Source: Minutocellus sp. GHC0000111
Lineage: Eukaryota
Reading direction: 5' to 3'
Assembly: GCA_977018835.1 (NCBI GenBank)
Contig: OZ361260.1
Coordinates: 1,612,001-1,676,000 of the forward strand
Length of the DNA stretch: 64,000 nucleotides
Part shown: positions 1 through 64,000 of the stretch, in pieces
Position numbering within the stretch: the first letter of the stretch is position 1
Layout: every line of letters starts with the position of its first letter
Notes under the pieces: generated by a model
What the model was told of the DNA's origin: nothing
The model's input: the letters and a program-made list of their open reading frames with translations, nothing else
Databases searched by the model: none
Program-made: the position numbers and the translations under genes

Positions 1-1
1 A

Positions 2-3000
2 ATTCAGAGAGTTTCACCCCTCGTCCCTCTAGTTCATATTAAAAACGGAACGTTAGGTATAAAAGGTCACGTTTGTTCATTTCTTCAAGACGTTAACGAA
101 GTTGCCACTCGTCTGCCGAGGCTGCCTACTGAAGTGAAAGCAGTGAAAATGATTCGATCCTACAATGGTAGCAGCGAGGTCAACAACGTGAAAGTTTTCA
201 TCGTGAACCGCCATCGAGTAATGAGAGCACTTTGCTGGCTTGTCAGATTCCACCGTGACTACAAGAGAGCGTATGAATGTGGATAATTGACCATCGATCC
301 ATCTAGTCTCGATTGGATGGATGGAAATGACGAAACTACCCTTCCGTCTATTGTATTAACTAGAAAATGCGAAACTCAATCCGAACTAGACATCGATGAG
401 AACAGTGGAGTATCAAGAAAGCAATGCATTGAACCAGATGAAAGTAACGACGAATTCGAATCATCAGGAATATCCTGCCCCGAAAACGCTGCTTTGTCAT
501 CCGAAGCCAACGACAAAATCATCAGGTCGCTAAAGGAAGCAGCAAAAGAAGGAAAATCAAAGATTCCGGCACTGGATTGGCCCCAGCAGTCATCAGAGGC
601 AATATCTGAATTCGACGGATCAATTCGAATATTCGTGAATGCATTTCCACATCTATTTCCAGGAGGAATAGGTGATGCTTCCGAAGACAGTAGAAAAGTT
701 GCTATATCAATCGGGAAGTGGGCAAAACACATGCTTTTGTATACTGATGGAAGATTCGCCAGAGATCCCGTCTGGAGCTTCTTCGCTTATAATTTCTGCC
801 TCCGACAAAGGAACAAGGAGTCTGGATCAATTTTTGTAAATAGTGTTATATCTAGACCACCACTGTCGCTTGAAGAGTTACAGACTTCCTTAAGAAATGG
901 TGATACTTCATTCGTGAATAAAATGGCTTTCTACATCAAGCGAATCCGAGGATCCGATGCATACTGGCGACAAAAAAGAGCCGAGCTTTACAATTGGATA
1001 CATTATCACATCGGGGAAGGACATGGGGCACCTAATGGTTTCTTTACGCTTTCATGTGCAGAATACTTTTGGCCAGACATGATAAGACTACTCGAAGACA
1101 GAATATGGATAGCCGAAGGACGACATCGAAACGGTCCTGGTGCTAAAACCGAACGACACGGAAAAGAAATCGACTTAACGAATGACAGAAAAGCGAGAAA
1201 CAAGGCAGTTAATGACTACGCGATAGTCATCCAGGAATTCTTCATCCACCGGACAGAAGACTTTCTCAACACAGTTGGAAAAGATATGTTAGGAATAGAG
1301 CACTACTGGCTACGCTTTGAATTTGCTAAGGGAAGAGGGCAAATCCACGCACATATTCTGGTCATACTAAAGAAATTTCTACAGAATGAAATCCAACAAC
1401 AAGTCGACGCTGCGAAAGGAAATAGAGAAAAAGAAGCAAAAGCAGTGGCGAAATGGGCCGAAAAACATTTCGGAATGACAGCACAGTACAATAAAGAACA
1501 GGCAGAGAATGAGACAAAGTAAGTACGCAGTGTCCAAATTTTTCTCATTTACGTTTGTTGAACATTCGACATTAATAAATACCAATCCATCGAACTCCTA
1601 CAATTTTACCAGGCAAGCATCGACGATCAGACTTGCAGATGTTACGGACTACAGAAAGGATGAGGCTAAACTATGCGAAGAATGCATGATGCACACATGC
1701 AGTGGATATTGCATGAGACATCCAAAAGGAAAGAAGAAGAAGAAAAGATGCTGCCGTGCTGGGGCCGGAGAAGAAAAAACAAAGAATAGAAACGACACTC
1801 CTGGTTTCCCAATGCGGGATGCTCCAGCTATTACTCACGACCACAGGGGATTTCTGAAACTCGAGATGCCACGGAATCATCCGCGTTTGGTCCAAGCTCC
1901 GCTAACAATTTTGAGAGGTTGGAGAGGTAATTGCGACTTTAAAATCCTGTTGTACAAATCCACGAATGGAAAACCACATCCCGAAGAAATATCAACAGTG
2001 ACCGACTATGTCGTCGCTTACCAATGCAAAGGAAATGAGAGAATCCAAGCTGAAATACAACTTCTCCGCGATTTTGCCTTAAAGTGAGTATGAATTAGTA
2101 TTTGTATATTTTATGCTTCAATCTCAAACTAACAACGAGACTGCATGTTTTTATTATTATTTGAGAAAAGCGCTGAAACGATGACTGGGACAACAGCAGA
2201 CGTCATCAGAGTGTCTCGACAAATGCTCAACCGATCAATTGCAAGCAGAACAATTCCAAAGCAAGAGTGTATGGTCGAACTAGCGGAACTCCCGCTAGTC
2301 TTAAGTTCCGACACAACCGAAACAATAAACCTGTCAGGGAGTTACAAGATTAAATCGGATACTCACAGAGACTTAGTGTCCCAATATCGAAAAATCGCAA
2401 AGAGCAATCCGACAATGTCACTACACGATTACGTTCGTAAGGCAATCAACGAGAAAAAGAGATCAGTGAAAAACGGAAAAATGAAATACAAAAACGTAAT
2501 CCCGCATTACGTTGGGGCAAACGGTCAGCCGAAATACCCACCAACAAAAGAATACGCGATGGCAATTCTCATAGTACACAAACCATGGGAAGACAGCAAG
2601 CCAAAAAGAAGGAACGGAGCACAAGATTGGATCGACGAATTCAAAGAATTTGTCACATCAGAAGCGTGTCCAGAATTCGTGAAAATGGAATACGCACGAG
2701 TAAAAGAAAGAGCCGAGAGCAAGAGGCCATCCGAAGCGATATCATCAGAGGAGTGCTACGACTACGAGACACAAGCAGATGTTGACGACTCAACCAAAGA
2801 TCTTTTAAATATCATCACGACTCAAACACTGGCCACAGACCCGTTTTTAAATGTCCACGACCAAAAAATCAATAAAGGCCTACATTACGACTGGTCCGAA
2901 AGAATGTCAGTAAGTCATTTATACCTGATTTATTTTCGTCGAATATTCAACAAACATAAATGACAAAAATACATCCAACAAGGGAAATTTTTTGTTCGAC

Positions 3001-4926
3001 ACAACATCCGATATTTTTTTTAATTCTATCACGCATTTTTTTTTAAAAAAAGACTAGGGATCCTTCATACCTAGGAGAGTCGTGGCTCGATGAATTAACA
3101 CAGGGCTACCAAGCAGACCTCTCTGCCAAGCAGAGGGTAAGGCCTTTCACGATGACCCTCGACGGTGAAGTGACAAACATCACCATAGACCACGTGAAAG
3201 ATGACCAACTCGACGTGATTTTATTGGTAGTGGAAAACATAAAGAAATGGATAGAAAGCGCAAAGGGAATCAACAAAAAGGATGCTAAAGAGTACAAGCC
3301 CCTTAGAATGACCGTAAGGGGAGCAGCAGGATCAGGTAAGAGTTTCTTCATTAAGGCCCTGGTAAACTAACCCTAACCCTAATGTCAGAGAGATGTTTGG
3401 CGATCAAAACGCAGTTCACATATCTGCGCCGACAGGAGCAGCAGCTCACAACGTCGGCGGCGAAACGATACACAGGAAATTCCAAGTAAATCCACACAGG
3501 CCAGAAAATGATATTGGTAAGGAGGCGAAAGCTCGATTAAAGGAAACGAAAAGAAGAACAGTGGTCGAGATAATCGACGAGAGAAGCATGCTGACATGTA
3601 AAGTCGTGGGAGCAGCAGAAAGGCACACTGCAGAAGCAGCTCATGGAGGTTCCCACGCTAATGAAGACTGGGGTGGCATACCAGTGGTTGTATTTGTAGG
3701 CGACGACTACCAACTACCACCGCCAACAAATGTAGAGAAAGGAGCTTTCGATCTGATGGACAGCAAGACATCATTTTCACAACAAAAGCTAGGCGACGCA
3801 TCATTTGGATCACAACTCCTAATGAACATGTCAGAAAAATGCGTAGAGCTTAGATCAGTAAAACGTCAAAATGGAACACAGTCGAAGTTCAAGGAAGTGC
3901 TACAGAATCTAAGAACAGGAGACCCCACACACGACGATGCATCCTAAATGAAGTTACATCTGGCAAACCTAACTCAAGCGGAGACAGAGGAAATGGAAAA
4001 GGACAAAGTAGTAATGCACATGTTCGCCACAAAAGCGCCACGAGACGAGTACAACATGAGAGGAAACTAAGTGAAAACGCATCCGACAGAAACCCCGCGG
4101 CACTAGTTAAAGCTTCATGGAAAACAAGCAGACGAGCAAACCTACAGTCCATCGCCCAGCACTTTGACAACCCACCAGATGCAGCAACTTTAATGTGCAG
4201 CAGAGGGTCTGTGGTGGTCAGAATCACAGGGAAAAATTTCGAGCCAGACTTTGGACTGTTCAACAACGCCATCGGAACTGTAGAAGAAATAGTGTTCAAA
4301 CCAGGGAAAGACCCAAACAATGGGGACCAACCGAGTTATGTAGCTGTGAGGTTTGAAGGATGCAGCGGGCCAGCATGGGACGAGTTGGAACCAAAAATAG
4401 TCCCAATTCCAATGGTGACAAGAAGATGCAACAAAGGATGCTGCGAAGTGACATGCTGCCCACTAAGCCTCTCATACGGAGTGACAGCCCACACATTCCA
4501 GGGGCAATCAGCAGGACCAGTGGATGAAGGCCAACCAAAAAATGCAGTAGATTGTGTAGTGTTCTATGTCCAGGAAACAACAAATTCGAAGGAAACAACC
4601 CCGGCTTGTTGCACATGGGAACATCAAGAGCTACGACATCAGGAACAGGAAGACTAGACTCAGCACTATATATTTTCAGGACAAGACATGAATACATACA
4701 GAGTCATAGGACTTAAATACCAACGAGACGGAAAAACACCACACAAGAAAGTGCAACTGAGACAAAAATGGATGATAGAAAGACTAGACAAAAAAACACC
4801 ATTAGACCAAGTTGGGACAACAAAGAAAAAGAAGAACTAATCACATGGGCAAAGACGTTCCGAATGAGCACCAACAACCTAGAAGACATTTTAAGCATGA
4901 AAGAATGGAGAGCATGCAAAGCATAA
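2..4926 (+). pseudogene. Helitron RepHel polyprotein (N-terminal DUF6570-like region, HUH Rep, Pif1 helicase) with three introns and several lesions
   Basis: KGHVCSFLQDVNEVATRLPRLP near the start; GAAGSGKS, SAPTGAAA, IIDERSM, GDDYQLPP, TAHTFQGQS. Frame-restoring GT-AG introns at 1519-1612, 2084-2170 and 2910-3052. In-frame stops at 284-286, 3368-3370 and 3945-3947; frameshifts near 3380, 4060 and 4565. Confidence 0.88.
3367..3382. repeat. Interstitial telomeric repeat (CCCTAA)n inside the helicase ORF
   Basis: CTAACCCTAACCCTAA read directly. Confidence 0.75.
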
Positions 4927-5236
4927 AGCGATGACTCCCGTGTTTACTAATAATGCTGAATATTCAACAAAACAAAAATAAAGTGTCAGACTATGACGTC
5001 ATACAGAAATCAAATACAGGGGAACATCCGGGGAAAAAGTAAGCCGGCACGAGCCTCCAGTTCATTCAACAATAGTGAGCTACAAAAATAAGCGTCGTAT
5101 ATTTAACATCTTAAAATCGTATAAGTATGGAACTATAATTGCAGCAGGGAAGACATAATTGCTAAAATGGCCCAAGGTCCCCCCAACACAACCAACGAAC
5201 GACAAAACAGAGGGCACCCGGGCCCATTCCGCCACC

Positions 5237-6592
5237 ATGGTCAGCGGCCGCCACGTGCTGCGCAATCGGCCGATAACATCATTGAGCAGTAGCGATAGGC
5301 TTGAACAGTGTGCCAATGGCGATGGCTGTAATGGAAAGGAGAGAAACAGTAATCGTCGCGGACCAAATCTCACCTATGATGCAGACAAGTCCATACCGCC
5401 ACCGGCCAGAAGGTCAATGGTGGTTGCCCCCATCGCAGCAGTGACGGCGATGTGTGCAGCAATTATATCTCATGTGCGTGGTCGATATCGGCAACAGAAT
5501 TCATGCGTTCGTACGCTGGTGCTTGTAGCAGCAGTCCTGGTCGCATTCTCTTTGCTGTTGGCGCTGCTCGATGCCCTCTTCTCAACAGTTGGAATCGCTT
5601 CTTCGGCCTCCCCTGAGGCAGCAGCAGCCACATCCTCATTTGCCGTGGTGATTAACACATACAAACGACCAGATCGATTGCGCGATGCAGTCTTGCACTA
5701 TGCCGACACATGTGGCACTAAGTATAAAGTGGGACAGGTTTTTGTGGTCTGGTCCGAACTTGGTGTCGATCCACCGTCTGTGAAATCATTCTTCTCTTCA
5801 CATGGAATTGGTGTTCGGGGAGGGCATTCATCCACTCTCTCGGTGGAAGGAACCGATGTGTATTCAAAAATAAGACGATCTGAGGTTGCAATAATTAGAT
5901 CGGAGAAGGATTCTCTCAACAGTCGATTCCTACCAATAAACAATCTCCAATCTGATGCAATATTCATGGTCGACGACGATGTGCGGGTCGACTGTTCATC
6001 TCTTCTTCAAGGCTTTCGAGCCTGGCAATCCAGTCCTAATTCCATGGTGGGATACTATCCTCGACTGGCTTCGTCGCCGTTGTATTCTGGAGCTTCTTCC
6101 AATTCTGCGGCTGGGAGCAAACGATTGGTCTACCATACTTTTCCAGTTGTCTTTTTGCGAGGTCTGTTTAATATGATTTTGACCAAGGCTTGCTTTCTTC
6201 ATTCCAAGTATCTTGACTTGTATTCTGGCGATATCCACCCACAAGAGATTCGAGATTACATTGACCAACACAAGAATTGTGAGGATGTGGCCATGTCATT
6301 GCTGGTTGCCAACGCTACAAGAAATACAGACGCTGCGCCAATTTATGTGGAGGGCTCTGTGACCGACACAGGTCTCTTTGGTGGAATCAGCACTGGGACG
6401 GGTCATATGCGAACATGGTCTGATTGTCTCGACGATATAACGCGCATCTACTCAGAGCATGGGTGGGATATGCCTCTCATTGATGTGCCTTTGTCGGAAA
6501 GATCGTGGCGTCGGCATTATCCTGGGTGGAGATACCAGATTCGGCCGAGCAACGTCTTTGAGTGGTTCAGCTTTGGAAACCTTTTGACTTGA
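5237..6592 (+). CDS. Glycosyltransferase family 64 (EXTL2/EPC1-like), type II membrane protein
   Basis: FAVVINTYKR, DSLNSRFLP, DAIFMVDDD, NCEDVAM motifs; N-terminal TM segments; gccaccATGG start context at 5237. Confidence 0.88.
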   Translation: MVSGRHVLRNRPITSLSSSDRLEQCANGDGCNGKERNSNRRGPNLTYDADKSIPPPARRSMVVAPIAAVTAMCAAIISHVRGRYRQQNSCVRTLVLVAAVLVAFSLLLALLDALFSTVGIASSASPEAAAATSSFAVVINTYKRPDRLRDAVLHYADTCGTKYKVGQVFVVWSELGVDPPSVKSFFSSHGIGVRGGHSSTLSVEGTDVYSKIRRSEVAIIRSEKDSLNSRFLPINNLQSDAIFMVDDDVRVDCSSLLQGFRAWQSSPNSMVGYYPRLASSPLYSGASSNSAAGSKRLVYHTFPVVFLRGLFNMILTKACFLHSKYLDLYSGDIHPQEIRDYIDQHKNCEDVAMSLLVANATRNTDAAPIYVEGSVTDTGLFGGISTGTGHMRTWSDCLDDITRIYSEHGWDMPLIDVPLSERSWRRHYPGWRYQIRPSNVFEWFSFGNLLT

Positions 6593-6644
6593 GGCAGAGT
6601 TTGGTGGTGCAAAGTATCCATTATTTTATGATTGAACATACTAC

Positions 6645-7802
6645 TCAATCTTCAAAAGAGAGCTGGCAGCATGAATCGAGCATTTCCAGACATAGGACCT
6701 TCAGTAGATTTGTGCAGACTTGGCGAGATGGTGAATTCTCGTTCCTTGCCACTGCGGTCAATAGGACAATGAGCGCTTGGGCGTCAGCCATCATCTTTCG
6801 GCACTCCTTGTGGAAGGATGCATTGAAGAGAAGACGAACGACGTGGTCAGCAATGATGGCCTTCTCTTCGGTGTCGTCATCGGCATCCGCATCAGTGCTC
6901 TCTATGGCAACATGAATGATTGACTTGAGATACTTCCCATCGTTCTGAGACAGCTCTTCCACAACCTCCTCGAACATACTGGCCTTGCGAAGCAATAGGA
7001 GTGATCGGACGACGCAATCCGTCGTCTTGCAAACAAGACAGGCAAAGAGCGGCGTCAGAAGTTGTCCGCTCTTGAACATTTTACGACGCACGTCCACATC
7101 ATCTGCCAGATTGTCCAGTATAGCCAGGCAGAGACTGATTATCTGCTCCTGGTTGGAGCTCAAGGCGCTCCGTCGATTGGAGGAAGATGAAGGTGCACTG
7201 CCACTAGCCGTTGTTGTTGTTGTGGTACATTTGCTGCTGCTGCTGCTGCCGCGCGTGATGGCATCGGCGTCGGTATCGGTACCATCAGTCTCATCGGCAC
7301 CAAATGACAATGATTGATCGTCCCTCGTCTCCTCGCCGCTGCCATCAGCCTCGTCCTCGTTCCTAGCACTATCGATACGAGCTCGCTTGACGTTACATGT
7401 ACGGATAAGATGATCCATGAGGGCGCTACCAATTCCATGGGACAGGAGTAGCGGGTGGTAATCAGGGAACAAGGATAGATGGAAGAAGATTTGGCATAGA
7501 TCGCTTGATACACAACCCTCGCGCAACATTCTCGCAAGAGCGGATAAAAGCTGGTTGTTGTCTGCTAGCAGCTGAAGAGTCTTGGGGTGCTTGCTTGCTT
7601 CGTCGGCGTCGGTATCACCCATGTCAGATCTGAGAAGAGAGGCGGTGTGTTTGATTTCTTCCATTCTCTTTTCTCCATTCGGCGAATACAAGTGGTCGAT
7701 GCAGATCGAGCTGCCGTCACCATCTTCTGGTGTTGAGGTGCTGTTGCTTGCATTGGCCTCATCAAGCCACTTTCGGCTGTTTTGGTTGATGAAGGAGCTC
7801 AT
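6645..7802 (-). CDS. KIFAP3: Kinesin-associated protein 3 (KAP/FLA3)-like, short C-terminally truncated form
   Basis: NQLLSALARMLRE, QEQIISLCLAILDNLADD, LLLLRKASMFEE and VRLLFNASF match the KAP ARM region. Start chosen at MSSFINQ; the ORF upstream of it is mostly antisense to IFT52. Confidence 0.72.
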   Translation of the reverse strand: MSSFINQNSRKWLDEANASNSTSTPEDGDGSSICIDHLYSPNGEKRMEEIKHTASLLRSDMGDTDADEASKHPKTLQLLADNNQLLSALARMLREGCVSSDLCQIFFHLSLFPDYHPLLLSHGIGSALMDHLIRTCNVKRARIDSARNEDEADGSGEETRDDQSLSFGADETDGTDTDADAITRGSSSSSKCTTTTTTASGSAPSSSSNRRSALSSNQEQIISLCLAILDNLADDVDVRRKMFKSGQLLTPLFACLVCKTTDCVVRSLLLLRKASMFEEVVEELSQNDGKYLKSIIHVAIESTDADADDDTEEKAIIADHVVRLLFNASFHKECRKMMADAQALIVLLTAVARNENSPSRQVCTNLLKVLCLEMLDSCCQLSFED

Positions 7803-7961
7803 CGAGAGAAAAGTTGCATGGTTACGGCATAATCTGACACGATCGTACAGTGTCTCGGTATCGTTTTCTAGTTTCAAATAATTGGGGCTTTTTTGAAAAC
7901 ACTGCCGTAGAAAGCAAGCGTTTGAAAAAAATGGAGGAGATTTCATACGCACAGCTACTTT

Positions 7962-9239
7962 ATGGTTGCTATGGATACTACTGCCGCCGCCGCCGCCGCC
8001 GCTGCTGAACCTCCCACGGTCGTCTTCCGCGGCAAAACGTCGTCCCTGAGAAGGCTTCGTCATACTCTCGCAAAGACGTGCCAAGTTATCGTTGGAGACG
8101 ACGCTGCCAGCGACAGAGACAATGCCAACGCCAGCGTCATTGTTGTTTGCGGCGATGCCAACTCCGTCTCGTCGGATGAAGCAGAGCAGCACCTGGCCTC
8201 GGGTGGATCCATCCTCTTTCTCCTCTCTGGCACCAGCTCGAGCCATCAGGTCCCCGCCTTCCTTCGAAAGGTTGTCGGTATCACGGTCAACGAGGACACT
8301 GTCGTTGGTCTTTCTCACAACACAGGCGCCGACGGCCTTCACCCTAGACATGTTCGCATCGTTGCCAATGGGGCTGCTCACACCGATATCATCGATGCCG
8401 GAGTTCGATCCATTGTCTACCCCGAGGGAATGACCCTACGATCTGCTCAGAATTCTACCGCTGTGACGATTCTCTCTTCTGGACCTGAAACGTTGCCGAC
8501 CAACCGCCCCATAGCGATGGCTTGGGAGCAGCCAAGTACCGGTGGTAGGGTGGTTGCAGTCGGATCATCGTCCATATTTTCCGACGGCTTCCTCAAGAAG
8601 GAAGGCAACGGCCAGATGTGCAATGCCATCTTCCAGTACCTACTCAAAAGTACTGACCAGATCACGTTCAAGAGGATGACTGCTAGTTGCAGCATCACAA
8701 TCGAAGATGACCAGTCTCGCCCCGACATTGCCGCGCTGGCCAACCGCATCAAGCCCTGCTTGGGCAGACTCGATCCTCTGCCCCAGGACCTTACCGAGCT
8801 GTACTGCGATGACAATCTGTTTGGATTTGACACCGATACCGTCAGTGATCTATATCAAGCGATGGATGTCCCAAGAGAGCCCCTCCAGCTCATCCAGCCC
8901 GAGTTCGAGATCGTCATGCCACCCTTACGGCCGGCCGTATTTTCTCCTCAGATTGAGCTACCTCCTCCGACACTCGAGCTGTTCAATCTCGATGAGGAAT
9001 GTACCGACCGCCACACCAAGCTAGGTCAGCTCACCAACGAGTGTTTGAATGAGGGCACTTCGGCCGAAGAGTTTATTCAGAGAGCCGGTGCGATTCTCGG
9101 TGTGGCCGGTGGTCCAGGCAAGGTGCCCCCAAATAATGGGAAGGCTGTTCTCATCCGAATCTTTGGTCGGATTGTTGATGCCCAAATAGGGGCCGAGGAT
9201 CGCCTGCCTGCATTGCACGTGGATACTCGTGCATTCTAG
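7962..9239 (+). CDS. IFT52: Intraflagellar transport protein 52
   Basis: GGSILFLL, IVYPEG, LSSGP..PTNRPI, GSSSIFSD, PDIAALANRIKPCL, LIQPEFEIVMPPLRPAVF, PPPTLELFNLDEE. Confidence 0.88.
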   Translation: MVAMDTTAAAAAAAAEPPTVVFRGKTSSLRRLRHTLAKTCQVIVGDDAASDRDNANASVIVVCGDANSVSSDEAEQHLASGGSILFLLSGTSSSHQVPAFLRKVVGITVNEDTVVGLSHNTGADGLHPRHVRIVANGAAHTDIIDAGVRSIVYPEGMTLRSAQNSTAVTILSSGPETLPTNRPIAMAWEQPSTGGRVVAVGSSSIFSDGFLKKEGNGQMCNAIFQYLLKSTDQITFKRMTASCSITIEDDQSRPDIAALANRIKPCLGRLDPLPQDLTELYCDDNLFGFDTDTVSDLYQAMDVPREPLQLIQPEFEIVMPPLRPAVFSPQIELPPPTLELFNLDEECTDRHTKLGQLTNECLNEGTSAEEFIQRAGAILGVAGGPGKVPPNNGKAVLIRIFGRIVDAQIGAEDRLPALHVDTRAF

Positions 9240-9431
9240 AAGTAGGTATGTGGAGGGGACTCACTCTACTTGCGCCACTACTAACTTTCTTACTTGATGA
9301 ACTTTACGAAATAATGAGAATTTAGTTGTTTACAATTGCTGCATTGTATTGAATCCCCCCTACAAGAGTCTAGCTCGTACTACGTAGTGCGCTACTAGCT
9401 AGACATGATTTTTTGGTCTCGTTTCACGGCA

Positions 9432-12400
9432 TTACAAATTCAGTGAGCTGGAAACGAACCCATTGAAATCGAGACGCGAGAGCAGATTAGCGCAGTCACT
9501 GGTATCGCGCAGCTGTGTCATAAAATCGGTTAGATTGTTGTTGAAGACTTGAGAGAAGCGCGAAATCATTCTCTTGTAGGACTCCGTGTTGAGCTCTCGT
9601 TCCAATAGATCAGTATGTGCCTCCCATCGAGCCTTCCTTGCAGCGGCTTCGGCCTTGGCTGTTTTACGCAGACGACTGCGCTTGCTCACGATGGTGATGT
9701 TCTGCTGCCTCTTGTGACGTTCCTCCTTGGCTATTCTATCCCTTTCTTCGTTGATTTGCGTCGTTTCGACAAATAGATTCATTTGATCGGAAAACAGCAG
9801 GCAGGTCGTCATAAGTTTGGTAAGCGTGCGTATCAGATCACCATTCGTCAGTAGGCAGTCCTTGAGAGTACGGCGAAGGAATTCATTGTGCATGGAGAGG
9901 ATGTCATCGACGGTTTGGTCGTTGTTGCCTTCATCGTCCGCGGTCGAAAAACCGAAACCACTGTTGCCACTCTTCTTCTTTCCCGAAGAGATGGAATTCT
10001 CCATCATTTGCCAGTTGGGCTCAATCACTTCAAACATCATGTAATAGACTAGGTTCTGAATGAAATGAAGCATCCTCTGGCGCAACCCAAAGGTAGGGCA
10101 AAGTGATATGCGTAAAGACTGGAATTCCTTCATAGACTGATGATCGAGCCAGGTACCGACCAAGCGTCTCTCGACGTGCTTTACGAAGAAGAGATGGCGA
10201 AAGAGGAGCTGGTAGCTGGACACTGCCCTATGAGAAAGGATGAGTGAGACTGGGAATGGTACGTATTGAAAGTCTAGCGTAAGAGCCTCGATGCCAGTCA
10301 AACCTCTGTTCATTGCTCCATATAGATGGCGAGAAGGTGTTCGAGCCTCTTGAGTCCTTATGCCACCGCTGGTTGCATAGAGATCATCAAGACGATCGAC
10401 GAGACTTTCCGTCGCAAAGCTTGCTTGCAGGGACGATGCCATGTATCGTTCCATCGAGAAGGTTTCGCCAGTAAGATTTGACGCTCTGATGGCACCGCCA
10501 CCGCTTGGTTGGACACTCATGCTGAGCCAATTCTGCACGCGACCTCGAGAGACTTCAGTCATTTCCTTCAAAAGCTCGGTTTCGGCCATGTCGAGAAAGT
10601 GGACAAAGAAGTCCCCCTGATCGAGCAAGAAGTATCGTTTCATAACACGGAGCGAGTTGATGAGCTGATATTCGCCTAGAACCACTTGTCGGAGCCGCAT
10701 CGCAGCGTCCCTGTAGGATCGATCGATATATGCTGACAGCTCAATGGAACTCATTGTAAATTTCCACTCTGAAGCGTCGATCTGCATACCACTGTCCTCG
10801 CCATTCTTCGTTTCATCCGATTCGCGACCTTGAGAACCCTGGCAAAACTGAATAGCGTTCCAATACTTTCCCGTTGTGAGGATCTTATCCACAGCAATCT
10901 CGCGCTCGCGCCCCGTAAGCGAGAGGGAACAAAGGATGTGCTCGTCACGAACAATGTACCAGTGGAGCCAGTTATCACCGGAAGTGCTAATGCCGTGACT
11001 ATCTTCATCAGGCGAATGCTCGATCATGAATTCACCATAGGGGTCAGAGAGGGTGCCACTGTCCAGCCATCCTCGGAGCATGGAAAGGTATGGGACTGAT
11101 GCTGCATCTAAGAGGTATGTGAGGACGTCTTGCGCCTTGGAATCGCCCAAGAACTCGGCTTCCATCAAAGCAGATACAGCATTTAACAGCGCCCCTCCCT
11201 TCAGGCACTCTGCGACCTCGGCAACGCGGCGAAGCGCTTCCATCGTCCTCATCGAGGGATGCACAAGAACAAGTAGCTTACTGAGCGTAAGGCCTGTTGG
11301 CCTCATATACAGAGCCTCCAAATGTGTCGCAAAGGCGAGATATTCCTGGATCAGAACATCCATAGACTCGGCGAGAGCATGGGCGACCGAACCAAATTCA
11401 TAACGACACAGTCTTGTTTGTAGGAACGAGTTGACGAACACGAAATCAGACGATAGCGGCAGAATTCGATTCATCATGTGGCGAAGACTTGCATCGATAG
11501 TTCCTCCGACAATTGAGTACGATGCCAGGCTAAACTGAAAAGACTGCATCTCACTTTCACCCTCTTCCTTTTGTTCGTCATGCTGTGTGCCAGATGACGA
11601 ACTCTTGCCCTTGACATAACGTCCCTCCAAGCCCATCAGTGATGCAAGTAATTCATCAAGTAGAATTTGCTCCTGAACCTGAACGGGTTGCTTAGCCAAC
11701 GAATCCCCGGGCTGTTTCTCGGGAGGATTGGCGCTATTGGTGGCAAACACAGATTGGACCGCCCCACCGGGTAGATCGTCGTCGCGTCCTGGATGGAGAA
11801 GGTAGGTCCCATCCAGAAAAGGACGTCCACCAATGACTGCATCCTGCGCCTCGATTCCAGACTGGGAGCTGTCTGTCAACCACGCCGGACAGGATGGTGC
11901 TGATGCTTGAATGATGCGAAATGTTTCCGACGGAGTTGGTCGGACATAATCATGATGCTGGAGGAAATCCAGCAACGTACGATCCTCACTGGTGGAGCCA
12001 CCCCCTCCGGCCGTAGTTTGATAGGAAGATGTCACAAGAGTCAACCTCGCTTTGCCGCCAATGGCAAATCCAGTTGAGGCAAGTGCTACATCATGACCTC
12101 CTAGAGAAAGCAGACCACCCGTTTGCACATTGCGCAAGACAATTGGATCACCCGATCGGACGGGACGGCGTCTCGGTAAAGTATCTCCCTTGGCAGTTGA
12201 TGCGGCGCCGGTAGCAGAAGAAAGGGCAACATCAGGCCCGACCTCTACGTACGATCCATCGCCGCGGGATGGCAGGATCTCCCATCGTTCGGCCTGACCC
12301 CTGACGGTCCGGTAGAAGCCGATCTGGCCACCAACATCAATATCCCTTCCACCATCGTTGTCATCGTCAGAAATCGGCTGCTTGGCCTTGCGCACCCCCA

Positions 12401-13610
12401 ACGATCTGTTCCGTGCATACGACGATTGGAGTGAGATTAAATCCCCATACCGGACAACGCCGGCGTCATCTGCGGATGAGGCCACATCGTGCGCACGTCG
12501 GAGGGTGAGTATCTGCTCCCCCGCTCCCCTGCCGCTACCGTCCACAACGACCGCGCCTGTGCAGTACCGACTCTGGGTTTGTTGGGCGGCACTGGTGTTG
12601 CTGTTGCTCTTGTTGGCGTTGGCAACCCCATCCACGGCCGATACAGAGGCCACCCCGATGGCATCGTTCATGATGCGCACAACGACGGACGAATCGTAAG
12701 TAAGGCAGGTGGCGTCCAATCGATCGGGTTCGGTCGGTCGGAGGATTCCAAAGTCAGATTGCTTCATTACATGTATTGCTGCCTTTGCATCGTCCGCACC
12801 AAGCACCTCAGTACCACCGGCCATGCGAGCACTACCTCCTTTGCTACCCCTGCCATTATTATCATCTTCGTCACCATCCATCTTGTCTCCGCAATCGGAC
12901 CAGTCCGACCAATCCCTGGAATCGTCATTGTCATCGGCATCCTCGTCATCACCAACACCGGAGTTTGAATTGCTCGTCCTGCGGTTACTTGTTCTTGTAC
13001 TCCCGGGCCTGCCACTTGTTTGGCCCAGCCCGTCAAAGTCCACCCGCCGGATACGGTACGTGTCATCTCCACCACCGCTTTCGTCGCCATTTGAGTTATT
13101 CATATTTTCACAAACACCGTTGGGATCGGTAAGGTCGGCATTGAGCGACGAGAGGAGATTCTTGACGGTTGACATGGGAGACGATGATGAGGAGGAGGAG
13201 GATGCGACACCAGCAGATGACGCCGGGGTGCTACGGACCGCCGAACCGATGCCGGTGCCGCCGCCAGAGCTGCCTCTTGCCGCAGAAGATGGCCGCGCCG
13301 CCAAGGAGGAACCGACGAGATCGGGCCGGGGAGGTGCCAGTCCAGCACGTGCGTGCTTGGCCCTTTGCATTTGTCCGGCATTCGCCGATGGGGCCGATGC
13401 CGCGGCTCCGCCTGTGGAGGCCGCCTCCCTGCGGCGTCTCCGAGCGGCCAGGGCCTCTTGGGCCGACTGCTTCCGCGCCGCGGAGGTGGAAGAGGTGGTA
13501 CTAGTATCCGACGCCACCATCGTTGGCCAAAAACAAGAAAATGAGAGCGCCAAAGAGTTTTTGTAGGGGAAATAAAAAGGGATCGCCCCCGGATCTGACG
13601 ATGACGCCAT
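9432..13610 (-). CDS. TUBGCP2: Gamma-tubulin complex component 2 (Spc97 family) with long N-terminal extension
   Basis: LMGLEGRY, DPYGEFMI, KILTTGKY, KRYFLLDQGDFFVHFLD, YQLLFRHLF, LRQRMLHFIQNL..YMMFEVIEPNW, RLDFNGF. Start may be 13520. Confidence 0.92.
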   Translation of the reverse strand: MASSSDPGAIPFYFPYKNSLALSFSCFWPTMVASDTSTTSSTSAARKQSAQEALAARRRRREAASTGGAAASAPSANAGQMQRAKHARAGLAPPRPDLVGSSLAARPSSAARGSSGGGTGIGSAVRSTPASSAGVASSSSSSSSPMSTVKNLLSSLNADLTDPNGVCENMNNSNGDESGGGDDTYRIRRVDFDGLGQTSGRPGSTRTSNRRTSNSNSGVGDDEDADDNDDSRDWSDWSDCGDKMDGDEDDNNGRGSKGGSARMAGGTEVLGADDAKAAIHVMKQSDFGILRPTEPDRLDATCLTYDSSVVVRIMNDAIGVASVSAVDGVANANKSNSNTSAAQQTQSRYCTGAVVVDGSGRGAGEQILTLRRAHDVASSADDAGVVRYGDLISLQSSYARNRSLGVRKAKQPISDDDNDGGRDIDVGGQIGFYRTVRGQAERWEILPSRGDGSYVEVGPDVALSSATGAASTAKGDTLPRRRPVRSGDPIVLRNVQTGGLLSLGGHDVALASTGFAIGGKARLTLVTSSYQTTAGGGGSTSEDRTLLDFLQHHDYVRPTPSETFRIIQASAPSCPAWLTDSSQSGIEAQDAVIGGRPFLDGTYLLHPGRDDDLPGGAVQSVFATNSANPPEKQPGDSLAKQPVQVQEQILLDELLASLMGLEGRYVKGKSSSSGTQHDEQKEEGESEMQSFQFSLASYSIVGGTIDASLRHMMNRILPLSSDFVFVNSFLQTRLCRYEFGSVAHALAESMDVLIQEYLAFATHLEALYMRPTGLTLSKLLVLVHPSMRTMEALRRVAEVAECLKGGALLNAVSALMEAEFLGDSKAQDVLTYLLDAASVPYLSMLRGWLDSGTLSDPYGEFMIEHSPDEDSHGISTSGDNWLHWYIVRDEHILCSLSLTGREREIAVDKILTTGKYWNAIQFCQGSQGRESDETKNGEDSGMQIDASEWKFTMSSIELSAYIDRSYRDAAMRLRQVVLGEYQLINSLRVMKRYFLLDQGDFFVHFLDMAETELLKEMTEVSRGRVQNWLSMSVQPSGGGAIRASNLTGETFSMERYMASSLQASFATESLVDRLDDLYATSGGIRTQEARTPSRHLYGAMNRGLTGIEALTLDFQYVPFPVSLILSHRAVSSYQLLFRHLFFVKHVERRLVGTWLDHQSMKEFQSLRISLCPTFGLRQRMLHFIQNLVYYMMFEVIEPNWQMMENSISSGKKKSGNSGFGFSTADDEGNNDQTVDDILSMHNEFLRRTLKDCLLTNGDLIRTLTKLMTTCLLFSDQMNLFVETTQINEERDRIAKEERHKRQQNITIVSKRSRLRKTAKAEAAARKARWEAHTDLLERELNTESYKRMISRFSQVFNNNLTDFMTQLRDTSDCANLLSRLDFNGFVSSSLNL

Positions 13611-13750
13611 TTTCTTCGGAATGAGCAGCTGTAGCTGTACGAGCTCTCGGCCGATCTTCCGTACAGAGTCCCCGAAAGCATACTCTACTACGTAGCCACT
13701 CTAGAGACTATCACGTTGGATAGGATTTCCCAGGCAGCACGATAAACAAC

Positions 13751-14737
13751 ATGAGTGCCGCCGAATCTTCATCCTCTGCATCGGCATCACCAGCCGCCAA
13801 TACCGCCACAACAAGCACCGACACGCGATTCCGCGGCAAGACCATCGTCATCACAGGCGCGGGGGGCACCTTTGGCCGTGCCGGTTGTCTCTACTTCGCC
13901 CATCGCGGGGCCAAGGTGGCCGCCTTGGACAACAACTTTGACGCTCTGACCGAGACAGTGAAGCTGGTCCGAAAGGAATGCCAGGCGTCAGCTGAACCCT
14001 ACGTCAACAAGCACATCAACGGATTCGAATGCGACGTGACCAGCACGGAGAGTGTCGATGCCGCCATTAGGGATGTGGTGGAGGCATTCGGTTCGATCGA
14101 TTTGCTGTGGAACAATGCCGGATATCAGGGCCAGATCAAGCCGACGCTGGAGTACAGCGTGGCTGACTTTGCTACTGTGTTATCGATCAATGTGACGGGC
14201 ATGTTTGCCGTAATGCAAGCCGTGGCCAAGGTGATGGCCAGATCGTTTGAAGAGTCCAAGAACAACAAGAACACAACAAAGGCGGAGGGAGAGGGCGGCG
14301 ATGGCGATGATTCTGCAGCATCTGCATCTTCCCATCCCTATGCAATCGTCAATACGGCATCAGTAGCCGGAATGAGAGGGACACCGGCCATGGTGGCATA
14401 CAGCTCGTCCAAGGCAGCAGTTCTGGCCATGACAGTCTCCTCCGCCAAGGACCTAGCACCGCATGGTATTCGGGTCAATGCCGTTTCTCCGGCCCTTGTC
14501 GGTCCTGGGTACATGTGGACTCGACAGAACGAGCTGCATGCCAGCTCAGGATCCCCCTACTTTGCAACCGATCCGGAGGAAGTGGCCAAGGCCAAGGTTG
14601 GCGGCGTACCGATGAAAAGGCTGGGTACGACGGACGAGGTGATCAAGGCAGTAGCATTCTTGCTGAGTGACGATTCATCGTACACCACTGCCTTTAATCT
14701 TGTCGTCGATGGTGGCATGAGCGGTGGCTTGCGGTAG
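13751..14737 (+). CDS. Short-chain dehydrogenase/reductase, polyol (xylitol) dehydrogenase-like
   Basis: TGAGGTFG, NNAGYQG, NTAS, YSSSK, IRVNAVSP, GPGYMWTRQ. Confidence 0.9.
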   Translation: MSAAESSSSASASPAANTATTSTDTRFRGKTIVITGAGGTFGRAGCLYFAHRGAKVAALDNNFDALTETVKLVRKECQASAEPYVNKHINGFECDVTSTESVDAAIRDVVEAFGSIDLLWNNAGYQGQIKPTLEYSVADFATVLSINVTGMFAVMQAVAKVMARSFEESKNNKNTTKAEGEGGDGDDSAASASSHPYAIVNTASVAGMRGTPAMVAYSSSKAAVLAMTVSSAKDLAPHGIRVNAVSPALVGPGYMWTRQNELHASSGSPYFATDPEEVAKAKVGGVPMKRLGTTDEVIKAVAFLLSDDSSYTTAFNLVVDGGMSGGLR

Positions 14738-14911
14738 ATTTGTGCTACAGAAAGTGGAAAATTGAAGACGGTAGACTCAATATACGTGTGCCGAGAAAGA
14801 ATGTCTACATGTAGCTTGCAAAGCTAGCTAGCTAGATAGCTAGCTACGTAGTACATTGTAGAGAAGAAAAGAGATAATATTATCAATTAAAATTCTACTT
14901 GTAGATAGAGT

Positions 14912-15703
14912 CTAAACCAAGGCGGATGCGAGGAAGAAGGCATGGGCCACGGCACCACAGAGAGCAATGAGATTTGTGAGACTGCTCATGCCGTGGAATT
15001 TGCCGAAAGAGGCGGCCAACTTCTTGTATTCGTCGGTGTCCTTTCCTCCCTCCTTCTCCTCCAATTCGTACCTATCAAACATCACCTTCGTCGAGGTCGG
15101 TTCCAGATAGAACAGATTGATCAGAGTCATTCCAAAGGCAATTCCCAGTGCCTTTGTGGCCTTGACCAACGGAACACTGTCCGACAGGCCCTTGACGGTA
15201 ATGAGTTGCAAAAGGATGGCAACAGCCGAGAGCATGAAATATTTGGGAAAGAGCTTGGACTGCAGTCGACCAAACGTCTTTAGGGGCAGATTCTTAAACA
15301 TGGTTATGCCCGCAATGAAGGTCGTGTAGAATACGGTGCCAAACCACGTCCCGAACGACAGCAAGTGGATGGTGGCGGCTGTCTTGCCGGGGAGCGATGC
15401 GAGAGGAGATCCCGAAACATATCCAGCCGCACCCAACGCAGACAGGATCGCAGCCGAGCGAAAGAGCTTGGTATTCCAAACCCGGGCCTTGGTCCACTCC
15501 CCTTCCTCGGAGGATGCCTCGGCGGCCAGCAGGGCGGTGGCAGAGCTGGAGCTCGTCATCGTCACCGCGGAGGATGACGAGTACAAGGGAGAGCGGCTTG
15601 CTGAGGACAGGGGCCGGTTAGCCACTGCCGGACGGAACTGGAAGCCATCAGTGGTACTGGCAGCGGCAAATGCAGCGAAGAGAAGGGCAGTGATGAGTTT
15701 CAT
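14912..15703 (-). CDS. TMEM205/DUF4149-like membrane protein, probably plastid-targeted
   Basis: WFGT..YTTFIAGITMFKNLP..FGRLQSKLFPKYF, FGKFHGMSSLTNL; signal peptide ending TDG-F followed by a Ser-rich transit-like region. Confidence 0.85.
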   Translation of the reverse strand: MKLITALLFAAFAAASTTDGFQFRPAVANRPLSSASRSPLYSSSSAVTMTSSSSATALLAAEASSEEGEWTKARVWNTKLFRSAAILSALGAAGYVSGSPLASLPGKTAATIHLLSFGTWFGTVFYTTFIAGITMFKNLPLKTFGRLQSKLFPKYFMLSAVAILLQLITVKGLSDSVPLVKATKALGIAFGMTLINLFYLEPTSTKVMFDRYELEEKEGGKDTDEYKKLAASFGKFHGMSSLTNLIALCGAVAHAFFLASALV

Positions 15704-16068
15704 GGTCCTGAGTGACGAAGTCAAGTCAATGGTACCTATGTACGTGAGGCTGACAGATAGATGGCGTATCTTTGCGATTGCGTCACCGATGCGACAGAAG
15801 TACGTAGGCCTACAAGATTAGTCCCGTCGGCCGGCGAGGTAAGTCGGTCGGCGAAATAAATCAACTCGAAGGCGCCAGACCCGCATCGCGCATCGCGCAG
15901 GTCGCCGCAGGTCGGCATCAGCAGAGCAGTGTGCGGCCATCGCTGAAGTCAGTCAGGAAGTAGTACCTAGGTACGAGTACTACTATTGCCCTCGCACCTT
16001 GAAACCGCATCTCTACACTATTACTGCCTTCTCTCAAAGAAAGAAGCAGCCGCCCAAATCAATCTGTG

Positions 16069-17308
16069 ATGACATCATCTTTGGCCTCTTGCGTTAGTGC
16101 AGCAGTTCACGCGCCAAGATCTGTACAGAACTTCAAGAATTCGAGGAGACCAAACAAGGATGTCAATGGAGGAGTAGACACGACCAAATCCTCAAGGAGA
16201 CGCTTTGGCAAGCTGAGGCAACGAGGCAAGCTGTGCGCTATACACGATGCGTCTGTTGCTACCGAGGAACTGGAAAGGACCTCTCGCAATGCTGGGCCAC
16301 GTTCCGTTCACTTTCCAGACTCTCACACGTCTGCCAGCGCCGGCTACGACGCCCCTTGGATTTCACATCGAGCCGACGAGGTTCCAGTAAGTCCACAGCA
16401 GTCAAACATCGTGCACTGCATTGCATCTAAATCTTGTGATGGACTTCATTTTCATGCGAAACGGATCGCCTTCAGCACAATTCAACGCATTGTCGAATTA
16501 CTCATTTATCTTGCTTCTTCCTCCTCTCTTGTCTTGATCTACAATGAATCTCACCATACCTTCACAACTTCTTCGAAACGTCAAATCAAAGCTCGCATAT
16601 AAAAAGGGCGCGGCAACTACTACTGCGGCATTGCTCGAGAAGCAGGTTTCTTTTCAGCCTCGCAAATCACGTCGTATTTCTCCGAAAAATGCCGTTGTCG
16701 GTGATAACTCGACGTGGATGGAACTTTTAGTTGTCAGCCGTAAGAAGGGGAGCAATAGAAGCAGGTCCTTGTTCTTTAATATTCAGAACCGGCATGCGTA
16801 TTGGGACGAACCACCTACTGGTGCCAGCGAAGTTGTATACCTCGGCGACCTGGAGAAACTAAATGCTCTAATGGCTTCAGTGGAGAGAAAGCAGCAGATT
16901 TATCGTGAATCCTGCCAATCTGTCGCGGCTGCTGCAGCCAGGGCGGCTCCAAATGGTTTGAGCATCGGTGGCGGCGATCACAGCAGCGTCGGAAGCATTG
17001 GCATCGATTCTACTACTAGTGCTAGTACGCAAAGCACGTCGCTGGCCAGTGCATCCAGCGTTTCCTGGCTCAGCAGTCATGTTTACGATACTGTCGATGT
17101 CAATACCACCACAACCATTGTTCAAACGAGAATGATGTTGTTACTTTTTGCAATCAACGTGTCCCTTGTTGCATTTCTGTATTCTTTTGATGCTATGGCG
17201 ATATCAGTATTGCATGGAGGGAAGAGCGGAGGTGGCAAATGCTTAGTGCATGCATTGTTATTTCAAGGAATGTTGCTTGTGTGGCACCTCTGGTCCTCTT
17301 CGAAATGA
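16069..17308 (+). CDS. Hypothetical protein, two exons (intron about 16387-16591), WW-like motif and C-terminal TM helices
   Basis: A GTAAGT donor and AAAG acceptor join two ORFs in frame; RSLFFNIQNRHAYWDEPPTGAS. Confidence 0.5.
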
Positions 17309-17628
17309 AAGTCCTGCTCAATATTCAAGGTAACGCGAATGGATCCTGGACCAAGGGTTTTGGTGCTAGCTACGTATAATAGCTGCCATGATCCCGGCCA
17401 ACATATTCAACCAAATAAATACTTACATATACAGTATTTTACAGAGATATCGAGCAATTGTTGTCTGCTTACATCCTAGGTGCTGGTTCGTATTGTGAGA
17501 TTCGATGGATTGATGTCTTTCTTGGTCATTTTTTTTTTATTTTTTCCTCTTGTACGGCCGTAGCTCTTCTCTTCGGCTACTTACGATCCTAACGATACCA
17601 AGTCCTAGCTAGCTAGTAGCTAGAATCG

Positions 17629-18621
17629 ATGAATACAATCCAAGAGGCAACTTCTGCAAAGGTCATTGCATCTTTTGATGCTGCCATAGACCGATTGCGA
17701 GAATCGTCTACAAGACTCCCACTCTCTGACTCGCTCAAAGAAGCCTATAATTGCATCACGAGCTATCACGACGAAGCAGATGGCAAACACATCAATATCA
17801 ATCAAAGCGAAGTAGATGGACTCATCTCCCTCCTCCAAAAGCACAAGGACTCGTTGGCAGAGAGCCTTGCCACTACCGTTGAAGAAGATGCAGCGTATGA
17901 TAAGGCACTGAGGAGATATCAAGAATTATACGAGGATGCCGTCAAGGAGCAAAAGGAGCTCCAACAACGCCTGTCCATTCAGCGAACCCGCCACGGCCGA
18001 GTGTCTACTACATTGGAAGGAAATCTATCGACCCTGCGAAACGAGTATGATACTGCCGTCCATCACCATACAGAGAGAGAAAAGGCTATTGATCAATCAC
18101 ACCATGAAGAAATCCGATCTATCCAATCTGAGCACCGACAGCAGATGGATGCCCTCTCAACGCAGAAAGCTGCCCTTGAGATACAATTGAACCAGACAAT
18201 AATTCAGTACAAAGACGAGGAAGATGGATTGGTCGCCAAAAGACTAGAGCTACAGGATGTAATCGATTCCGGGTCAACATCCCATACTGAAAAAATGAAG
18301 AAAATTCAAAGTCAGGCTGATGATTGTGAGCGCCGAATGGACGCCGAGACCAAGGAACGAGAGTGGTTGCAGAATCATTTTGATCTGATTGATGAAAATG
18401 AACTGATTAGGCTTGAGGAGGAGGCAACATTGCGACGAGTAGTTGAGCTAGAGGAGGAAGCAGACCGAATTCTCAATCATGGAGCGACACAATTGCAAAA
18501 TCTATACAGAGGAATGAGGGATCGTGCGGTCGTTGCAAAGTTGAAGAGCAAAAAGAGCAAGGGCCGGAAAGGTACCAATAAAGGAGGGGCAAAAAAGAAG
18601 AAGAAAGGTGGAAAGAAGTAA
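17629..18621 (+). CDS. IQCD: Dynein regulatory complex subunit 10 (IQCD)-like coiled-coil IQ protein
   Basis: N-terminal KVIASFDAAIDRL, long coiled coil, IQ-like LQNLYRGMRDR, Lys/Gly tail. Confidence 0.68.
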   Translation: MNTIQEATSAKVIASFDAAIDRLRESSTRLPLSDSLKEAYNCITSYHDEADGKHININQSEVDGLISLLQKHKDSLAESLATTVEEDAAYDKALRRYQELYEDAVKEQKELQQRLSIQRTRHGRVSTTLEGNLSTLRNEYDTAVHHHTEREKAIDQSHHEEIRSIQSEHRQQMDALSTQKAALEIQLNQTIIQYKDEEDGLVAKRLELQDVIDSGSTSHTEKMKKIQSQADDCERRMDAETKEREWLQNHFDLIDENELIRLEEEATLRRVVELEEEADRILNHGATQLQNLYRGMRDRAVVAKLKSKKSKGRKGTNKGGAKKKKKGGKK

Positions 18622-18662
18622 ATTGAGTAGTCGTATTCTTATTCGATCTTGCTACTAGCTGA

Positions 18663-21600
18663 TTACATTGCTAGCACGTTTGCAATTTTATGACCCCTGC
18701 GAGCTCGCGCCTTCATAATCTTCGCCGATAGGACCTTGAAAGCATGTCCGGCTGCCGTCTCATCTTCGAACCAGAGATCCATCCTACTTCGCGTCAACCT
18801 TACAGTGTTGCGGGGGACTCCAAACGGAATATCTTCTGGTATAAATACTCCAGGAGATGTCGGACTTGATGCAAACGATAACAGGAGACGCCGAGCCGGT
18901 GACGCACTTTCTTCTGCCGGAGGATCATCCTTCTCTGCGCGCAAACATGAAAGTGGGCAAGAGGATACGACACGGCCATTACCACCGGAGCCGCCCTTTT
19001 CGGGCTCTGCCAATATCATATACTTTCCAAGAATTACCAAGTACAGCGACTGCCATTTGATGCCCTCGGCGACAACGCAGGCTCCTTTATCGGTAAAGAG
19101 CGTCGAACTGTCAGGCGACACTTCGCAAACACACGGAAAAGCGGCTCGACCAACGAGGCCGACAACTGAGCCAGGTTGAGGATGTTGAGAATCTTGGTGA
19201 TAGTAGCGACTGCTGTTACTAGCAGTAGCAGAGCTACCGCCTGAATTGTCCTTCTCTTCATCCAAGAGAATAGATGCAACATTGTCATCCAGCGGGGCAA
19301 AAATACATCGATCGGGTCCACTGCACCCATCATAAGAAGCCTCTTCGTCATCATTGTCCTCGTCACCGCCATCATTGTCGCTCTTGCATAATTTGCCGTA
19401 CAAAGTCGCCAATTGCTGTTGATCGGATGGTATCGAAGTGGAAAAGAAACGCGAGAATGAATCTATTCTCAAATGAGCAAAGGCGCTTCTAGCTCCGCTC
19501 TGTAAGGGCGCGAGTACGTCATCTGCAGAGAGTAAATCGACCGGTTTACGGCATACGTAACCACAAATATCATCCAGAGAGCTTCTCTGCGTAACAGGAA
19601 CGAAGCAGGGACCACTTTGCTTATCTATGTCACCGGATATACATATGGAAGATCGACCCAGAGATTCCACGATAGATTTCTCCTTTGCCAAATACGGATC
19701 GAAAAACAATTGATCCGTAATCAGATCCATTCGGGCGTCATTTGTGGGGTCGGAGCTCTTTGATCCGGACGATCGACCATTCATCGGGAAAGATGGCATT
19801 GCTTTTTCGATACGGTCTGGAATCTGAGCAAGGCACGCCTTTGATTGGCGTACGCGGTGTTCCACGAGCTTGGCTGCTGTTGAGTGTGCCATTTCATCAC
19901 ACACTGCTGCACGGAGCAGAGCATTGGCTGCGAAAGGATTGAACTCAAGATTCCATAATTCATGTGACGGGGAAAGTGTGGCAGTCATTATACCAATACA
20001 TAAGGAAGATATAGTTTCCAACACGTAGTTGCCAACAAATGTTGTTGGCGACTTGATACCCGCTCCGAGGATTATTTTGGATGTGAGATGTTGCTCAATG
20101 GTGGAAAATGCAGCATCTGTAGTAAAGAATGCAAGCTGCTGCAGCGCCGACATGCCATCTGTGCCTCCCAAACAGGCGAGCATTGCGCGTCGATATGGAT
20201 TGTCTTTGGTATCCTGAGCACAATGAGATGGATCGACTGTACTTTGAAAGACATTTGACAATGCAGGCGCTAGGACAAAGACGCATGTCTGATCCATATC
20301 GCCTTGACGAGATATTTCAGTGCAAGATTTGACATCAGCAGAGTCGCTTTCGGTACCTGGAGAATCTTGCCCATAAGCATAAAATTCTATAGCGTCACAA
20401 TCGGATCGAACGCAAACTTGGTTGGCAGAGCCTCTTCTTCTTGACACAACTGCAGGTTTCGCTTTGACAATGAGCCCGCCTTCCGATACAGGTGCCAAGG
20501 GATGGAATAGGGCTGTTAGAAGCAAATGCAAAAGAGGCTTGTTCGTTATCGTGTGAAAGACTGCAGATGCGAGAAACAATGCCGTCTTCGCAGGAGCAGA
20601 GTCTGGATCCGACGTAGTCTTGGCCGAAGGACTGCAGGAAGAATCATCCGACGAAAAGGGATTCTGCGGCATCTCGGGCATTTCTTGGTCGCTTGATGCT
20701 ACGCCTGGAAGATCTCCCGTTGATCCTGGCGGAGTGGGATGTCTCCGCTGCATGAATAGACTCAAGGGCTGCATCAACAGGGGATAAATGAATGTCGCCA
20801 ACATCATTTCAATAGTTTGTTCGTTGACCGACGTCAAACCAACCTTGAGCAAGTCTTCAAGAAGGAGAAGTTCGTCTTGCAAATCGGCGCCAAGGTCTCG
20901 AAATGTATCACAGAGACGTTGTCGCTTGGACTCAAACTGTTCCATTTCATGCAATATTTCATCCACCGTCTTCTTCCCCCTTCCATTTGACACCACCGGT
21001 CCAGACTGTAAAGCACGAAGGTTGGCAACACATCGCCTTTCCTTGGCATCGAGTTCATCGAAATTCCGGATTGATTCACTAATCGCCCCACAAAGGTGTC
21101 CAAGTTTCATAAATATTGGCGAAACTAGGCTCTCCACTCGTTCAGGAACACACACATGACTAGCAATTGCCATCCTCTCTCGGAGGGGTAGCGCTGCAGA
21201 CTTGTGAAGAGCGGCATCCGGCGACTTGAACGACGGACCCTTACTTTCATCACCGCTAGCGCTATTTTTGTCGTCATCACCACTAATGACAGCTATTCGC
21301 AACGTATTCAGACATATGTTCATGGCTGTAACGCGAACGAACGAGTCTTGATCTTTCGAACAGAATTGTAAAGCTCGATCATATAGCGGGAACTTCACCT
21401 CTTGTACCTCTGGTTGCTTCAAAGGGATTCTTTCAGTCTCTGATTCCTCATTGGCAGCTCTTGGTGTTATAAGACCACCATCAATATCCTTATCGGCATC
21501 AATATTGGCATTCTCTGTCGTATTCACCGTCATCTTGTCCGCCGCCAGTTCTGCCAAGTCACTCAATGATGATCCGCTGTTTGATCGACTAACGTTCTTG

Positions 21601-23078
21601 CTCCCCGTATGCTCAGGATATGTCAAAAAGAATTGCAATGTTTCTTCGTTCATTCTCATGGCCAAGCTCTTGAGAAAACTGACAAAATGTGTCGTTAACT
21701 CAGCCATTTCAGCACTAGCGTCGCGTCCAGCACTACTACTCTGCTGATGTCGGAGCACATTACGACGAGAACCGTCGGCAGCCGCTGTTTTATGGACTTC
21801 CTCCTCGGCCATTTGGTACAAACCCAGAGGCAAGTTGATGAGATCATTGACGCGATTGTTGGACATGAGAAAATATAGGGAAGTGACACGAACAACATTT
21901 TGAAGAAGGATCGATACAGACTGCACAGCTTGAGTGGCAATCGACATTGGCGGAAGGAGGACGACGTTATCATCGTCGTCGCTATCCTCTTCAATATCGC
22001 CTGTGTGACCATCGGGTGCTTCCGCCGGACGAGTAGTTCCAAAGTTCGTAGACGAGGATGCACATTCCATATCGGCGGTGGAGGAAGCCGTACTGGTATC
22101 ATTGTCATCCACGAGCGCACCGCGAAAAGCTTCACCAGTCGTCAACCTAACAATGGTGCGCAATCCTTCTCGTTCACAAAAGCATTCGAAGACGGCTTGA
22201 TGGGCATCGTACTCGGCCATGGGATCATCCTGCCGCGGCTGATCTTCGCCATCGCCCGTGACATTGGCACCCATCTTCTCTGCCCTACCAAGAGCTGCTG
22301 ATGCCGCCCGCTCTCCCTGGACGACCAATTCGGCCGTCCTTCTCAACAGCTCCACCAGTTCAGCCTCAACTTCGCCATTGAAGGGCACAAAGCGTGCCGT
22401 CTGTGGTTGCTTTGGCTTGGATCTATGGTGTTGTCGTCGCTCATTCTTGTCGGTTGTTATAGTACCGGATGCTTCCCCCAACTCCTGCTGTTCTTTCTCC
22501 GCCTGTATCCGCTTGGCCTTTTCATCCATCTCATTGGACACCTCCGCCATGAACTGATTGATGATGGCCGTCTCATCCGCCTCGGTCGATACCAGTACAT
22601 CCTCCTCCGCACTACCTGCTCTCCCCTCCCCTTGTTTGTCACTGCTATGATTGCTATTGCTGTTATCATCGCCGCCAGCTGCAGCGGCAGCACCACGAGC
22701 CTTCCCAGCCCCAAAGCCAAAGCGCCGAATGCTGCCCTGCCGGCTTGCACCGGGCAACCGCCGTCTGCTCAGAGTTCTTCCTGTAACACCACCGCCGCCA
22801 TTCTCCCCGGCCGTCGATGATTCATCGGCACCAGCTCCAGTGGTGGCACCGGCACTGGCCGTACCTTTGCTACCGCCCCCGCTACCGCCGCTGCCTCCAT
22901 CCTTGCCACCGGCCCGCTCGGTCCGATATGCGTCAACGGCCTGCGATACCAACGCATCGATCCGATCGAGGGCGGCGCGGAGCTCCAGCAACGGAGGCTG
23001 CTGCGGCTCGGAGGGGGCACCGCCCCTCCTCCCGTTCCGACCGGCGCGGTTCGAGGACTGCCTTCTCACCGATCGCAT
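18663..23078 (-). CDS. CLEC16A: CLEC16A / TRANSPARENT TESTA 9 family (FPL domain)
   Basis: LVELLRRTAEL, SLYFLMSNNRVNDLI, FVSFLKSLAMRMNEETLQFF, FPLYDRALQF, SFVRVTAMNICLN. Confidence 0.88.
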   Translation of the reverse strand: MRSVRRQSSNRAGRNGRRGGAPSEPQQPPLLELRAALDRIDALVSQAVDAYRTERAGGKDGGSGGSGGGSKGTASAGATTGAGADESSTAGENGGGGVTGRTLSRRRLPGASRQGSIRRFGFGAGKARGAAAAAGGDDNSNSNHSSDKQGEGRAGSAEEDVLVSTEADETAIINQFMAEVSNEMDEKAKRIQAEKEQQELGEASGTITTDKNERRQHHRSKPKQPQTARFVPFNGEVEAELVELLRRTAELVVQGERAASAALGRAEKMGANVTGDGEDQPRQDDPMAEYDAHQAVFECFCEREGLRTIVRLTTGEAFRGALVDDNDTSTASSTADMECASSSTNFGTTRPAEAPDGHTGDIEEDSDDDDNVVLLPPMSIATQAVQSVSILLQNVVRVTSLYFLMSNNRVNDLINLPLGLYQMAEEEVHKTAAADGSRRNVLRHQQSSSAGRDASAEMAELTTHFVSFLKSLAMRMNEETLQFFLTYPEHTGSKNVSRSNSGSSLSDLAELAADKMTVNTTENANIDADKDIDGGLITPRAANEESETERIPLKQPEVQEVKFPLYDRALQFCSKDQDSFVRVTAMNICLNTLRIAVISGDDDKNSASGDESKGPSFKSPDAALHKSAALPLRERMAIASHVCVPERVESLVSPIFMKLGHLCGAISESIRNFDELDAKERRCVANLRALQSGPVVSNGRGKKTVDEILHEMEQFESKRQRLCDTFRDLGADLQDELLLLEDLLKVGLTSVNEQTIEMMLATFIYPLLMQPLSLFMQRRHPTPPGSTGDLPGVASSDQEMPEMPQNPFSSDDSSCSPSAKTTSDPDSAPAKTALFLASAVFHTITNKPLLHLLLTALFHPLAPVSEGGLIVKAKPAVVSRRRGSANQVCVRSDCDAIEFYAYGQDSPGTESDSADVKSCTEISRQGDMDQTCVFVLAPALSNVFQSTVDPSHCAQDTKDNPYRRAMLACLGGTDGMSALQQLAFFTTDAAFSTIEQHLTSKIILGAGIKSPTTFVGNYVLETISSLCIGIMTATLSPSHELWNLEFNPFAANALLRAAVCDEMAHSTAAKLVEHRVRQSKACLAQIPDRIEKAMPSFPMNGRSSGSKSSDPTNDARMDLITDQLFFDPYLAKEKSIVESLGRSSICISGDIDKQSGPCFVPVTQRSSLDDICGYVCRKPVDLLSADDVLAPLQSGARSAFAHLRIDSFSRFFSTSIPSDQQQLATLYGKLCKSDNDGGDEDNDDEEASYDGCSGPDRCIFAPLDDNVASILLDEEKDNSGGSSATASNSSRYYHQDSQHPQPGSVVGLVGRAAFPCVCEVSPDSSTLFTDKGACVVAEGIKWQSLYLVILGKYMILAEPEKGGSGGNGRVVSSCPLSCLRAEKDDPPAEESASPARRLLLSFASSPTSPGVFIPEDIPFGVPRNTVRLTRSRMDLWFEDETAAGHAFKVLSAKIMKARARRGHKIANVLAM

Positions 23079-23865
23079 GGCGGTGGCAATTTATTTATAT
23101 CCTGCTGCTCGTTGGCTTTGCGTTAGGTTTCACTTGTTTTGGCCGAGTTCGAAGGAAGCTGGGCGGGGATCGGTATACCCTTGTATCGGTATGAAAGGTG
23201 CCGGAAATAATATGTGATCGGACGAGGGGATCCCAGTTGATCTCACCCAGACCGAGTGCCTCCTCCACCCGCACTGTTGGCCCCGAGAGTGTGACCTGTT
23301 GTTGTGCTCGCGAGGCCGCCACCGATATGCTCTGCAATTCGATATGCGCAGGCAGAGCAGCAGGAGGCTGCCATGAGCGAGCAGAGCAGGCTCGAAGGTC
23401 GAAAGGCGCCGTCATCATCAATCGTCGCCGCCGTCGTCGCGCGTCGAGGGCTCGTCAGACGACAGAGTGACGTAATAAAAACGAAAATATTTCGGGATGC
23501 GGCAAGATGGAAGCATCGCGTCATTCTCGTCAATCCGCCACCGCCACTCGACGCCCGTTGATTTGATTGACGCTTTCATTTCCGCCGTTGTTCTGGCCGA
23601 GTGAGTTAATTGAGCGGTACTTCGTCGTACTACCACAAGACCTCCTCACCCTCGACCGTCGCACGGTAAATAATTCTTTGTAGCGGCCCAATCTTTGTTG
23701 TCGCTGTTATCATATTCAGCTGCTGTCTGTTCATCCCCAAAGTGGCATAAACGACAAGTACTGACAGACATTCTTGCACGGTCAGTGTCACAGCGCTCAA
23801 GACTTTGCTCGAAGAGGGAGCGCAAATACATTACTCCACGCCACAAACACCAATAGACAAAGCCA

Positions 23866-26751
23866 ATGGCAGGGGATAATGCCGCATCCGCTGGTGCCGA
23901 TGCCACTCAGAAGCGGAACAGACGGCGGCGCAACAATGCCAACAACGCCAACAACAATACTCGTCACACCAACAAGCCCGCAGGTACTGGCGGCGGCGGT
24001 GGGAAGAAGGCCGGCCGACCAAGGAAGGGAAGCAAAGACGACGGTATGGGCGGCGATGGTCACAATAATGGCAACCCTGAAAAGAAGCAGCAGGCCAAAA
24101 ATGCGAATGGACATGGACACGGACACGGCAATGCTCATCATCATCAGAGGCACCACAACCACACGGCCCACCGGCATCATCACAAGAAGCCGGCGGCCCT
24201 CATGACTGTCATTATCAACCGCGTCGATCTGTACGACGGTGCCGTGGCCGCCAAGGTTGCCAGAGAAGAGATGGAGGAGGCAGCGGAAGCTTCGGGAGGC
24301 AATGCTCACAATGTCAATGCAGGTCTTGATCAGCAATCGCAACAGGCGAATAATACCAATACTCGCAATAACGACAACAACAATGCCATGAGCGCCGAGC
24401 AGAGGTCGGCCATGGAGGCCGAGGCGGAGCTGATGGCGGCGGCCCAGGCGGCCATGGCGGCTGGATTGGGCGGTGGGCCAGGCGGTGGTCCACCACTGCC
24501 ACCGCCACCACCACAGGCACAACAACAGATGCACCCGATGATGCATCCACAGCATCATCCACAAATGATGATGCCGCCACATCCCATGCATCATCCGATG
24601 CCTCCCTATCCCATCCAACCTCACCAAAACCCCCACCAGCCGATGAACCATAACAATATGATGCCAATGATGATGCCACCGCAGCCACCGGTGATGCATC
24701 CTGGTAATCCCACTCTGCCTGGACAGGGAGCAGGAGGAATGTCTATGCATCATCCACCACAGATGATGCCGCCGCACAATAACATGAGCGGAGGTGGGGG
24801 GATGATGATGATGATGATGGGAGGTCCACAAGGAGGTGCAATGATGATGCCCCCTGGCCCTGGCTACGTGGACCAATTTGGCCGACCATTGCCGCCGCCA
24901 CAGCCGCAGTCTCAACCCCAATCGCAGCCTCATTCTCAACCTTCCAGTAAGCATCCCTCGGCACCGCCATCGCCGAAATCGCAGCCCTCATCGGCCGGAC
25001 CGACCCCACCGGCCTCTCCCAGCCTAAAGCCGAAAAAGGAAAAGAAGAATAACAAGAAGCAACAGCATCAGCATCATCATGGATATCCGGCCGTTTCGCG
25101 CTACTACTTTCGCGCGGCCTCGACGGCCACGGCGTCGTCAATTGGAGATGACGATTACTACTACTCGTGCGTGTCCGATGCCGATCAAGCCGGCGACGTC
25201 AGTGATCGCGGTGCAACGAGCGAGCCCGTCCCCTCAGAGTATTCATCTCATGACCACCACGGCGATAACGGAACCGGTGGTGGTGATGATAAGGGGGGAA
25301 ATGACAGTGGCGACGCTACTGCTACCGATACTGCAGGAGGAGGAGGTAAGGACGGGGTGGCGGTCGTCCGTGCTCCGCATCTATCCCACACGAAGCAGTC
25401 CTGCTGTGTCAATTTATCCCACTTTTCGGGGGCGCACTCGCATTATTGCACACCCAATCCGTACGGTGCTCTTCCAGGATGTGAGATGGTGGTCGATAAC
25501 ATCACGCCCAATCCTCATCCGACGTGGGCCGTTCACAACAAGTACTGGGCTCAGCGTCGGCGCTTGTTTTCCAAATTTGACCAAGGTATCCAGCTCGATA
25601 GCGAGGGGTGGTATTCTGTCACCCCAGAGATCATTGCAGATCACGTCGGTGCAAGATTTGCCCAGCTCAGCGCCGCATTTGCAGCCCGGGGTTGCGGTAG
25701 TCGTTTGCCTTTTATGAACGGAGGCGGTCAGCAGTATGGTAATGATCCTCTAGGCCTTTTGGGCGGTCCGGGGCCCGATGATACCGGAAACATGAGTGGT
25801 GTAAATGTCGATATATCGACCGGTGGAGGTGGCTTGGTTATGCTCGACGCATTTTGTGGATGCGGAGGCAACTCGATCGCTTTTGCAAAGCTCCCATCGA
25901 CGTATGTTTCACAAGTGGTATGCGTTGACTTGGATCGCAACAAGCTTCGCAATGCAGCCCACAATGCGTCGATCTACGGTATTCCCACCGACAAGCTCAT
26001 CTTTATCGAATGCAATACTCTCCGTGTCCTCGAAGGTTGCTATCGCCATGGTCGTCGGGGTGATCCCGCAGACAGTGGGTATTCCCGCGAACCTGACCTC
26101 GCCGCCGCCGCAGTTGAACGCGTCGCTGGTTACCTCATCGGCGGGGAAGACTTACTCCCTCCCCACATTGATGCTGTCTTTATTGACCCTCCGTGGGGTG
26201 GTGTAGACTACTATGGCCAATGCGGAAAACATGGCTACGATTTGGAGAAGAACATGAAGATTAAAAGGGACAAGGGAAAGGATGACAATGATCCTTCTCT
26301 CGCGAGAACGAATAGTGTGAGGAAGCTATCCGGTGCTAGTTCATGTGACGAAGACTTGCTGGGACCCCCCCTTGAATCTGCAGGAGAGCAAGATGCTGGC
26401 GACAATAATGGCAGCGGTGGACTTGATGCCTTCTTCGATTCCTTTGATACCGGTCCAGCGCCAAAAGTATCCAGAGCTCTGGGCGCCAAAACCATGTCGC
26501 AGACCTGTCGCGACCTCGCCGGCGAGGATTGCGTGGATGGCGCCGAGCTACTCAAAATTGCAGCCGAGGCGACAAGGAGTCGAATGGTATTGTATGATAT
26601 GCCCAAGAACACCAACAAGGAGTCTCTTGGAAAGGCCGCTTTGGCAGCTGGTTATCGAGGAAATATCAAACTCGAAGAACATTATTTGAATGGGCGTTTG
26701 AAGACCGTCACAGCTTACCTTTCGAGTTCAGAGGATTTGAAAGTGACGTGA
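23866..26751 (+). CDS. TGS1: Trimethylguanosine synthase; last about 10 codons supplied by an inserted transposon
   Basis: KYWAQRRRLFSKFDQGIQLDSEGWYSVTPE, DAFCGCGGN, DPPWGG; long M/P/Q/H low-complexity N-terminus. Confidence 0.92.
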   Translation: MAGDNAASAGADATQKRNRRRRNNANNANNNTRHTNKPAGTGGGGGKKAGRPRKGSKDDGMGGDGHNNGNPEKKQQAKNANGHGHGHGNAHHHQRHHNHTAHRHHHKKPAALMTVIINRVDLYDGAVAAKVAREEMEEAAEASGGNAHNVNAGLDQQSQQANNTNTRNNDNNNAMSAEQRSAMEAEAELMAAAQAAMAAGLGGGPGGGPPLPPPPPQAQQQMHPMMHPQHHPQMMMPPHPMHHPMPPYPIQPHQNPHQPMNHNNMMPMMMPPQPPVMHPGNPTLPGQGAGGMSMHHPPQMMPPHNNMSGGGGMMMMMMGGPQGGAMMMPPGPGYVDQFGRPLPPPQPQSQPQSQPHSQPSSKHPSAPPSPKSQPSSAGPTPPASPSLKPKKEKKNNKKQQHQHHHGYPAVSRYYFRAASTATASSIGDDDYYYSCVSDADQAGDVSDRGATSEPVPSEYSSHDHHGDNGTGGGDDKGGNDSGDATATDTAGGGGKDGVAVVRAPHLSHTKQSCCVNLSHFSGAHSHYCTPNPYGALPGCEMVVDNITPNPHPTWAVHNKYWAQRRRLFSKFDQGIQLDSEGWYSVTPEIIADHVGARFAQLSAAFAARGCGSRLPFMNGGGQQYGNDPLGLLGGPGPDDTGNMSGVNVDISTGGGGLVMLDAFCGCGGNSIAFAKLPSTYVSQVVCVDLDRNKLRNAAHNASIYGIPTDKLIFIECNTLRVLEGCYRHGRRGDPADSGYSREPDLAAAAVERVAGYLIGGEDLLPPHIDAVFIDPPWGGVDYYGQCGKHGYDLEKNMKIKRDKGKDDNDPSLARTNSVRKLSGASSCDEDLLGPPLESAGEQDAGDNNGSGGLDAFFDSFDTGPAPKVSRALGAKTMSQTCRDLAGEDCVDGAELLKIAAEATRSRMVLYDMPKNTNKESLGKAALAAGYRGNIKLEEHYLNGRLKTVTAYLSSSEDLKVT

Positions 26752-29700
26752 TGATGACGTATTAGAAACACGACCACACCAGACCAAAAATCCAAGCTCA
26801 CTTTTTCTAACTCCGAGGAATAAATGACGGCCAAGATGGAAGTCGGGGCAAGAACCAAGTTATGGTCACCAACTTCTACATATAGTCGAGAGATATTGTG
26901 CACCAGAACCAATAAATGTACATTATGTGATGATTTTTTTCGACATTTGCATTCCTCACCCCGGGAAAAAATACATTTTTGGAAGCACCAAATCAAAATG
27001 TAATGAATAGAAATGGACATGCTATGATAAGTTATAGCAAATCAATGACTCCATCGTCTTCATCATTTTCATCTATGTCGTCCTCAATGTCATCATCTTC
27101 GCCGGGAGCATCAATTGGCCAGAGTGGTTCACCATCCTCTTCAGCTTCTTCCTCGGCAATTTTTGCGCGAGACCAGCCTTTCCCCGTCTGGTCTCCACAA
27201 GATTGTTACCGCCACGACTCCTCTTGATGTTGTTATATATCACTGGAAGTTTTCCAAATACATTGAGAAAGGCCTCTTTTGATGCGACATTGGCCCATAC
27301 TTTCATCACAGTCTTGTCAAGAGCATTCGCATCATTCTTCTGACCGCGATGCTCCTTTTCGACGGCCGACTGCAAAGACATCCAGATGCCGAGATCAAGA
27401 ACATTTGTCTCGGGCGACCGAGGAACCTGCTGGATTATCTCAATCTTATATTTGTTTTTGAGGTCCTCGGTGTACTTCTCAACTGCTTCATTGGACCCAT
27501 GACCGCCGGCATTGTCCATCATAAGATATATAACATCAGACTCCTCAATATTTTGTGGATCCCACTTCACCCAATGATGTGCGTCTCGAATCGCCTTCCC
27601 GACCTCATTCATAGTCTCCAACATCCATTTGGAGTCGCAGCTACAGTCCTTGGTAACCTTATCGCCCCGTTGACACCGCACCCCGAGCTCAAGGTCGTCG
27701 ATCTCAACCTTCACCTTCTCTCCATTGCTATCAGGAGTGTGTCGCTTGAGACTCGAGATCTTTTGATTGTAGCCAACAGCGGCATGCTTGCGACTTTTTG
27801 CCTGACCGTCGGATTTATAGTCCTCGTATTGAAGTTCCAATCGCTCTGTAACAAACTCAGAAAGGCCGTAGATTTTTCGGCAATGTGGTCGCAAAGATGG
27901 CCGGCGGTCATGTCAGCATTCTCGTCGTAAATGTCGCGCCAATCTTTGTCATTTTTTAGCGCATCGTTGACCTTAGCATCTGGAGAGAAATTCTGATTAC
28001 GCGTAAGCTTTTCCACCTTCTGCTCCCTGGCGACTCTCTTGATCATGATGCGCCCATTGAAATCAACGTCTTTGGTTTCATCCTTCATTGGTCGGCCAAC
28101 AACTCCAAGATACATGACTTTGACAGGGTGTCTTCTGGATCGAATTTTCGGGCTTGCCTCGGAAGCATGGATAGACGCGAGGTTCGGACTGCTTAGTTCT
28201 TCGTCAGAAAGTGGCAACATCTTGATGTTTCGTCGCCGAGTAGTAGTGTAAAACCACTTTTCATCAAGATACGCTACAGGAATGTTGGGATCGGTCGCAA
28301 TGTCCTCCCACTTTTCGGTCCAATCAAGTCGCTTCCTACAATATTCGGGGGGGTGAGCCTCGGCTTCTCGATCGACGACTTCTCCTTACCGCCTTGCTTT
28401 TTCCACCAGCGAAAAAGCTGAAGACGATGGAGACTAATTGTCAGCCTATCTTCATCTGGAGTAGCTGATTTTGCGCTCATGCAGTCAGCTAGCTCCTTAA
28501 AGGTTGCCATCGCACCCTTCATCCGAGTAGCATGCCGACACAGCTCGCGGAGACATCCTGGCTCCTTCTCCTCGATCATGTCCGTGCATGCCTTCCTTCC
28601 ACGAACCTCCTTTCTGCCGATGGGATTGCTGATGCCATCAGCAAGGCTTTTGTAGAGCTGGTCTCTCCACTTGTAAAGCTGAGAACCACCGGTTGACTTG
28701 GCATAACCGTGATCGTGCGCAACTTGCCGACACGCGGCAGTTGCAATTTGTTGCCGGTCTTCACACGTGCGAGTTGGGTCGCCGCATCCCCACCAATCCG
28801 CGAGAGCCACGGCGCTGAACCGCATTCTTTCATTCGCCTGCTTTTCTTTTCTGATTGGTATTGGTTCGGTGACGGTTGCATTGGGACGAGGAGGACGGAG
28901 CATGTCATCGTTGGCCATCCGAACAACAAAGTCGAGGCCGAGAGCGACCTTTACCTGTTCATCAATGTCACTGGAGGTGGCACAGACAACGGAAGTATCG
29001 GCTCCTCCTAAACCTTCATCACTGGGGGAGGCTGCAGCTGCTTCAGTGGCGGAAGTATCACCAGTTCCCTTCAGCATGCTGAGGAGACTTGCTGGCATCC
29101 AACCCAGTTTCTTGGCCTCGTCGACTAGTGATTTTACTACTCTTGCTTCGCAATGCGCTGACTGCACCTCCTTTCTGTGAGCTGACAACCTCTCACCTAG
29201 CTTAGTAGCTAAGACAGTCGAGCGCCCAGAGAACAGAACTTCATCGGGATTTCTTTTCTCGTGCACCTTCTGTCCCTCCGGTCCAGAGAATTTCGGGTGG
29301 TTGTCCTCCTTCTTTTTACGCAACCTGTGAGCACAAACATGAAGCGCCCTGCGTCTTGTCTTCCCTCTCGGCCGACACGCCGACAAGTGCAACTTCAAAC
29401 TACAATGCTCCTTGAGATGTTGCTGCATATCCTTCCATTTTTCCTCGTTGTACTGTAGCTCATACTTTCCTCCACCGACGGACTTGGAACGCAACAAGTC
29501 GGCCTCGATGAAAGCAGGGAGGACGTCTTCCCATTTCTGCCGAGAACCAACACAAATGTCATCTTTGCCGCAGGAATCGGGGGTCACTCTCCACCACAGA
29601 TCCTTACCAGCCCTTCGAATGACATCTGCTGCAAGGAGAAAGGCCATGGGGATAGGAGGAGGGGCCGTCCTCTTCTTCGCCGACGACGGTGACGGTTTGG

Positions 29701-30165
29701 CGGGGGCGAATTTGACCGTGGCCGCTTCTTCGACGTGTTTGCGCTCGGCGATGGTGTTTTCGGCTCAGCTGCCGCCTTTGCCGCCTTCCTGGATGCCTTG
29801 GTGTTGCCTCTCTTGCTCCCTGAGAACGAAGTTCTGCTGCGTTTGTATTTTTTGGGCGTGGTCTGGTTGGTCGTCGTCATCGTCACAAAATTTGCGGGTT
29901 GCGGTGAGGGTGTGCGGGGACCAAAAAATATATGTGTTCCTGCCAGAATCTACTGGACCTGCGAATTCAGTGGATACTACTGGTCGGTGGCAACCTACTG
30001 AATGAGCAGGTCCAGTAGATATCCACGAGTTGAGGAGTATTTGCGTTCCTCCCGAAGAGAATATCGACTAACAAAACACGTGGTGGGAAATGAGAAATGG
30101 GTGCAAGAATGACCTTTTTTAGGGGTTATTGGTATACCCTCTACAAATCCTCTGAAACCGAAAGG
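26718..30165 (-). mobile_element. Tc1/mariner superfamily DD39D-type transposon (3448 bp)
   Basis: 22-bp TIRs at 26718-26739 and 30144-30165 (20/22 match); TA TSD at 26716-17 and 30166-67. Confidence 0.92.
27032..29880 (-). pseudogene. DD39D transposase with long N-terminal extension, frameshifted
   Basis: YLDEKWFY, KVMYLGVVGRP, MMDNAGGHG-x-QVPRSPETNVLDLG (39 residues between D2 and D3). Frameshifts near 29700, 28350, 27870 and 27170. Confidence 0.88.
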
Positions 30166-30201
30166 TACTTGGGAACTGACTTCAGCGACTTACTGCACTG
30201 A
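30166..30201 (+). other. TGS1: Displaced original 3' end of TGS1 (YLGTDFSDLLH*)
   Basis: Removing the element and one TA restores GCT TAC TTG GGA ACT GAC TTC AGC GAC TTA CTG CAC TGA in frame. Confidence 0.85.
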
Positions 30202-30289
30202 ATGCTTTACCAGGTATTCTGTTAGCTAGCTACGTAATTTAACTATCAAACTTAATTGATTTACCACAACGTACCACTATTACTTTTCC

Positions 30290-33200
30290 CTATTTTGTTG
30301 ACTGTCGAAAAAAGGTAAATAATTTCTGACCACTCAGAGGACCGATGAGTCGCTTTAATTCGTCTCTTGACATCTCCGCAAGGTCAGCGATGGTATCACA
30401 GTGCATCATGATTGTTCTGGCGTTCTGAACAGTAATACCCGGAAGCCGCAGGAGCATGTCCCTGGCGGCTTCATTGATTTCATTTTCGTCCTCGGCATCT
30501 TCGGCTTCCTGAGATTGGTCCATCCCCAACAGAGCATCAAGCGATTCATTTGACCCAATCTCAATTGCCCTGTCGATGTCAGGTTCGTCATGATTCTCCT
30601 TGAGCAATTTGAAGATTCTAAGAGTTTCGTGAGGCGACCGAGACCACAAAATACGGAGCTTTGGAAAGTGCAAAGCCAGAATACTCATTTTTGAACAAAC
30701 TGCATCGCTTCGAATGTCACCTCCAATGTCATTGCCACTCTGAAGACAGAAGGATTTACTTGGATCGAATTCAATCAATAGGATTGGACATTTGTAGTGC
30801 TTGCACATTGCTTCCGCCTGAGTATAAAGTCTACCGGAAGCAAAACTACCAAACAAATCGGATATACTCTTCCTCTCAACGCAGTGTACTTTTGAGAGGA
30901 CGAAATCGCCGACGGTGAGAGTCGCCGGTGCCAAACGCATACCGCCCTGGTGCAATATTGACGGCAAGGCTGACCTAAACTCTCTCACATCAACGCAAAT
31001 CTCTCGCCGCTGCTGGTTGGCAGTTGACTTGCCACGCCCAGTCCGTGTGTCCATCGAAAGCGGTAGAGATCCACCCGCGTAGGATCCTGCAGCTCCTCCC
31101 ATGGCAAGCTGCATTTCTTGTGTGGCAGTATTAACGGTATTGAGTGGCATTGGCATAGTCTTTTTGTGTTGAATGAGACGCTCAAAAGCCTTCTGCTCAC
31201 GTTCGAGAGCCTTTAAAAAATTCTTTTCTTCAGAGGATGCCTCAAACAACATGAAAAATACTCGCAAGCGATCATGCTTGGAAATGTCGGTGGTGCTGGC
31301 ACCAGCACCAGCGGAATCACTCTGTTCGTCCCCGACTTCTTTGGGTGGCCCTTCATCGGAAATTGTCGGTGCAGCTGCAGCTGCAGCTGCAGAAGTGCTT
31401 GCATACATCTCGAGAGATCGCACAAAGGCAGGCTCGGCATCGTACAACACAACATAATCAGGCTTGATATCGTCCAGCATCAAATTTGTTTGGTCCCCTT
31501 CGATGCTAGAGTATGTTCGAATAACGAGACGAAGCTCGTCCAAATTCCCAACCTTGTATGGGAGTTCATCCTCTTCGTCAGAGTAAACATCGCCACTGGA
31601 CGATGAATCTACATCGCGCTGATCGGTGGCCTTCACATTATACCCAGTTCCAGCAAGGAGATCTTGCTCTGTCTCTTCGAGTGCTTCGTCCAATACTGCT
31701 CGGCGTTGTATGTCCTCGGCCTGCATCGTCCGATCACCACGGCTCTTTTCTGTGGCGATCCGGCGCTGTTTCCTTTTCCAATCAGGCACAAATGTCGGTT
31801 GCTTCCGTTTCGCACCAGCGTGCTCAGATCGATCAGCTTCAGCACCAAAGAGAAAATTGCGCGCTCGGCCTTCTTCTTCCAGCAGTAGGCGACTTTCTTC
31901 CGATATGGCACTCGAACCGCCTGCATTTCGAGCGACGGCTCTGGATCTATCATTTATCTGCTCCAGGTATCGAACCCAGCGAAGTGTCATGATTCGTTCC
32001 TTTCCCTCTATCAAGTAGGTCCGAATTGAATCCAAAGTTCGTTCATCTTTGACCATGATCAATACTCTAGCCCCACCGGCAGTCCCCGATCTACCCGCAC
32101 GGCGATGATGATCCTGCCTCTCTGGCCAATCGTTGCGAATTTCGATAACAACTTGGGACAAAAGCCTCCATTTTGGGTTCTCTTCCAAGATTGGTTTGAG
32201 GCGAGAGACTGGATTCGGCACACGCTTTGTAGGTTTCGGTTTGGCGACCTTGAAGATTCGTTCCCTGGCCTTGCTGAAAATAATCTCACCAGATGCATCC
32301 AATATCCACATGGACGGATTCCGTGCTCCGGCCGAAGCCGTTTTGATGCTGTTGATGAGTTTATAGAAACTGATACAGTCGTAATGGATCAAATACTGGA
32401 ACAGTGTGCGGAGAGTCCGCAAGTCATTGACAAGTTGCTTCGTCTGTGGCGATAGTTTATGCCAATCGTGTTCTAATTGACGTGAGATTTGCATATCAAA
32501 ATTCGTAGTAACACAATTCTCCAGAGTAAGGTCCGAGGATGACCATTCGATGAGGGATGTGGATTTCTTTAACTCACGTATGCATACCTGTACTGCAGCA
32601 GCGATGGCATTTTGTATCTCCTTCATGGCCGGAGTAAGTTGCTGATGAAGCTCATCGACATATGGGGGGCATTGTTCCAATTCTGACGCAACAACATCGT
32701 GGAAACGAGGGTACAGATACAGCCTCCGCACGTGCAAACTCTTCAATATCTTGTCCACCTTGGCAAAACCTGCCATCAGAGCGTCGCAGTTATCGGTAAA
32801 GGCCTTGACAAAGCCATGTGGTGATGGAGAGAGCGACGATGTTCGCGAAACCGCTCGAACAGCATCTGGCATGCCAACCGTGGCGGTCGAAACCATTGAG
32901 CTACTGTTGCCATTGCCAGCTCCAGCTCCACCACTGGCAATCCACTGCTTTTGAGTTCGGTAGATGCGTAAAATAAAGGCATCGGTCGATTGCTCCGTGA
33001 CATTCTCAGCATGAGCCACCAAGATGCCTTCAATGTCTCTAGGATTGGCCACCTGAGTCAGTAAATCCACAATCAATATACGACTGGTGATGAGGAATAT
33101 CCCTCCCCTCTTGTACATGGTCTCACGATCCTTACCCTGACCAGACTCATTGGTCACCTCGGTGGGTAGCAATTCTGGTGGTGTTCCCCAATCCACCAGT

Positions 33201-33652
33201 GTTGATACCAATGCCTTTCGCTCGGCATCCTTGAGACCAAGGACAAATACCAACGGAGGTGTTGATCCCGCTGCCGTCGCCGCCGGTACAGCAGGTGCTT
33301 GTGAGGATGCTGCCGACGTCGTCGTCTGTTGCAGACGCTCATTCTGCTGCTCCTCCCTCACCAACGCGGCATGACCGTCTGGTCCAGGATCGGCGTAAAA
33401 CCGGACGAATGTCGCCAAGAGAAGCATCGTCCCCAACCCTCTGCCCAACACAGCGAGACCATCCTCGTGATAGAGCTCCTCGAACGCCTCCATGAGGTAA
33501 GCTGGGAGACGTGCCTGAATCATGGGCGCCTTGCGAAATGAGGCAGACGAGCCAGAGGAAGACGTTGTGCTTTGCTGCTCATCATCGTCTTCACTACCAC
33601 CGTCCACCAACTGGACTTCTTCATCTCCCGAGGAGCCTTCGTCGTCGGACAT
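30290..33652 (-). CDS. ERCC4: DNA repair endonuclease XPF/RAD1
   Basis: ITSRILIVDLL, LEENPKW, VDVREFRSALP, VGDFVLS, VERKSISDL, C-terminal HhH LLRLPGI. Confidence 0.95.
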   Translation of the reverse strand: MSDDEGSSGDEEVQLVDGGSEDDDEQQSTTSSSGSSASFRKAPMIQARLPAYLMEAFEELYHEDGLAVLGRGLGTMLLLATFVRFYADPGPDGHAALVREEQQNERLQQTTTSAASSQAPAVPAATAAGSTPPLVFVLGLKDAERKALVSTLVDWGTPPELLPTEVTNESGQGKDRETMYKRGGIFLITSRILIVDLLTQVANPRDIEGILVAHAENVTEQSTDAFILRIYRTQKQWIASGGAGAGNGNSSSMVSTATVGMPDAVRAVSRTSSLSPSPHGFVKAFTDNCDALMAGFAKVDKILKSLHVRRLYLYPRFHDVVASELEQCPPYVDELHQQLTPAMKEIQNAIAAAVQVCIRELKKSTSLIEWSSSDLTLENCVTTNFDMQISRQLEHDWHKLSPQTKQLVNDLRTLRTLFQYLIHYDCISFYKLINSIKTASAGARNPSMWILDASGEIIFSKARERIFKVAKPKPTKRVPNPVSRLKPILEENPKWRLLSQVVIEIRNDWPERQDHHRRAGRSGTAGGARVLIMVKDERTLDSIRTYLIEGKERIMTLRWVRYLEQINDRSRAVARNAGGSSAISEESRLLLEEEGRARNFLFGAEADRSEHAGAKRKQPTFVPDWKRKQRRIATEKSRGDRTMQAEDIQRRAVLDEALEETEQDLLAGTGYNVKATDQRDVDSSSSGDVYSDEEDELPYKVGNLDELRLVIRTYSSIEGDQTNLMLDDIKPDYVVLYDAEPAFVRSLEMYASTSAAAAAAAPTISDEGPPKEVGDEQSDSAGAGASTTDISKHDRLRVFFMLFEASSEEKNFLKALEREQKAFERLIQHKKTMPMPLNTVNTATQEMQLAMGGAAGSYAGGSLPLSMDTRTGRGKSTANQQRREICVDVREFRSALPSILHQGGMRLAPATLTVGDFVLSKVHCVERKSISDLFGSFASGRLYTQAEAMCKHYKCPILLIEFDPSKSFCLQSGNDIGGDIRSDAVCSKMSILALHFPKLRILWSRSPHETLRIFKLLKENHDEPDIDRAIEIGSNESLDALLGMDQSQEAEDAEDENEINEAARDMLLRLPGITVQNARTIMMHCDTIADLAEMSRDELKRLIGPLSGQKLFTFFRQSTK

Positions 33653-34001
33653 GCTGCCTGATCAACTTCTTTATTCCTCTACCAATTTTTAGATCAAGCT
33701 TTGCCACGCGACGTTATGCAAATTCGGTGCGCCCGGCAAGCAGGGGGGTTGACAGTTGACAGTGCTCTCGCGATGTGCCGATGGCGGTTTGCGCCAAAGG
33801 AAGTCGTTTCTCCTTGACGTCATTTTCCTCCGCCCCTGCCGATGCCGCCTGCAGCTGGACCAACGGTGCTTGTGGTGAGCATTGACCCTGTCCAAGCTAA
33901 GCATTGGCCGACTCGACTTATTGTCTACATTTGCCCAATGAGCACCAGCATGAATCAATAACAGTGGGCGTGGCGCGGTGCTTTCGTCGTAACGCAGAAT
34001 A

Positions 34002-36362
34002 ATGAGACTAAGACCCTCCTCTGGCGGTGCTGAACGCCGACCACCCTCACAGTACCACCAGCACCTCCGACGAGGGACCCGCTTCCTCAACGCCCTGTCC
34101 TCCATGCTCCTCCCTTTATTGGAATTTGCCATCTTTGTCCAGCTAGGGGCATTCTTTGCCTACTTTGTGTCGATGCCAGAGATTAGACCCACCAACGTCG
34201 TGTCAAGTATGCGCAAGGCAGCCGATGGCGTAATGAGAACAAGTTTGCATCAAATCAAGGTGGGAGAGTATGGAGGAATGGAATCATTCTACGACGTCCG
34301 TCTCCGGCAGGTGCAGGATGCCATACGATCGCAGTATCTTTTGTCAGCTGTGAACAGCGAGGATCGGCTATCCTCGAGGAAGAAAGGCCAGGAAATTGAC
34401 GTGAAACCAGAGACCAATGGAGGCATAGAGGGTTTGACTGCAATGCTAACGGAGCGAGTTGTAGCAAATTGGAACAACAAGAGCAATGTTGACGATGGGT
34501 CTATCAAATCTTGCTATGAATATGATGGGACTTCATCGACTGTGATGCTTTCTGACAAGTGCAAATCTCTACACTTGGAGACGCCAACACTGGTCGTTTT
34601 CAACCCACTCCCTCGGAAGAGGGAATGGTGCAGTCACATTATCGAGGCTGGCCAGGTACTTGCAATGGAAGACATTTCGTCGTGTCAAGAGGATTGGATG
34701 AATTTGGCGGTATATCCACCACCATATCTCGTCAACAGTGACGAAGATGACGCGATCGAGGTTGTTACGAGTTCATTCTTTGGAAGTTCGGACGAAATAC
34801 GGAAACTTACTGATTGCGATGTACCGTGCACGTGGAAGGGCGCACCTTATGGTTCCTTCAAAATATCAGGTACCAAATGGGAATTCACACAATCGGCAGA
34901 AGGTCCACAATACTACGAAGAGCTTGTCATCGACCCGAAAGCTCACCTTGGCGACCGATACTACTCCACAACCTCGTTCCAGTCTGAAATTCCGCTGCCA
35001 TATTTTAGCTTCTCGGAATACAACATAAAAAATCCGAAACATGTGCCATTCGACAAGGGGATCAAGGGAGCATCGTTCATTGCCAATAATTGTGACAGCA
35101 AGAATAATCGGGAGGCGATGGTAAAGGGTATTATTGCTTCAGGATTTCGAGTGGATTGCCTTTCTGGCTGCTTACATAATGCAGAACCACCGTATGGGCT
35201 GTCGTTGGACAACAAGAGAAAGCTCATGAGGCAATACCTTTTCCATTTGGCATTCGAAAATCAAAATGAAGACGATTATATCACAGAAAAGCTATGGGGC
35301 AGCTTAGAAGCTGGGATAATCCCCGTCTATCTCGGCGCTACCAACGTGAGGCTGCACGCACCCGAGGGTTCGATCTTTGTAGCTGCTGAATTTGCATCGC
35401 CGCAACTTCTCGGGGAATACTTACAGAAAGTGGCAAATGATAGAGAGCTCTACGAACAATACCATGCTTGTCGCAAGGAAGAATTCTCAGAAGCATTTTT
35501 GCAAAAATATAACTTTACTCGAACACACTCTGAGTGCAGAACTTGTCGATGGGCCTTCGCAAAGAAAAGGGGATTGGGATGGGATCATAAGACACAGAGC
35601 ATTGCTTCGCTCCGCCTTTCCCGCGAGGTTTGTACCGATGATATGAGTGGGCTGGCTTCAAGACCCTTCAAGGAATCTTATTTGCTCTATGATTCAATGG
35701 AACAGCAGTATGAGGACGCCCAAAGCCACAAAATTGTTGAAGGAGTCTCAAAATATGCACCAGATCCAACAGCAGCGAAACATCCTACATGCAGTAAACG
35801 AGGGGTTCAATCATCGCTCGTCTTTAGTCATCATGAGATTGAACGTTCGCTGGTGGAACACGATGGAGTTGTCGATGTAATTATCGCCATCAAACATCGC
35901 CATATGCGGAAGGGATCTGTTATACCACCCTTGTTCCTTCGATTAGAAACTGTAATCAGAAATGGGAGAGAATACCAAACTGCGTCTGATCACAGAACTC
36001 CAGTGTCGAAACGAACGTTCAATGGGGCGGATAGTCACCACTGGCAGTCAAAACCAGATGGTATGCGCTACATGATGATTCAAGATCCCAAAGCCAGGAT
36101 CTCTGTGTGGACAGACTGGACGACTCAGATGCTAAGCACTGTTGAAGGGTCCATCGACATACTGTTGTTACCAGGGGATGTTGTCCAGACAAACCACCGT
36201 CACCATCAAGCAGAGACAACATATCGCAAGATTCGAGTAATTTTGGAGGATTCCAACCCTTTGCATTACGACACAGACTTTGGCTCTCCGACTTATTTTT
36301 CAAAGCAGCACGCAAAGGATTTTTACCATCCGCTCGAGATCTTTTACGCTGATGGAGGGTAG
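34002..36362 (+). CDS. Alpha-1,3/4-fucosyltransferase (GT10)
   Basis: SFIANNC, YLFHLAFENQNEDDYITEKLW, IPVYLGA; N-terminal TM. Confidence 0.9.
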   Translation: MRLRPSSGGAERRPPSQYHQHLRRGTRFLNALSSMLLPLLEFAIFVQLGAFFAYFVSMPEIRPTNVVSSMRKAADGVMRTSLHQIKVGEYGGMESFYDVRLRQVQDAIRSQYLLSAVNSEDRLSSRKKGQEIDVKPETNGGIEGLTAMLTERVVANWNNKSNVDDGSIKSCYEYDGTSSTVMLSDKCKSLHLETPTLVVFNPLPRKREWCSHIIEAGQVLAMEDISSCQEDWMNLAVYPPPYLVNSDEDDAIEVVTSSFFGSSDEIRKLTDCDVPCTWKGAPYGSFKISGTKWEFTQSAEGPQYYEELVIDPKAHLGDRYYSTTSFQSEIPLPYFSFSEYNIKNPKHVPFDKGIKGASFIANNCDSKNNREAMVKGIIASGFRVDCLSGCLHNAEPPYGLSLDNKRKLMRQYLFHLAFENQNEDDYITEKLWGSLEAGIIPVYLGATNVRLHAPEGSIFVAAEFASPQLLGEYLQKVANDRELYEQYHACRKEEFSEAFLQKYNFTRTHSECRTCRWAFAKKRGLGWDHKTQSIASLRLSREVCTDDMSGLASRPFKESYLLYDSMEQQYEDAQSHKIVEGVSKYAPDPTAAKHPTCSKRGVQSSLVFSHHEIERSLVEHDGVVDVIIAIKHRHMRKGSVIPPLFLRLETVIRNGREYQTASDHRTPVSKRTFNGADSHHWQSKPDGMRYMMIQDPKARISVWTDWTTQMLSTVEGSIDILLLPGDVVQTNHRHHQAETTYRKIRVILEDSNPLHYDTDFGSPTYFSKQHAKDFYHPLEIFYADGG

Positions 36363-36869
36363 ATCCTAGACTAGAGTCCTAGAGAAATTCCTAGCCATAA
36401 CGAACGATGAGAAGATACATGTGGATCGAAAAGAATGTTGAAGTAGGAATTACTAGCAGTTCAGCACATAGATCACATAGATCTACCAGTCGGTATCTCG
36501 TACTTACATGTAGTTACATGTAGATCTTCGTTAGGGATGGTTCATTGCCGATACGACGTGTAGTTCATTCGATTGATTCGATTTTCATTCTCGCCCATTC
36601 GACCGGTACTACTTCTACGGTACGTACGGTCACCACGCACGAAGTCCGCTCGGCCGCGCGCCTTCTTCGCCTTCCACGTTGCGGCTCCGCCAAGAAGCAA
36701 ACGACACATCTCCAGCATCCTCTTCCTTTCCCATCGTTGCCTGAAATATGTGCAGCAAAACATCCAAAGAGACCAACAATAAAAGCAAACGGCGGCAGAA
36801 GAAGGCCACCGCTTCCAGCGACGCCGTCCCTCCACTGTCTTCGGAACCGGTCGTTGGCGACACGAAAAA

Positions 36870-38570
36870 ATGTCTCCCCCCTCACTTCAAATACGACGAA
36901 GAACAAAGCGAACGAAGCAAATAGGTGTCTCATCTCTTCAAAAGCACAATGCCGCAGTAAGATTACAAACGAGTAAATCATCTTCTTCGTCGTCTCCAAA
37001 GACAAAGCGAAGATCCCGGGCGAAAGCCAAGCACGAAGCGGACAAGCCCAGCGGTGGTGTAGAAGCAATTCTTCCCTCGCTCGGCATTGTTGCCGTCCTT
37101 GGCTTCGCCGTTATGGCCAAGATGGGCTTCCGTGGCAGAGCCGATGTAGCTGGAATCGATTTGGGCACCACCAACTCAGTCGTGTGTGTTCAATCTCCGC
37201 TGGAATCGGCCGGTCAGGGTGGAGTGGGAAAGATTGAGTGCATCCCCGATCCCGCCAATGGTTCTCCGATCGTTCCTTCGGTGGTGTCCTTTTTGGACCA
37301 TGTTCCTGGCAGTGGAAGCGGTAGTGGTGATGACCGGCCGAATGTCGTCGTCGGACACGAGGCCAAATTGCGCATTGATACGCATCCTCATCACACGCTC
37401 TACCATGCCAAGCGCGTCATTGGACGTTCGTTCAGTCATGATTCCGTCAAAAGCCTGATGGAGGAGGTCGAATTCAATGTCGTACCGGTGGTGGAGGAAG
37501 AGACAGAGGCCACTAGCGGTAGCGAAGAAGAAGAAGGCGTCGCATTCCGCGTTCCGTATCATTCGACAGCTCCTGATGGCACTGATACACACAAATACCT
37601 TCACATCAAGCCTCAGCAGGTCGGCTCGTATATCGTTGATCATCTGATTTCCATGACGAAGAAGTTTCTGGGGCATGAGAATGTCAAGACGGCGGTCATT
37701 GCCATCCCGGCCAAGTTCAGTAACGAGCAACGAATTGCGACTGTCCAGGCTTTCACTGATGCAGGAGTCAAAGTTGCTCGTATCCTCGAAGAACCCACCG
37801 CCGCAGCTTTGGCATATGGCCTCGATAAGAAGGACGGTGTCAATCACATTATGGTTTACGATTTCGGCGGAGGTACGTTAGACGTTAGCATCTTACATGT
37901 GAGCGATGGTGGATACGTCGATGTTATGGGAAGTGATGGAGACAATCGCCTTGGCGGGGCGGACTTTGATGCGGCAGTGGCTCATGCCCTCATGAAAAAG
38001 GATGGTGGGGATAAGACCGTTCAGCGTGTTACCGATGCGTTGGAGACAATCGAAGCGAGGCTCAAAAAAGAGGGTGTGGTGGACGCTGAGGATGACCTTG
38101 AGGAGATTTTGGCCGAGGGGTGTCCAGTACTGGAAGAAACACCCCCCTGTACCCTTTCTTCTTTCCATACCATTGGCGAAAAGATGAAGATTGGTCTCTC
38201 GGCTTATCCCGATGGTGGAGGAGTCGTTGAGGAGAATTGCCTTGGCCTTTTGGCGAAGGATAAATCCAAGCCCGAGACCATTAGGGAATTCTGCTCGGCA
38301 TTAAAGCCCATCAAACTGAGCCTTTCATCGAAGGAGTATGATGCAGCGGTGCCAGATCTTTACCGTCGCTCCATGCTGCCCATCCAGCGATTACTCGAGG
38401 ATCTGAATCTGAAGACCGACGAGATCGATGAGGTTGTAATGGTTGGAGGTACTACGCGAATGCCCAAAATTCGCGACATGGTGCAAAAAGAGCTTGGCAT
38501 CGAAAACTTAAACACTCATATTGATCCTGATCTGACCGTAGCATACGGTGCTGCCTCTGTAATTGATTAA
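36870..38570 (+). CDS. Hsp70-family ATPase lacking the substrate-binding domain (HSPA13/STCH-like)
   Basis: GIDLGTTNS, EEPTAAALAYG, DFGGGTLDVS, MVGGTTRMP; the protein ends at VAYGAASVID; TM segment before the NBD. Confidence 0.9.
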   Translation: MSPPSLQIRRRTKRTKQIGVSSLQKHNAAVRLQTSKSSSSSSPKTKRRSRAKAKHEADKPSGGVEAILPSLGIVAVLGFAVMAKMGFRGRADVAGIDLGTTNSVVCVQSPLESAGQGGVGKIECIPDPANGSPIVPSVVSFLDHVPGSGSGSGDDRPNVVVGHEAKLRIDTHPHHTLYHAKRVIGRSFSHDSVKSLMEEVEFNVVPVVEEETEATSGSEEEEGVAFRVPYHSTAPDGTDTHKYLHIKPQQVGSYIVDHLISMTKKFLGHENVKTAVIAIPAKFSNEQRIATVQAFTDAGVKVARILEEPTAAALAYGLDKKDGVNHIMVYDFGGGTLDVSILHVSDGGYVDVMGSDGDNRLGGADFDAAVAHALMKKDGGDKTVQRVTDALETIEARLKKEGVVDAEDDLEEILAEGCPVLEETPPCTLSSFHTIGEKMKIGLSAYPDGGGVVEENCLGLLAKDKSKPETIREFCSALKPIKLSLSSKEYDAAVPDLYRRSMLPIQRLLEDLNLKTDEIDEVVMVGGTTRMPKIRDMVQKELGIENLNTHIDPDLTVAYGAASVID

Positions 38571-38614
38571 AACCATGCTATCCCCAGCTACTAGTAAAGC
38601 TAGATGCTATTAAC

Positions 38615-40168
38615 CTATCCACGCCTCTTATCAAGATGCTCACTACCATCCTTTCGGATTTGCTGTCGTTTCTTCCCTCTTCTCCTCTTCTGGTGTGTCG
38701 GGGCTGAAAGGACCTTTTCGAGGGCTAGGTCTGCAATGGCCACCCGAGATTCTGCGTCGTCCTCACCTCGTATCACTGTGGCTAGCAATGCCAATTTTCC
38801 CGCAGTGTTGAGACATCTTACATATCCAGCCAAATCATAAGAAGAAGGCAGAGGGAGTGAAACAAGGCCGACCTATCTGTGGGGTCCACAACCTCGGCAC
38901 TTTCATCCAGAGACTTATTGCCAGCAGACGTACAACTGAAAATCCGAAGACCAGCGAATGCGTGTCGCTCCTCTCGGCTTCCATCGTACAGCAATAGATC
39001 GCATCCAAACTTTGAGCCACAGGCCACGTGGAGATTTGTTTTTTCTGTACAAGAGCTTGTAAACAAGGGCAATATCATCGTCGAAACTAGGCAATCCAGA
39101 TCGAGTCGAAATAAAGTCCCATCGCTGTTTCTCTTCCTCTCTTCTTTCTACTCTCTTCGAGCTGTCTTTGTCATCCTCTTTGCTATCGGTCTGATCTGCT
39201 TTGCATATATTTTGACTGTCACCGAGAAGACTTTCCGGTCGCAATCGGTGCCATGCTTCTGGAACGATTCGATACGCCATTGGTCGCATATCTTCCCGAG
39301 ATCGGACTTCTTCGGCAACATTCATGGCCTCCTGAAGTGTCGAGGCCCAAAGAAGACTCAAGGGCTGATCCATTTCTTTGATTTCATCATCATGGCTGCT
39401 TCCAACACCTGAGGAGCTCGCTCTGCGAATAATATCATTGTGCAACGCCTCGTCTACCATCGGAGCCGAGAGTACAACCGGTGGGACTCGATTCGATGCG
39501 CCCAAAAGCTCGGCAACTTCCTCTTCAATTGCAGCTTGACTTACTTTCATGGCGTAGTAATTATCATCGGAAGATATGCTCTCGCTAGTTTCATTCGAAT
39601 CGACGATAGGAGCATCATCATCATCATCAGCTATCATAGCATCAGCACGCTGATCTTTAATCTCCTCCTGCTGCTGTTTCTTGATCTGCTTTAACATGGC
39701 CAGCCTCTCCTTCATGAGCTGTGCCTTCTTTTTCTTCTTTTCCTTTTTGGTCATCCGCCGTTCCACTCCATCCTCATCTGTCGTCATGTACGAAACCTTG
39801 GTCGGATGCATAAGTTCCTCATCTGTGAACATTGCAGATCCAAACTTTCGGTTAGCCGATCCACCAGCACCATTCGCTTGACAATCATATTGAGAATGGA
39901 CGTCACTGCCGCTACTGGCTTCGCCTGGAGCAGCAGCAGAAATATGGGCCGCAAGTATTGCTGGGAGGCCCCGTTTTTTCAGTGCTTCCTTCACGGCTTG
40001 GCTGGATGGACGGACTCGACGGACACCGACATGAGTTGGTGGCAAACGGGCTTCATTGGAAGAGAGGTGGCTTGTCAAACTTGAGGAGAAGACGATGGCG
40101 GCAGTAGCTGCGGCTACCTCGGTGAGACGGGTTCCATCTGCTTGCACAGACGGCGCCATGGGAGCCAT
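38615..40168 (-). CDS. tRNA-splicing endonuclease catalytic subunit (Sen2/Sen34-like), two apparent frameshifts
   Basis: GSKFGCDLLLYDGSREERHAF and YVRCLNTAGKLALLA are spread over three ORFs (40168-39050, 39045-38862, 38858-38615). Confidence 0.7.
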
Positions 40169-40297
40169 TGCTTGCCAAAGAATAAATAAATGCACGCGAC
40201 ATTGCACGCGATGGTCCGATTCATGGTTTTGGTGACGGAAAGACGCACTCCTCGAATGAATAAAAATCAGGTCCACTGACTCAACTCTAAATTACGA

Positions 40298-40317
40298 AGG
40301 GTTAGGGTTAGGGTTAG
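40298..40317. repeat. Interstitial telomeric repeat (TTAGGG)3
   Basis: AGGGTTAGGGTTAGGGTTAG read directly. Confidence 0.85.
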
Positions 40318-40406
40318 TGTACGAGTCAATGGACTCAACGGATGGCCCCTTGCAGCGAATCAACTTGCAAGCCATGTTGCCTACAGCTACGCGCACGTGT
40401 CCCATA

Positions 40407-41465
40407 TCATGACAAAGCCTCGCGAATCGAAAAGTCCGGGAACGTTCTGCTTTTGAGCACATCCGCCACCGACTTGTTCTCCTCCCTCTTTGTAGGTTTA
40501 ACGGGTTGCATCTTCTGCACAGCTTCTTCGCGCTTTTCTTCTCCGAATTCATCTACAATTGCGTCTCCAGCAATGCCGATATTTTTGGCAGTCTCTCCCT
40601 GTTCTGCTACCTTTTCTCGCCTTTCCTTGGCTCGTCTCGCACGGGCCCTCCTCCCCTTGCCTTGAAAAGGCTCTGATCTTTCCATAGAATTGTTGGATAC
40701 ATTGGTTTTACTTTCGCCCTTCTTTACGCTAACACCCTGGCCACTGGGCCTACTTGCCCCTTGTTTGATATCGAATTTGGAGGAAGATTTTGCCTGCGAA
40801 GCAGCCAAAGCTCGGCCCAATGACGAAGTGGAACCCAACGATTTGAGAGGTTTCTTCACCTCTTGCTTCGTATGTTTTTCTCCTTTGCCGCCACGCAAAT
40901 CATTAGCTTTGGCCAAGGCCCTCTCCTCTCTTGCCTTGATCTCTCTTTTAATCCTAGCTCTTCTTGCTCTCGCCTTCCTTCCTTTGCCCTCGAAAGGAGC
41001 TGGTCTGGTGGTCGTCTCCTGCCTGCCAATATCACCGTCGCCACTGTTCTCCATAGTGAGCATAGATTCGAGATCACGAAGCTCTCTTGCCAAATCCTCC
41101 ATAGCAAGGCCCTCCAGATTTTCAATCTCGCCGTCGAGGCTAAGCTCGTCACCGTCGTTATCGTCGATGGAGCTGTAGCTCCCAACATCGTCGTCGCCAT
41201 CGTCGTCATTGTCACTGTCTTCGTATTCATCGTCCATACTGTGGCTGCTTGAAGTAGCACTGCGAACAGCAGGCGCTTTTGTTGTAGCGCCAGCAGGAGT
41301 GCCCAAATCTTCTGACGGCTGCTGGTTATTTAGGCGCTCAATATCCTCGATACTTTCGTTGAGTGTGGCATTTAGTTCTGCCTCTGCGTCGGCGAACATG
41401 GCCTCAATGCTGCCGCCATTGGCGGAAAGTACGTCATCATCTTTTTGTCGGCGGGAGGTCGACAT
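40407..41465 (-). CDS. Hypothetical charged protein with a duplicated basic motif
   Basis: Long ORF; acidic N-half; PF[EQ]GKGR[KR]ARARRA occurs twice. Confidence 0.6.
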   Translation of the reverse strand: MSTSRRQKDDDVLSANGGSIEAMFADAEAELNATLNESIEDIERLNNQQPSEDLGTPAGATTKAPAVRSATSSSHSMDDEYEDSDNDDDGDDDVGSYSSIDDNDGDELSLDGEIENLEGLAMEDLARELRDLESMLTMENSGDGDIGRQETTTRPAPFEGKGRKARARRARIKREIKAREERALAKANDLRGGKGEKHTKQEVKKPLKSLGSTSSLGRALAASQAKSSSKFDIKQGASRPSGQGVSVKKGESKTNVSNNSMERSEPFQGKGRRARARRAKERREKVAEQGETAKNIGIAGDAIVDEFGEEKREEAVQKMQPVKPTKREENKSVADVLKSRTFPDFSIREALS

Positions 41466-41833
41466 GTCGAAAATGCGCACCAAGCAAGCAAAAGGACTGA
41501 CACACCTGCAGCAAAAAAGATTCACTGAGAGAGAAAAGCGCCCACCATCTGTTGAATTACAAACTCACGGCACTTATCGACGGCGTTACCGCGCCGAAGA
41601 GAAAGCTTGATGCCATGTCATCGTCATGCAAGCTGCACGGATTATTGATTCTTGTTTCTCTCTGACATCACTTCTTCCCGCAAACCGCCACACGGCCCAC
41701 CAGTAATGCAAGCTGCTGGTAATGCAGCAAGCACATCTACGTAGCTACGTAGCTAGGTTCCTACGTGTACTGCATGTGCCTGCTAATGCTATCATAGTCA
41801 CCAAGACACGCCATGTATTATATTTTACCATTT

Positions 41834-42856
41834 CTATAGAGCGGCTGAGAATGCACTTTTCCTTGGAAAGAAGCACAGCCGTTGGATCCAATTTCCTCCT
41901 TCCCAATATGTAAAGCCATAATAAAAGAGTATCACCCCAAACAAATAGCCATTCGAGATCGCTCTGCGGTAGCCATGCATACGAGAGGATACATTAAGGT
42001 AACCAAAGTCAGGTAAGCCCATGTAGTTGCAGAAGGAATGACAAAGGACGACCGCAGGTATGGACCCAGTTCGAATAAACGCATGTGCTGCGTAGGCCCC
42101 AAAGAGCGAAGTATATGCAAATTGAAACAGCGTCATCATCAAAACCGATTTTGGATTCAACCCTTCTCGTATCTTGAGTACAGCATGGTGCAAATGCGCC
42201 AGGCCAAAGAACAAGGGAGCAGTCCATGCCGTGGCAACTGGGCTCAGACCTGACTTGAGCAATTGCATGACTATGCAACCACGAAACACAATCTCCTCGG
42301 CGAGTGGCGCCACCACCAAATCTCGTGCCTTGCCCCATTTGGACGACGATTCAGCTTCTCGAAAGAACGACATGGTAGGTTTGATTGCAATTTCTCGAAA
42401 TGCTTGAATGTATCCAATCGATTGCTTTCTGGGTGTGCAGGAGAAGGCACCTACAAAATGCGTCTTTGCCAAGTGAAGCCTTGCCAGTGCAGTCATGATC
42501 GGACCAAGATATAAGGTCATAACATGAAGCAATACTGCCAGATCCCTCCTTGTGTCCCAAGACCAACCGAGGTAGCGCAAGGCGTTGGTGGTGCCATTAA
42601 CCACCCTGCCGCCATCGTCACTACCGCAAAACAAGGTTGGGTACAGCAGAGACGCCACGAGACACGTCAAGAATACCAACACCATGCGCCATTTTATTTG
42701 CCGTTCGTCCTCCCTTGACAAGCGTCGGATATCCTTGGGGACAACGTAAAGGCCACCGACGAAGGCAGAGGAGAGGGCAATGCAATACACGGCCACGTAT
42801 GTAGGAGATGGGTTGGAATGATGACAAGACGAGAGGAGTGACGATGGGAAGCTCAT
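41834..42856 (-). CDS. RCE1: CAAX prenyl protease 2
   Basis: APLAEEIVFRGC, FFGLAHLHH, FQFAYTSLFG, HSFCNYMGLP. Confidence 0.93.
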   Translation of the reverse strand: MSFPSSLLSSCHHSNPSPTYVAVYCIALSSAFVGGLYVVPKDIRRLSREDERQIKWRMVLVFLTCLVASLLYPTLFCGSDDGGRVVNGTTNALRYLGWSWDTRRDLAVLLHVMTLYLGPIMTALARLHLAKTHFVGAFSCTPRKQSIGYIQAFREIAIKPTMSFFREAESSSKWGKARDLVVAPLAEEIVFRGCIVMQLLKSGLSPVATAWTAPLFFGLAHLHHAVLKIREGLNPKSVLMMTLFQFAYTSLFGAYAAHAFIRTGSIPAVVLCHSFCNYMGLPDFGYLNVSSRMHGYRRAISNGYLFGVILFYYGFTYWEGGNWIQRLCFFPRKSAFSAAL

Positions 42857-43179
42857 GTTGGTCAGCACGACGGCACGTTGCAATATTACTACGTAGTATT
42901 GTGATCGCCTCGCTAAACTTGTACAACAGCGTAGATAGCTACGTTAGCTTGTACTCGTCGCTGCGGGGGCACTTGAATATTTGATTCGACGCAGAGTAGT
43001 GGAGGAATAGTGGCGTGAGTGGGAAAGAAAATGAGATGAGGGGTCACTCTTTAGCAATCTGAAATCGTAACAACCACAAAAACTCCTTTTCCGCTTTTTC
43101 TGATCGCTCGATCGCTCGTGTCGATGTCGTCGCTCGCGGCTTTCAATCATCAACCGAAGGCGAATAAAAATTGGATAAA

Positions 43180-44120
43180 ATGGGTGGCACCAGCATTAGC
43201 AGCAGCCGAGATAACAGAATAACGCTAGTGGCAGCGGCCTCCTTTGCGGTGGGAGTGGTTGTTGCGTCGGTTATCTTCCGACAACGTGAGAAAAGGAGGC
43301 GAAAAGTCAGCCGTCTCAATGGTGAGTCGAGTCGAGAGTGCGAGAGTGTCAGGTGTGTGATCGAGGCTTTTATGAATGAAGGTAGCAACCCGTCGTTCGT
43401 TGGAGCGAAAGACCTGGCTCCGCGACAGGCACTTTGTTACGTTCGAGAGAGAACCGAAAGTCGAGTCAAGATTTCAAAGAGCCGCGTGATCTCTGATGTC
43501 AATTCGACTCCCTTCAATCTCTATCTCATGCATATCCCGCTGGAGCGACGGTGGAGGGCAATGATTTATCTCTATTTTATTCTTCCGACATCAAGTCGCT
43601 AACAACTACAACCGAAGAACAGAAATTGCTCCCGCATGACACATACGGGCAGATTGTACGCAATTCTGTTGTTTGCTGTGTAGATTGTCTAATCGTTCGA
43701 ACCAGCCCTATCTCGGGAGAGAAGGAATGCCTCTTAGTGGAACGGAGCTCGGAGCCTATCCGTGGTGTATGGTGGTTGCCGGGAGGGCGGATTTTCCGTG
43801 GCGAGACATTTTTTGATGCTGCGATTCGCAAAACGAGAGAAGAAACGGGGCTCAGTGGTGCTCGGCCAATTCAAATTTTGGGTTTTTGGAATTGCTTCTT
43901 CCCCACAAGCAATTGGGACACGGAGGAACAGCATGGAACGCAAACAGTACAGCCAGTTGTTTTGGTGGAACTCACGGAGGGCTCGGAAGTCTTATTGGAT
44001 GATACTTCGGAAAGGTACCGATGGATTTCATTGGAACCCGACCTTGCTGTAAAGAACGAAGAAGACAAGTACGTCGTGGAAGTTCTTCGTAGGCTCAAGG
44101 CCTGGGCTTTGGCCTCTTGA
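43180..44120 (+). CDS. Nudix hydrolase (GDP-mannose mannosyl hydrolase-like) with N-terminal TM; intron about 43322-43545
   Basis: WWLPGGRIFRGETFFDAAIRKTREETGL Nudix box; GTGAGT donor joins in frame, though the acceptor (GAG) is uncertain. Confidence 0.82.
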
Positions 44121-44253
44121 AAATTTTTGGCGTCGTGCAGTAAGTACTACATGCCAATTGCGGCTAGCTAGCGACAATCATAGAGACATGAACAAATTGC
44201 CAATAATAACTATCTCTATAGAACGCCATTTCCATTTAGAAATCAAACATTGC

Positions 44254-44712
44254 TCACGAAGAAGGCAACATCGTCATGAGCATATCAGTAATATCCTCTC
44301 GCTTGAAGCCTCGAAGCGAAACCTCCTCATCCGGTTCACTGGACTTGGTGCTGGTCTTGTAGAAATGAATGGTCGGAGGGGCGATGCGCATGCCACCGAA
44401 CAATGCCGCGAAGCCACCCATGTTGAACTGATTGTCATTCTCCACCTTCTCCAGAACGAATGCCTTTGACCCTTTCGCTTTTGTAACGTCTCCTTTGTCT
44501 TCGTTGAGAAAGTTTTGAACCTCGTCGTAACTACCGAGGCTCTCTGGGTCGTAGCGGAGTACAGCCAACTTATACCGACCGACAAATCCGGACGATGTTG
44601 CATCTGGATTGACCACGGGATCCGGTCGAAATTTCTGACAACACTGCAAGCATTCGGTTTCGAACTGAGCGATCGGATTTGGGCCAAAAGGCTGCTCAAG
44701 AAGTAATTCAGA
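44254..44712 (-). pseudogene. Sep15/SELENOF-like thioredoxin-fold protein, 5'-truncated
   Basis: ECLQCCQ...RYKLAVLRYD..L.SYDEVQNFL...EVSLRGFKREDI; no upstream ATG or signal peptide in frame. Confidence 0.55.
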
Positions 44713-45554
44713 AGCTGATATCGAGTCTGAATTCCATCAATTTTGACAACAAAGTTCTTTTCAGTCGCTTTGCGAAGAAGGACGAGCGAACCGAGTCCAT
44801 GAAAAAGCGACACGAGGATGCCATTGCGTCGTTGGAAGCTTTGGGAGAGATACAAAAAGAGACGCACGCTTCTCTCGGCTTTATGCAAACAGAGCTGGCT
44901 GAACGCCTTGCTTTGTTGGAATGGAACAAGGAAAAGGCAGACATTGCTGGTAATGCCTCTGGAACTTCCTTTACGACAGCCGACGGCAAGAATATTGTGG
45001 ACACAATGGATGATGCCGAACGAATACACATGGAAGCGAAGGATCGCCTCAATACCATTCGCGATGACATCAGGTCAAACCTCATTAGTTCCACAGACAA
45101 CGAATCCGTTCACTCTAAGATGACGAGTGCAACAACCGCTTCAGCCGATGACGACGAAGATGAAGTGTTTCGACTTGAAGAAGAAATTTCATCCAAGGAT
45201 GAAAAGATTGAAAGTCTGCAATCAACGGCAGAGAAGCTAACTGAGCAAATCGCATCGTTGAAGAAGGAACTAGCAGACACCGAAGGGATGGGCGAAAGAG
45301 ATAAGACAAAGGCCATTGATACTATTGAACGGCTGCAGAAAAAAGTTCAAGAGGCAGTCGTTGTTTCGAAAGAGCGAGAAGAGAAGATATCTAATTTACA
45401 GGCTACCCTTCAAGAAAAGAAAGAAAACGAGGACGCATTAGAGTCAGAGCTTGATGCCATCACGGAAGAGGCACCGCAATCGCAGATAAATTCCGACTCT
45501 GATGATATGCCCGACGAAGACTTGCCCGCAGCGCTTGATCATGTTGGGTTGTAG
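44697..45554 (+). CDS. Coiled-coil protein, probably 5'-truncated (first ATG 44799)
   Basis: Heptad-rich E/K ORF that is open upstream of its first ATG back to the junction with the minus-strand gene. Confidence 0.55.
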   Translation, partial: QEVIQKLISSLNSINFDNKVLFSRFAKKDERTESMKKRHEDAIASLEALGEIQKETHASLGFMQTELAERLALLEWNKEKADIAGNASGTSFTTADGKNIVDTMDDAERIHMEAKDRLNTIRDDIRSNLISSTDNESVHSKMTSATTASADDDEDEVFRLEEEISSKDEKIESLQSTAEKLTEQIASLKKELADTEGMGERDKTKAIDTIERLQKKVQEAVVVSKEREEKISNLQATLQEKKENEDALESELDAITEEAPQSQINSDSDDMPDEDLPAALDHVGL

Positions 45555-45603
45555 TTTTGTAATTTTTCAGCAATCGCAATCACAATCGCAAGTAAATGAA
45601 TCG

Positions 45604-47289
45604 TTATGCTTTGGCTTCTATCATAAGTTTTCTCGCCGCGTCCAGCCCGGTGCGTATATTGTTTCCCTTGCCTTGGAATTTTCCAGAGCGTCCACCTCCA
45701 CATCCCTCAAGAGCAGCGGCAACATCCTTACCAATTTTTCCAACCAACATCTCATCGCCCACAAGCAGGAAACTCCCTTCCTCACCACTTTCACTCCCAC
45801 CAATCAGCAGAAGCAAAATGCTACCACTTGATTCCAAAACGGTATTCGCCAATATAGTCTTGAACTGCATGTCAGAGCCACCAACATCTACGGCAGCCAC
45901 GCCACCATTTGCATCTAGCGAACCAATAATTTCCCTGGCTTGGAAGGCACATATTTTCTCATTGAGCTTTTGAATTTCTCGCTCCTTCTCTTTCTTATCG
46001 TCGACAATGGCCTGAACGCGAGGCACAATTTCGGATTCCATGCAAGAAAAAATGTTTGTAATATCATCTTCACGCTTGTAGGCGGCATTCATTATGTTCA
46101 TCAGCCGCTTCCCGGCGGCAAAATAGACTCGAAGGACATTACTATTTTGCCGATCCAACCGGAAAAATTTAATAATCTGGAGCTGTCCTAACGATTGGAC
46201 ATGGGTTCCACCGCATGTGTTTTGGTCAACCATGGTATTTCCATCTCCAATCTCAACAAGGCGTATTTTTCCAGTAACACCTTCCGGGAGGAGACGGCTT
46301 CGTACTTCACCACTTTCCTTTGCCTTCTTCAAATCTTCCTCCTCCAAATATCTTGTCGTCATGGGAAGATTGAGCCTGATGTTTTCATTGACCATTTGTT
46401 CGATGCGCATCACGTTTGCTTTGTGGATGTCGGTATCAATTTCCGTCTCGACCAATAAATCAACATATGAAATGTCAGATTTCGTCGAGAGGCTGAAGCT
46501 ATGAGTATTATAGCCGAAGGGTTCCGACAAAGCCACGGCGCTGATGAGATGCTGTGCCGAGTGCTGGGACATTAGATCGAACCTCCTATCCCAATCCAGC
46601 TCTTGGTCGATGACAGCGCCATCGGATTCGAGAGCTTCCACAATCCGCTCTTGATCATCGGTGGGCAGCGGGCACGTCAGCAGGCATACCTGGTTCAGGC
46701 CGTTCACCTCGGTCACCGACAATGCGATTTCATCAGACGAGCCTGGTGTTTTCACCACAATCTTGCCAGTATCAAATGGCTGTCCACCTCCTTCGGGGTA
46801 GAGGATGCTATCTGACAGTGCTACTAGTAGGACAAGCCGAGGGCCCGTGGTTGCAGAGATTCCACCGTCTTCGATAGTGCCGCCCTTGTTTTTGGTATTC
46901 TTGCCTCCCTTCTTCTTCTTTGTGGTCTGTTCAGTCTCCTCGTAGACGGCATACGCAAGCGGCTTTGTACCGCCAAGCGTTGTCTGAAAGCTGTTGCGTT
47001 GACATGCAAGCTCTCCACACTTGGTGATATCATCGTCTCTTTTCGTCGAGACCGACTCAGCCACAAATGCACGGGCGTCCTTGGTTGACGTAAATACCGA
47101 TGGAGATGAAGTCACCATGTTGGTTGTGCTCAAATGCCGTCCGTCGGATTGCGTGAAGAAGAGATGGCCCGAGGAATGGCGAACTGGAAACAAAGACAGC
47201 GACGGCTGAAAAGCGAATGCAGAGAGCAATGGTGCAACAATAGAGATGCCGCCGAGCCGGAGACCGAGCTTGGCCGCAGGACGGTACAT
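45604..47289 (-). CDS. AARSD1: Alanyl-tRNA editing protein AlaX (AARSD1-like) with organellar presequence
   Basis: ILYPEGGGQPFDTG, MSQHSAQHLISA, NTCGGTHV, GGGRSGKFQGK. Confidence 0.9.
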   Translation of the reverse strand: MYRPAAKLGLRLGGISIVAPLLSAFAFQPSLSLFPVRHSSGHLFFTQSDGRHLSTTNMVTSSPSVFTSTKDARAFVAESVSTKRDDDITKCGELACQRNSFQTTLGGTKPLAYAVYEETEQTTKKKKGGKNTKNKGGTIEDGGISATTGPRLVLLVALSDSILYPEGGGQPFDTGKIVVKTPGSSDEIALSVTEVNGLNQVCLLTCPLPTDDQERIVEALESDGAVIDQELDWDRRFDLMSQHSAQHLISAVALSEPFGYNTHSFSLSTKSDISYVDLLVETEIDTDIHKANVMRIEQMVNENIRLNLPMTTRYLEEEDLKKAKESGEVRSRLLPEGVTGKIRLVEIGDGNTMVDQNTCGGTHVQSLGQLQIIKFFRLDRQNSNVLRVYFAAGKRLMNIMNAAYKREDDITNIFSCMESEIVPRVQAIVDDKKEKEREIQKLNEKICAFQAREIIGSLDANGGVAAVDVGGSDMQFKTILANTVLESSGSILLLLIGGSESGEEGSFLLVGDEMLVGKIGKDVAAALEGCGGGRSGKFQGKGNNIRTGLDAARKLMIEAKA

Positions 47290-47388
47290 GACCTTCTTTG
47301 CTTCGGGAAGTGAGGAAGTGTGAGGTGGTAGCTATGGTATCTCTGTCCAAAGTAACCCGGCATTCGGCACCTGCTAAACAATCAATAA

Positions 47389-50300
47389 CACAGGTCCACG
47401 ACGCATCTCTGAAATCTATGATGAATTCGGGGTAAAGTTTTTCAAAAGAAACCCGGAAATTCCATTTATCTCGGGGACTGTGCCATTTTCCACCCATAAC
47501 CGACTACTACATTCCATGCCCCAGACGACCACCAAGACGATATACAACCACCATGCCCACCTCAGTATCTCTTCTTCATGTATGTGCCTTGTCTCGTGGG
47601 CCCTCGTTCCGAGCCTCCAATTCCTGAAACTCGCGAAAATCGACTTTCGGCTCATGCCATCGGCCGACCTCGACCTCCACCACGGCTACAATTGCAGAGA
47701 AAAGTAACAGTGACATCGAGTTGATGAGAGATTGCCAACATTTGACGGCTTGATAGGACGGTTTGATGTAAGCACGGGGCGATGGTATGTCAGTGTTATT
47801 GAGTTTGCACGCACAGCAGCCCGAAAATGCCGACGCCCTCCAAAAATTCAACAATCTGATTTCGTTGCAAAACCGGCTCTCAATATCGATATGGCTGCAG
47901 ATGGGAACCAAGCCAGTATGGGGCACATTACAACGTTGGATATTTCTCTCCCGTAACATTACCGCGGCGATCGATGTGCTTACGAGGCGGGTTGGGTGTT
48001 AGGAAGTGGACCATTTTGTTGTGGCTTTGTGGATTTGCAGAAAATTTTCCGGTGTTGTGACAAGCGCCAAAATCAGATGAGGTATGATATTTGTTGAAAT
48101 TGAACCCTGGGATACTGATTCTCGTTCAATCCTGCCAAGGTATGTACTAAAGAGTGGAAGTGCATGTGTTGATTGTACAGTTTGTGTTGGCAACCCATTG
48201 CATTCGCACACAATGACAAGTAAATCCAGAACTTCCAGATTCTCATCAGCTTCTCCACCGCGATACCAGTTTCTCAATGGGTATACCTATCCACGCCAAA
48301 TCGACGATACCAAGGCTTCCACTCGGACGATATGTACCCACGCTAAGATTCGATAGCATTTTTTTAGCGATTGGGTTGATAGTTCGGCCAAACCACATCA
48401 TGTTGTAATTTTTGGAGGGTAAGTTGTATTGTTCTGGAAGGTCAAAAAAACCAACACGACGGTAGTTTGGGTCCATGCGCGCCCAGTCACTACATGAGTA
48501 CCTTGTGCCCGCCTACATATGGTATGAGGTGGCCCATTGATGGAAAGTTTCGCGGTTTTGCTGCATAAATTGGCTATTTTATGACTATCTGAATGCTTCG
48601 TGGAGGTCAACGCCAGATTTTGCGGGGTGCCGAGTCAAAATTCTAATGTTGATACTGAACATCAATCAACCACGACTACTGCATCGGAAGGGTATCAAAC
48701 GACGACCCTTGATATACCCGAGCGACGTACATGCTCATGACATTTCATTTGTACCGGTGTGGAAAGTTATGGAGGCGAATCGATTTGAAAATTCGAAGAT
48801 TTTATCGCGAATCTCGGTGGTCGTCGACCTCCATGAAGGAACATGGCTTATAGACCAACAAAAAATCACGAACTCAATAACAGTCTCATAGAGCCTCATC
48901 AGATTACATATCCAATGGAATTTTATGGGTAGTAGCTGAAGTAGAATTGCTCGCTTCACTAATTATAGATGTTATTAACATCTGAGAGTGCGGTGGGACC
49001 CTGCGGTGGCCTCTTTGCCACCACTACAGATGATTATGGTTTCTAAACTTCATAGAGTTAACAACCATACACCATCTATCTAAATTTACCTTCTTCTATA
49101 CATATATAATGGAACTAGAGCTTATAGAATACTCTTGGTTACGTTGACATGCCAATTTATCATCTTCCTCGGTCAGGAAGGTTGACCTCTTACAATGTTG
49201 CTGAGGGCCCCATAAAAATTGAATGCCATCAATAAATTGCCGCCGATTTCTTGCAGCAACCCGACGAAAGTCATCAAAAGCCGAAAGATATAGAATGCCA
49301 GGAGGCAACTGCATGAAAGTGGTTGCAAGTTTGCATGCATGAGACGAAAAGTATGAATTTCATGTCTGGAATTCGAGGGGCCTCCGGTTCCAGCCCGTTT
49401 CACCAAAACATTCCATGTGTGCCAAGAAGACATGATACCTGCCCCCGTTCTTCACCACCAGGCAATTTCCAACGCCCTCATATATGTAGGTATCTGATAC
49501 AACCAATAGGTTCATGAAAAGAGTCTCCAGATCCACACCATCGGCACCAATGAGTCCAATTGAGGCACAAAATTCAACCTCCACCAGCACAAAAATTTAC
49601 TGCATTGACCCCCATCAACGAATTTCATGTCCTATTCAACGATGGATTGCTTTGATATCGCCCAATGTATCCACATGAAGGTTCCAACGCCTAAAATCGC
49701 CGGTTGGGGTGATTTTCAAGCCAACGAACCACCTCAAGGTCGTCGCCAGTGTCGTTCAATGATCGCCCCATCGGTGCGGCAGCTTCACAGGCAAAAGATG
49801 TGCCAAGAACATGCGATCCACAACACGTTTTCCTCCAAATCCATCCATCATATACTACTGGGACAGGAAACAAAAAAACATGTTGTGGACAGCGGTCCAT
49901 TCGATGGTTCCAGCCACCATCGTAACCCAGCGGTGTCCACCACACATTCTGACCACGCGTCATTTAGCGCCGACGACAGTAGGTGTTTGAGGGACGTCAT
50001 GCCGAATTTCGCGCAGCCAAATCGCCCTGGCACGAACCACTGATACAATATACGTCAGTGGATGGGCTGTGCTTGGTCTGCCTGGCCTTTTGGATCGATT
50101 GGGGCGCGATCCATCTCATAGGGGCCTACAATCGCCGTCTTGCGGGGGGTGGTAAGTGAAATGGCGAAACATGTGCCAAAAATGTGCGATCTACAACACG
50201 TTTTCCGCCGAAACCCTCCCTTACATATAGTTCGAGCATGTTATAAAAAAACGTGTTTTGGTCAGCGGTCAGTTTGGAAGATACGATAAGCTTCGTCAGG

Positions 50301-50449
50301 CAGCGGCAATCACCATTTTTGTTAGGAGTTTTACGCGGTGATGCGTTCGGCGATGGCCGAAAAAACGGTTCCCCCCTAAATTTTTTTCTTTTTCCCGACG
50401 ATTTTCCCTTCTATTTCAGTTTTCAAAAACTCCATTTCGTGGAACCGTG
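47389..50449. mobile_element. Decayed TIR DNA transposon with CAC..GTG ends and 4-bp TSD (Chapaev- or piggyBac-like termini; family not assigned)
   Basis: TIR CACAGGTCCACGA (47389-47401) vs reverse complement CACGGTTCCACGA (50437-50449); ATAA immediately flanks both ends; AT-richer interior with only broken ORFs. Confidence 0.65.
49797..50276. repeat. Diverged direct repeat of about 105 bp (about 49797-49903 and 50170-50276), each copy with an internal stem-loop
   Basis: ATGTGCCAA.AA..TGCGATC.ACAACACGTTTTCC ... AAAAAAAC.TGTT.TGG.CAGCGGTC occurs in both copies. Confidence 0.75.
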
Positions 50450-50472
50450 ATAAATGGGCTAGCAGATCTACT

Positions 50473-51870
50473 TCAATACGAATTAGGACTACAATCCAAC
50501 AAAAAATCGACAGGAGACTCCAAATCATTTTGGCTACACCAAGGTGCCTCATTCGCATACCGAAGAGCCTCAGCCTCCATCACACTTGCATCCATTTTAT
50601 CGCCAGAGATATGTGAGAGTTTTGGCATGTGGCTCATAATTTCTCTCGGAGAATCAACATTCATAAATCTCGCAAGCTCATCGATGTCTGTTGGGTTGAT
50701 TGTATCCGTATCGTTTTGAAATTTCAGGGTAAATATCTCCATGTCTCTGCCACCTTTCTGGCTCTTTAGAAACATGCGCCATCTCGTTTCCACCTCGTCA
50801 ACAAACCAAATGTGCTGCATAAAGACGGTCCAACCATCCCAAACATCTCGACTTGGTTTGAGGATTGACATTTCATCCCATGGGCATACTACGACGCCCT
50901 TTTTGCTGAAACAAGGATCAGGTCTATTCCCACCACTGTCTTGCGCAAAGCTTCGGGCGACGTTGATTCGTTTTCGTCGTATTCGTACCCACTTCAAATC
51001 GAATTCTTTCGATAGCGCTTTGTGATAGGTCGAAAGGTCGTAAAAAATGTGCGTATGACCGAATTTCACCATCTGATTGAGCCCATCTTTTTGTCCAAAA
51101 TATTTCACGATTTTTGCCAGCCTCGGTATTCGACTATCGGCCAAATAACGCTCCAATTCTGTCGTATTGCCGTGCCTATTCAAGTCCTTGAGTTCCAATC
51201 GTTTCGGGTCGTCCTTGTAGACTCGCTTCGGATCCACCTTTGCATGGCAGTGCCCATTGAATCGATGGAAGCACGTCGTATCAATATCAAGATCGACCAT
51301 AAGAATCGTTGGAAGGAACCGATCAATCCCAATGTGTTGTTGATACTGCGATAGAGAAAGATTCGCCGCCTTCGTGTATGGGCCAAGGTACAGATTGTCT
51401 TCATTCCAGTAGAGAGATGTTGCGTGATGCTGTTCACCCACTTGCATTTGCGATTGCACATGATGGTATCGACTAGATGGAAGGGCCGACGATACAGCAT
51501 TGGTCATGAATATCTCAGTCAGAAAGCGTGTTCCGCAGTGGCCGGGGCTGTAGAACCGCACAAATGTTGGCCGGTGAGGTGCACCATCACTTATGCCAGA
51601 TTTTTGAGATGAGAACACGAGGTTTGACGTCGATGCAATGGCGAGCGATACCGACACCGCAATCGTGGCAAGTAGCAGACATCGCGGCGCTTTGTTATTG
51701 TGGGGAATATCTTCTCTCGCGATCGCTGCGTGGTTGTCTCGGTCGTCAATCCCATCTCCGGCCTCTGATGTCAGTGGTTGGAGCTCGATTGCTGAATTGT
51801 AGGAATCATCATTCGATATGGAGGCGACTGCATCCGCTGTCACGGAAAAGTCGACGTGAGAGCAATACAT
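50473..51870 (-). CDS. Type II membrane protein with a sulfotransferase-like P-loop
   Basis: TM at LLLATIAVSVSLAIA; FYSPGHCGTRFLTEIF; WVRIRRKRINVARSF. Confidence 0.6.
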   Translation of the reverse strand: MYCSHVDFSVTADAVASISNDDSYNSAIELQPLTSEAGDGIDDRDNHAAIAREDIPHNNKAPRCLLLATIAVSVSLAIASTSNLVFSSQKSGISDGAPHRPTFVRFYSPGHCGTRFLTEIFMTNAVSSALPSSRYHHVQSQMQVGEQHHATSLYWNEDNLYLGPYTKAANLSLSQYQQHIGIDRFLPTILMVDLDIDTTCFHRFNGHCHAKVDPKRVYKDDPKRLELKDLNRHGNTTELERYLADSRIPRLAKIVKYFGQKDGLNQMVKFGHTHIFYDLSTYHKALSKEFDLKWVRIRRKRINVARSFAQDSGGNRPDPCFSKKGVVVCPWDEMSILKPSRDVWDGWTVFMQHIWFVDEVETRWRMFLKSQKGGRDMEIFTLKFQNDTDTINPTDIDELARFMNVDSPREIMSHMPKLSHISGDKMDASVMEAEALRYANEAPWCSQNDLESPVDFLLDCSPNSY

Positions 51871-52520
51871 CGGAGTGTATCAGCGTGCGATTAGCGCACC
51901 ATGTTTATAATCGCTCCTAACGCAATGCACTGGCCTCTTGCACTCAATGATTGGCGCATCAATGGCTGGGCGCATCCAACCACGTTTCTCTCCGACGACT
52001 TGACTTGACTTCATTCATCCGCCTTCCTGCTGCTGCTTCAGTGGGCAGCGACTTGGGGTCCACGTGCATACGAACCAGGACGTCGATGTCGGGGGGGGGG
52101 GGTGGCAGGGTAGATGTAGCGATGGCGGCTTGGAGAGCAGAAAAAGCTGGCCAGCGGCAAGAGAGAAAAGGGAACCTCAATTTTTAATTTTAGTTTGCCG
52201 AACCCTTTTTAGACACAAATAAGCCCGGAGGATTAGTCGCCAATGACACATTGCATACACGTACAGCTGTACATGTACAGCTGTATGCATGATGTGATGA
52301 AAAAGACGCATGAAATTAAAAATGTACTTGTAAATTTTGGGTGCAATGCTGAAAGGAGAGAGAGAGGAGCGTGCGTTCGTTATTGGCTACGGAGCGGCTA
52401 TCCACAGGCAGCGAGCGCTCGCATGGATGCGGCAGTTCGTCAATCATTGCATACATAATGTGCAGACACACAAGTAAGGCCAATCTCTCATGAAATGTGA
52501 TCTGACTTCCCTCGATCATG

Positions 52521-53234
52521 TCACCAACCCATTTCTTCTTTAAAGCATTTCTCACAAACAAAACGAGTGCAGCCTGAGAAGGGATCGAGGAATCGTGGGA
52601 GGGGTTCTCCTCCACATTTGTGGCAATCTGGAGATACTTTCTCAGGGCTTCTGCTTAGGAAGATCTTCCGATCTGGTTCGGCGCTGCGGTACTGCTGGAT
52701 CAAGTGGCATGTTACGAAACTCCTTTTCTCTGCATCGGTTTTCATGGCATCAAAGTCTTTCATGGTGAAGGGTTTGCCTTGTGAGTCCTGATACTCGAAA
52801 CCCATGGCAAAGAAAGCAAGGGCGGATTTGCGCAAGTTCTTCGTCTCCAGTAGCTCGGAGGTCTTTCGCTCTTCGCCGAACTGACATTCGCACACGAACT
52901 TGCATGCGAGCATCGCCTCTCCGTTTGGCTTTCCCAAATCGTGGCACCGAATGCTCGAGATGGGACTAGGCCCACCTGCCCTTTGAAGCACTTCGCACAT
53001 CCTTTTGTTATGTGTCGTCAACCCGAAGGGTAGGACGAAGATGCCATCAACCACGGCACCTTCTGGAACTTTTTGCTTCCAAGCTCGTTTTAGACACGAT
53101 GCGTCACAGAACTTGGAAAGCTTGCAATTTGCACAACGCCGTTTTCCTTGTCCCGGTCTGCATGCATCACACGAAGGCGGTATTCCTTCTGACGGGTAAC
53201 CAAGTAGGGGGGTAGTTCCGCCGCGCTGGCTCAT
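52521..53234 (-). CDS. MYND-type zinc-finger protein
   Basis: CDAC..RCANCKLSKFCDASCLKRAWK; second Cys cluster CHKC..CTRFVCEKC. Confidence 0.7.
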   Translation of the reverse strand: MSQRGGTTPLLGYPSEGIPPSCDACRPGQGKRRCANCKLSKFCDASCLKRAWKQKVPEGAVVDGIFVLPFGLTTHNKRMCEVLQRAGGPSPISSIRCHDLGKPNGEAMLACKFVCECQFGEERKTSELLETKNLRKSALAFFAMGFEYQDSQGKPFTMKDFDAMKTDAEKRSFVTCHLIQQYRSAEPDRKIFLSRSPEKVSPDCHKCGGEPLPRFLDPFSGCTRFVCEKCFKEEMGW

Positions 53235-53622
53235 TTCGTCTCTTGACTCGCGCTTCCGATGGCAGTGCAGAAGGCAAGGAGGAATGAGGCGGCCAGCCGC
53301 CGGTCAGCAGCTTTTCGCCGATTTGATTTGACTTCGCTTTCGCATGCTTGGATTGAGAGGCGTTCCAAACAGGTCCCGGAGAGGCCTCCAGAAATCGGGC
53401 CTGGCTGGAAAACGAGGTTTCTGACTCGATTTGAGAAAAGGCCTGTCCGGCATCTGTCCAAACGACACTGTCTCGAAACAGGCCTTGGGCGATGAGCGAG
53501 AACGAGGCAACCCGGAACCCTGCGTGATGTGTGGTTTTTGGCCAGTTCAAAAAGGACGACACGGTGCCGCTGATAAGCAGGGATAGCTCCGTGAGCGGCC
53601 AACCATGTAAGCTAAAACGATA

Positions 53623-54246
53623 ATGTGTGCCCCAAGCCTTTATAAGCTGATGAAGCAGCGCCGCAAACGGCGCTCTCGTCGGCAGGAGCGCGAGGAAGAG
53701 GAGCTTGCCGCCGCGGCCTTCCTGTATCTTACGCTCTCCGACGAGGAATGGGATGAACTCAACGAGTCCAAACTCAACGGCGGGTCCAAGAAGGGCAAGA
53801 AGAATATCATCCGCCGACGGAAGGAGGTCGAAAGCATGTTTGCTTAGCTCGGCAATAAGGCTCGTCGGTCGTATCGCATGTCGATCGAGTCCTTCCTGCA
53901 TCTCCACGACATTCTCGAGGAGGACCTGAAAGCTTACTTTTCCACCACCTCCGCGTCCGCCGACGAGCAGGCCGGTGCTCCAAACGGTCGTATCTCAACT
54001 AAGCTTCGTCTTTCCGCGGCCATCCGCTTCTTTGCGGGTGGTGGCGCCAGTGATAGGAACGCTGTCGCCCTGGACGAGCTCGACTGTCCAGCTCCTCTTT
54101 TGGGCGGCGGGCATCACTGGAAGGACGTGGAGGGCGGCCGGAAGCCGGAGAGGGACGGTGGGGACACACCGATGCGAGCGATGCTTCGGCAGGTGAAGGA
54201 GAAGTGCCTGCTTCGTCCGCCAGTGAGGGAGAGAGGTGGGAGATAG
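53623..54246 (+). pseudogene. Harbinger transposase remnant lacking the DDE core
   Basis: RRSYRMSIESF..LH and APNGRISTKLRLSAAIRFFAGG are joined directly to a C-terminal-type LLGGGHH..LLRP; stop at 53845-47. Confidence 0.8.
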
Positions 54247-54419
54247 AAAGTAGTATAAAATAGAAATAGATCGTCGGGATAAAACGAGATACAGCGTTAC
54301 ATGCAAGTTAGGATCCCAATCTTATTTTGTCTCTAATATATATTACAGGGGGGGGGATGTTCTACGCTCAATTGAAAAGAAGACCCGCCGTAGCTCTACT
54401 ATGAAGCTGGACGAGTATT

Positions 54420-55183
54420 TCTATGAACTAAGAATAGTCGTCCGACCCCTCTTCACATCTTGTAGCAGCCAGATTCGGCATCATAATCGGCATTGGGATC
54501 ATGTTCACTCTTCCCATATTCATACTCGGCATTGTTTTCGGTTGCATAATTCACGTCATGGCTCAACAATGCTTCTTTCTTTACAGCCTTGATAGGACTG
54601 ATTCCATTGTCATCGTCGTCGGATAATTCAAACTCGTCGTTGTCGCCGTCGTCATCTGCGCCCTCACCAGAACCGGTGATCGTCCATCCCGTCGCAATAC
54701 TTTAGGACGGTGGAAAGCGGAGCAATAGAGAGCGTGTGAGTGGTACACTGGGAGTTGCTGCTACTGGTACTGCCAGCAGCGGCAGCGGCTCCTTGACGAG
54801 AGGCGGGGCCGGACGTGCCGGAAGGCGCGGGAGCGGGAGCAGCGGAGCAGCAGTTGGAGGACGGACCACGGCCGTCGTCGCGTCGTCGCGGCAGCCGTAG
54901 GGGCGGAGTTCGAGGTAGCGACGCCCACGCCGCTAAGCCCAATATTCGCCGGAAGGGGTGACATCGCGAGAGTACCGTTGCCTTCGTGAGGAGACCTGCC
55001 CGTCCTCTGCCTCTTCTATGCGTTGGTTGGAGTTGTCAGCAGTAGAATCGGCGGGTGCAGATACATCGGCGCCGGCCGAGGCAGCGGTAGCACCAGCGAC
55101 GCCCGGGACTGCCGAAGGAGCACGGCCATTATTCGGGGCGGTCGACGGCGGGTCCATCGTGGCGGTAGGTTCCATGTCGATGC
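54420..55183 (-). pseudogene. Remnant of the Harbinger second (accessory) ORF
   Basis: Broken low-complexity ORF convergent on the transposase, inside the TIRs; no Myb domain visible. Confidence 0.45.
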
Positions 55184-55576
55184 AGTAAACCCAGTCCAAA
55201 CACACGACACCGCTACAGGTGGGAAAAGGAGATATGGCAGAATTCGGCTGCCGCTCTCCGGGTTGCCTCGCTCCCCAGCTGGCTTCCGAAATCGATTTCG
55301 CGTTTCGGAAGCTTTGCGGAGAGCGAGGCAACCCGGAAGCTTTTAAAACTGGAAAACGAGGCAACCCGGAACTCGTTTTCCAGCCAGGCCCGATTTCCGG
55401 AGGCCTTCCGGGACCTGTTTGGAACGGCTCTGAGGGAGCGGCGACTTGGGGTCCACAGGCATACTCTCATCTCTCGGCCGCGCGCGCCTCGCCTCTCGGC
55501 TCTCGGCGCGGCCGCCTCGTATCGTGCGGGAGGGAGCAGTCCAAAGACCATCAGGCAGAGAAAGAAGCGAGCAACG

Positions 55577-56548
55577 ATGGTTACAACAAGGAGCCAGACG
55601 GCACGTAGTAAAGCAGATGTGCTAACATCAGCACCGCCACCGTATCACTCGGTGCTGTTCGTGCTCCTCGCGGCCATTATTTTTATCAAGTGCCTACCGA
55701 CGCTCGAGCACATTGATGAGGTGGCTACAATTGACACGATGACGCACGGCCTATTCGTCGGACCAAAGTCTCTCGCTCTTATTCGGCTGCTCATTTCTGT
55801 GTTCATTCTCGGCGTGACGGTAAAACGTGTGATGGGCCCTGGCGTTGCTCCGCAGCCAACATATTTGCCCCATAGCAAGCTCCGGTCGGCACCCCTTCGC
55901 CTCGTTGGACTTCGCAGTTTGGCGCCCTTCACTTTGTGGTGCTGGGTCCTACTGGGCGTCACGTTTGCGCTGACTGGTACTATTCCTTTACTCTACACGC
56001 TGGATCGGAAGGATATCATACACCGCTGGCATCTACGTTTGGCATTGCTGGCATTTGAGATATCAGCCCCATGTGCCTTTTTGGTGTCTACCTGCGTGAA
56101 GTATGCTCTGTGGCCTCATGCATATCGGAGCAAGGGCAGTGAGGGGACCAAGGTCTTTCGATCCTTTTATGGAATTGTCACGCATAATTTGAATGTGATA
56201 TTTGTAATTACAGAGGTGGCGCTGCTTGGAGGTCTTCCAGTTGATATGTCGCATGTTGCGATAGCACCAATCATTGGATTGCTGTATGTGCAGTTCGCTT
56301 GGTGGATGAGTGACCGATGGCACCCAAAGGAAGAACACCGAGGTCCCCAATACCTTTATTTCTTTTTGGATACGACACTGGGTTGGACAACGACAAAGGC
56401 ATTGGCTGCGTTGCTGGTGGTTCTCTTGGTATTTTTCGTGGTGTTTAGCATCATTGATGACGTGCTCGAACATCTTCAAGGTGGCTTGTTTTTGCATGTG
56501 GTGGCTTGCATCCTGGCATCATGCTTGGCTTGTAAAATAAGAGACTAG
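55577..56548 (+). CDS. Multi-pass membrane protein (FAR-17a/AIG1 or rolling-stone-like)
   Basis: About 7-8 TM helices; PFTLWCW, THNLN, YLYFFLD. Confidence 0.75.
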   Translation: MVTTRSQTARSKADVLTSAPPPYHSVLFVLLAAIIFIKCLPTLEHIDEVATIDTMTHGLFVGPKSLALIRLLISVFILGVTVKRVMGPGVAPQPTYLPHSKLRSAPLRLVGLRSLAPFTLWCWVLLGVTFALTGTIPLLYTLDRKDIIHRWHLRLALLAFEISAPCAFLVSTCVKYALWPHAYRSKGSEGTKVFRSFYGIVTHNLNVIFVITEVALLGGLPVDMSHVAIAPIIGLLYVQFAWWMSDRWHPKEEHRGPQYLYFFLDTTLGWTTTKALAALLVVLLVFFVVFSIIDDVLEHLQGGLFLHVVACILASCLACKIRD

Positions 56549-56895
56549 GCACGTAGTTCAGAGGTGTTATTTGTTCATAACATTGCAATTCATGCATTGT
56601 TGGGAGGATCTTTGGCCTCCCGGAACCTGTCGACGACGTTGCTTCGTTGCTGCGCCTTTTGGTACGGCAGTTAGTCGAGCGGGTCTTTCGCCTGCTGCTG
56701 CCTTCTTCTACGTACGAGGTCAGATTCGCGAGAAATCGAGCGCCCGTGTTTTGACTGCTTTCGAGGGGATTGAAAAGCGCCTCGAAGAATAGTCATGCTG
56801 AAATATTTAAGAAAATGGCTATTTTTACTCTAATTTTTATTTATCTTCATGTGAAACAATAATTCGGATAAGACTTTAGATTTTAGCGGCTCTAA

Positions 56896-57317
56896 TCAAA
56901 TGGACGCGTTCGTGCGACGCGACGGTTCGGCCTCCATCTCGTCTTCATCTTGAACGATGGCATGATACTCGCCTCGGATCGGCAGTACGATGCATTCGTC
57001 CCGGATCTCGCACCACAGCCAATCCGGGATGAGCTTGAGCTTCTTTAGCTCCCGCTTCACGCCGTTGAACTTGTAGATGAAGGTAACTGAGGAGTGGAAC
57101 ATCTCCGCGGCCTTGTCGCACACACCGATTCAGTTATTGCCACGACATCATCCATGTCGAGGGGCATGTTCTCGGCCCTTATCGCCCGGCAGACGAGTCG
57201 ACTGACGACATTGAGGAGCATGTGCTTCTCAAAATCCTCGGGCCCGTCAATCTTGAGAGTTTTCTCCTGGTCAATGATGATGGCCAAGACAGCGGTGAGA
57301 GTATGTGTTCAATCCAT
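56896..57317 (-). pseudogene. Possible second, divergent ORF inside the mariner element
   Basis: Protein-like frame AIIIDQEKTLKIDGPEDF..DKAAEMF..LIPDWLW, broken by a CA slip at about 57121; strand assignment is ambiguous. Confidence 0.35.
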
Positions 57318-58829
57318 TTGTGTCTCGGGCGGAAGTCGAAGCTGAGCATTTCGACGACGCGATCGGCATACTTGGACCGGTATACTGCTTCCCAACGAGT
57401 GCCGATGATTCATCTGATTCGGCCGCCTTCCGTTCTGTCATCGACGATCTTGCAACGGCGACCCGGCGGTATACTGCACCATGTCTCTTTGCAATTGCCA
57501 AGTGCAGGGAGCAGGCAAAGGTGGACTATTCGGTGCTGTCCAGCGCAGAGCATGGTGCACGATTTTCGGGATGGATGAAGGCGTATGGTGCTCTACCTGC
57601 ATCTGAGAAGGCGATGTGGGAGATGAAGAGGAGATCTCATCTGGCTATGCAGCCATACATTCGAGATGTTATGTTGTTGATGCTCTGATACGAAATCCTC
57701 GGGAATCTTGGCGGGAGCTGGAGGTGGATGTCAACTTTTGGTGTTCCTACTCGGCAATACGGCGGTGGATAATGTCGCGGGAAGGGTTCCGGTACTATGC
57801 CGAAAGGATCATCCTTCTCCTTACTACACATCAGATGGAGAAACATTTGGCATTTGCGCGGAAATTCCGAAACAATTGGGGGCTCGGAGGTGGCAAGTTT
57901 CTCCTTGTTATGTTCGATGAGAAGTGGTTTTGGGGCTTGGTTCTTCGATCGCATGCCAAGCAAGTTGCAGAATTGGGTATTGATCCTCGGTCCTTCTCGG
58001 CATATCACCAGAATCACATCAACAAGTGCATGGTGGTGGCTGTCACTGCCTTGGCTTTTATTGACAGCATTGAGAATGGCGGCATTGCGTTCAAGCTTGG
58101 ACTTTTTCGGGCTCAGGCGCATAAAATTGCGAGGCAGATGGTAAGGGAGGCGGTGCGGCAGGCAGATGGTAGAATCAAATATTGCGGCCCGGTGGTTCGG
58201 AAGAAAGACGATCTATGCCTTGTGGATTGCGCGGTGGTGACTGGATGCAGCCATGGCACCCTTGATAATCCCAAGTTCCCACTGAAAGCTTTGTTTGAGA
58301 ACAAGATATTTCCGGATGTTGAGGCTTTGGTCGGACCTGGCGGAAAGTTTGAAGGCTATGTCCCTATTTTCCAGGGCGACAATGCTGGGCCCCATGCCGA
58401 GACTGAATTTGTGGAACATGTGGAAGGACACTGTCGGGACAAGGGATGGCGTTGGGAACCTCAGGCCCCGCAAATGCCCCATATGAATGTTCTTGATCTG
58501 TCTGTTTTCCCTTGCATGTCAAAGCAGCATACAATGTTGTGCCGCGATCGGGAGGGGCTGAAGGTTTTGACAGAGGATCAGAGACTTGGGATGCAGCGGA
58601 GGAAGTTTGGATGGGGCTGGAAAACTGGAAGATCGCATCGGCATACATCCAGGCTCATAGAATTGCAAAGAAGGTAATCGTTGCAAAAGGCAACAATGAT
58701 TTTCTTGGAAACGGTGAAGGCATTCATGTTGGGGTGCGAAAGGATTTCAGGCCGACTGAAAATGGCATGGTTCGGATAGATGGGAAAATTATCGCTCCTC
58801 CTCCTGCTGATCCAACCATGGATAATTAG
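57305..58829 (+). pseudogene. DD38D mariner-like transposase, frameshifted
   Basis: MFDEKWFW, FQGDNAGPH-x-PQAPQMPHMNVLDLSVFP (38 residues between D2 and D3). Frameshifts near 57670 and 58582. Confidence 0.88.
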
Positions 58830-59048
58830 TCCTGCGGTGCTTTTAAGTTATATTGTGTTTAATAATACTAGATTGGATTGTAGATCTGGATATACTAGCT
58901 GCTGCAATACATGTACTTTGCATTGTACATGTGTTCAATGCCGGTAGATCTAAGATTCAGGCGGTTGCGGGCCCAAAAAGTCGCTGTTTTGGTCCCGACC
59001 CTGCGCTCGATTTCTCGCGAAACGGACTTCGTAGTAGCCTTGAAAGCG

Positions 59049-59084
59049 TACCTAGGCCTAGGTAGGCCTACCTAGGCCTAGGTA
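59049..59084. repeat. Perfect 36-bp nested palindrome
   Basis: TACCTAGGCCTAGGTAGGCCTACCTAGGCCTAGGTA equals its own reverse complement. Confidence 0.9.
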
Positions 59085-59245
59085 AGCAAGCAACACCGCA
59101 ACAACGAACGAACACAAACCTGCACAAACCAAAGGCTGCCGATGAGACGCCAAGCCGGAGGAAGTCTACTTGTTCAAGTATCAAATATCAATAGCATCGT
59201 GTCAGTCGCTCCCTCCATCAATTCCACGAGCGCACCCCTCACAAA

Positions 59246-60745
59246 ATGGAGATGACGCTACCACGGCATGAAGCAAGCGGTCCGTCTTTCTCCAGCCGTC
59301 TCACTCCACGTGCCAGAGCCGTCGGCTGGATGGCGTTGGCAACAGGGGCTCATTTTGCAGCATATGAATTGGCGCGGAGTGCAACGCTGGCAATATTCAC
59401 TTCCAAAAAGACCGGGTTCGAAAGCTCGTCGGCCCTGCCGCTGGCGGTGGGGTGCGTATCGCCCTTCTCGGTAGTGCTGCTCAGCTGTTACAGTTTTCTC
59501 CTCGACAAGCACGGACCGAGGACGGCCATCCGACTCACTACCTACATGTTTGCGGTGGTCCTTATTATTTGTTCGATGATATTATGTCTGTGTCGACCAG
59601 TAGATGTTGCCGATGACAATGAGAGCAACAGTGCTGCTCAGTTGGGGTACATGCGGAACATATCAAGGGCGACGGTATTTATGCTCTTTGTTTATCAGAA
59701 TGCATCGGTCAGACTGTTGCACTCCCAGCACTGGTCCTTCATATCGAGTGTAACTCTCAAGAGCGAGGCCAAGGTTTGGTTTGCACCAATCACCGGGCTG
59801 GCATCACTCACATCGACCATATCGGCGGGAAGCATATCGTATCTCTTGGAGAGCTTTAATCTGTTTGGGCTGCTCGGGTTGGCAGCATCTCTAATGCTTG
59901 TGGGCAGCCGATGCAGTGATAACGCATATCGGACAGCCGCAATACACAATTTCACACCGACCAAAGAATCTGATGACAAGATGAGTACCAGCCCAAGTCC
60001 GAAGGCGCAGGCACCAGATGCAACGCCGGGACGAGAAAAATGGCATGACAATGAAATGACAGAGGGTGACGACTCGGGTCATTCGTCAAGCAAATCATTG
60101 TTTGCCAAGGCCAGGACTCTGTTTAGACGGGTGCCAATACTCGGTGCGCTCTTTGTGGAAGTTTTGCTTTGCCAATCGCTTTCATCGCTGCTAAACTTTT
60201 TATTTTTGGTAAAAACCAAAGAGGCCATACCCAATGATGAAGAGCGAGCGGGCTGGAGTGGAAAGTGCTACGCCTGGACGAACGGTGTGTCCGGCTTTCT
60301 CCAATTTGTTGTGATGCCCATTGCCATGAAGTGGGTAGATCCGCGATACATATGGCTGGTGATGCCGTCAACTATGCTCATCCTCGTACTACGCCAGTGC
60401 CTTGCGACACAGTCGTCCCTCTTGCTAGTTGGTCTCTCCTTCTTTTGGATGAAGACGCAAGAGTACAGTTTTCGACCCGTAGTTTCGGAGTTGATCTATG
60501 TGACGATGGACTTTGAATCGCGATATCTTGGCAAAGAAGTAATCAACTTGATGGCCGACCGCATGGGAAAGAGCGGGATGGCAATGGCGTTGTTCGTCGC
60601 ATCTACATTTTACGATGAGCAGGATCTGCTCAGCACGTTGTCAAAGGTCGCTTTTGTCGCAGCTTGTGTGTGGTTCCTATCTTCTCTGAGATTAGTGCGC
60701 CTTATCTCACCAGGCCGGTGGCACTCAGAGGAGGCCAGTCGATAA
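59246..60745 (+). CDS. MFS transporter, NTT/TLC (ATP/ADP translocase-like) family
   Basis: AYELARSA, QHWSFI, FAPITG, KTQEYSFR..SELIY, ESRYLGKEVI..DRMGKSG; about 12 TMs. Confidence 0.78.
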   Translation: MEMTLPRHEASGPSFSSRLTPRARAVGWMALATGAHFAAYELARSATLAIFTSKKTGFESSSALPLAVGCVSPFSVVLLSCYSFLLDKHGPRTAIRLTTYMFAVVLIICSMILCLCRPVDVADDNESNSAAQLGYMRNISRATVFMLFVYQNASVRLLHSQHWSFISSVTLKSEAKVWFAPITGLASLTSTISAGSISYLLESFNLFGLLGLAASLMLVGSRCSDNAYRTAAIHNFTPTKESDDKMSTSPSPKAQAPDATPGREKWHDNEMTEGDDSGHSSSKSLFAKARTLFRRVPILGALFVEVLLCQSLSSLLNFLFLVKTKEAIPNDEERAGWSGKCYAWTNGVSGFLQFVVMPIAMKWVDPRYIWLVMPSTMLILVLRQCLATQSSLLLVGLSFFWMKTQEYSFRPVVSELIYVTMDFESRYLGKEVINLMADRMGKSGMAMALFVASTFYDEQDLLSTLSKVAFVAACVWFLSSLRLVRLISPGRWHSEEASR

Positions 60746-60832
60746 TACTAAGACGCATTACATCGTTGAAGTTATATACCAGCTAACTTTTAGACACTCT
60801 TATGCGATACCCTCCTAAGATATATATATATA

Positions 60833-61582
60833 TGTTAGTCCCAAAATGCGCACTGTCCCAGTTCGCGAACTGGGATCCCAGTTTGCGAACTGAGATTCAT
60901 TTATCCCAGTTTGCGCACTGGGCCCCAGTTCCCAAACTAGGATCTCAGTTTGCGCACTGATACTACCAGAATGGAAACTGAGATAAACACGCCAATCCGA
61001 CTTTGGGAACCAGACGAGTTCGCGAACTGGAACAAAAATGAATACCAGTTTGGAAACTGGCATTCTCGGCAAGTGTCGGAATGGTAACTGCCGGTGTTGG
61101 CTCATGCACAATGATTATGTACTGGTAGATCTATCTACAATACAAGTTGCACTGTGCATCATATCTTGAATTTGCAAGCTACATGTACTGGTACAGTAGC
61201 AACATGATGCCGGCATTGCACAGATGCATGTACAGTTCATGACTTATATTTGCCAGAAGCAGCTAGCTAGATATTATTATTTATTCACTATATGTATTTA
61301 GTATCAGCTAATGCCAATTTATTGAGTATCAGCTCCGGCACTAATGTCGTCTGGACGTCTGGACCAGGTTTGGGCTGTGTTGCTTCACTATGAAAAAATG
61401 AAGCGAGGAGAAGCAAAGGCGATATCATCCATGCTAAAGATTCATTATTTCTCGATTGATCCCAGTTTGCAAACTGAGATTGTGCCTATGATCCCAGTTT
61501 CCAAACTGGGATAAATAAATCCTAGTTCGCAAACTGGGATCCCAGTTCGCGAACTGGGACAGTGCGCATTTTGGGACTAACA
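60833..61582. mobile_element. Non-autonomous TIR element (MITE, 750 bp) inserted in a (TA)n tract
   Basis: TGTTAGTCCCAAAATGCGCACTG... TIRs are perfect for 59 bp and near-perfect to about 90 bp; internal CCCAGTT..AACTGGG palindromic units; (TA)n on both sides. Confidence 0.92.
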
Positions 61583-61623
61583 TATATATCACAATGGCGA
61601 CAATATACTGAAGCTGTCTATGT

Positions 61624-62484
61624 TTACGCGCAGCTCGGAAAGCTCTGCTTTTGCTTCATGTTTTCAATTGGTGTGTTCCTGATGCAGTGTTCGACCTTCT
61701 TTTCGTTCATTTCTGGCCGAGACGACTGAATTGGCCCGCCCTCAACTTCGAGATCTACACCTCTTTGCCGGCGATCTTCCTCGGCACAAGCCTTGTCTTC
61801 AAATCGAAGCGGCTGCTTCACGTACTCCTCATCGATCCTAGCCAGTTTGACGGCCCGGTCACGGGAATAGCGCGAATTGCGATACGAGACGTTTGCTAAG
61901 AGGAAGGACGGGGTGCCTGTCGATTGACCAGTCTCCAAACGGTAGGCCTGCTGTTCTCGTAGAATTGTAGCAACGTGCTCCTGCGTCTTTTGTACCTTCT
62001 GAGAAAGCTTGGACTTGTGATGTTCGATTCCCCGGAAGCAAATTTCAGCTTCGGACTCATTTGCAACGGAGTAGATTCGATTGCGAATTTCAGTTGTGCT
62101 TTCTCCGAGCTCGCATCGGAGTGCAAGGACACTAATGCACATCTCCCTGTGCGAAGCAATCTTGTCTTCCGCGGAGAGCCATCTTTGTCGCCTTTCGTCG
62201 AGAGTCATTTCCTGAAAGCTGTCGATCAAGCTCATCTCAACGAATGGGTGGAATGACACTCGACGAGAAGTTGGTGTGGCGAGCGCATGCTTTGTAGTAT
62301 CGGAGGCCACCTTGGTCATTGTGAGAGATGAATTTCTTCTTTGCTTCTTTGTAACGGCGGCCAGCAAGATATTGGAGAGTTGTGTCCCAAGCGACGAGCG
62401 TCTTCTTGGCTTTGTTGACTTACTTCTTTTGGCTTCACTTGAAAATGATGCGTGGTCATCTATCGCAACTCTCTCGTCCCTCAT
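61624..62484 (-). CDS. Hypothetical protein of a diatom-type orphan family
   Basis: RRVSF..V, RWLS, CFRGIEH, ILREQ and LA.VSY..S..SRDRA..LA..D pattern. Confidence 0.7.
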   Translation of the reverse strand: MRDERVAIDDHASFSSEAKRSKSTKPRRRSSLGTQLSNILLAAVTKKQRRNSSLTMTKVASDTTKHALATPTSRRVSFHPFVEMSLIDSFQEMTLDERRQRWLSAEDKIASHREMCISVLALRCELGESTTEIRNRIYSVANESEAEICFRGIEHHKSKLSQKVQKTQEHVATILREQQAYRLETGQSTGTPSFLLANVSYRNSRYSRDRAVKLARIDEEYVKQPLRFEDKACAEEDRRQRGVDLEVEGGPIQSSRPEMNEKKVEHCIRNTPIENMKQKQSFPSCA

Positions 62485-63279
62485 CGTTCTTGTGATGTTT
62501 CAAGATCAAACTTACTGCACGGAGACTCTCCGTGCTTACTGTGCCAACGAGGAGGATATTTGTAGGACGCAGTCTGAGACGTTGCCGGCAAAGGCAAACA
62601 AAGCTCGGACTGTGACTCTGGCCGGTAGCGATACAAGTGCAGCTCAAGTATTTCCCGAACGAAAGCTTAGGCCTTCAAGTGATCAATGACTTCTCAAACA
62701 CACTCTTCGCCTCGTCGTCTCGTCGCCTGATTGATCTTCATTGTGATTTCCAGAGAATCCAATGCCGGTGCAATGACCATTGAAAAAGATGCTGCGTCTG
62801 ATGACTATCTGACCGAGCTTTTATTTTATTTTAGAGGAAGAACCAGTGTCCTTTTCTTAGCCACGCGACTGACGACAGCTGGCAGAGCCTCTAAGGTAAA
62901 CCCCCTTTCGTTTACCCGATAGCAACTCCTCTAACCTTTTGAAACAGGTCGAACTGTTACAAGTAGACGATTCCGCTTCAACACCATTTGGTTTGAAGAA
63001 AATCCGTCTAGGGGTTCCTGAGACATCGTTTTTTTGGCGTTTCCAGGACTCGAGGTTTGAGGTTTAGCGGAGAGGCTACCCCTCCGTTAGTCTCCACCAC
63101 CATTACCATGCAGTAACAACCGCGCAAGGCAGCTCTCGGCAGTGGACGAGAGTTAGCTGGGGCGCCATAGCAGCATTTCTGCTCGCGGAGAGGGACTTTG
63201 TAGCGTTCTACACGTTGCAAGTTACCTGCCTTGGTGTTAGACGCCGTGAACGAAAAGGTCCTAGGGACACCTAATTGGT

Positions 63280-64000
63280 GCTGACGCCAAGAACAAGGGT
63301 CGCGCAACGATCGAGGTTGACGACTCCTTGTACGTGGACGATGTGGCTTGGTTCTTTCTATTACGGCGCGATCTGGAGCTAGGCATGAAAGTAGGTGTTG
63401 CGCACTTTCGAAGCTTCGGTCTATCGATCCATGCTGGAACGACGAATTCGGAAGGAGAGGTCATAAAAAAGTCCAAGACTGAGACAATCTACTTCCCACC
63501 GAAGGCCGAGCGGAAGCTGCCCTACTCTACTTTTGTAGAGCAGACTGCGGACATTGCCATCGATGGTGAGCGCTTCATGTCCTTCTGCGAGAGGTTCAAG
63601 TGTCTTGGGAGCTGGATCACATGCGATCTGAGCGATGATTTCGATGTGAATTGCCGTGTCAACGCCGCTCGACAGCAGTTCTACGCATGGCGACTTGGTG
63701 TGTTCCAGAATCGAGACATGCCGCTAGAGATTCGCATCAAGTTCTAAAAGGCGGTCATTGTCAACACGCTTCTATGGGGCTGTGAGACTTGGGGCATGAC
63801 GGCGAGGCATAGACGCCAGCTTGAGAGCTTCCATCACACCTGTCTTCGATCTATCCTTCGCATTTCGAGAATGCAGAGGATCCGCAACTCGGAGATTCGG
63901 GAGAGGGCTAACATCTCGACCATGCGCGACATGTGCGAGCTTCGTCGAGCGCGACGTCTTCACAAGATAGCCCGAATGAATGCTCATTGGTGTGCTGGTA
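63280..64000 (+). mobile_element. Non-LTR retrotransposon (RTE-like) reverse-transcriptase 3' half, decayed; runs off the window
   Basis: LYVDD, SKTETI, FKCLGS (FKYLGS motif), LLWGCETW, LESFHHTCLRSILRI; stop at 63745-47. Confidence 0.88.

Follow-up and report, generated by a model that had tools for sequence, protein, structure and literature searches.

Transposon-restricted A-to-G mutation at TpA dinucleotides in a probable diatom

A Tc1/mariner-type transposon and its surroundings

The stretch of DNA analysed here (the window) comprises 64,000 nucleotides of contig OZ361260.1 of Minutocellus sp. GHC0000111. Near its middle lies an element of 3.45 kb that has the TA target-site duplications and short terminal inverted repeats of the Tc1/mariner (IS630-Tc1-mariner) superfamily. 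Its features are listed below.

26718..30165, minus strand: Tc1/mariner-type DNA transposon, present in hundreds of copies, insertion polymorphic
26716..26717, no strand: left TA target-site duplication, from the sequence; the joint has three letters that fit either side
30166..30167, no strand: right TA target-site duplication, from the sequence
26718..26741, plus strand: left terminal inverted repeat, about 24 bp
30142..30165, minus strand: right terminal inverted repeat
28274..29647, minus strand: 5′ piece of the transposase, 457 residues, the heavily mutated part
27711..28385, minus strand: middle piece of the transposase, with the first catalytic Asp motif YLDEKWF, in another frame after a 2-base insertion
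27073..27912, minus strand: 3′ piece of the transposase, with the MMDNAGGH and SPETNVLDLG motifs, lightly mutated

Contigs of two sequencing runs (X1 and X9) carry the empty site and skip exactly 3450 bases here, and the insertion is therefore polymorphic. Contig depth over the element is far above that of its flanks, the element end is found with differing flanks in other contigs, and a single protein cluster of the family has 275 members. Contigs of the RNA runs likewise cover the element far more deeply than the host genes, and these contigs may be DNA.

The transposase is a single frame, which exceeds 830 residues in the relative P0022. In the window copy, it is broken by 2-base insertions at 28347, 27873, and 27165, all of which are private or nearly private to this copy. 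The first-pass annotation had set an N-terminal against a C-terminal ORF; the contrast in mutation load stands, but the two are pieces of one transposase frame and not separate ORFs. Three acidic motifs are visible in the pieces, and we take them to be those of the DDE/D family. A Pfam search with the three transposase fragments gave no relevant match, and the Atlas neighbours, which serve as a lead only, are DDE_3/Tc1 clusters (0.83-0.85), one of them commonest in Bacillariophyta.

The transposon sits within the last codons of a long host ORF, 23857-26751 (window positions 26690-26751 and 30166-30200). The frame of this ORF runs into the inverted repeat, such that its last 10 residues read LSSSEDLKVT, compared to LGTDFSDLLH in the empty allele. 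Its product is RNA-cap methyltransferase-like and is presumably TGS1, a name that we assign from its motifs. Upstream of the transposase, an inverted repeat at 29948-30020 (24-nt arms, 92% complementary, with a 25-nt spacer) is a possible hairpin or regulatory site. Two further regions of the window have the look of mobile DNA. The broken minus-strand frames at 52950-54000, where TA observed/expected is 0.44, resemble what we take to be a PIF/Harbinger-type transposase. The region 47400-50400 is free of long ORFs, contains a short segment present twice (GFGGKRVVDR in translation), and is not depleted in TA (0.66); it is probably another repeat.

Substitutions at TpA in the transposase family and in other elements

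The scarcity of Tyr and abundance of Cys and His in the 5′ part of the transposase had been taken as the mark of hypermutation, and the underlying counts are confirmed exactly. The 457-residue frame has 5 Tyr, 14 Cys, and 13 His, the final 273 residues have 8 Tyr and 4 Cys, and 28501-29400 has 17 TA dinucleotides (put at about 17 before), an observed/expected ratio of 0.36. The same ratio had been proposed as a way to tell transposons from coding sequence, and here it fails, as composition does not separate transposons from genes in the window. TA observed/expected is 0.50 in the element, 0.40 in the focal block, and 0.49-0.59 in genes, and individual 500-bp bins of host genes fall to 0.29 (37001-37500) and 0.31 (20501-21000). 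It is alignment to homologues, not composition, that settles the observation. CpG observed/expected in the element is 0.93.

The search identified 20 relatives of the transposase, 17 at 84-99% identity and three at approximately 50%. At columns where the distant relatives have Tyr, the close copies vary among Tyr, Cys, and His, and the window copy itself has lost most of its Tyr in the following segment.

28481..29420, minus strand: focal block, with 9 of its 12 ancestral Tyr codons altered, from the alignment of family records

Six of the nine became Cys (codons starting at 29377, 28786, 28765, 28588, 28555, and 28540) and three became His (29341, 28717, and 28534); the distant relatives have Tyr at seven of these positions and no aligned residue at the other two. 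The three Tyr that are kept in the block are all in a YTAY context. The earlier derivation of the Cys and His residues from ancestral Tyr is correct for these 9 of the 12 codons and incorrect for two residues that it had also named. In ADCMS, all 33 copies and the outgroup share the Cys; in VAHDHGY, all 35 copies share the second His, where the outgroup has Gln.

Taken across the family, the ancestral Tyr codons are represented by Tyr in 306 cells, His in 220, Cys in 216, and Arg in 1 (743 cells in all); at the 15 columns where Cys and His are both common, Tyr occupies 85 cells, Cys 172, His 200, and Arg 1. TGY and CAY are each one step from both TAY and CGY, and we conclude that TpA is the source dinucleotide because Arg is nearly absent and the outgroup has Tyr. 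The target is lost after one hit, Tyr having gone to Arg only in that one cell of 743. Mutation is also uneven along the element: within single records, RTAY sites are mutated at 50 of 139 sites located 5′ of 28100 and at 9 of 101 sites 3′ of it, with the same direction in 8 of 8 records.

Searches of JGI metagenome contigs by protein and by DNA pattern yielded no DNA of sister copies, and a search of viral contigs yielded none for the second mariner-type element; the spectra therefore rest on protein records and on contigs of sequencing runs. Protein records were mapped onto the codons of the element, and amino-acid changes with a single one-base explanation were counted. Of 94 records, 89 had at least 100 mapped codons; five duplicates were dropped to leave 84, and codons at three mis-polarised sites were excluded. 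A spectrum made in this way sees non-synonymous changes only, ORF records under-sample mutated and frameshifted copies, and one copy may yield several records.

The polarised spectrum of these 84 sister-copy records is strongly enriched in TA>TG/CA, as had been predicted. Changes of the A>G class make up 681 of the 760 assignable changes, and 632 of them are at TpA. Per 1000 opportunities, the rate is 220 for TA>TG/CA, against 1.9 at AA, 0.9 at GA, 6.2 at CA (a value that is partly mis-polarised), and 0.6 for transversions, which places TA approximately 100-200-fold above the other A>G contexts. At TA itself, A>C (0.4) and A>T (2.1) are rare. Among C>T changes, CpG>TpG occurs at 4.3 per 1000 and the others at 0.4-0.9, including 0.7 before A. 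When the window codons are used as they stand, with no ancestral inference (76 records), TA changes run at 138 per 1000, the remaining A>G changes at 3.7, CpG changes at 4.8, and transversions at 0.6. The flanking bases grade the effect: RTAY is mutated at 484 of 1318 opportunities (37%), YTAY at 116 of 625 (19%), RTAR at 31 of 525 (6%), and YTAR at 1 of 407 (0.2%), roughly a 100-fold range from RTAY to YTAR. A per-site comparison of TAY (71 sites) with TAR (34 sites) gives p = 1e-9.

The second mariner-type element, the LINE, and the Helitron of the window had been said to carry the same change. Comparison with relatives confirms this for all three, in the Helitron only at the 3′ end.

57106..58812, plus strand: second mariner-type element; Tyr>Cys at 58216, Tyr>His at 57952, 58417, and 58429
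63265..64000, plus strand: LINE reverse-transcriptase remnant; Tyr>Cys at 63601, 63622, and 63934; Thr>Ala, Ile>Val, and Ile>Thr at TA sites
4337..4744, plus strand: 3′ end of the Helitron helicase; Tyr>Cys at 4361, 4454, and 4567, Tyr>His at 4612 and 4742

In the family of the second mariner-type element (60 records), TA>TG occurs at 33 per 1000, with 55 of 1330 at TAY compared to 1 of 375 at TAR. This family has the same transversion rate as the focal one (0.6 per 1000) and a TA load that is 4- to 6-fold lower. The Cys of its IKYCGP motif is fixed throughout, and the named relatives of its transposase are from Cylindrotheca closterium (59%). Together with the Atlas cluster commonest in Bacillariophyta, these relatives point to a eukaryotic host that is probably a diatom; an Atlas search with the host XPF gene returned no taxon. 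The LINE was compared with P0336, an intact relative of 1132 residues, and with as many as 18 family records per column. One further change in it is CpG-type, a few are family variants, and RTAY accounts for 3 of the 50 TA in 62600-64000. Its Tyr codon at 63955 now reads CGT, both bases of one TA having changed, the event seen once among 743 cells in the mariner family. For the Helitron, the comparison drew on just 3 close and 147 distant relatives; its conserved Tyr residues upstream (2007-3708) are retained, and the mutated end is the one that lies closest to a gene. Four more transposase families (15 records each, mostly from the same long contigs) show Tyr>Cys/His in 66 of 388 cells, Tyr>other in none, and Arg>C/H/Q/W in 1 of 1005. 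The corresponding figure is 1 of 180 in a related LINE family whose records come from short contigs of other origin; collapse to a consensus may account for it. All of the targets examined are multi-copy elements.

Short insertions are also in excess. In-frame insertions outnumber deletions by 29 to 7 in the focal family (p = 3e-4); 21 of the 29 repeat a neighbouring residue. Short insertions in the copies are for the most part tandem duplications, 1-3 bases or one codon long. The window copies carry such duplications too, at 29135, at 58234, and twice in the Helitron end (4196-4215). The second mariner family has 4 insertions in 14,610 aligned residues, approximately 4-fold fewer than the focal family with 29 in about 23,600. 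Within the focal family, the number of insertions in a record does not correlate with its TA load (rho 0.11, p = 0.33), and the distribution of insertions by element region shows no clear match to the regions of TA load. The excess is suggestive of a companion signature of the mutator, and, for indels, assembly error is a possible source.

Host genes and the accumulation of mutations across copies

The first-pass annotation had held that host genes are spared, and the genes next to the transposon served as the control.

30290..47350, no strand: host-gene control region, XPF and neighbours, with allelic differences that lack a TA bias

The comparison used the best-supported 40 of 84 differences around the element, 29 of which lie inside it, and for the host the best-supported 40 of 130 plus 7 more. 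Of the 29 element differences, 23 are polymorphic, and all 23 alternate among TA, TG, and CA states, representing 20 dinucleotides; the remaining six are private to the window copy, one of them again TA>CA. The 47 distinct host differences in this best-supported set comprise 24 transversions and 23 transitions, and three are TA-type. That host genes are spared is thus borne out in these best-supported subsets (3 of 47 against 23 of 23). The TA-type share of host transitions, 3 of 23, compares with 21% expected, and Fisher's test against the element (21 element sites) gives p ~1e-14.

Two local irregularities were seen in the control region. One contig of the RNA run skips 218 bases at 43320-43539 with non-canonical ends, which would fit a deletion allele or a small insertion rather than a normal intron. 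A deep X9 contig lacks one base at 32736 within the XPF frame, which is open in the window; this would be either a fault of the contig or a disrupted allele.

Both strands of the transposon are mutated (coding, 305 of 1533; template, 249 of 1061), and their excesses rise together from record to record (rho 0.71, 63 records). Single-burst editing of one strand is ruled out by this joint rise in each record. Individual records carry TA loads between 0 and 0.54. The load is overdispersed (variance of z 3.4) and is uncoupled from other substitutions (rho -0.08). Among 68 pairs of hot sites, only 2 show an association at p < 0.05, and 48 show all four combinations. With so little linkage between sites, recurrent mutation is favoured over inheritance from a small number of master copies. 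Recombination among copies could contribute to the independence of sites, and cut-and-paste copying of mutated donors may explain part of the shared variants.

Candidate causes and significance

We are highly confident that a TpA-specific, transposon-restricted process is real. Spectrum and family alignments together support what had been proposed for it, namely a transposon-directed TpA>TpG/CpA change in the A:T>G:C direction that is patchy and affects several classes of transposon. It had further been argued that RIP and 5mC decay cannot make this change. The conclusion is sound, given that Arg is near absent and the outgroup has Tyr; the argument offered for it was incomplete, since CpG decay of Arg codons also yields TGY and CAY. 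Fungal RIP resembles the present process in that dense, context-specific transitions ruin the coding sequence of transposons and spare single-copy genes. It differs in that RIP is C>T and makes TpA from CpA, whereas the process in the window destroys TpA, and the C>T rate before A shows no preference for CpA. RIP is set off by repeat homology during the sexual cycle. Derivation from Arg codons by CpG decay or RIP-like C>T would draw on the mildly raised CpG>TpG rate, but the third state at the variable columns is Tyr and not Arg, CpG is not the source (1 Arg in 743 cells), and the four additional families repeat the pattern (66 of 388 for Tyr, 1 of 1005 for Arg). GC-biased gene conversion among copies could shuffle variants and so mimic the independence of sites, but it would be expected to give A>G in every context, and AA and GA are approximately 100-fold lower than TA. 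We regard decay and conversion alike as extremely improbable. Sequencing or assembly artefact, for example long-read miscalls at modified bases, has in its favour that the library types of the deepest runs are off record, that the evidence consists of contigs, and that the window copy has several private small indels. Against it, identical element variants are shared by the sequencing runs of four studies, and an Illumina RNA run has CACA for the TATA of the window at 29929-29932 (three contigs), one direct short-read check. Families located on one and the same set of long contigs also have TA rates that lie 4- to 6-fold apart, and the host frames in the window are open, up to 1475 codons. An artefact is accordingly very improbable.

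As to the cause, we propose a TadA/ADAT-like host adenine deaminase, as a candidate class only, aimed at silenced mobile DNA, and we judge the chances of this to be evenly balanced. Base-editing chemistry fits because the changes are pure transitions at one base within a tight, graded 4-base motif. The deaminase would convert the adenine of TpA to inosine in silenced mobile DNA, and replication would then fix G. In this scheme, the lesion would be made by an enzyme and would lie on the A rather than on the paired T; the motif is near-palindromic, and the data do not distinguish these two bases. Chromatin state rather than sequence would aim the editing, which would come in repeated low-dose episodes and would act as a defence by destroying Tyr, Ile, Thr, and Val codons. 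TadA and ADAT2 acting on DNA offer a likeness in that A is turned to I and read as G, and the early TadA-derived editor ABE3.1 prefers YAC (PMC12703980). Amphioxus BjADAT2 (of BjADAT2/3), described as the one natural ADAT2 shown to deaminate adenine in DNA, differs in preferring GAA rather than TA and in also deaminating C (PMC10354150). A deaminase alone leaves the excess of short insertions (29 compared to 7) unexplained.

Two other causes were considered. The mark could be a modified base, an oxidised thymine or a modified adenine, placed by an enzyme on TpA in silenced DNA and then mispairing or decaying in the manner of 5mC at CpG. Oxidised thymines pair with G, the T-strand reading of the motif, R-T-A, is equally consistent with the data, and strict dinucleotide specificity, graded flanks, and confinement to transposons are what would be expected of an epigenetic mark. 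Diatom transposons are, moreover, known targets of DNA modification through DNMT5 methylation (PMC9998398). Neither the sequence data examined nor the cited papers, as far as their text was available, show such a mark on TpA, and a TA load that is uncoupled from other substitutions fits a clock-like passive decay less well; we consider this origin unlikely. Error-prone synthesis by a Pol eta-like translesion or repair polymerase, or under weak mismatch repair, would act patchily on transposon chromatin, misinsert G opposite the T of TpA, and produce duplications by slippage. It would account for the insertions and their repetition of neighbouring residues (21 of 29), for a second family that at an equal transversion rate has both a lower TA load and fewer insertions, and for the patchiness within the element, which suits repair tracts. 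Somatic hypermutation by Pol eta does cluster mutations at the A of TA, but it follows a WA motif, so that AA is hit as well, and it makes A>C as well as A>G (PMC4686820). Neither pattern is seen in this transposon family, where AA>AG is 1.9 compared to 220 per 1000 and A>C at TA is as rare as given above, and the insertions do not follow the TA load per record. We rate this explanation, too, as improbable. A UV photoproduct at TpA was considered and dropped, as it would not single out transposons.

The first-pass annotation knew of no described system of this kind, a statement overtaken by Mettrop et al. (2026 preprint, bioRxiv 10.64898/2026.01.13.699255), who describe a signature limited to TpA in Bigelowiella natans. 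Of 231 mutations in two integrated viral regions, 230 were A>G/T>C, all on TpA, at approximately 1000 times the background rate and in only some lines (bioRxiv 10.64898/2026.01.13.699255). The targets are integrated NCLDV and virophage DNA, the large region being single-copy; TpA-poor genes there include DDE and reverse-transcriptase domains, from which composition transposons are inferred as targets. The authors propose an ADAT-type deaminase, with an ADAT2-like candidate that has a DNA-enabling Asn (bioRxiv 10.64898/2026.01.13.699255). Both systems consist almost only of A>G/T>C changes at TpA, hit both strands, and affect foreign or mobile DNA while sparing host genes; they may also share an uneven distribution between lineages. 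They differ in that the B. natans mutations arose de novo in a rhizarian on viral DNA, whereas ours are read from copies of DNA transposons, a LINE, and a Helitron in a probable diatom, where the flanks matter approximately 100-fold and short insertions are in excess. The main text of the preprint does not contain the words "diatom", "stramenopile", "polymerase", or "flanking" and gives no motif beyond TpA, although a wider one may be given in its Figure 2B or supplementary tables. A literature search by title and start of abstract, with subscription papers mostly outside its scope, found no report of the phenomenon beyond that of Mettrop et al.

Relative to the main text of the preprint, the action on multi-copy transposons, the RTAY-graded motif, and the repeated hits on both strands are new, as are a load uncoupled from other substitutions and the insertion excess (29 compared to 7). 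We have here an A-to-G mutator acting on ordinary transposons in a probable diatom, with copies enough to read its motif, its strand behaviour, and its insertion signature. The transposon-directed mutators RIP, 5mC decay, and APOBEC run from C to T. We tentatively suggest, as a picture that may well prove too broad, a diatom genome-defence system in which a natural dsDNA adenine editor (or TpA-marking enzyme) with an RTAY motif would be guided to all classes of transposon and would revisit copies, repair leaving short tandem duplications. Shared with rhizarians, it would be an old, SAR-wide mirror of RIP and a source of natural A-to-G editors. The enzyme could now be sought by experiment in diatoms amenable to genetics, and the search might uncover a DNA adenine deaminase from nature, whereas such enzymes have otherwise been obtained by engineering. 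In such genomes, the loss of TA distorts both the ages and the annotations of transposons.
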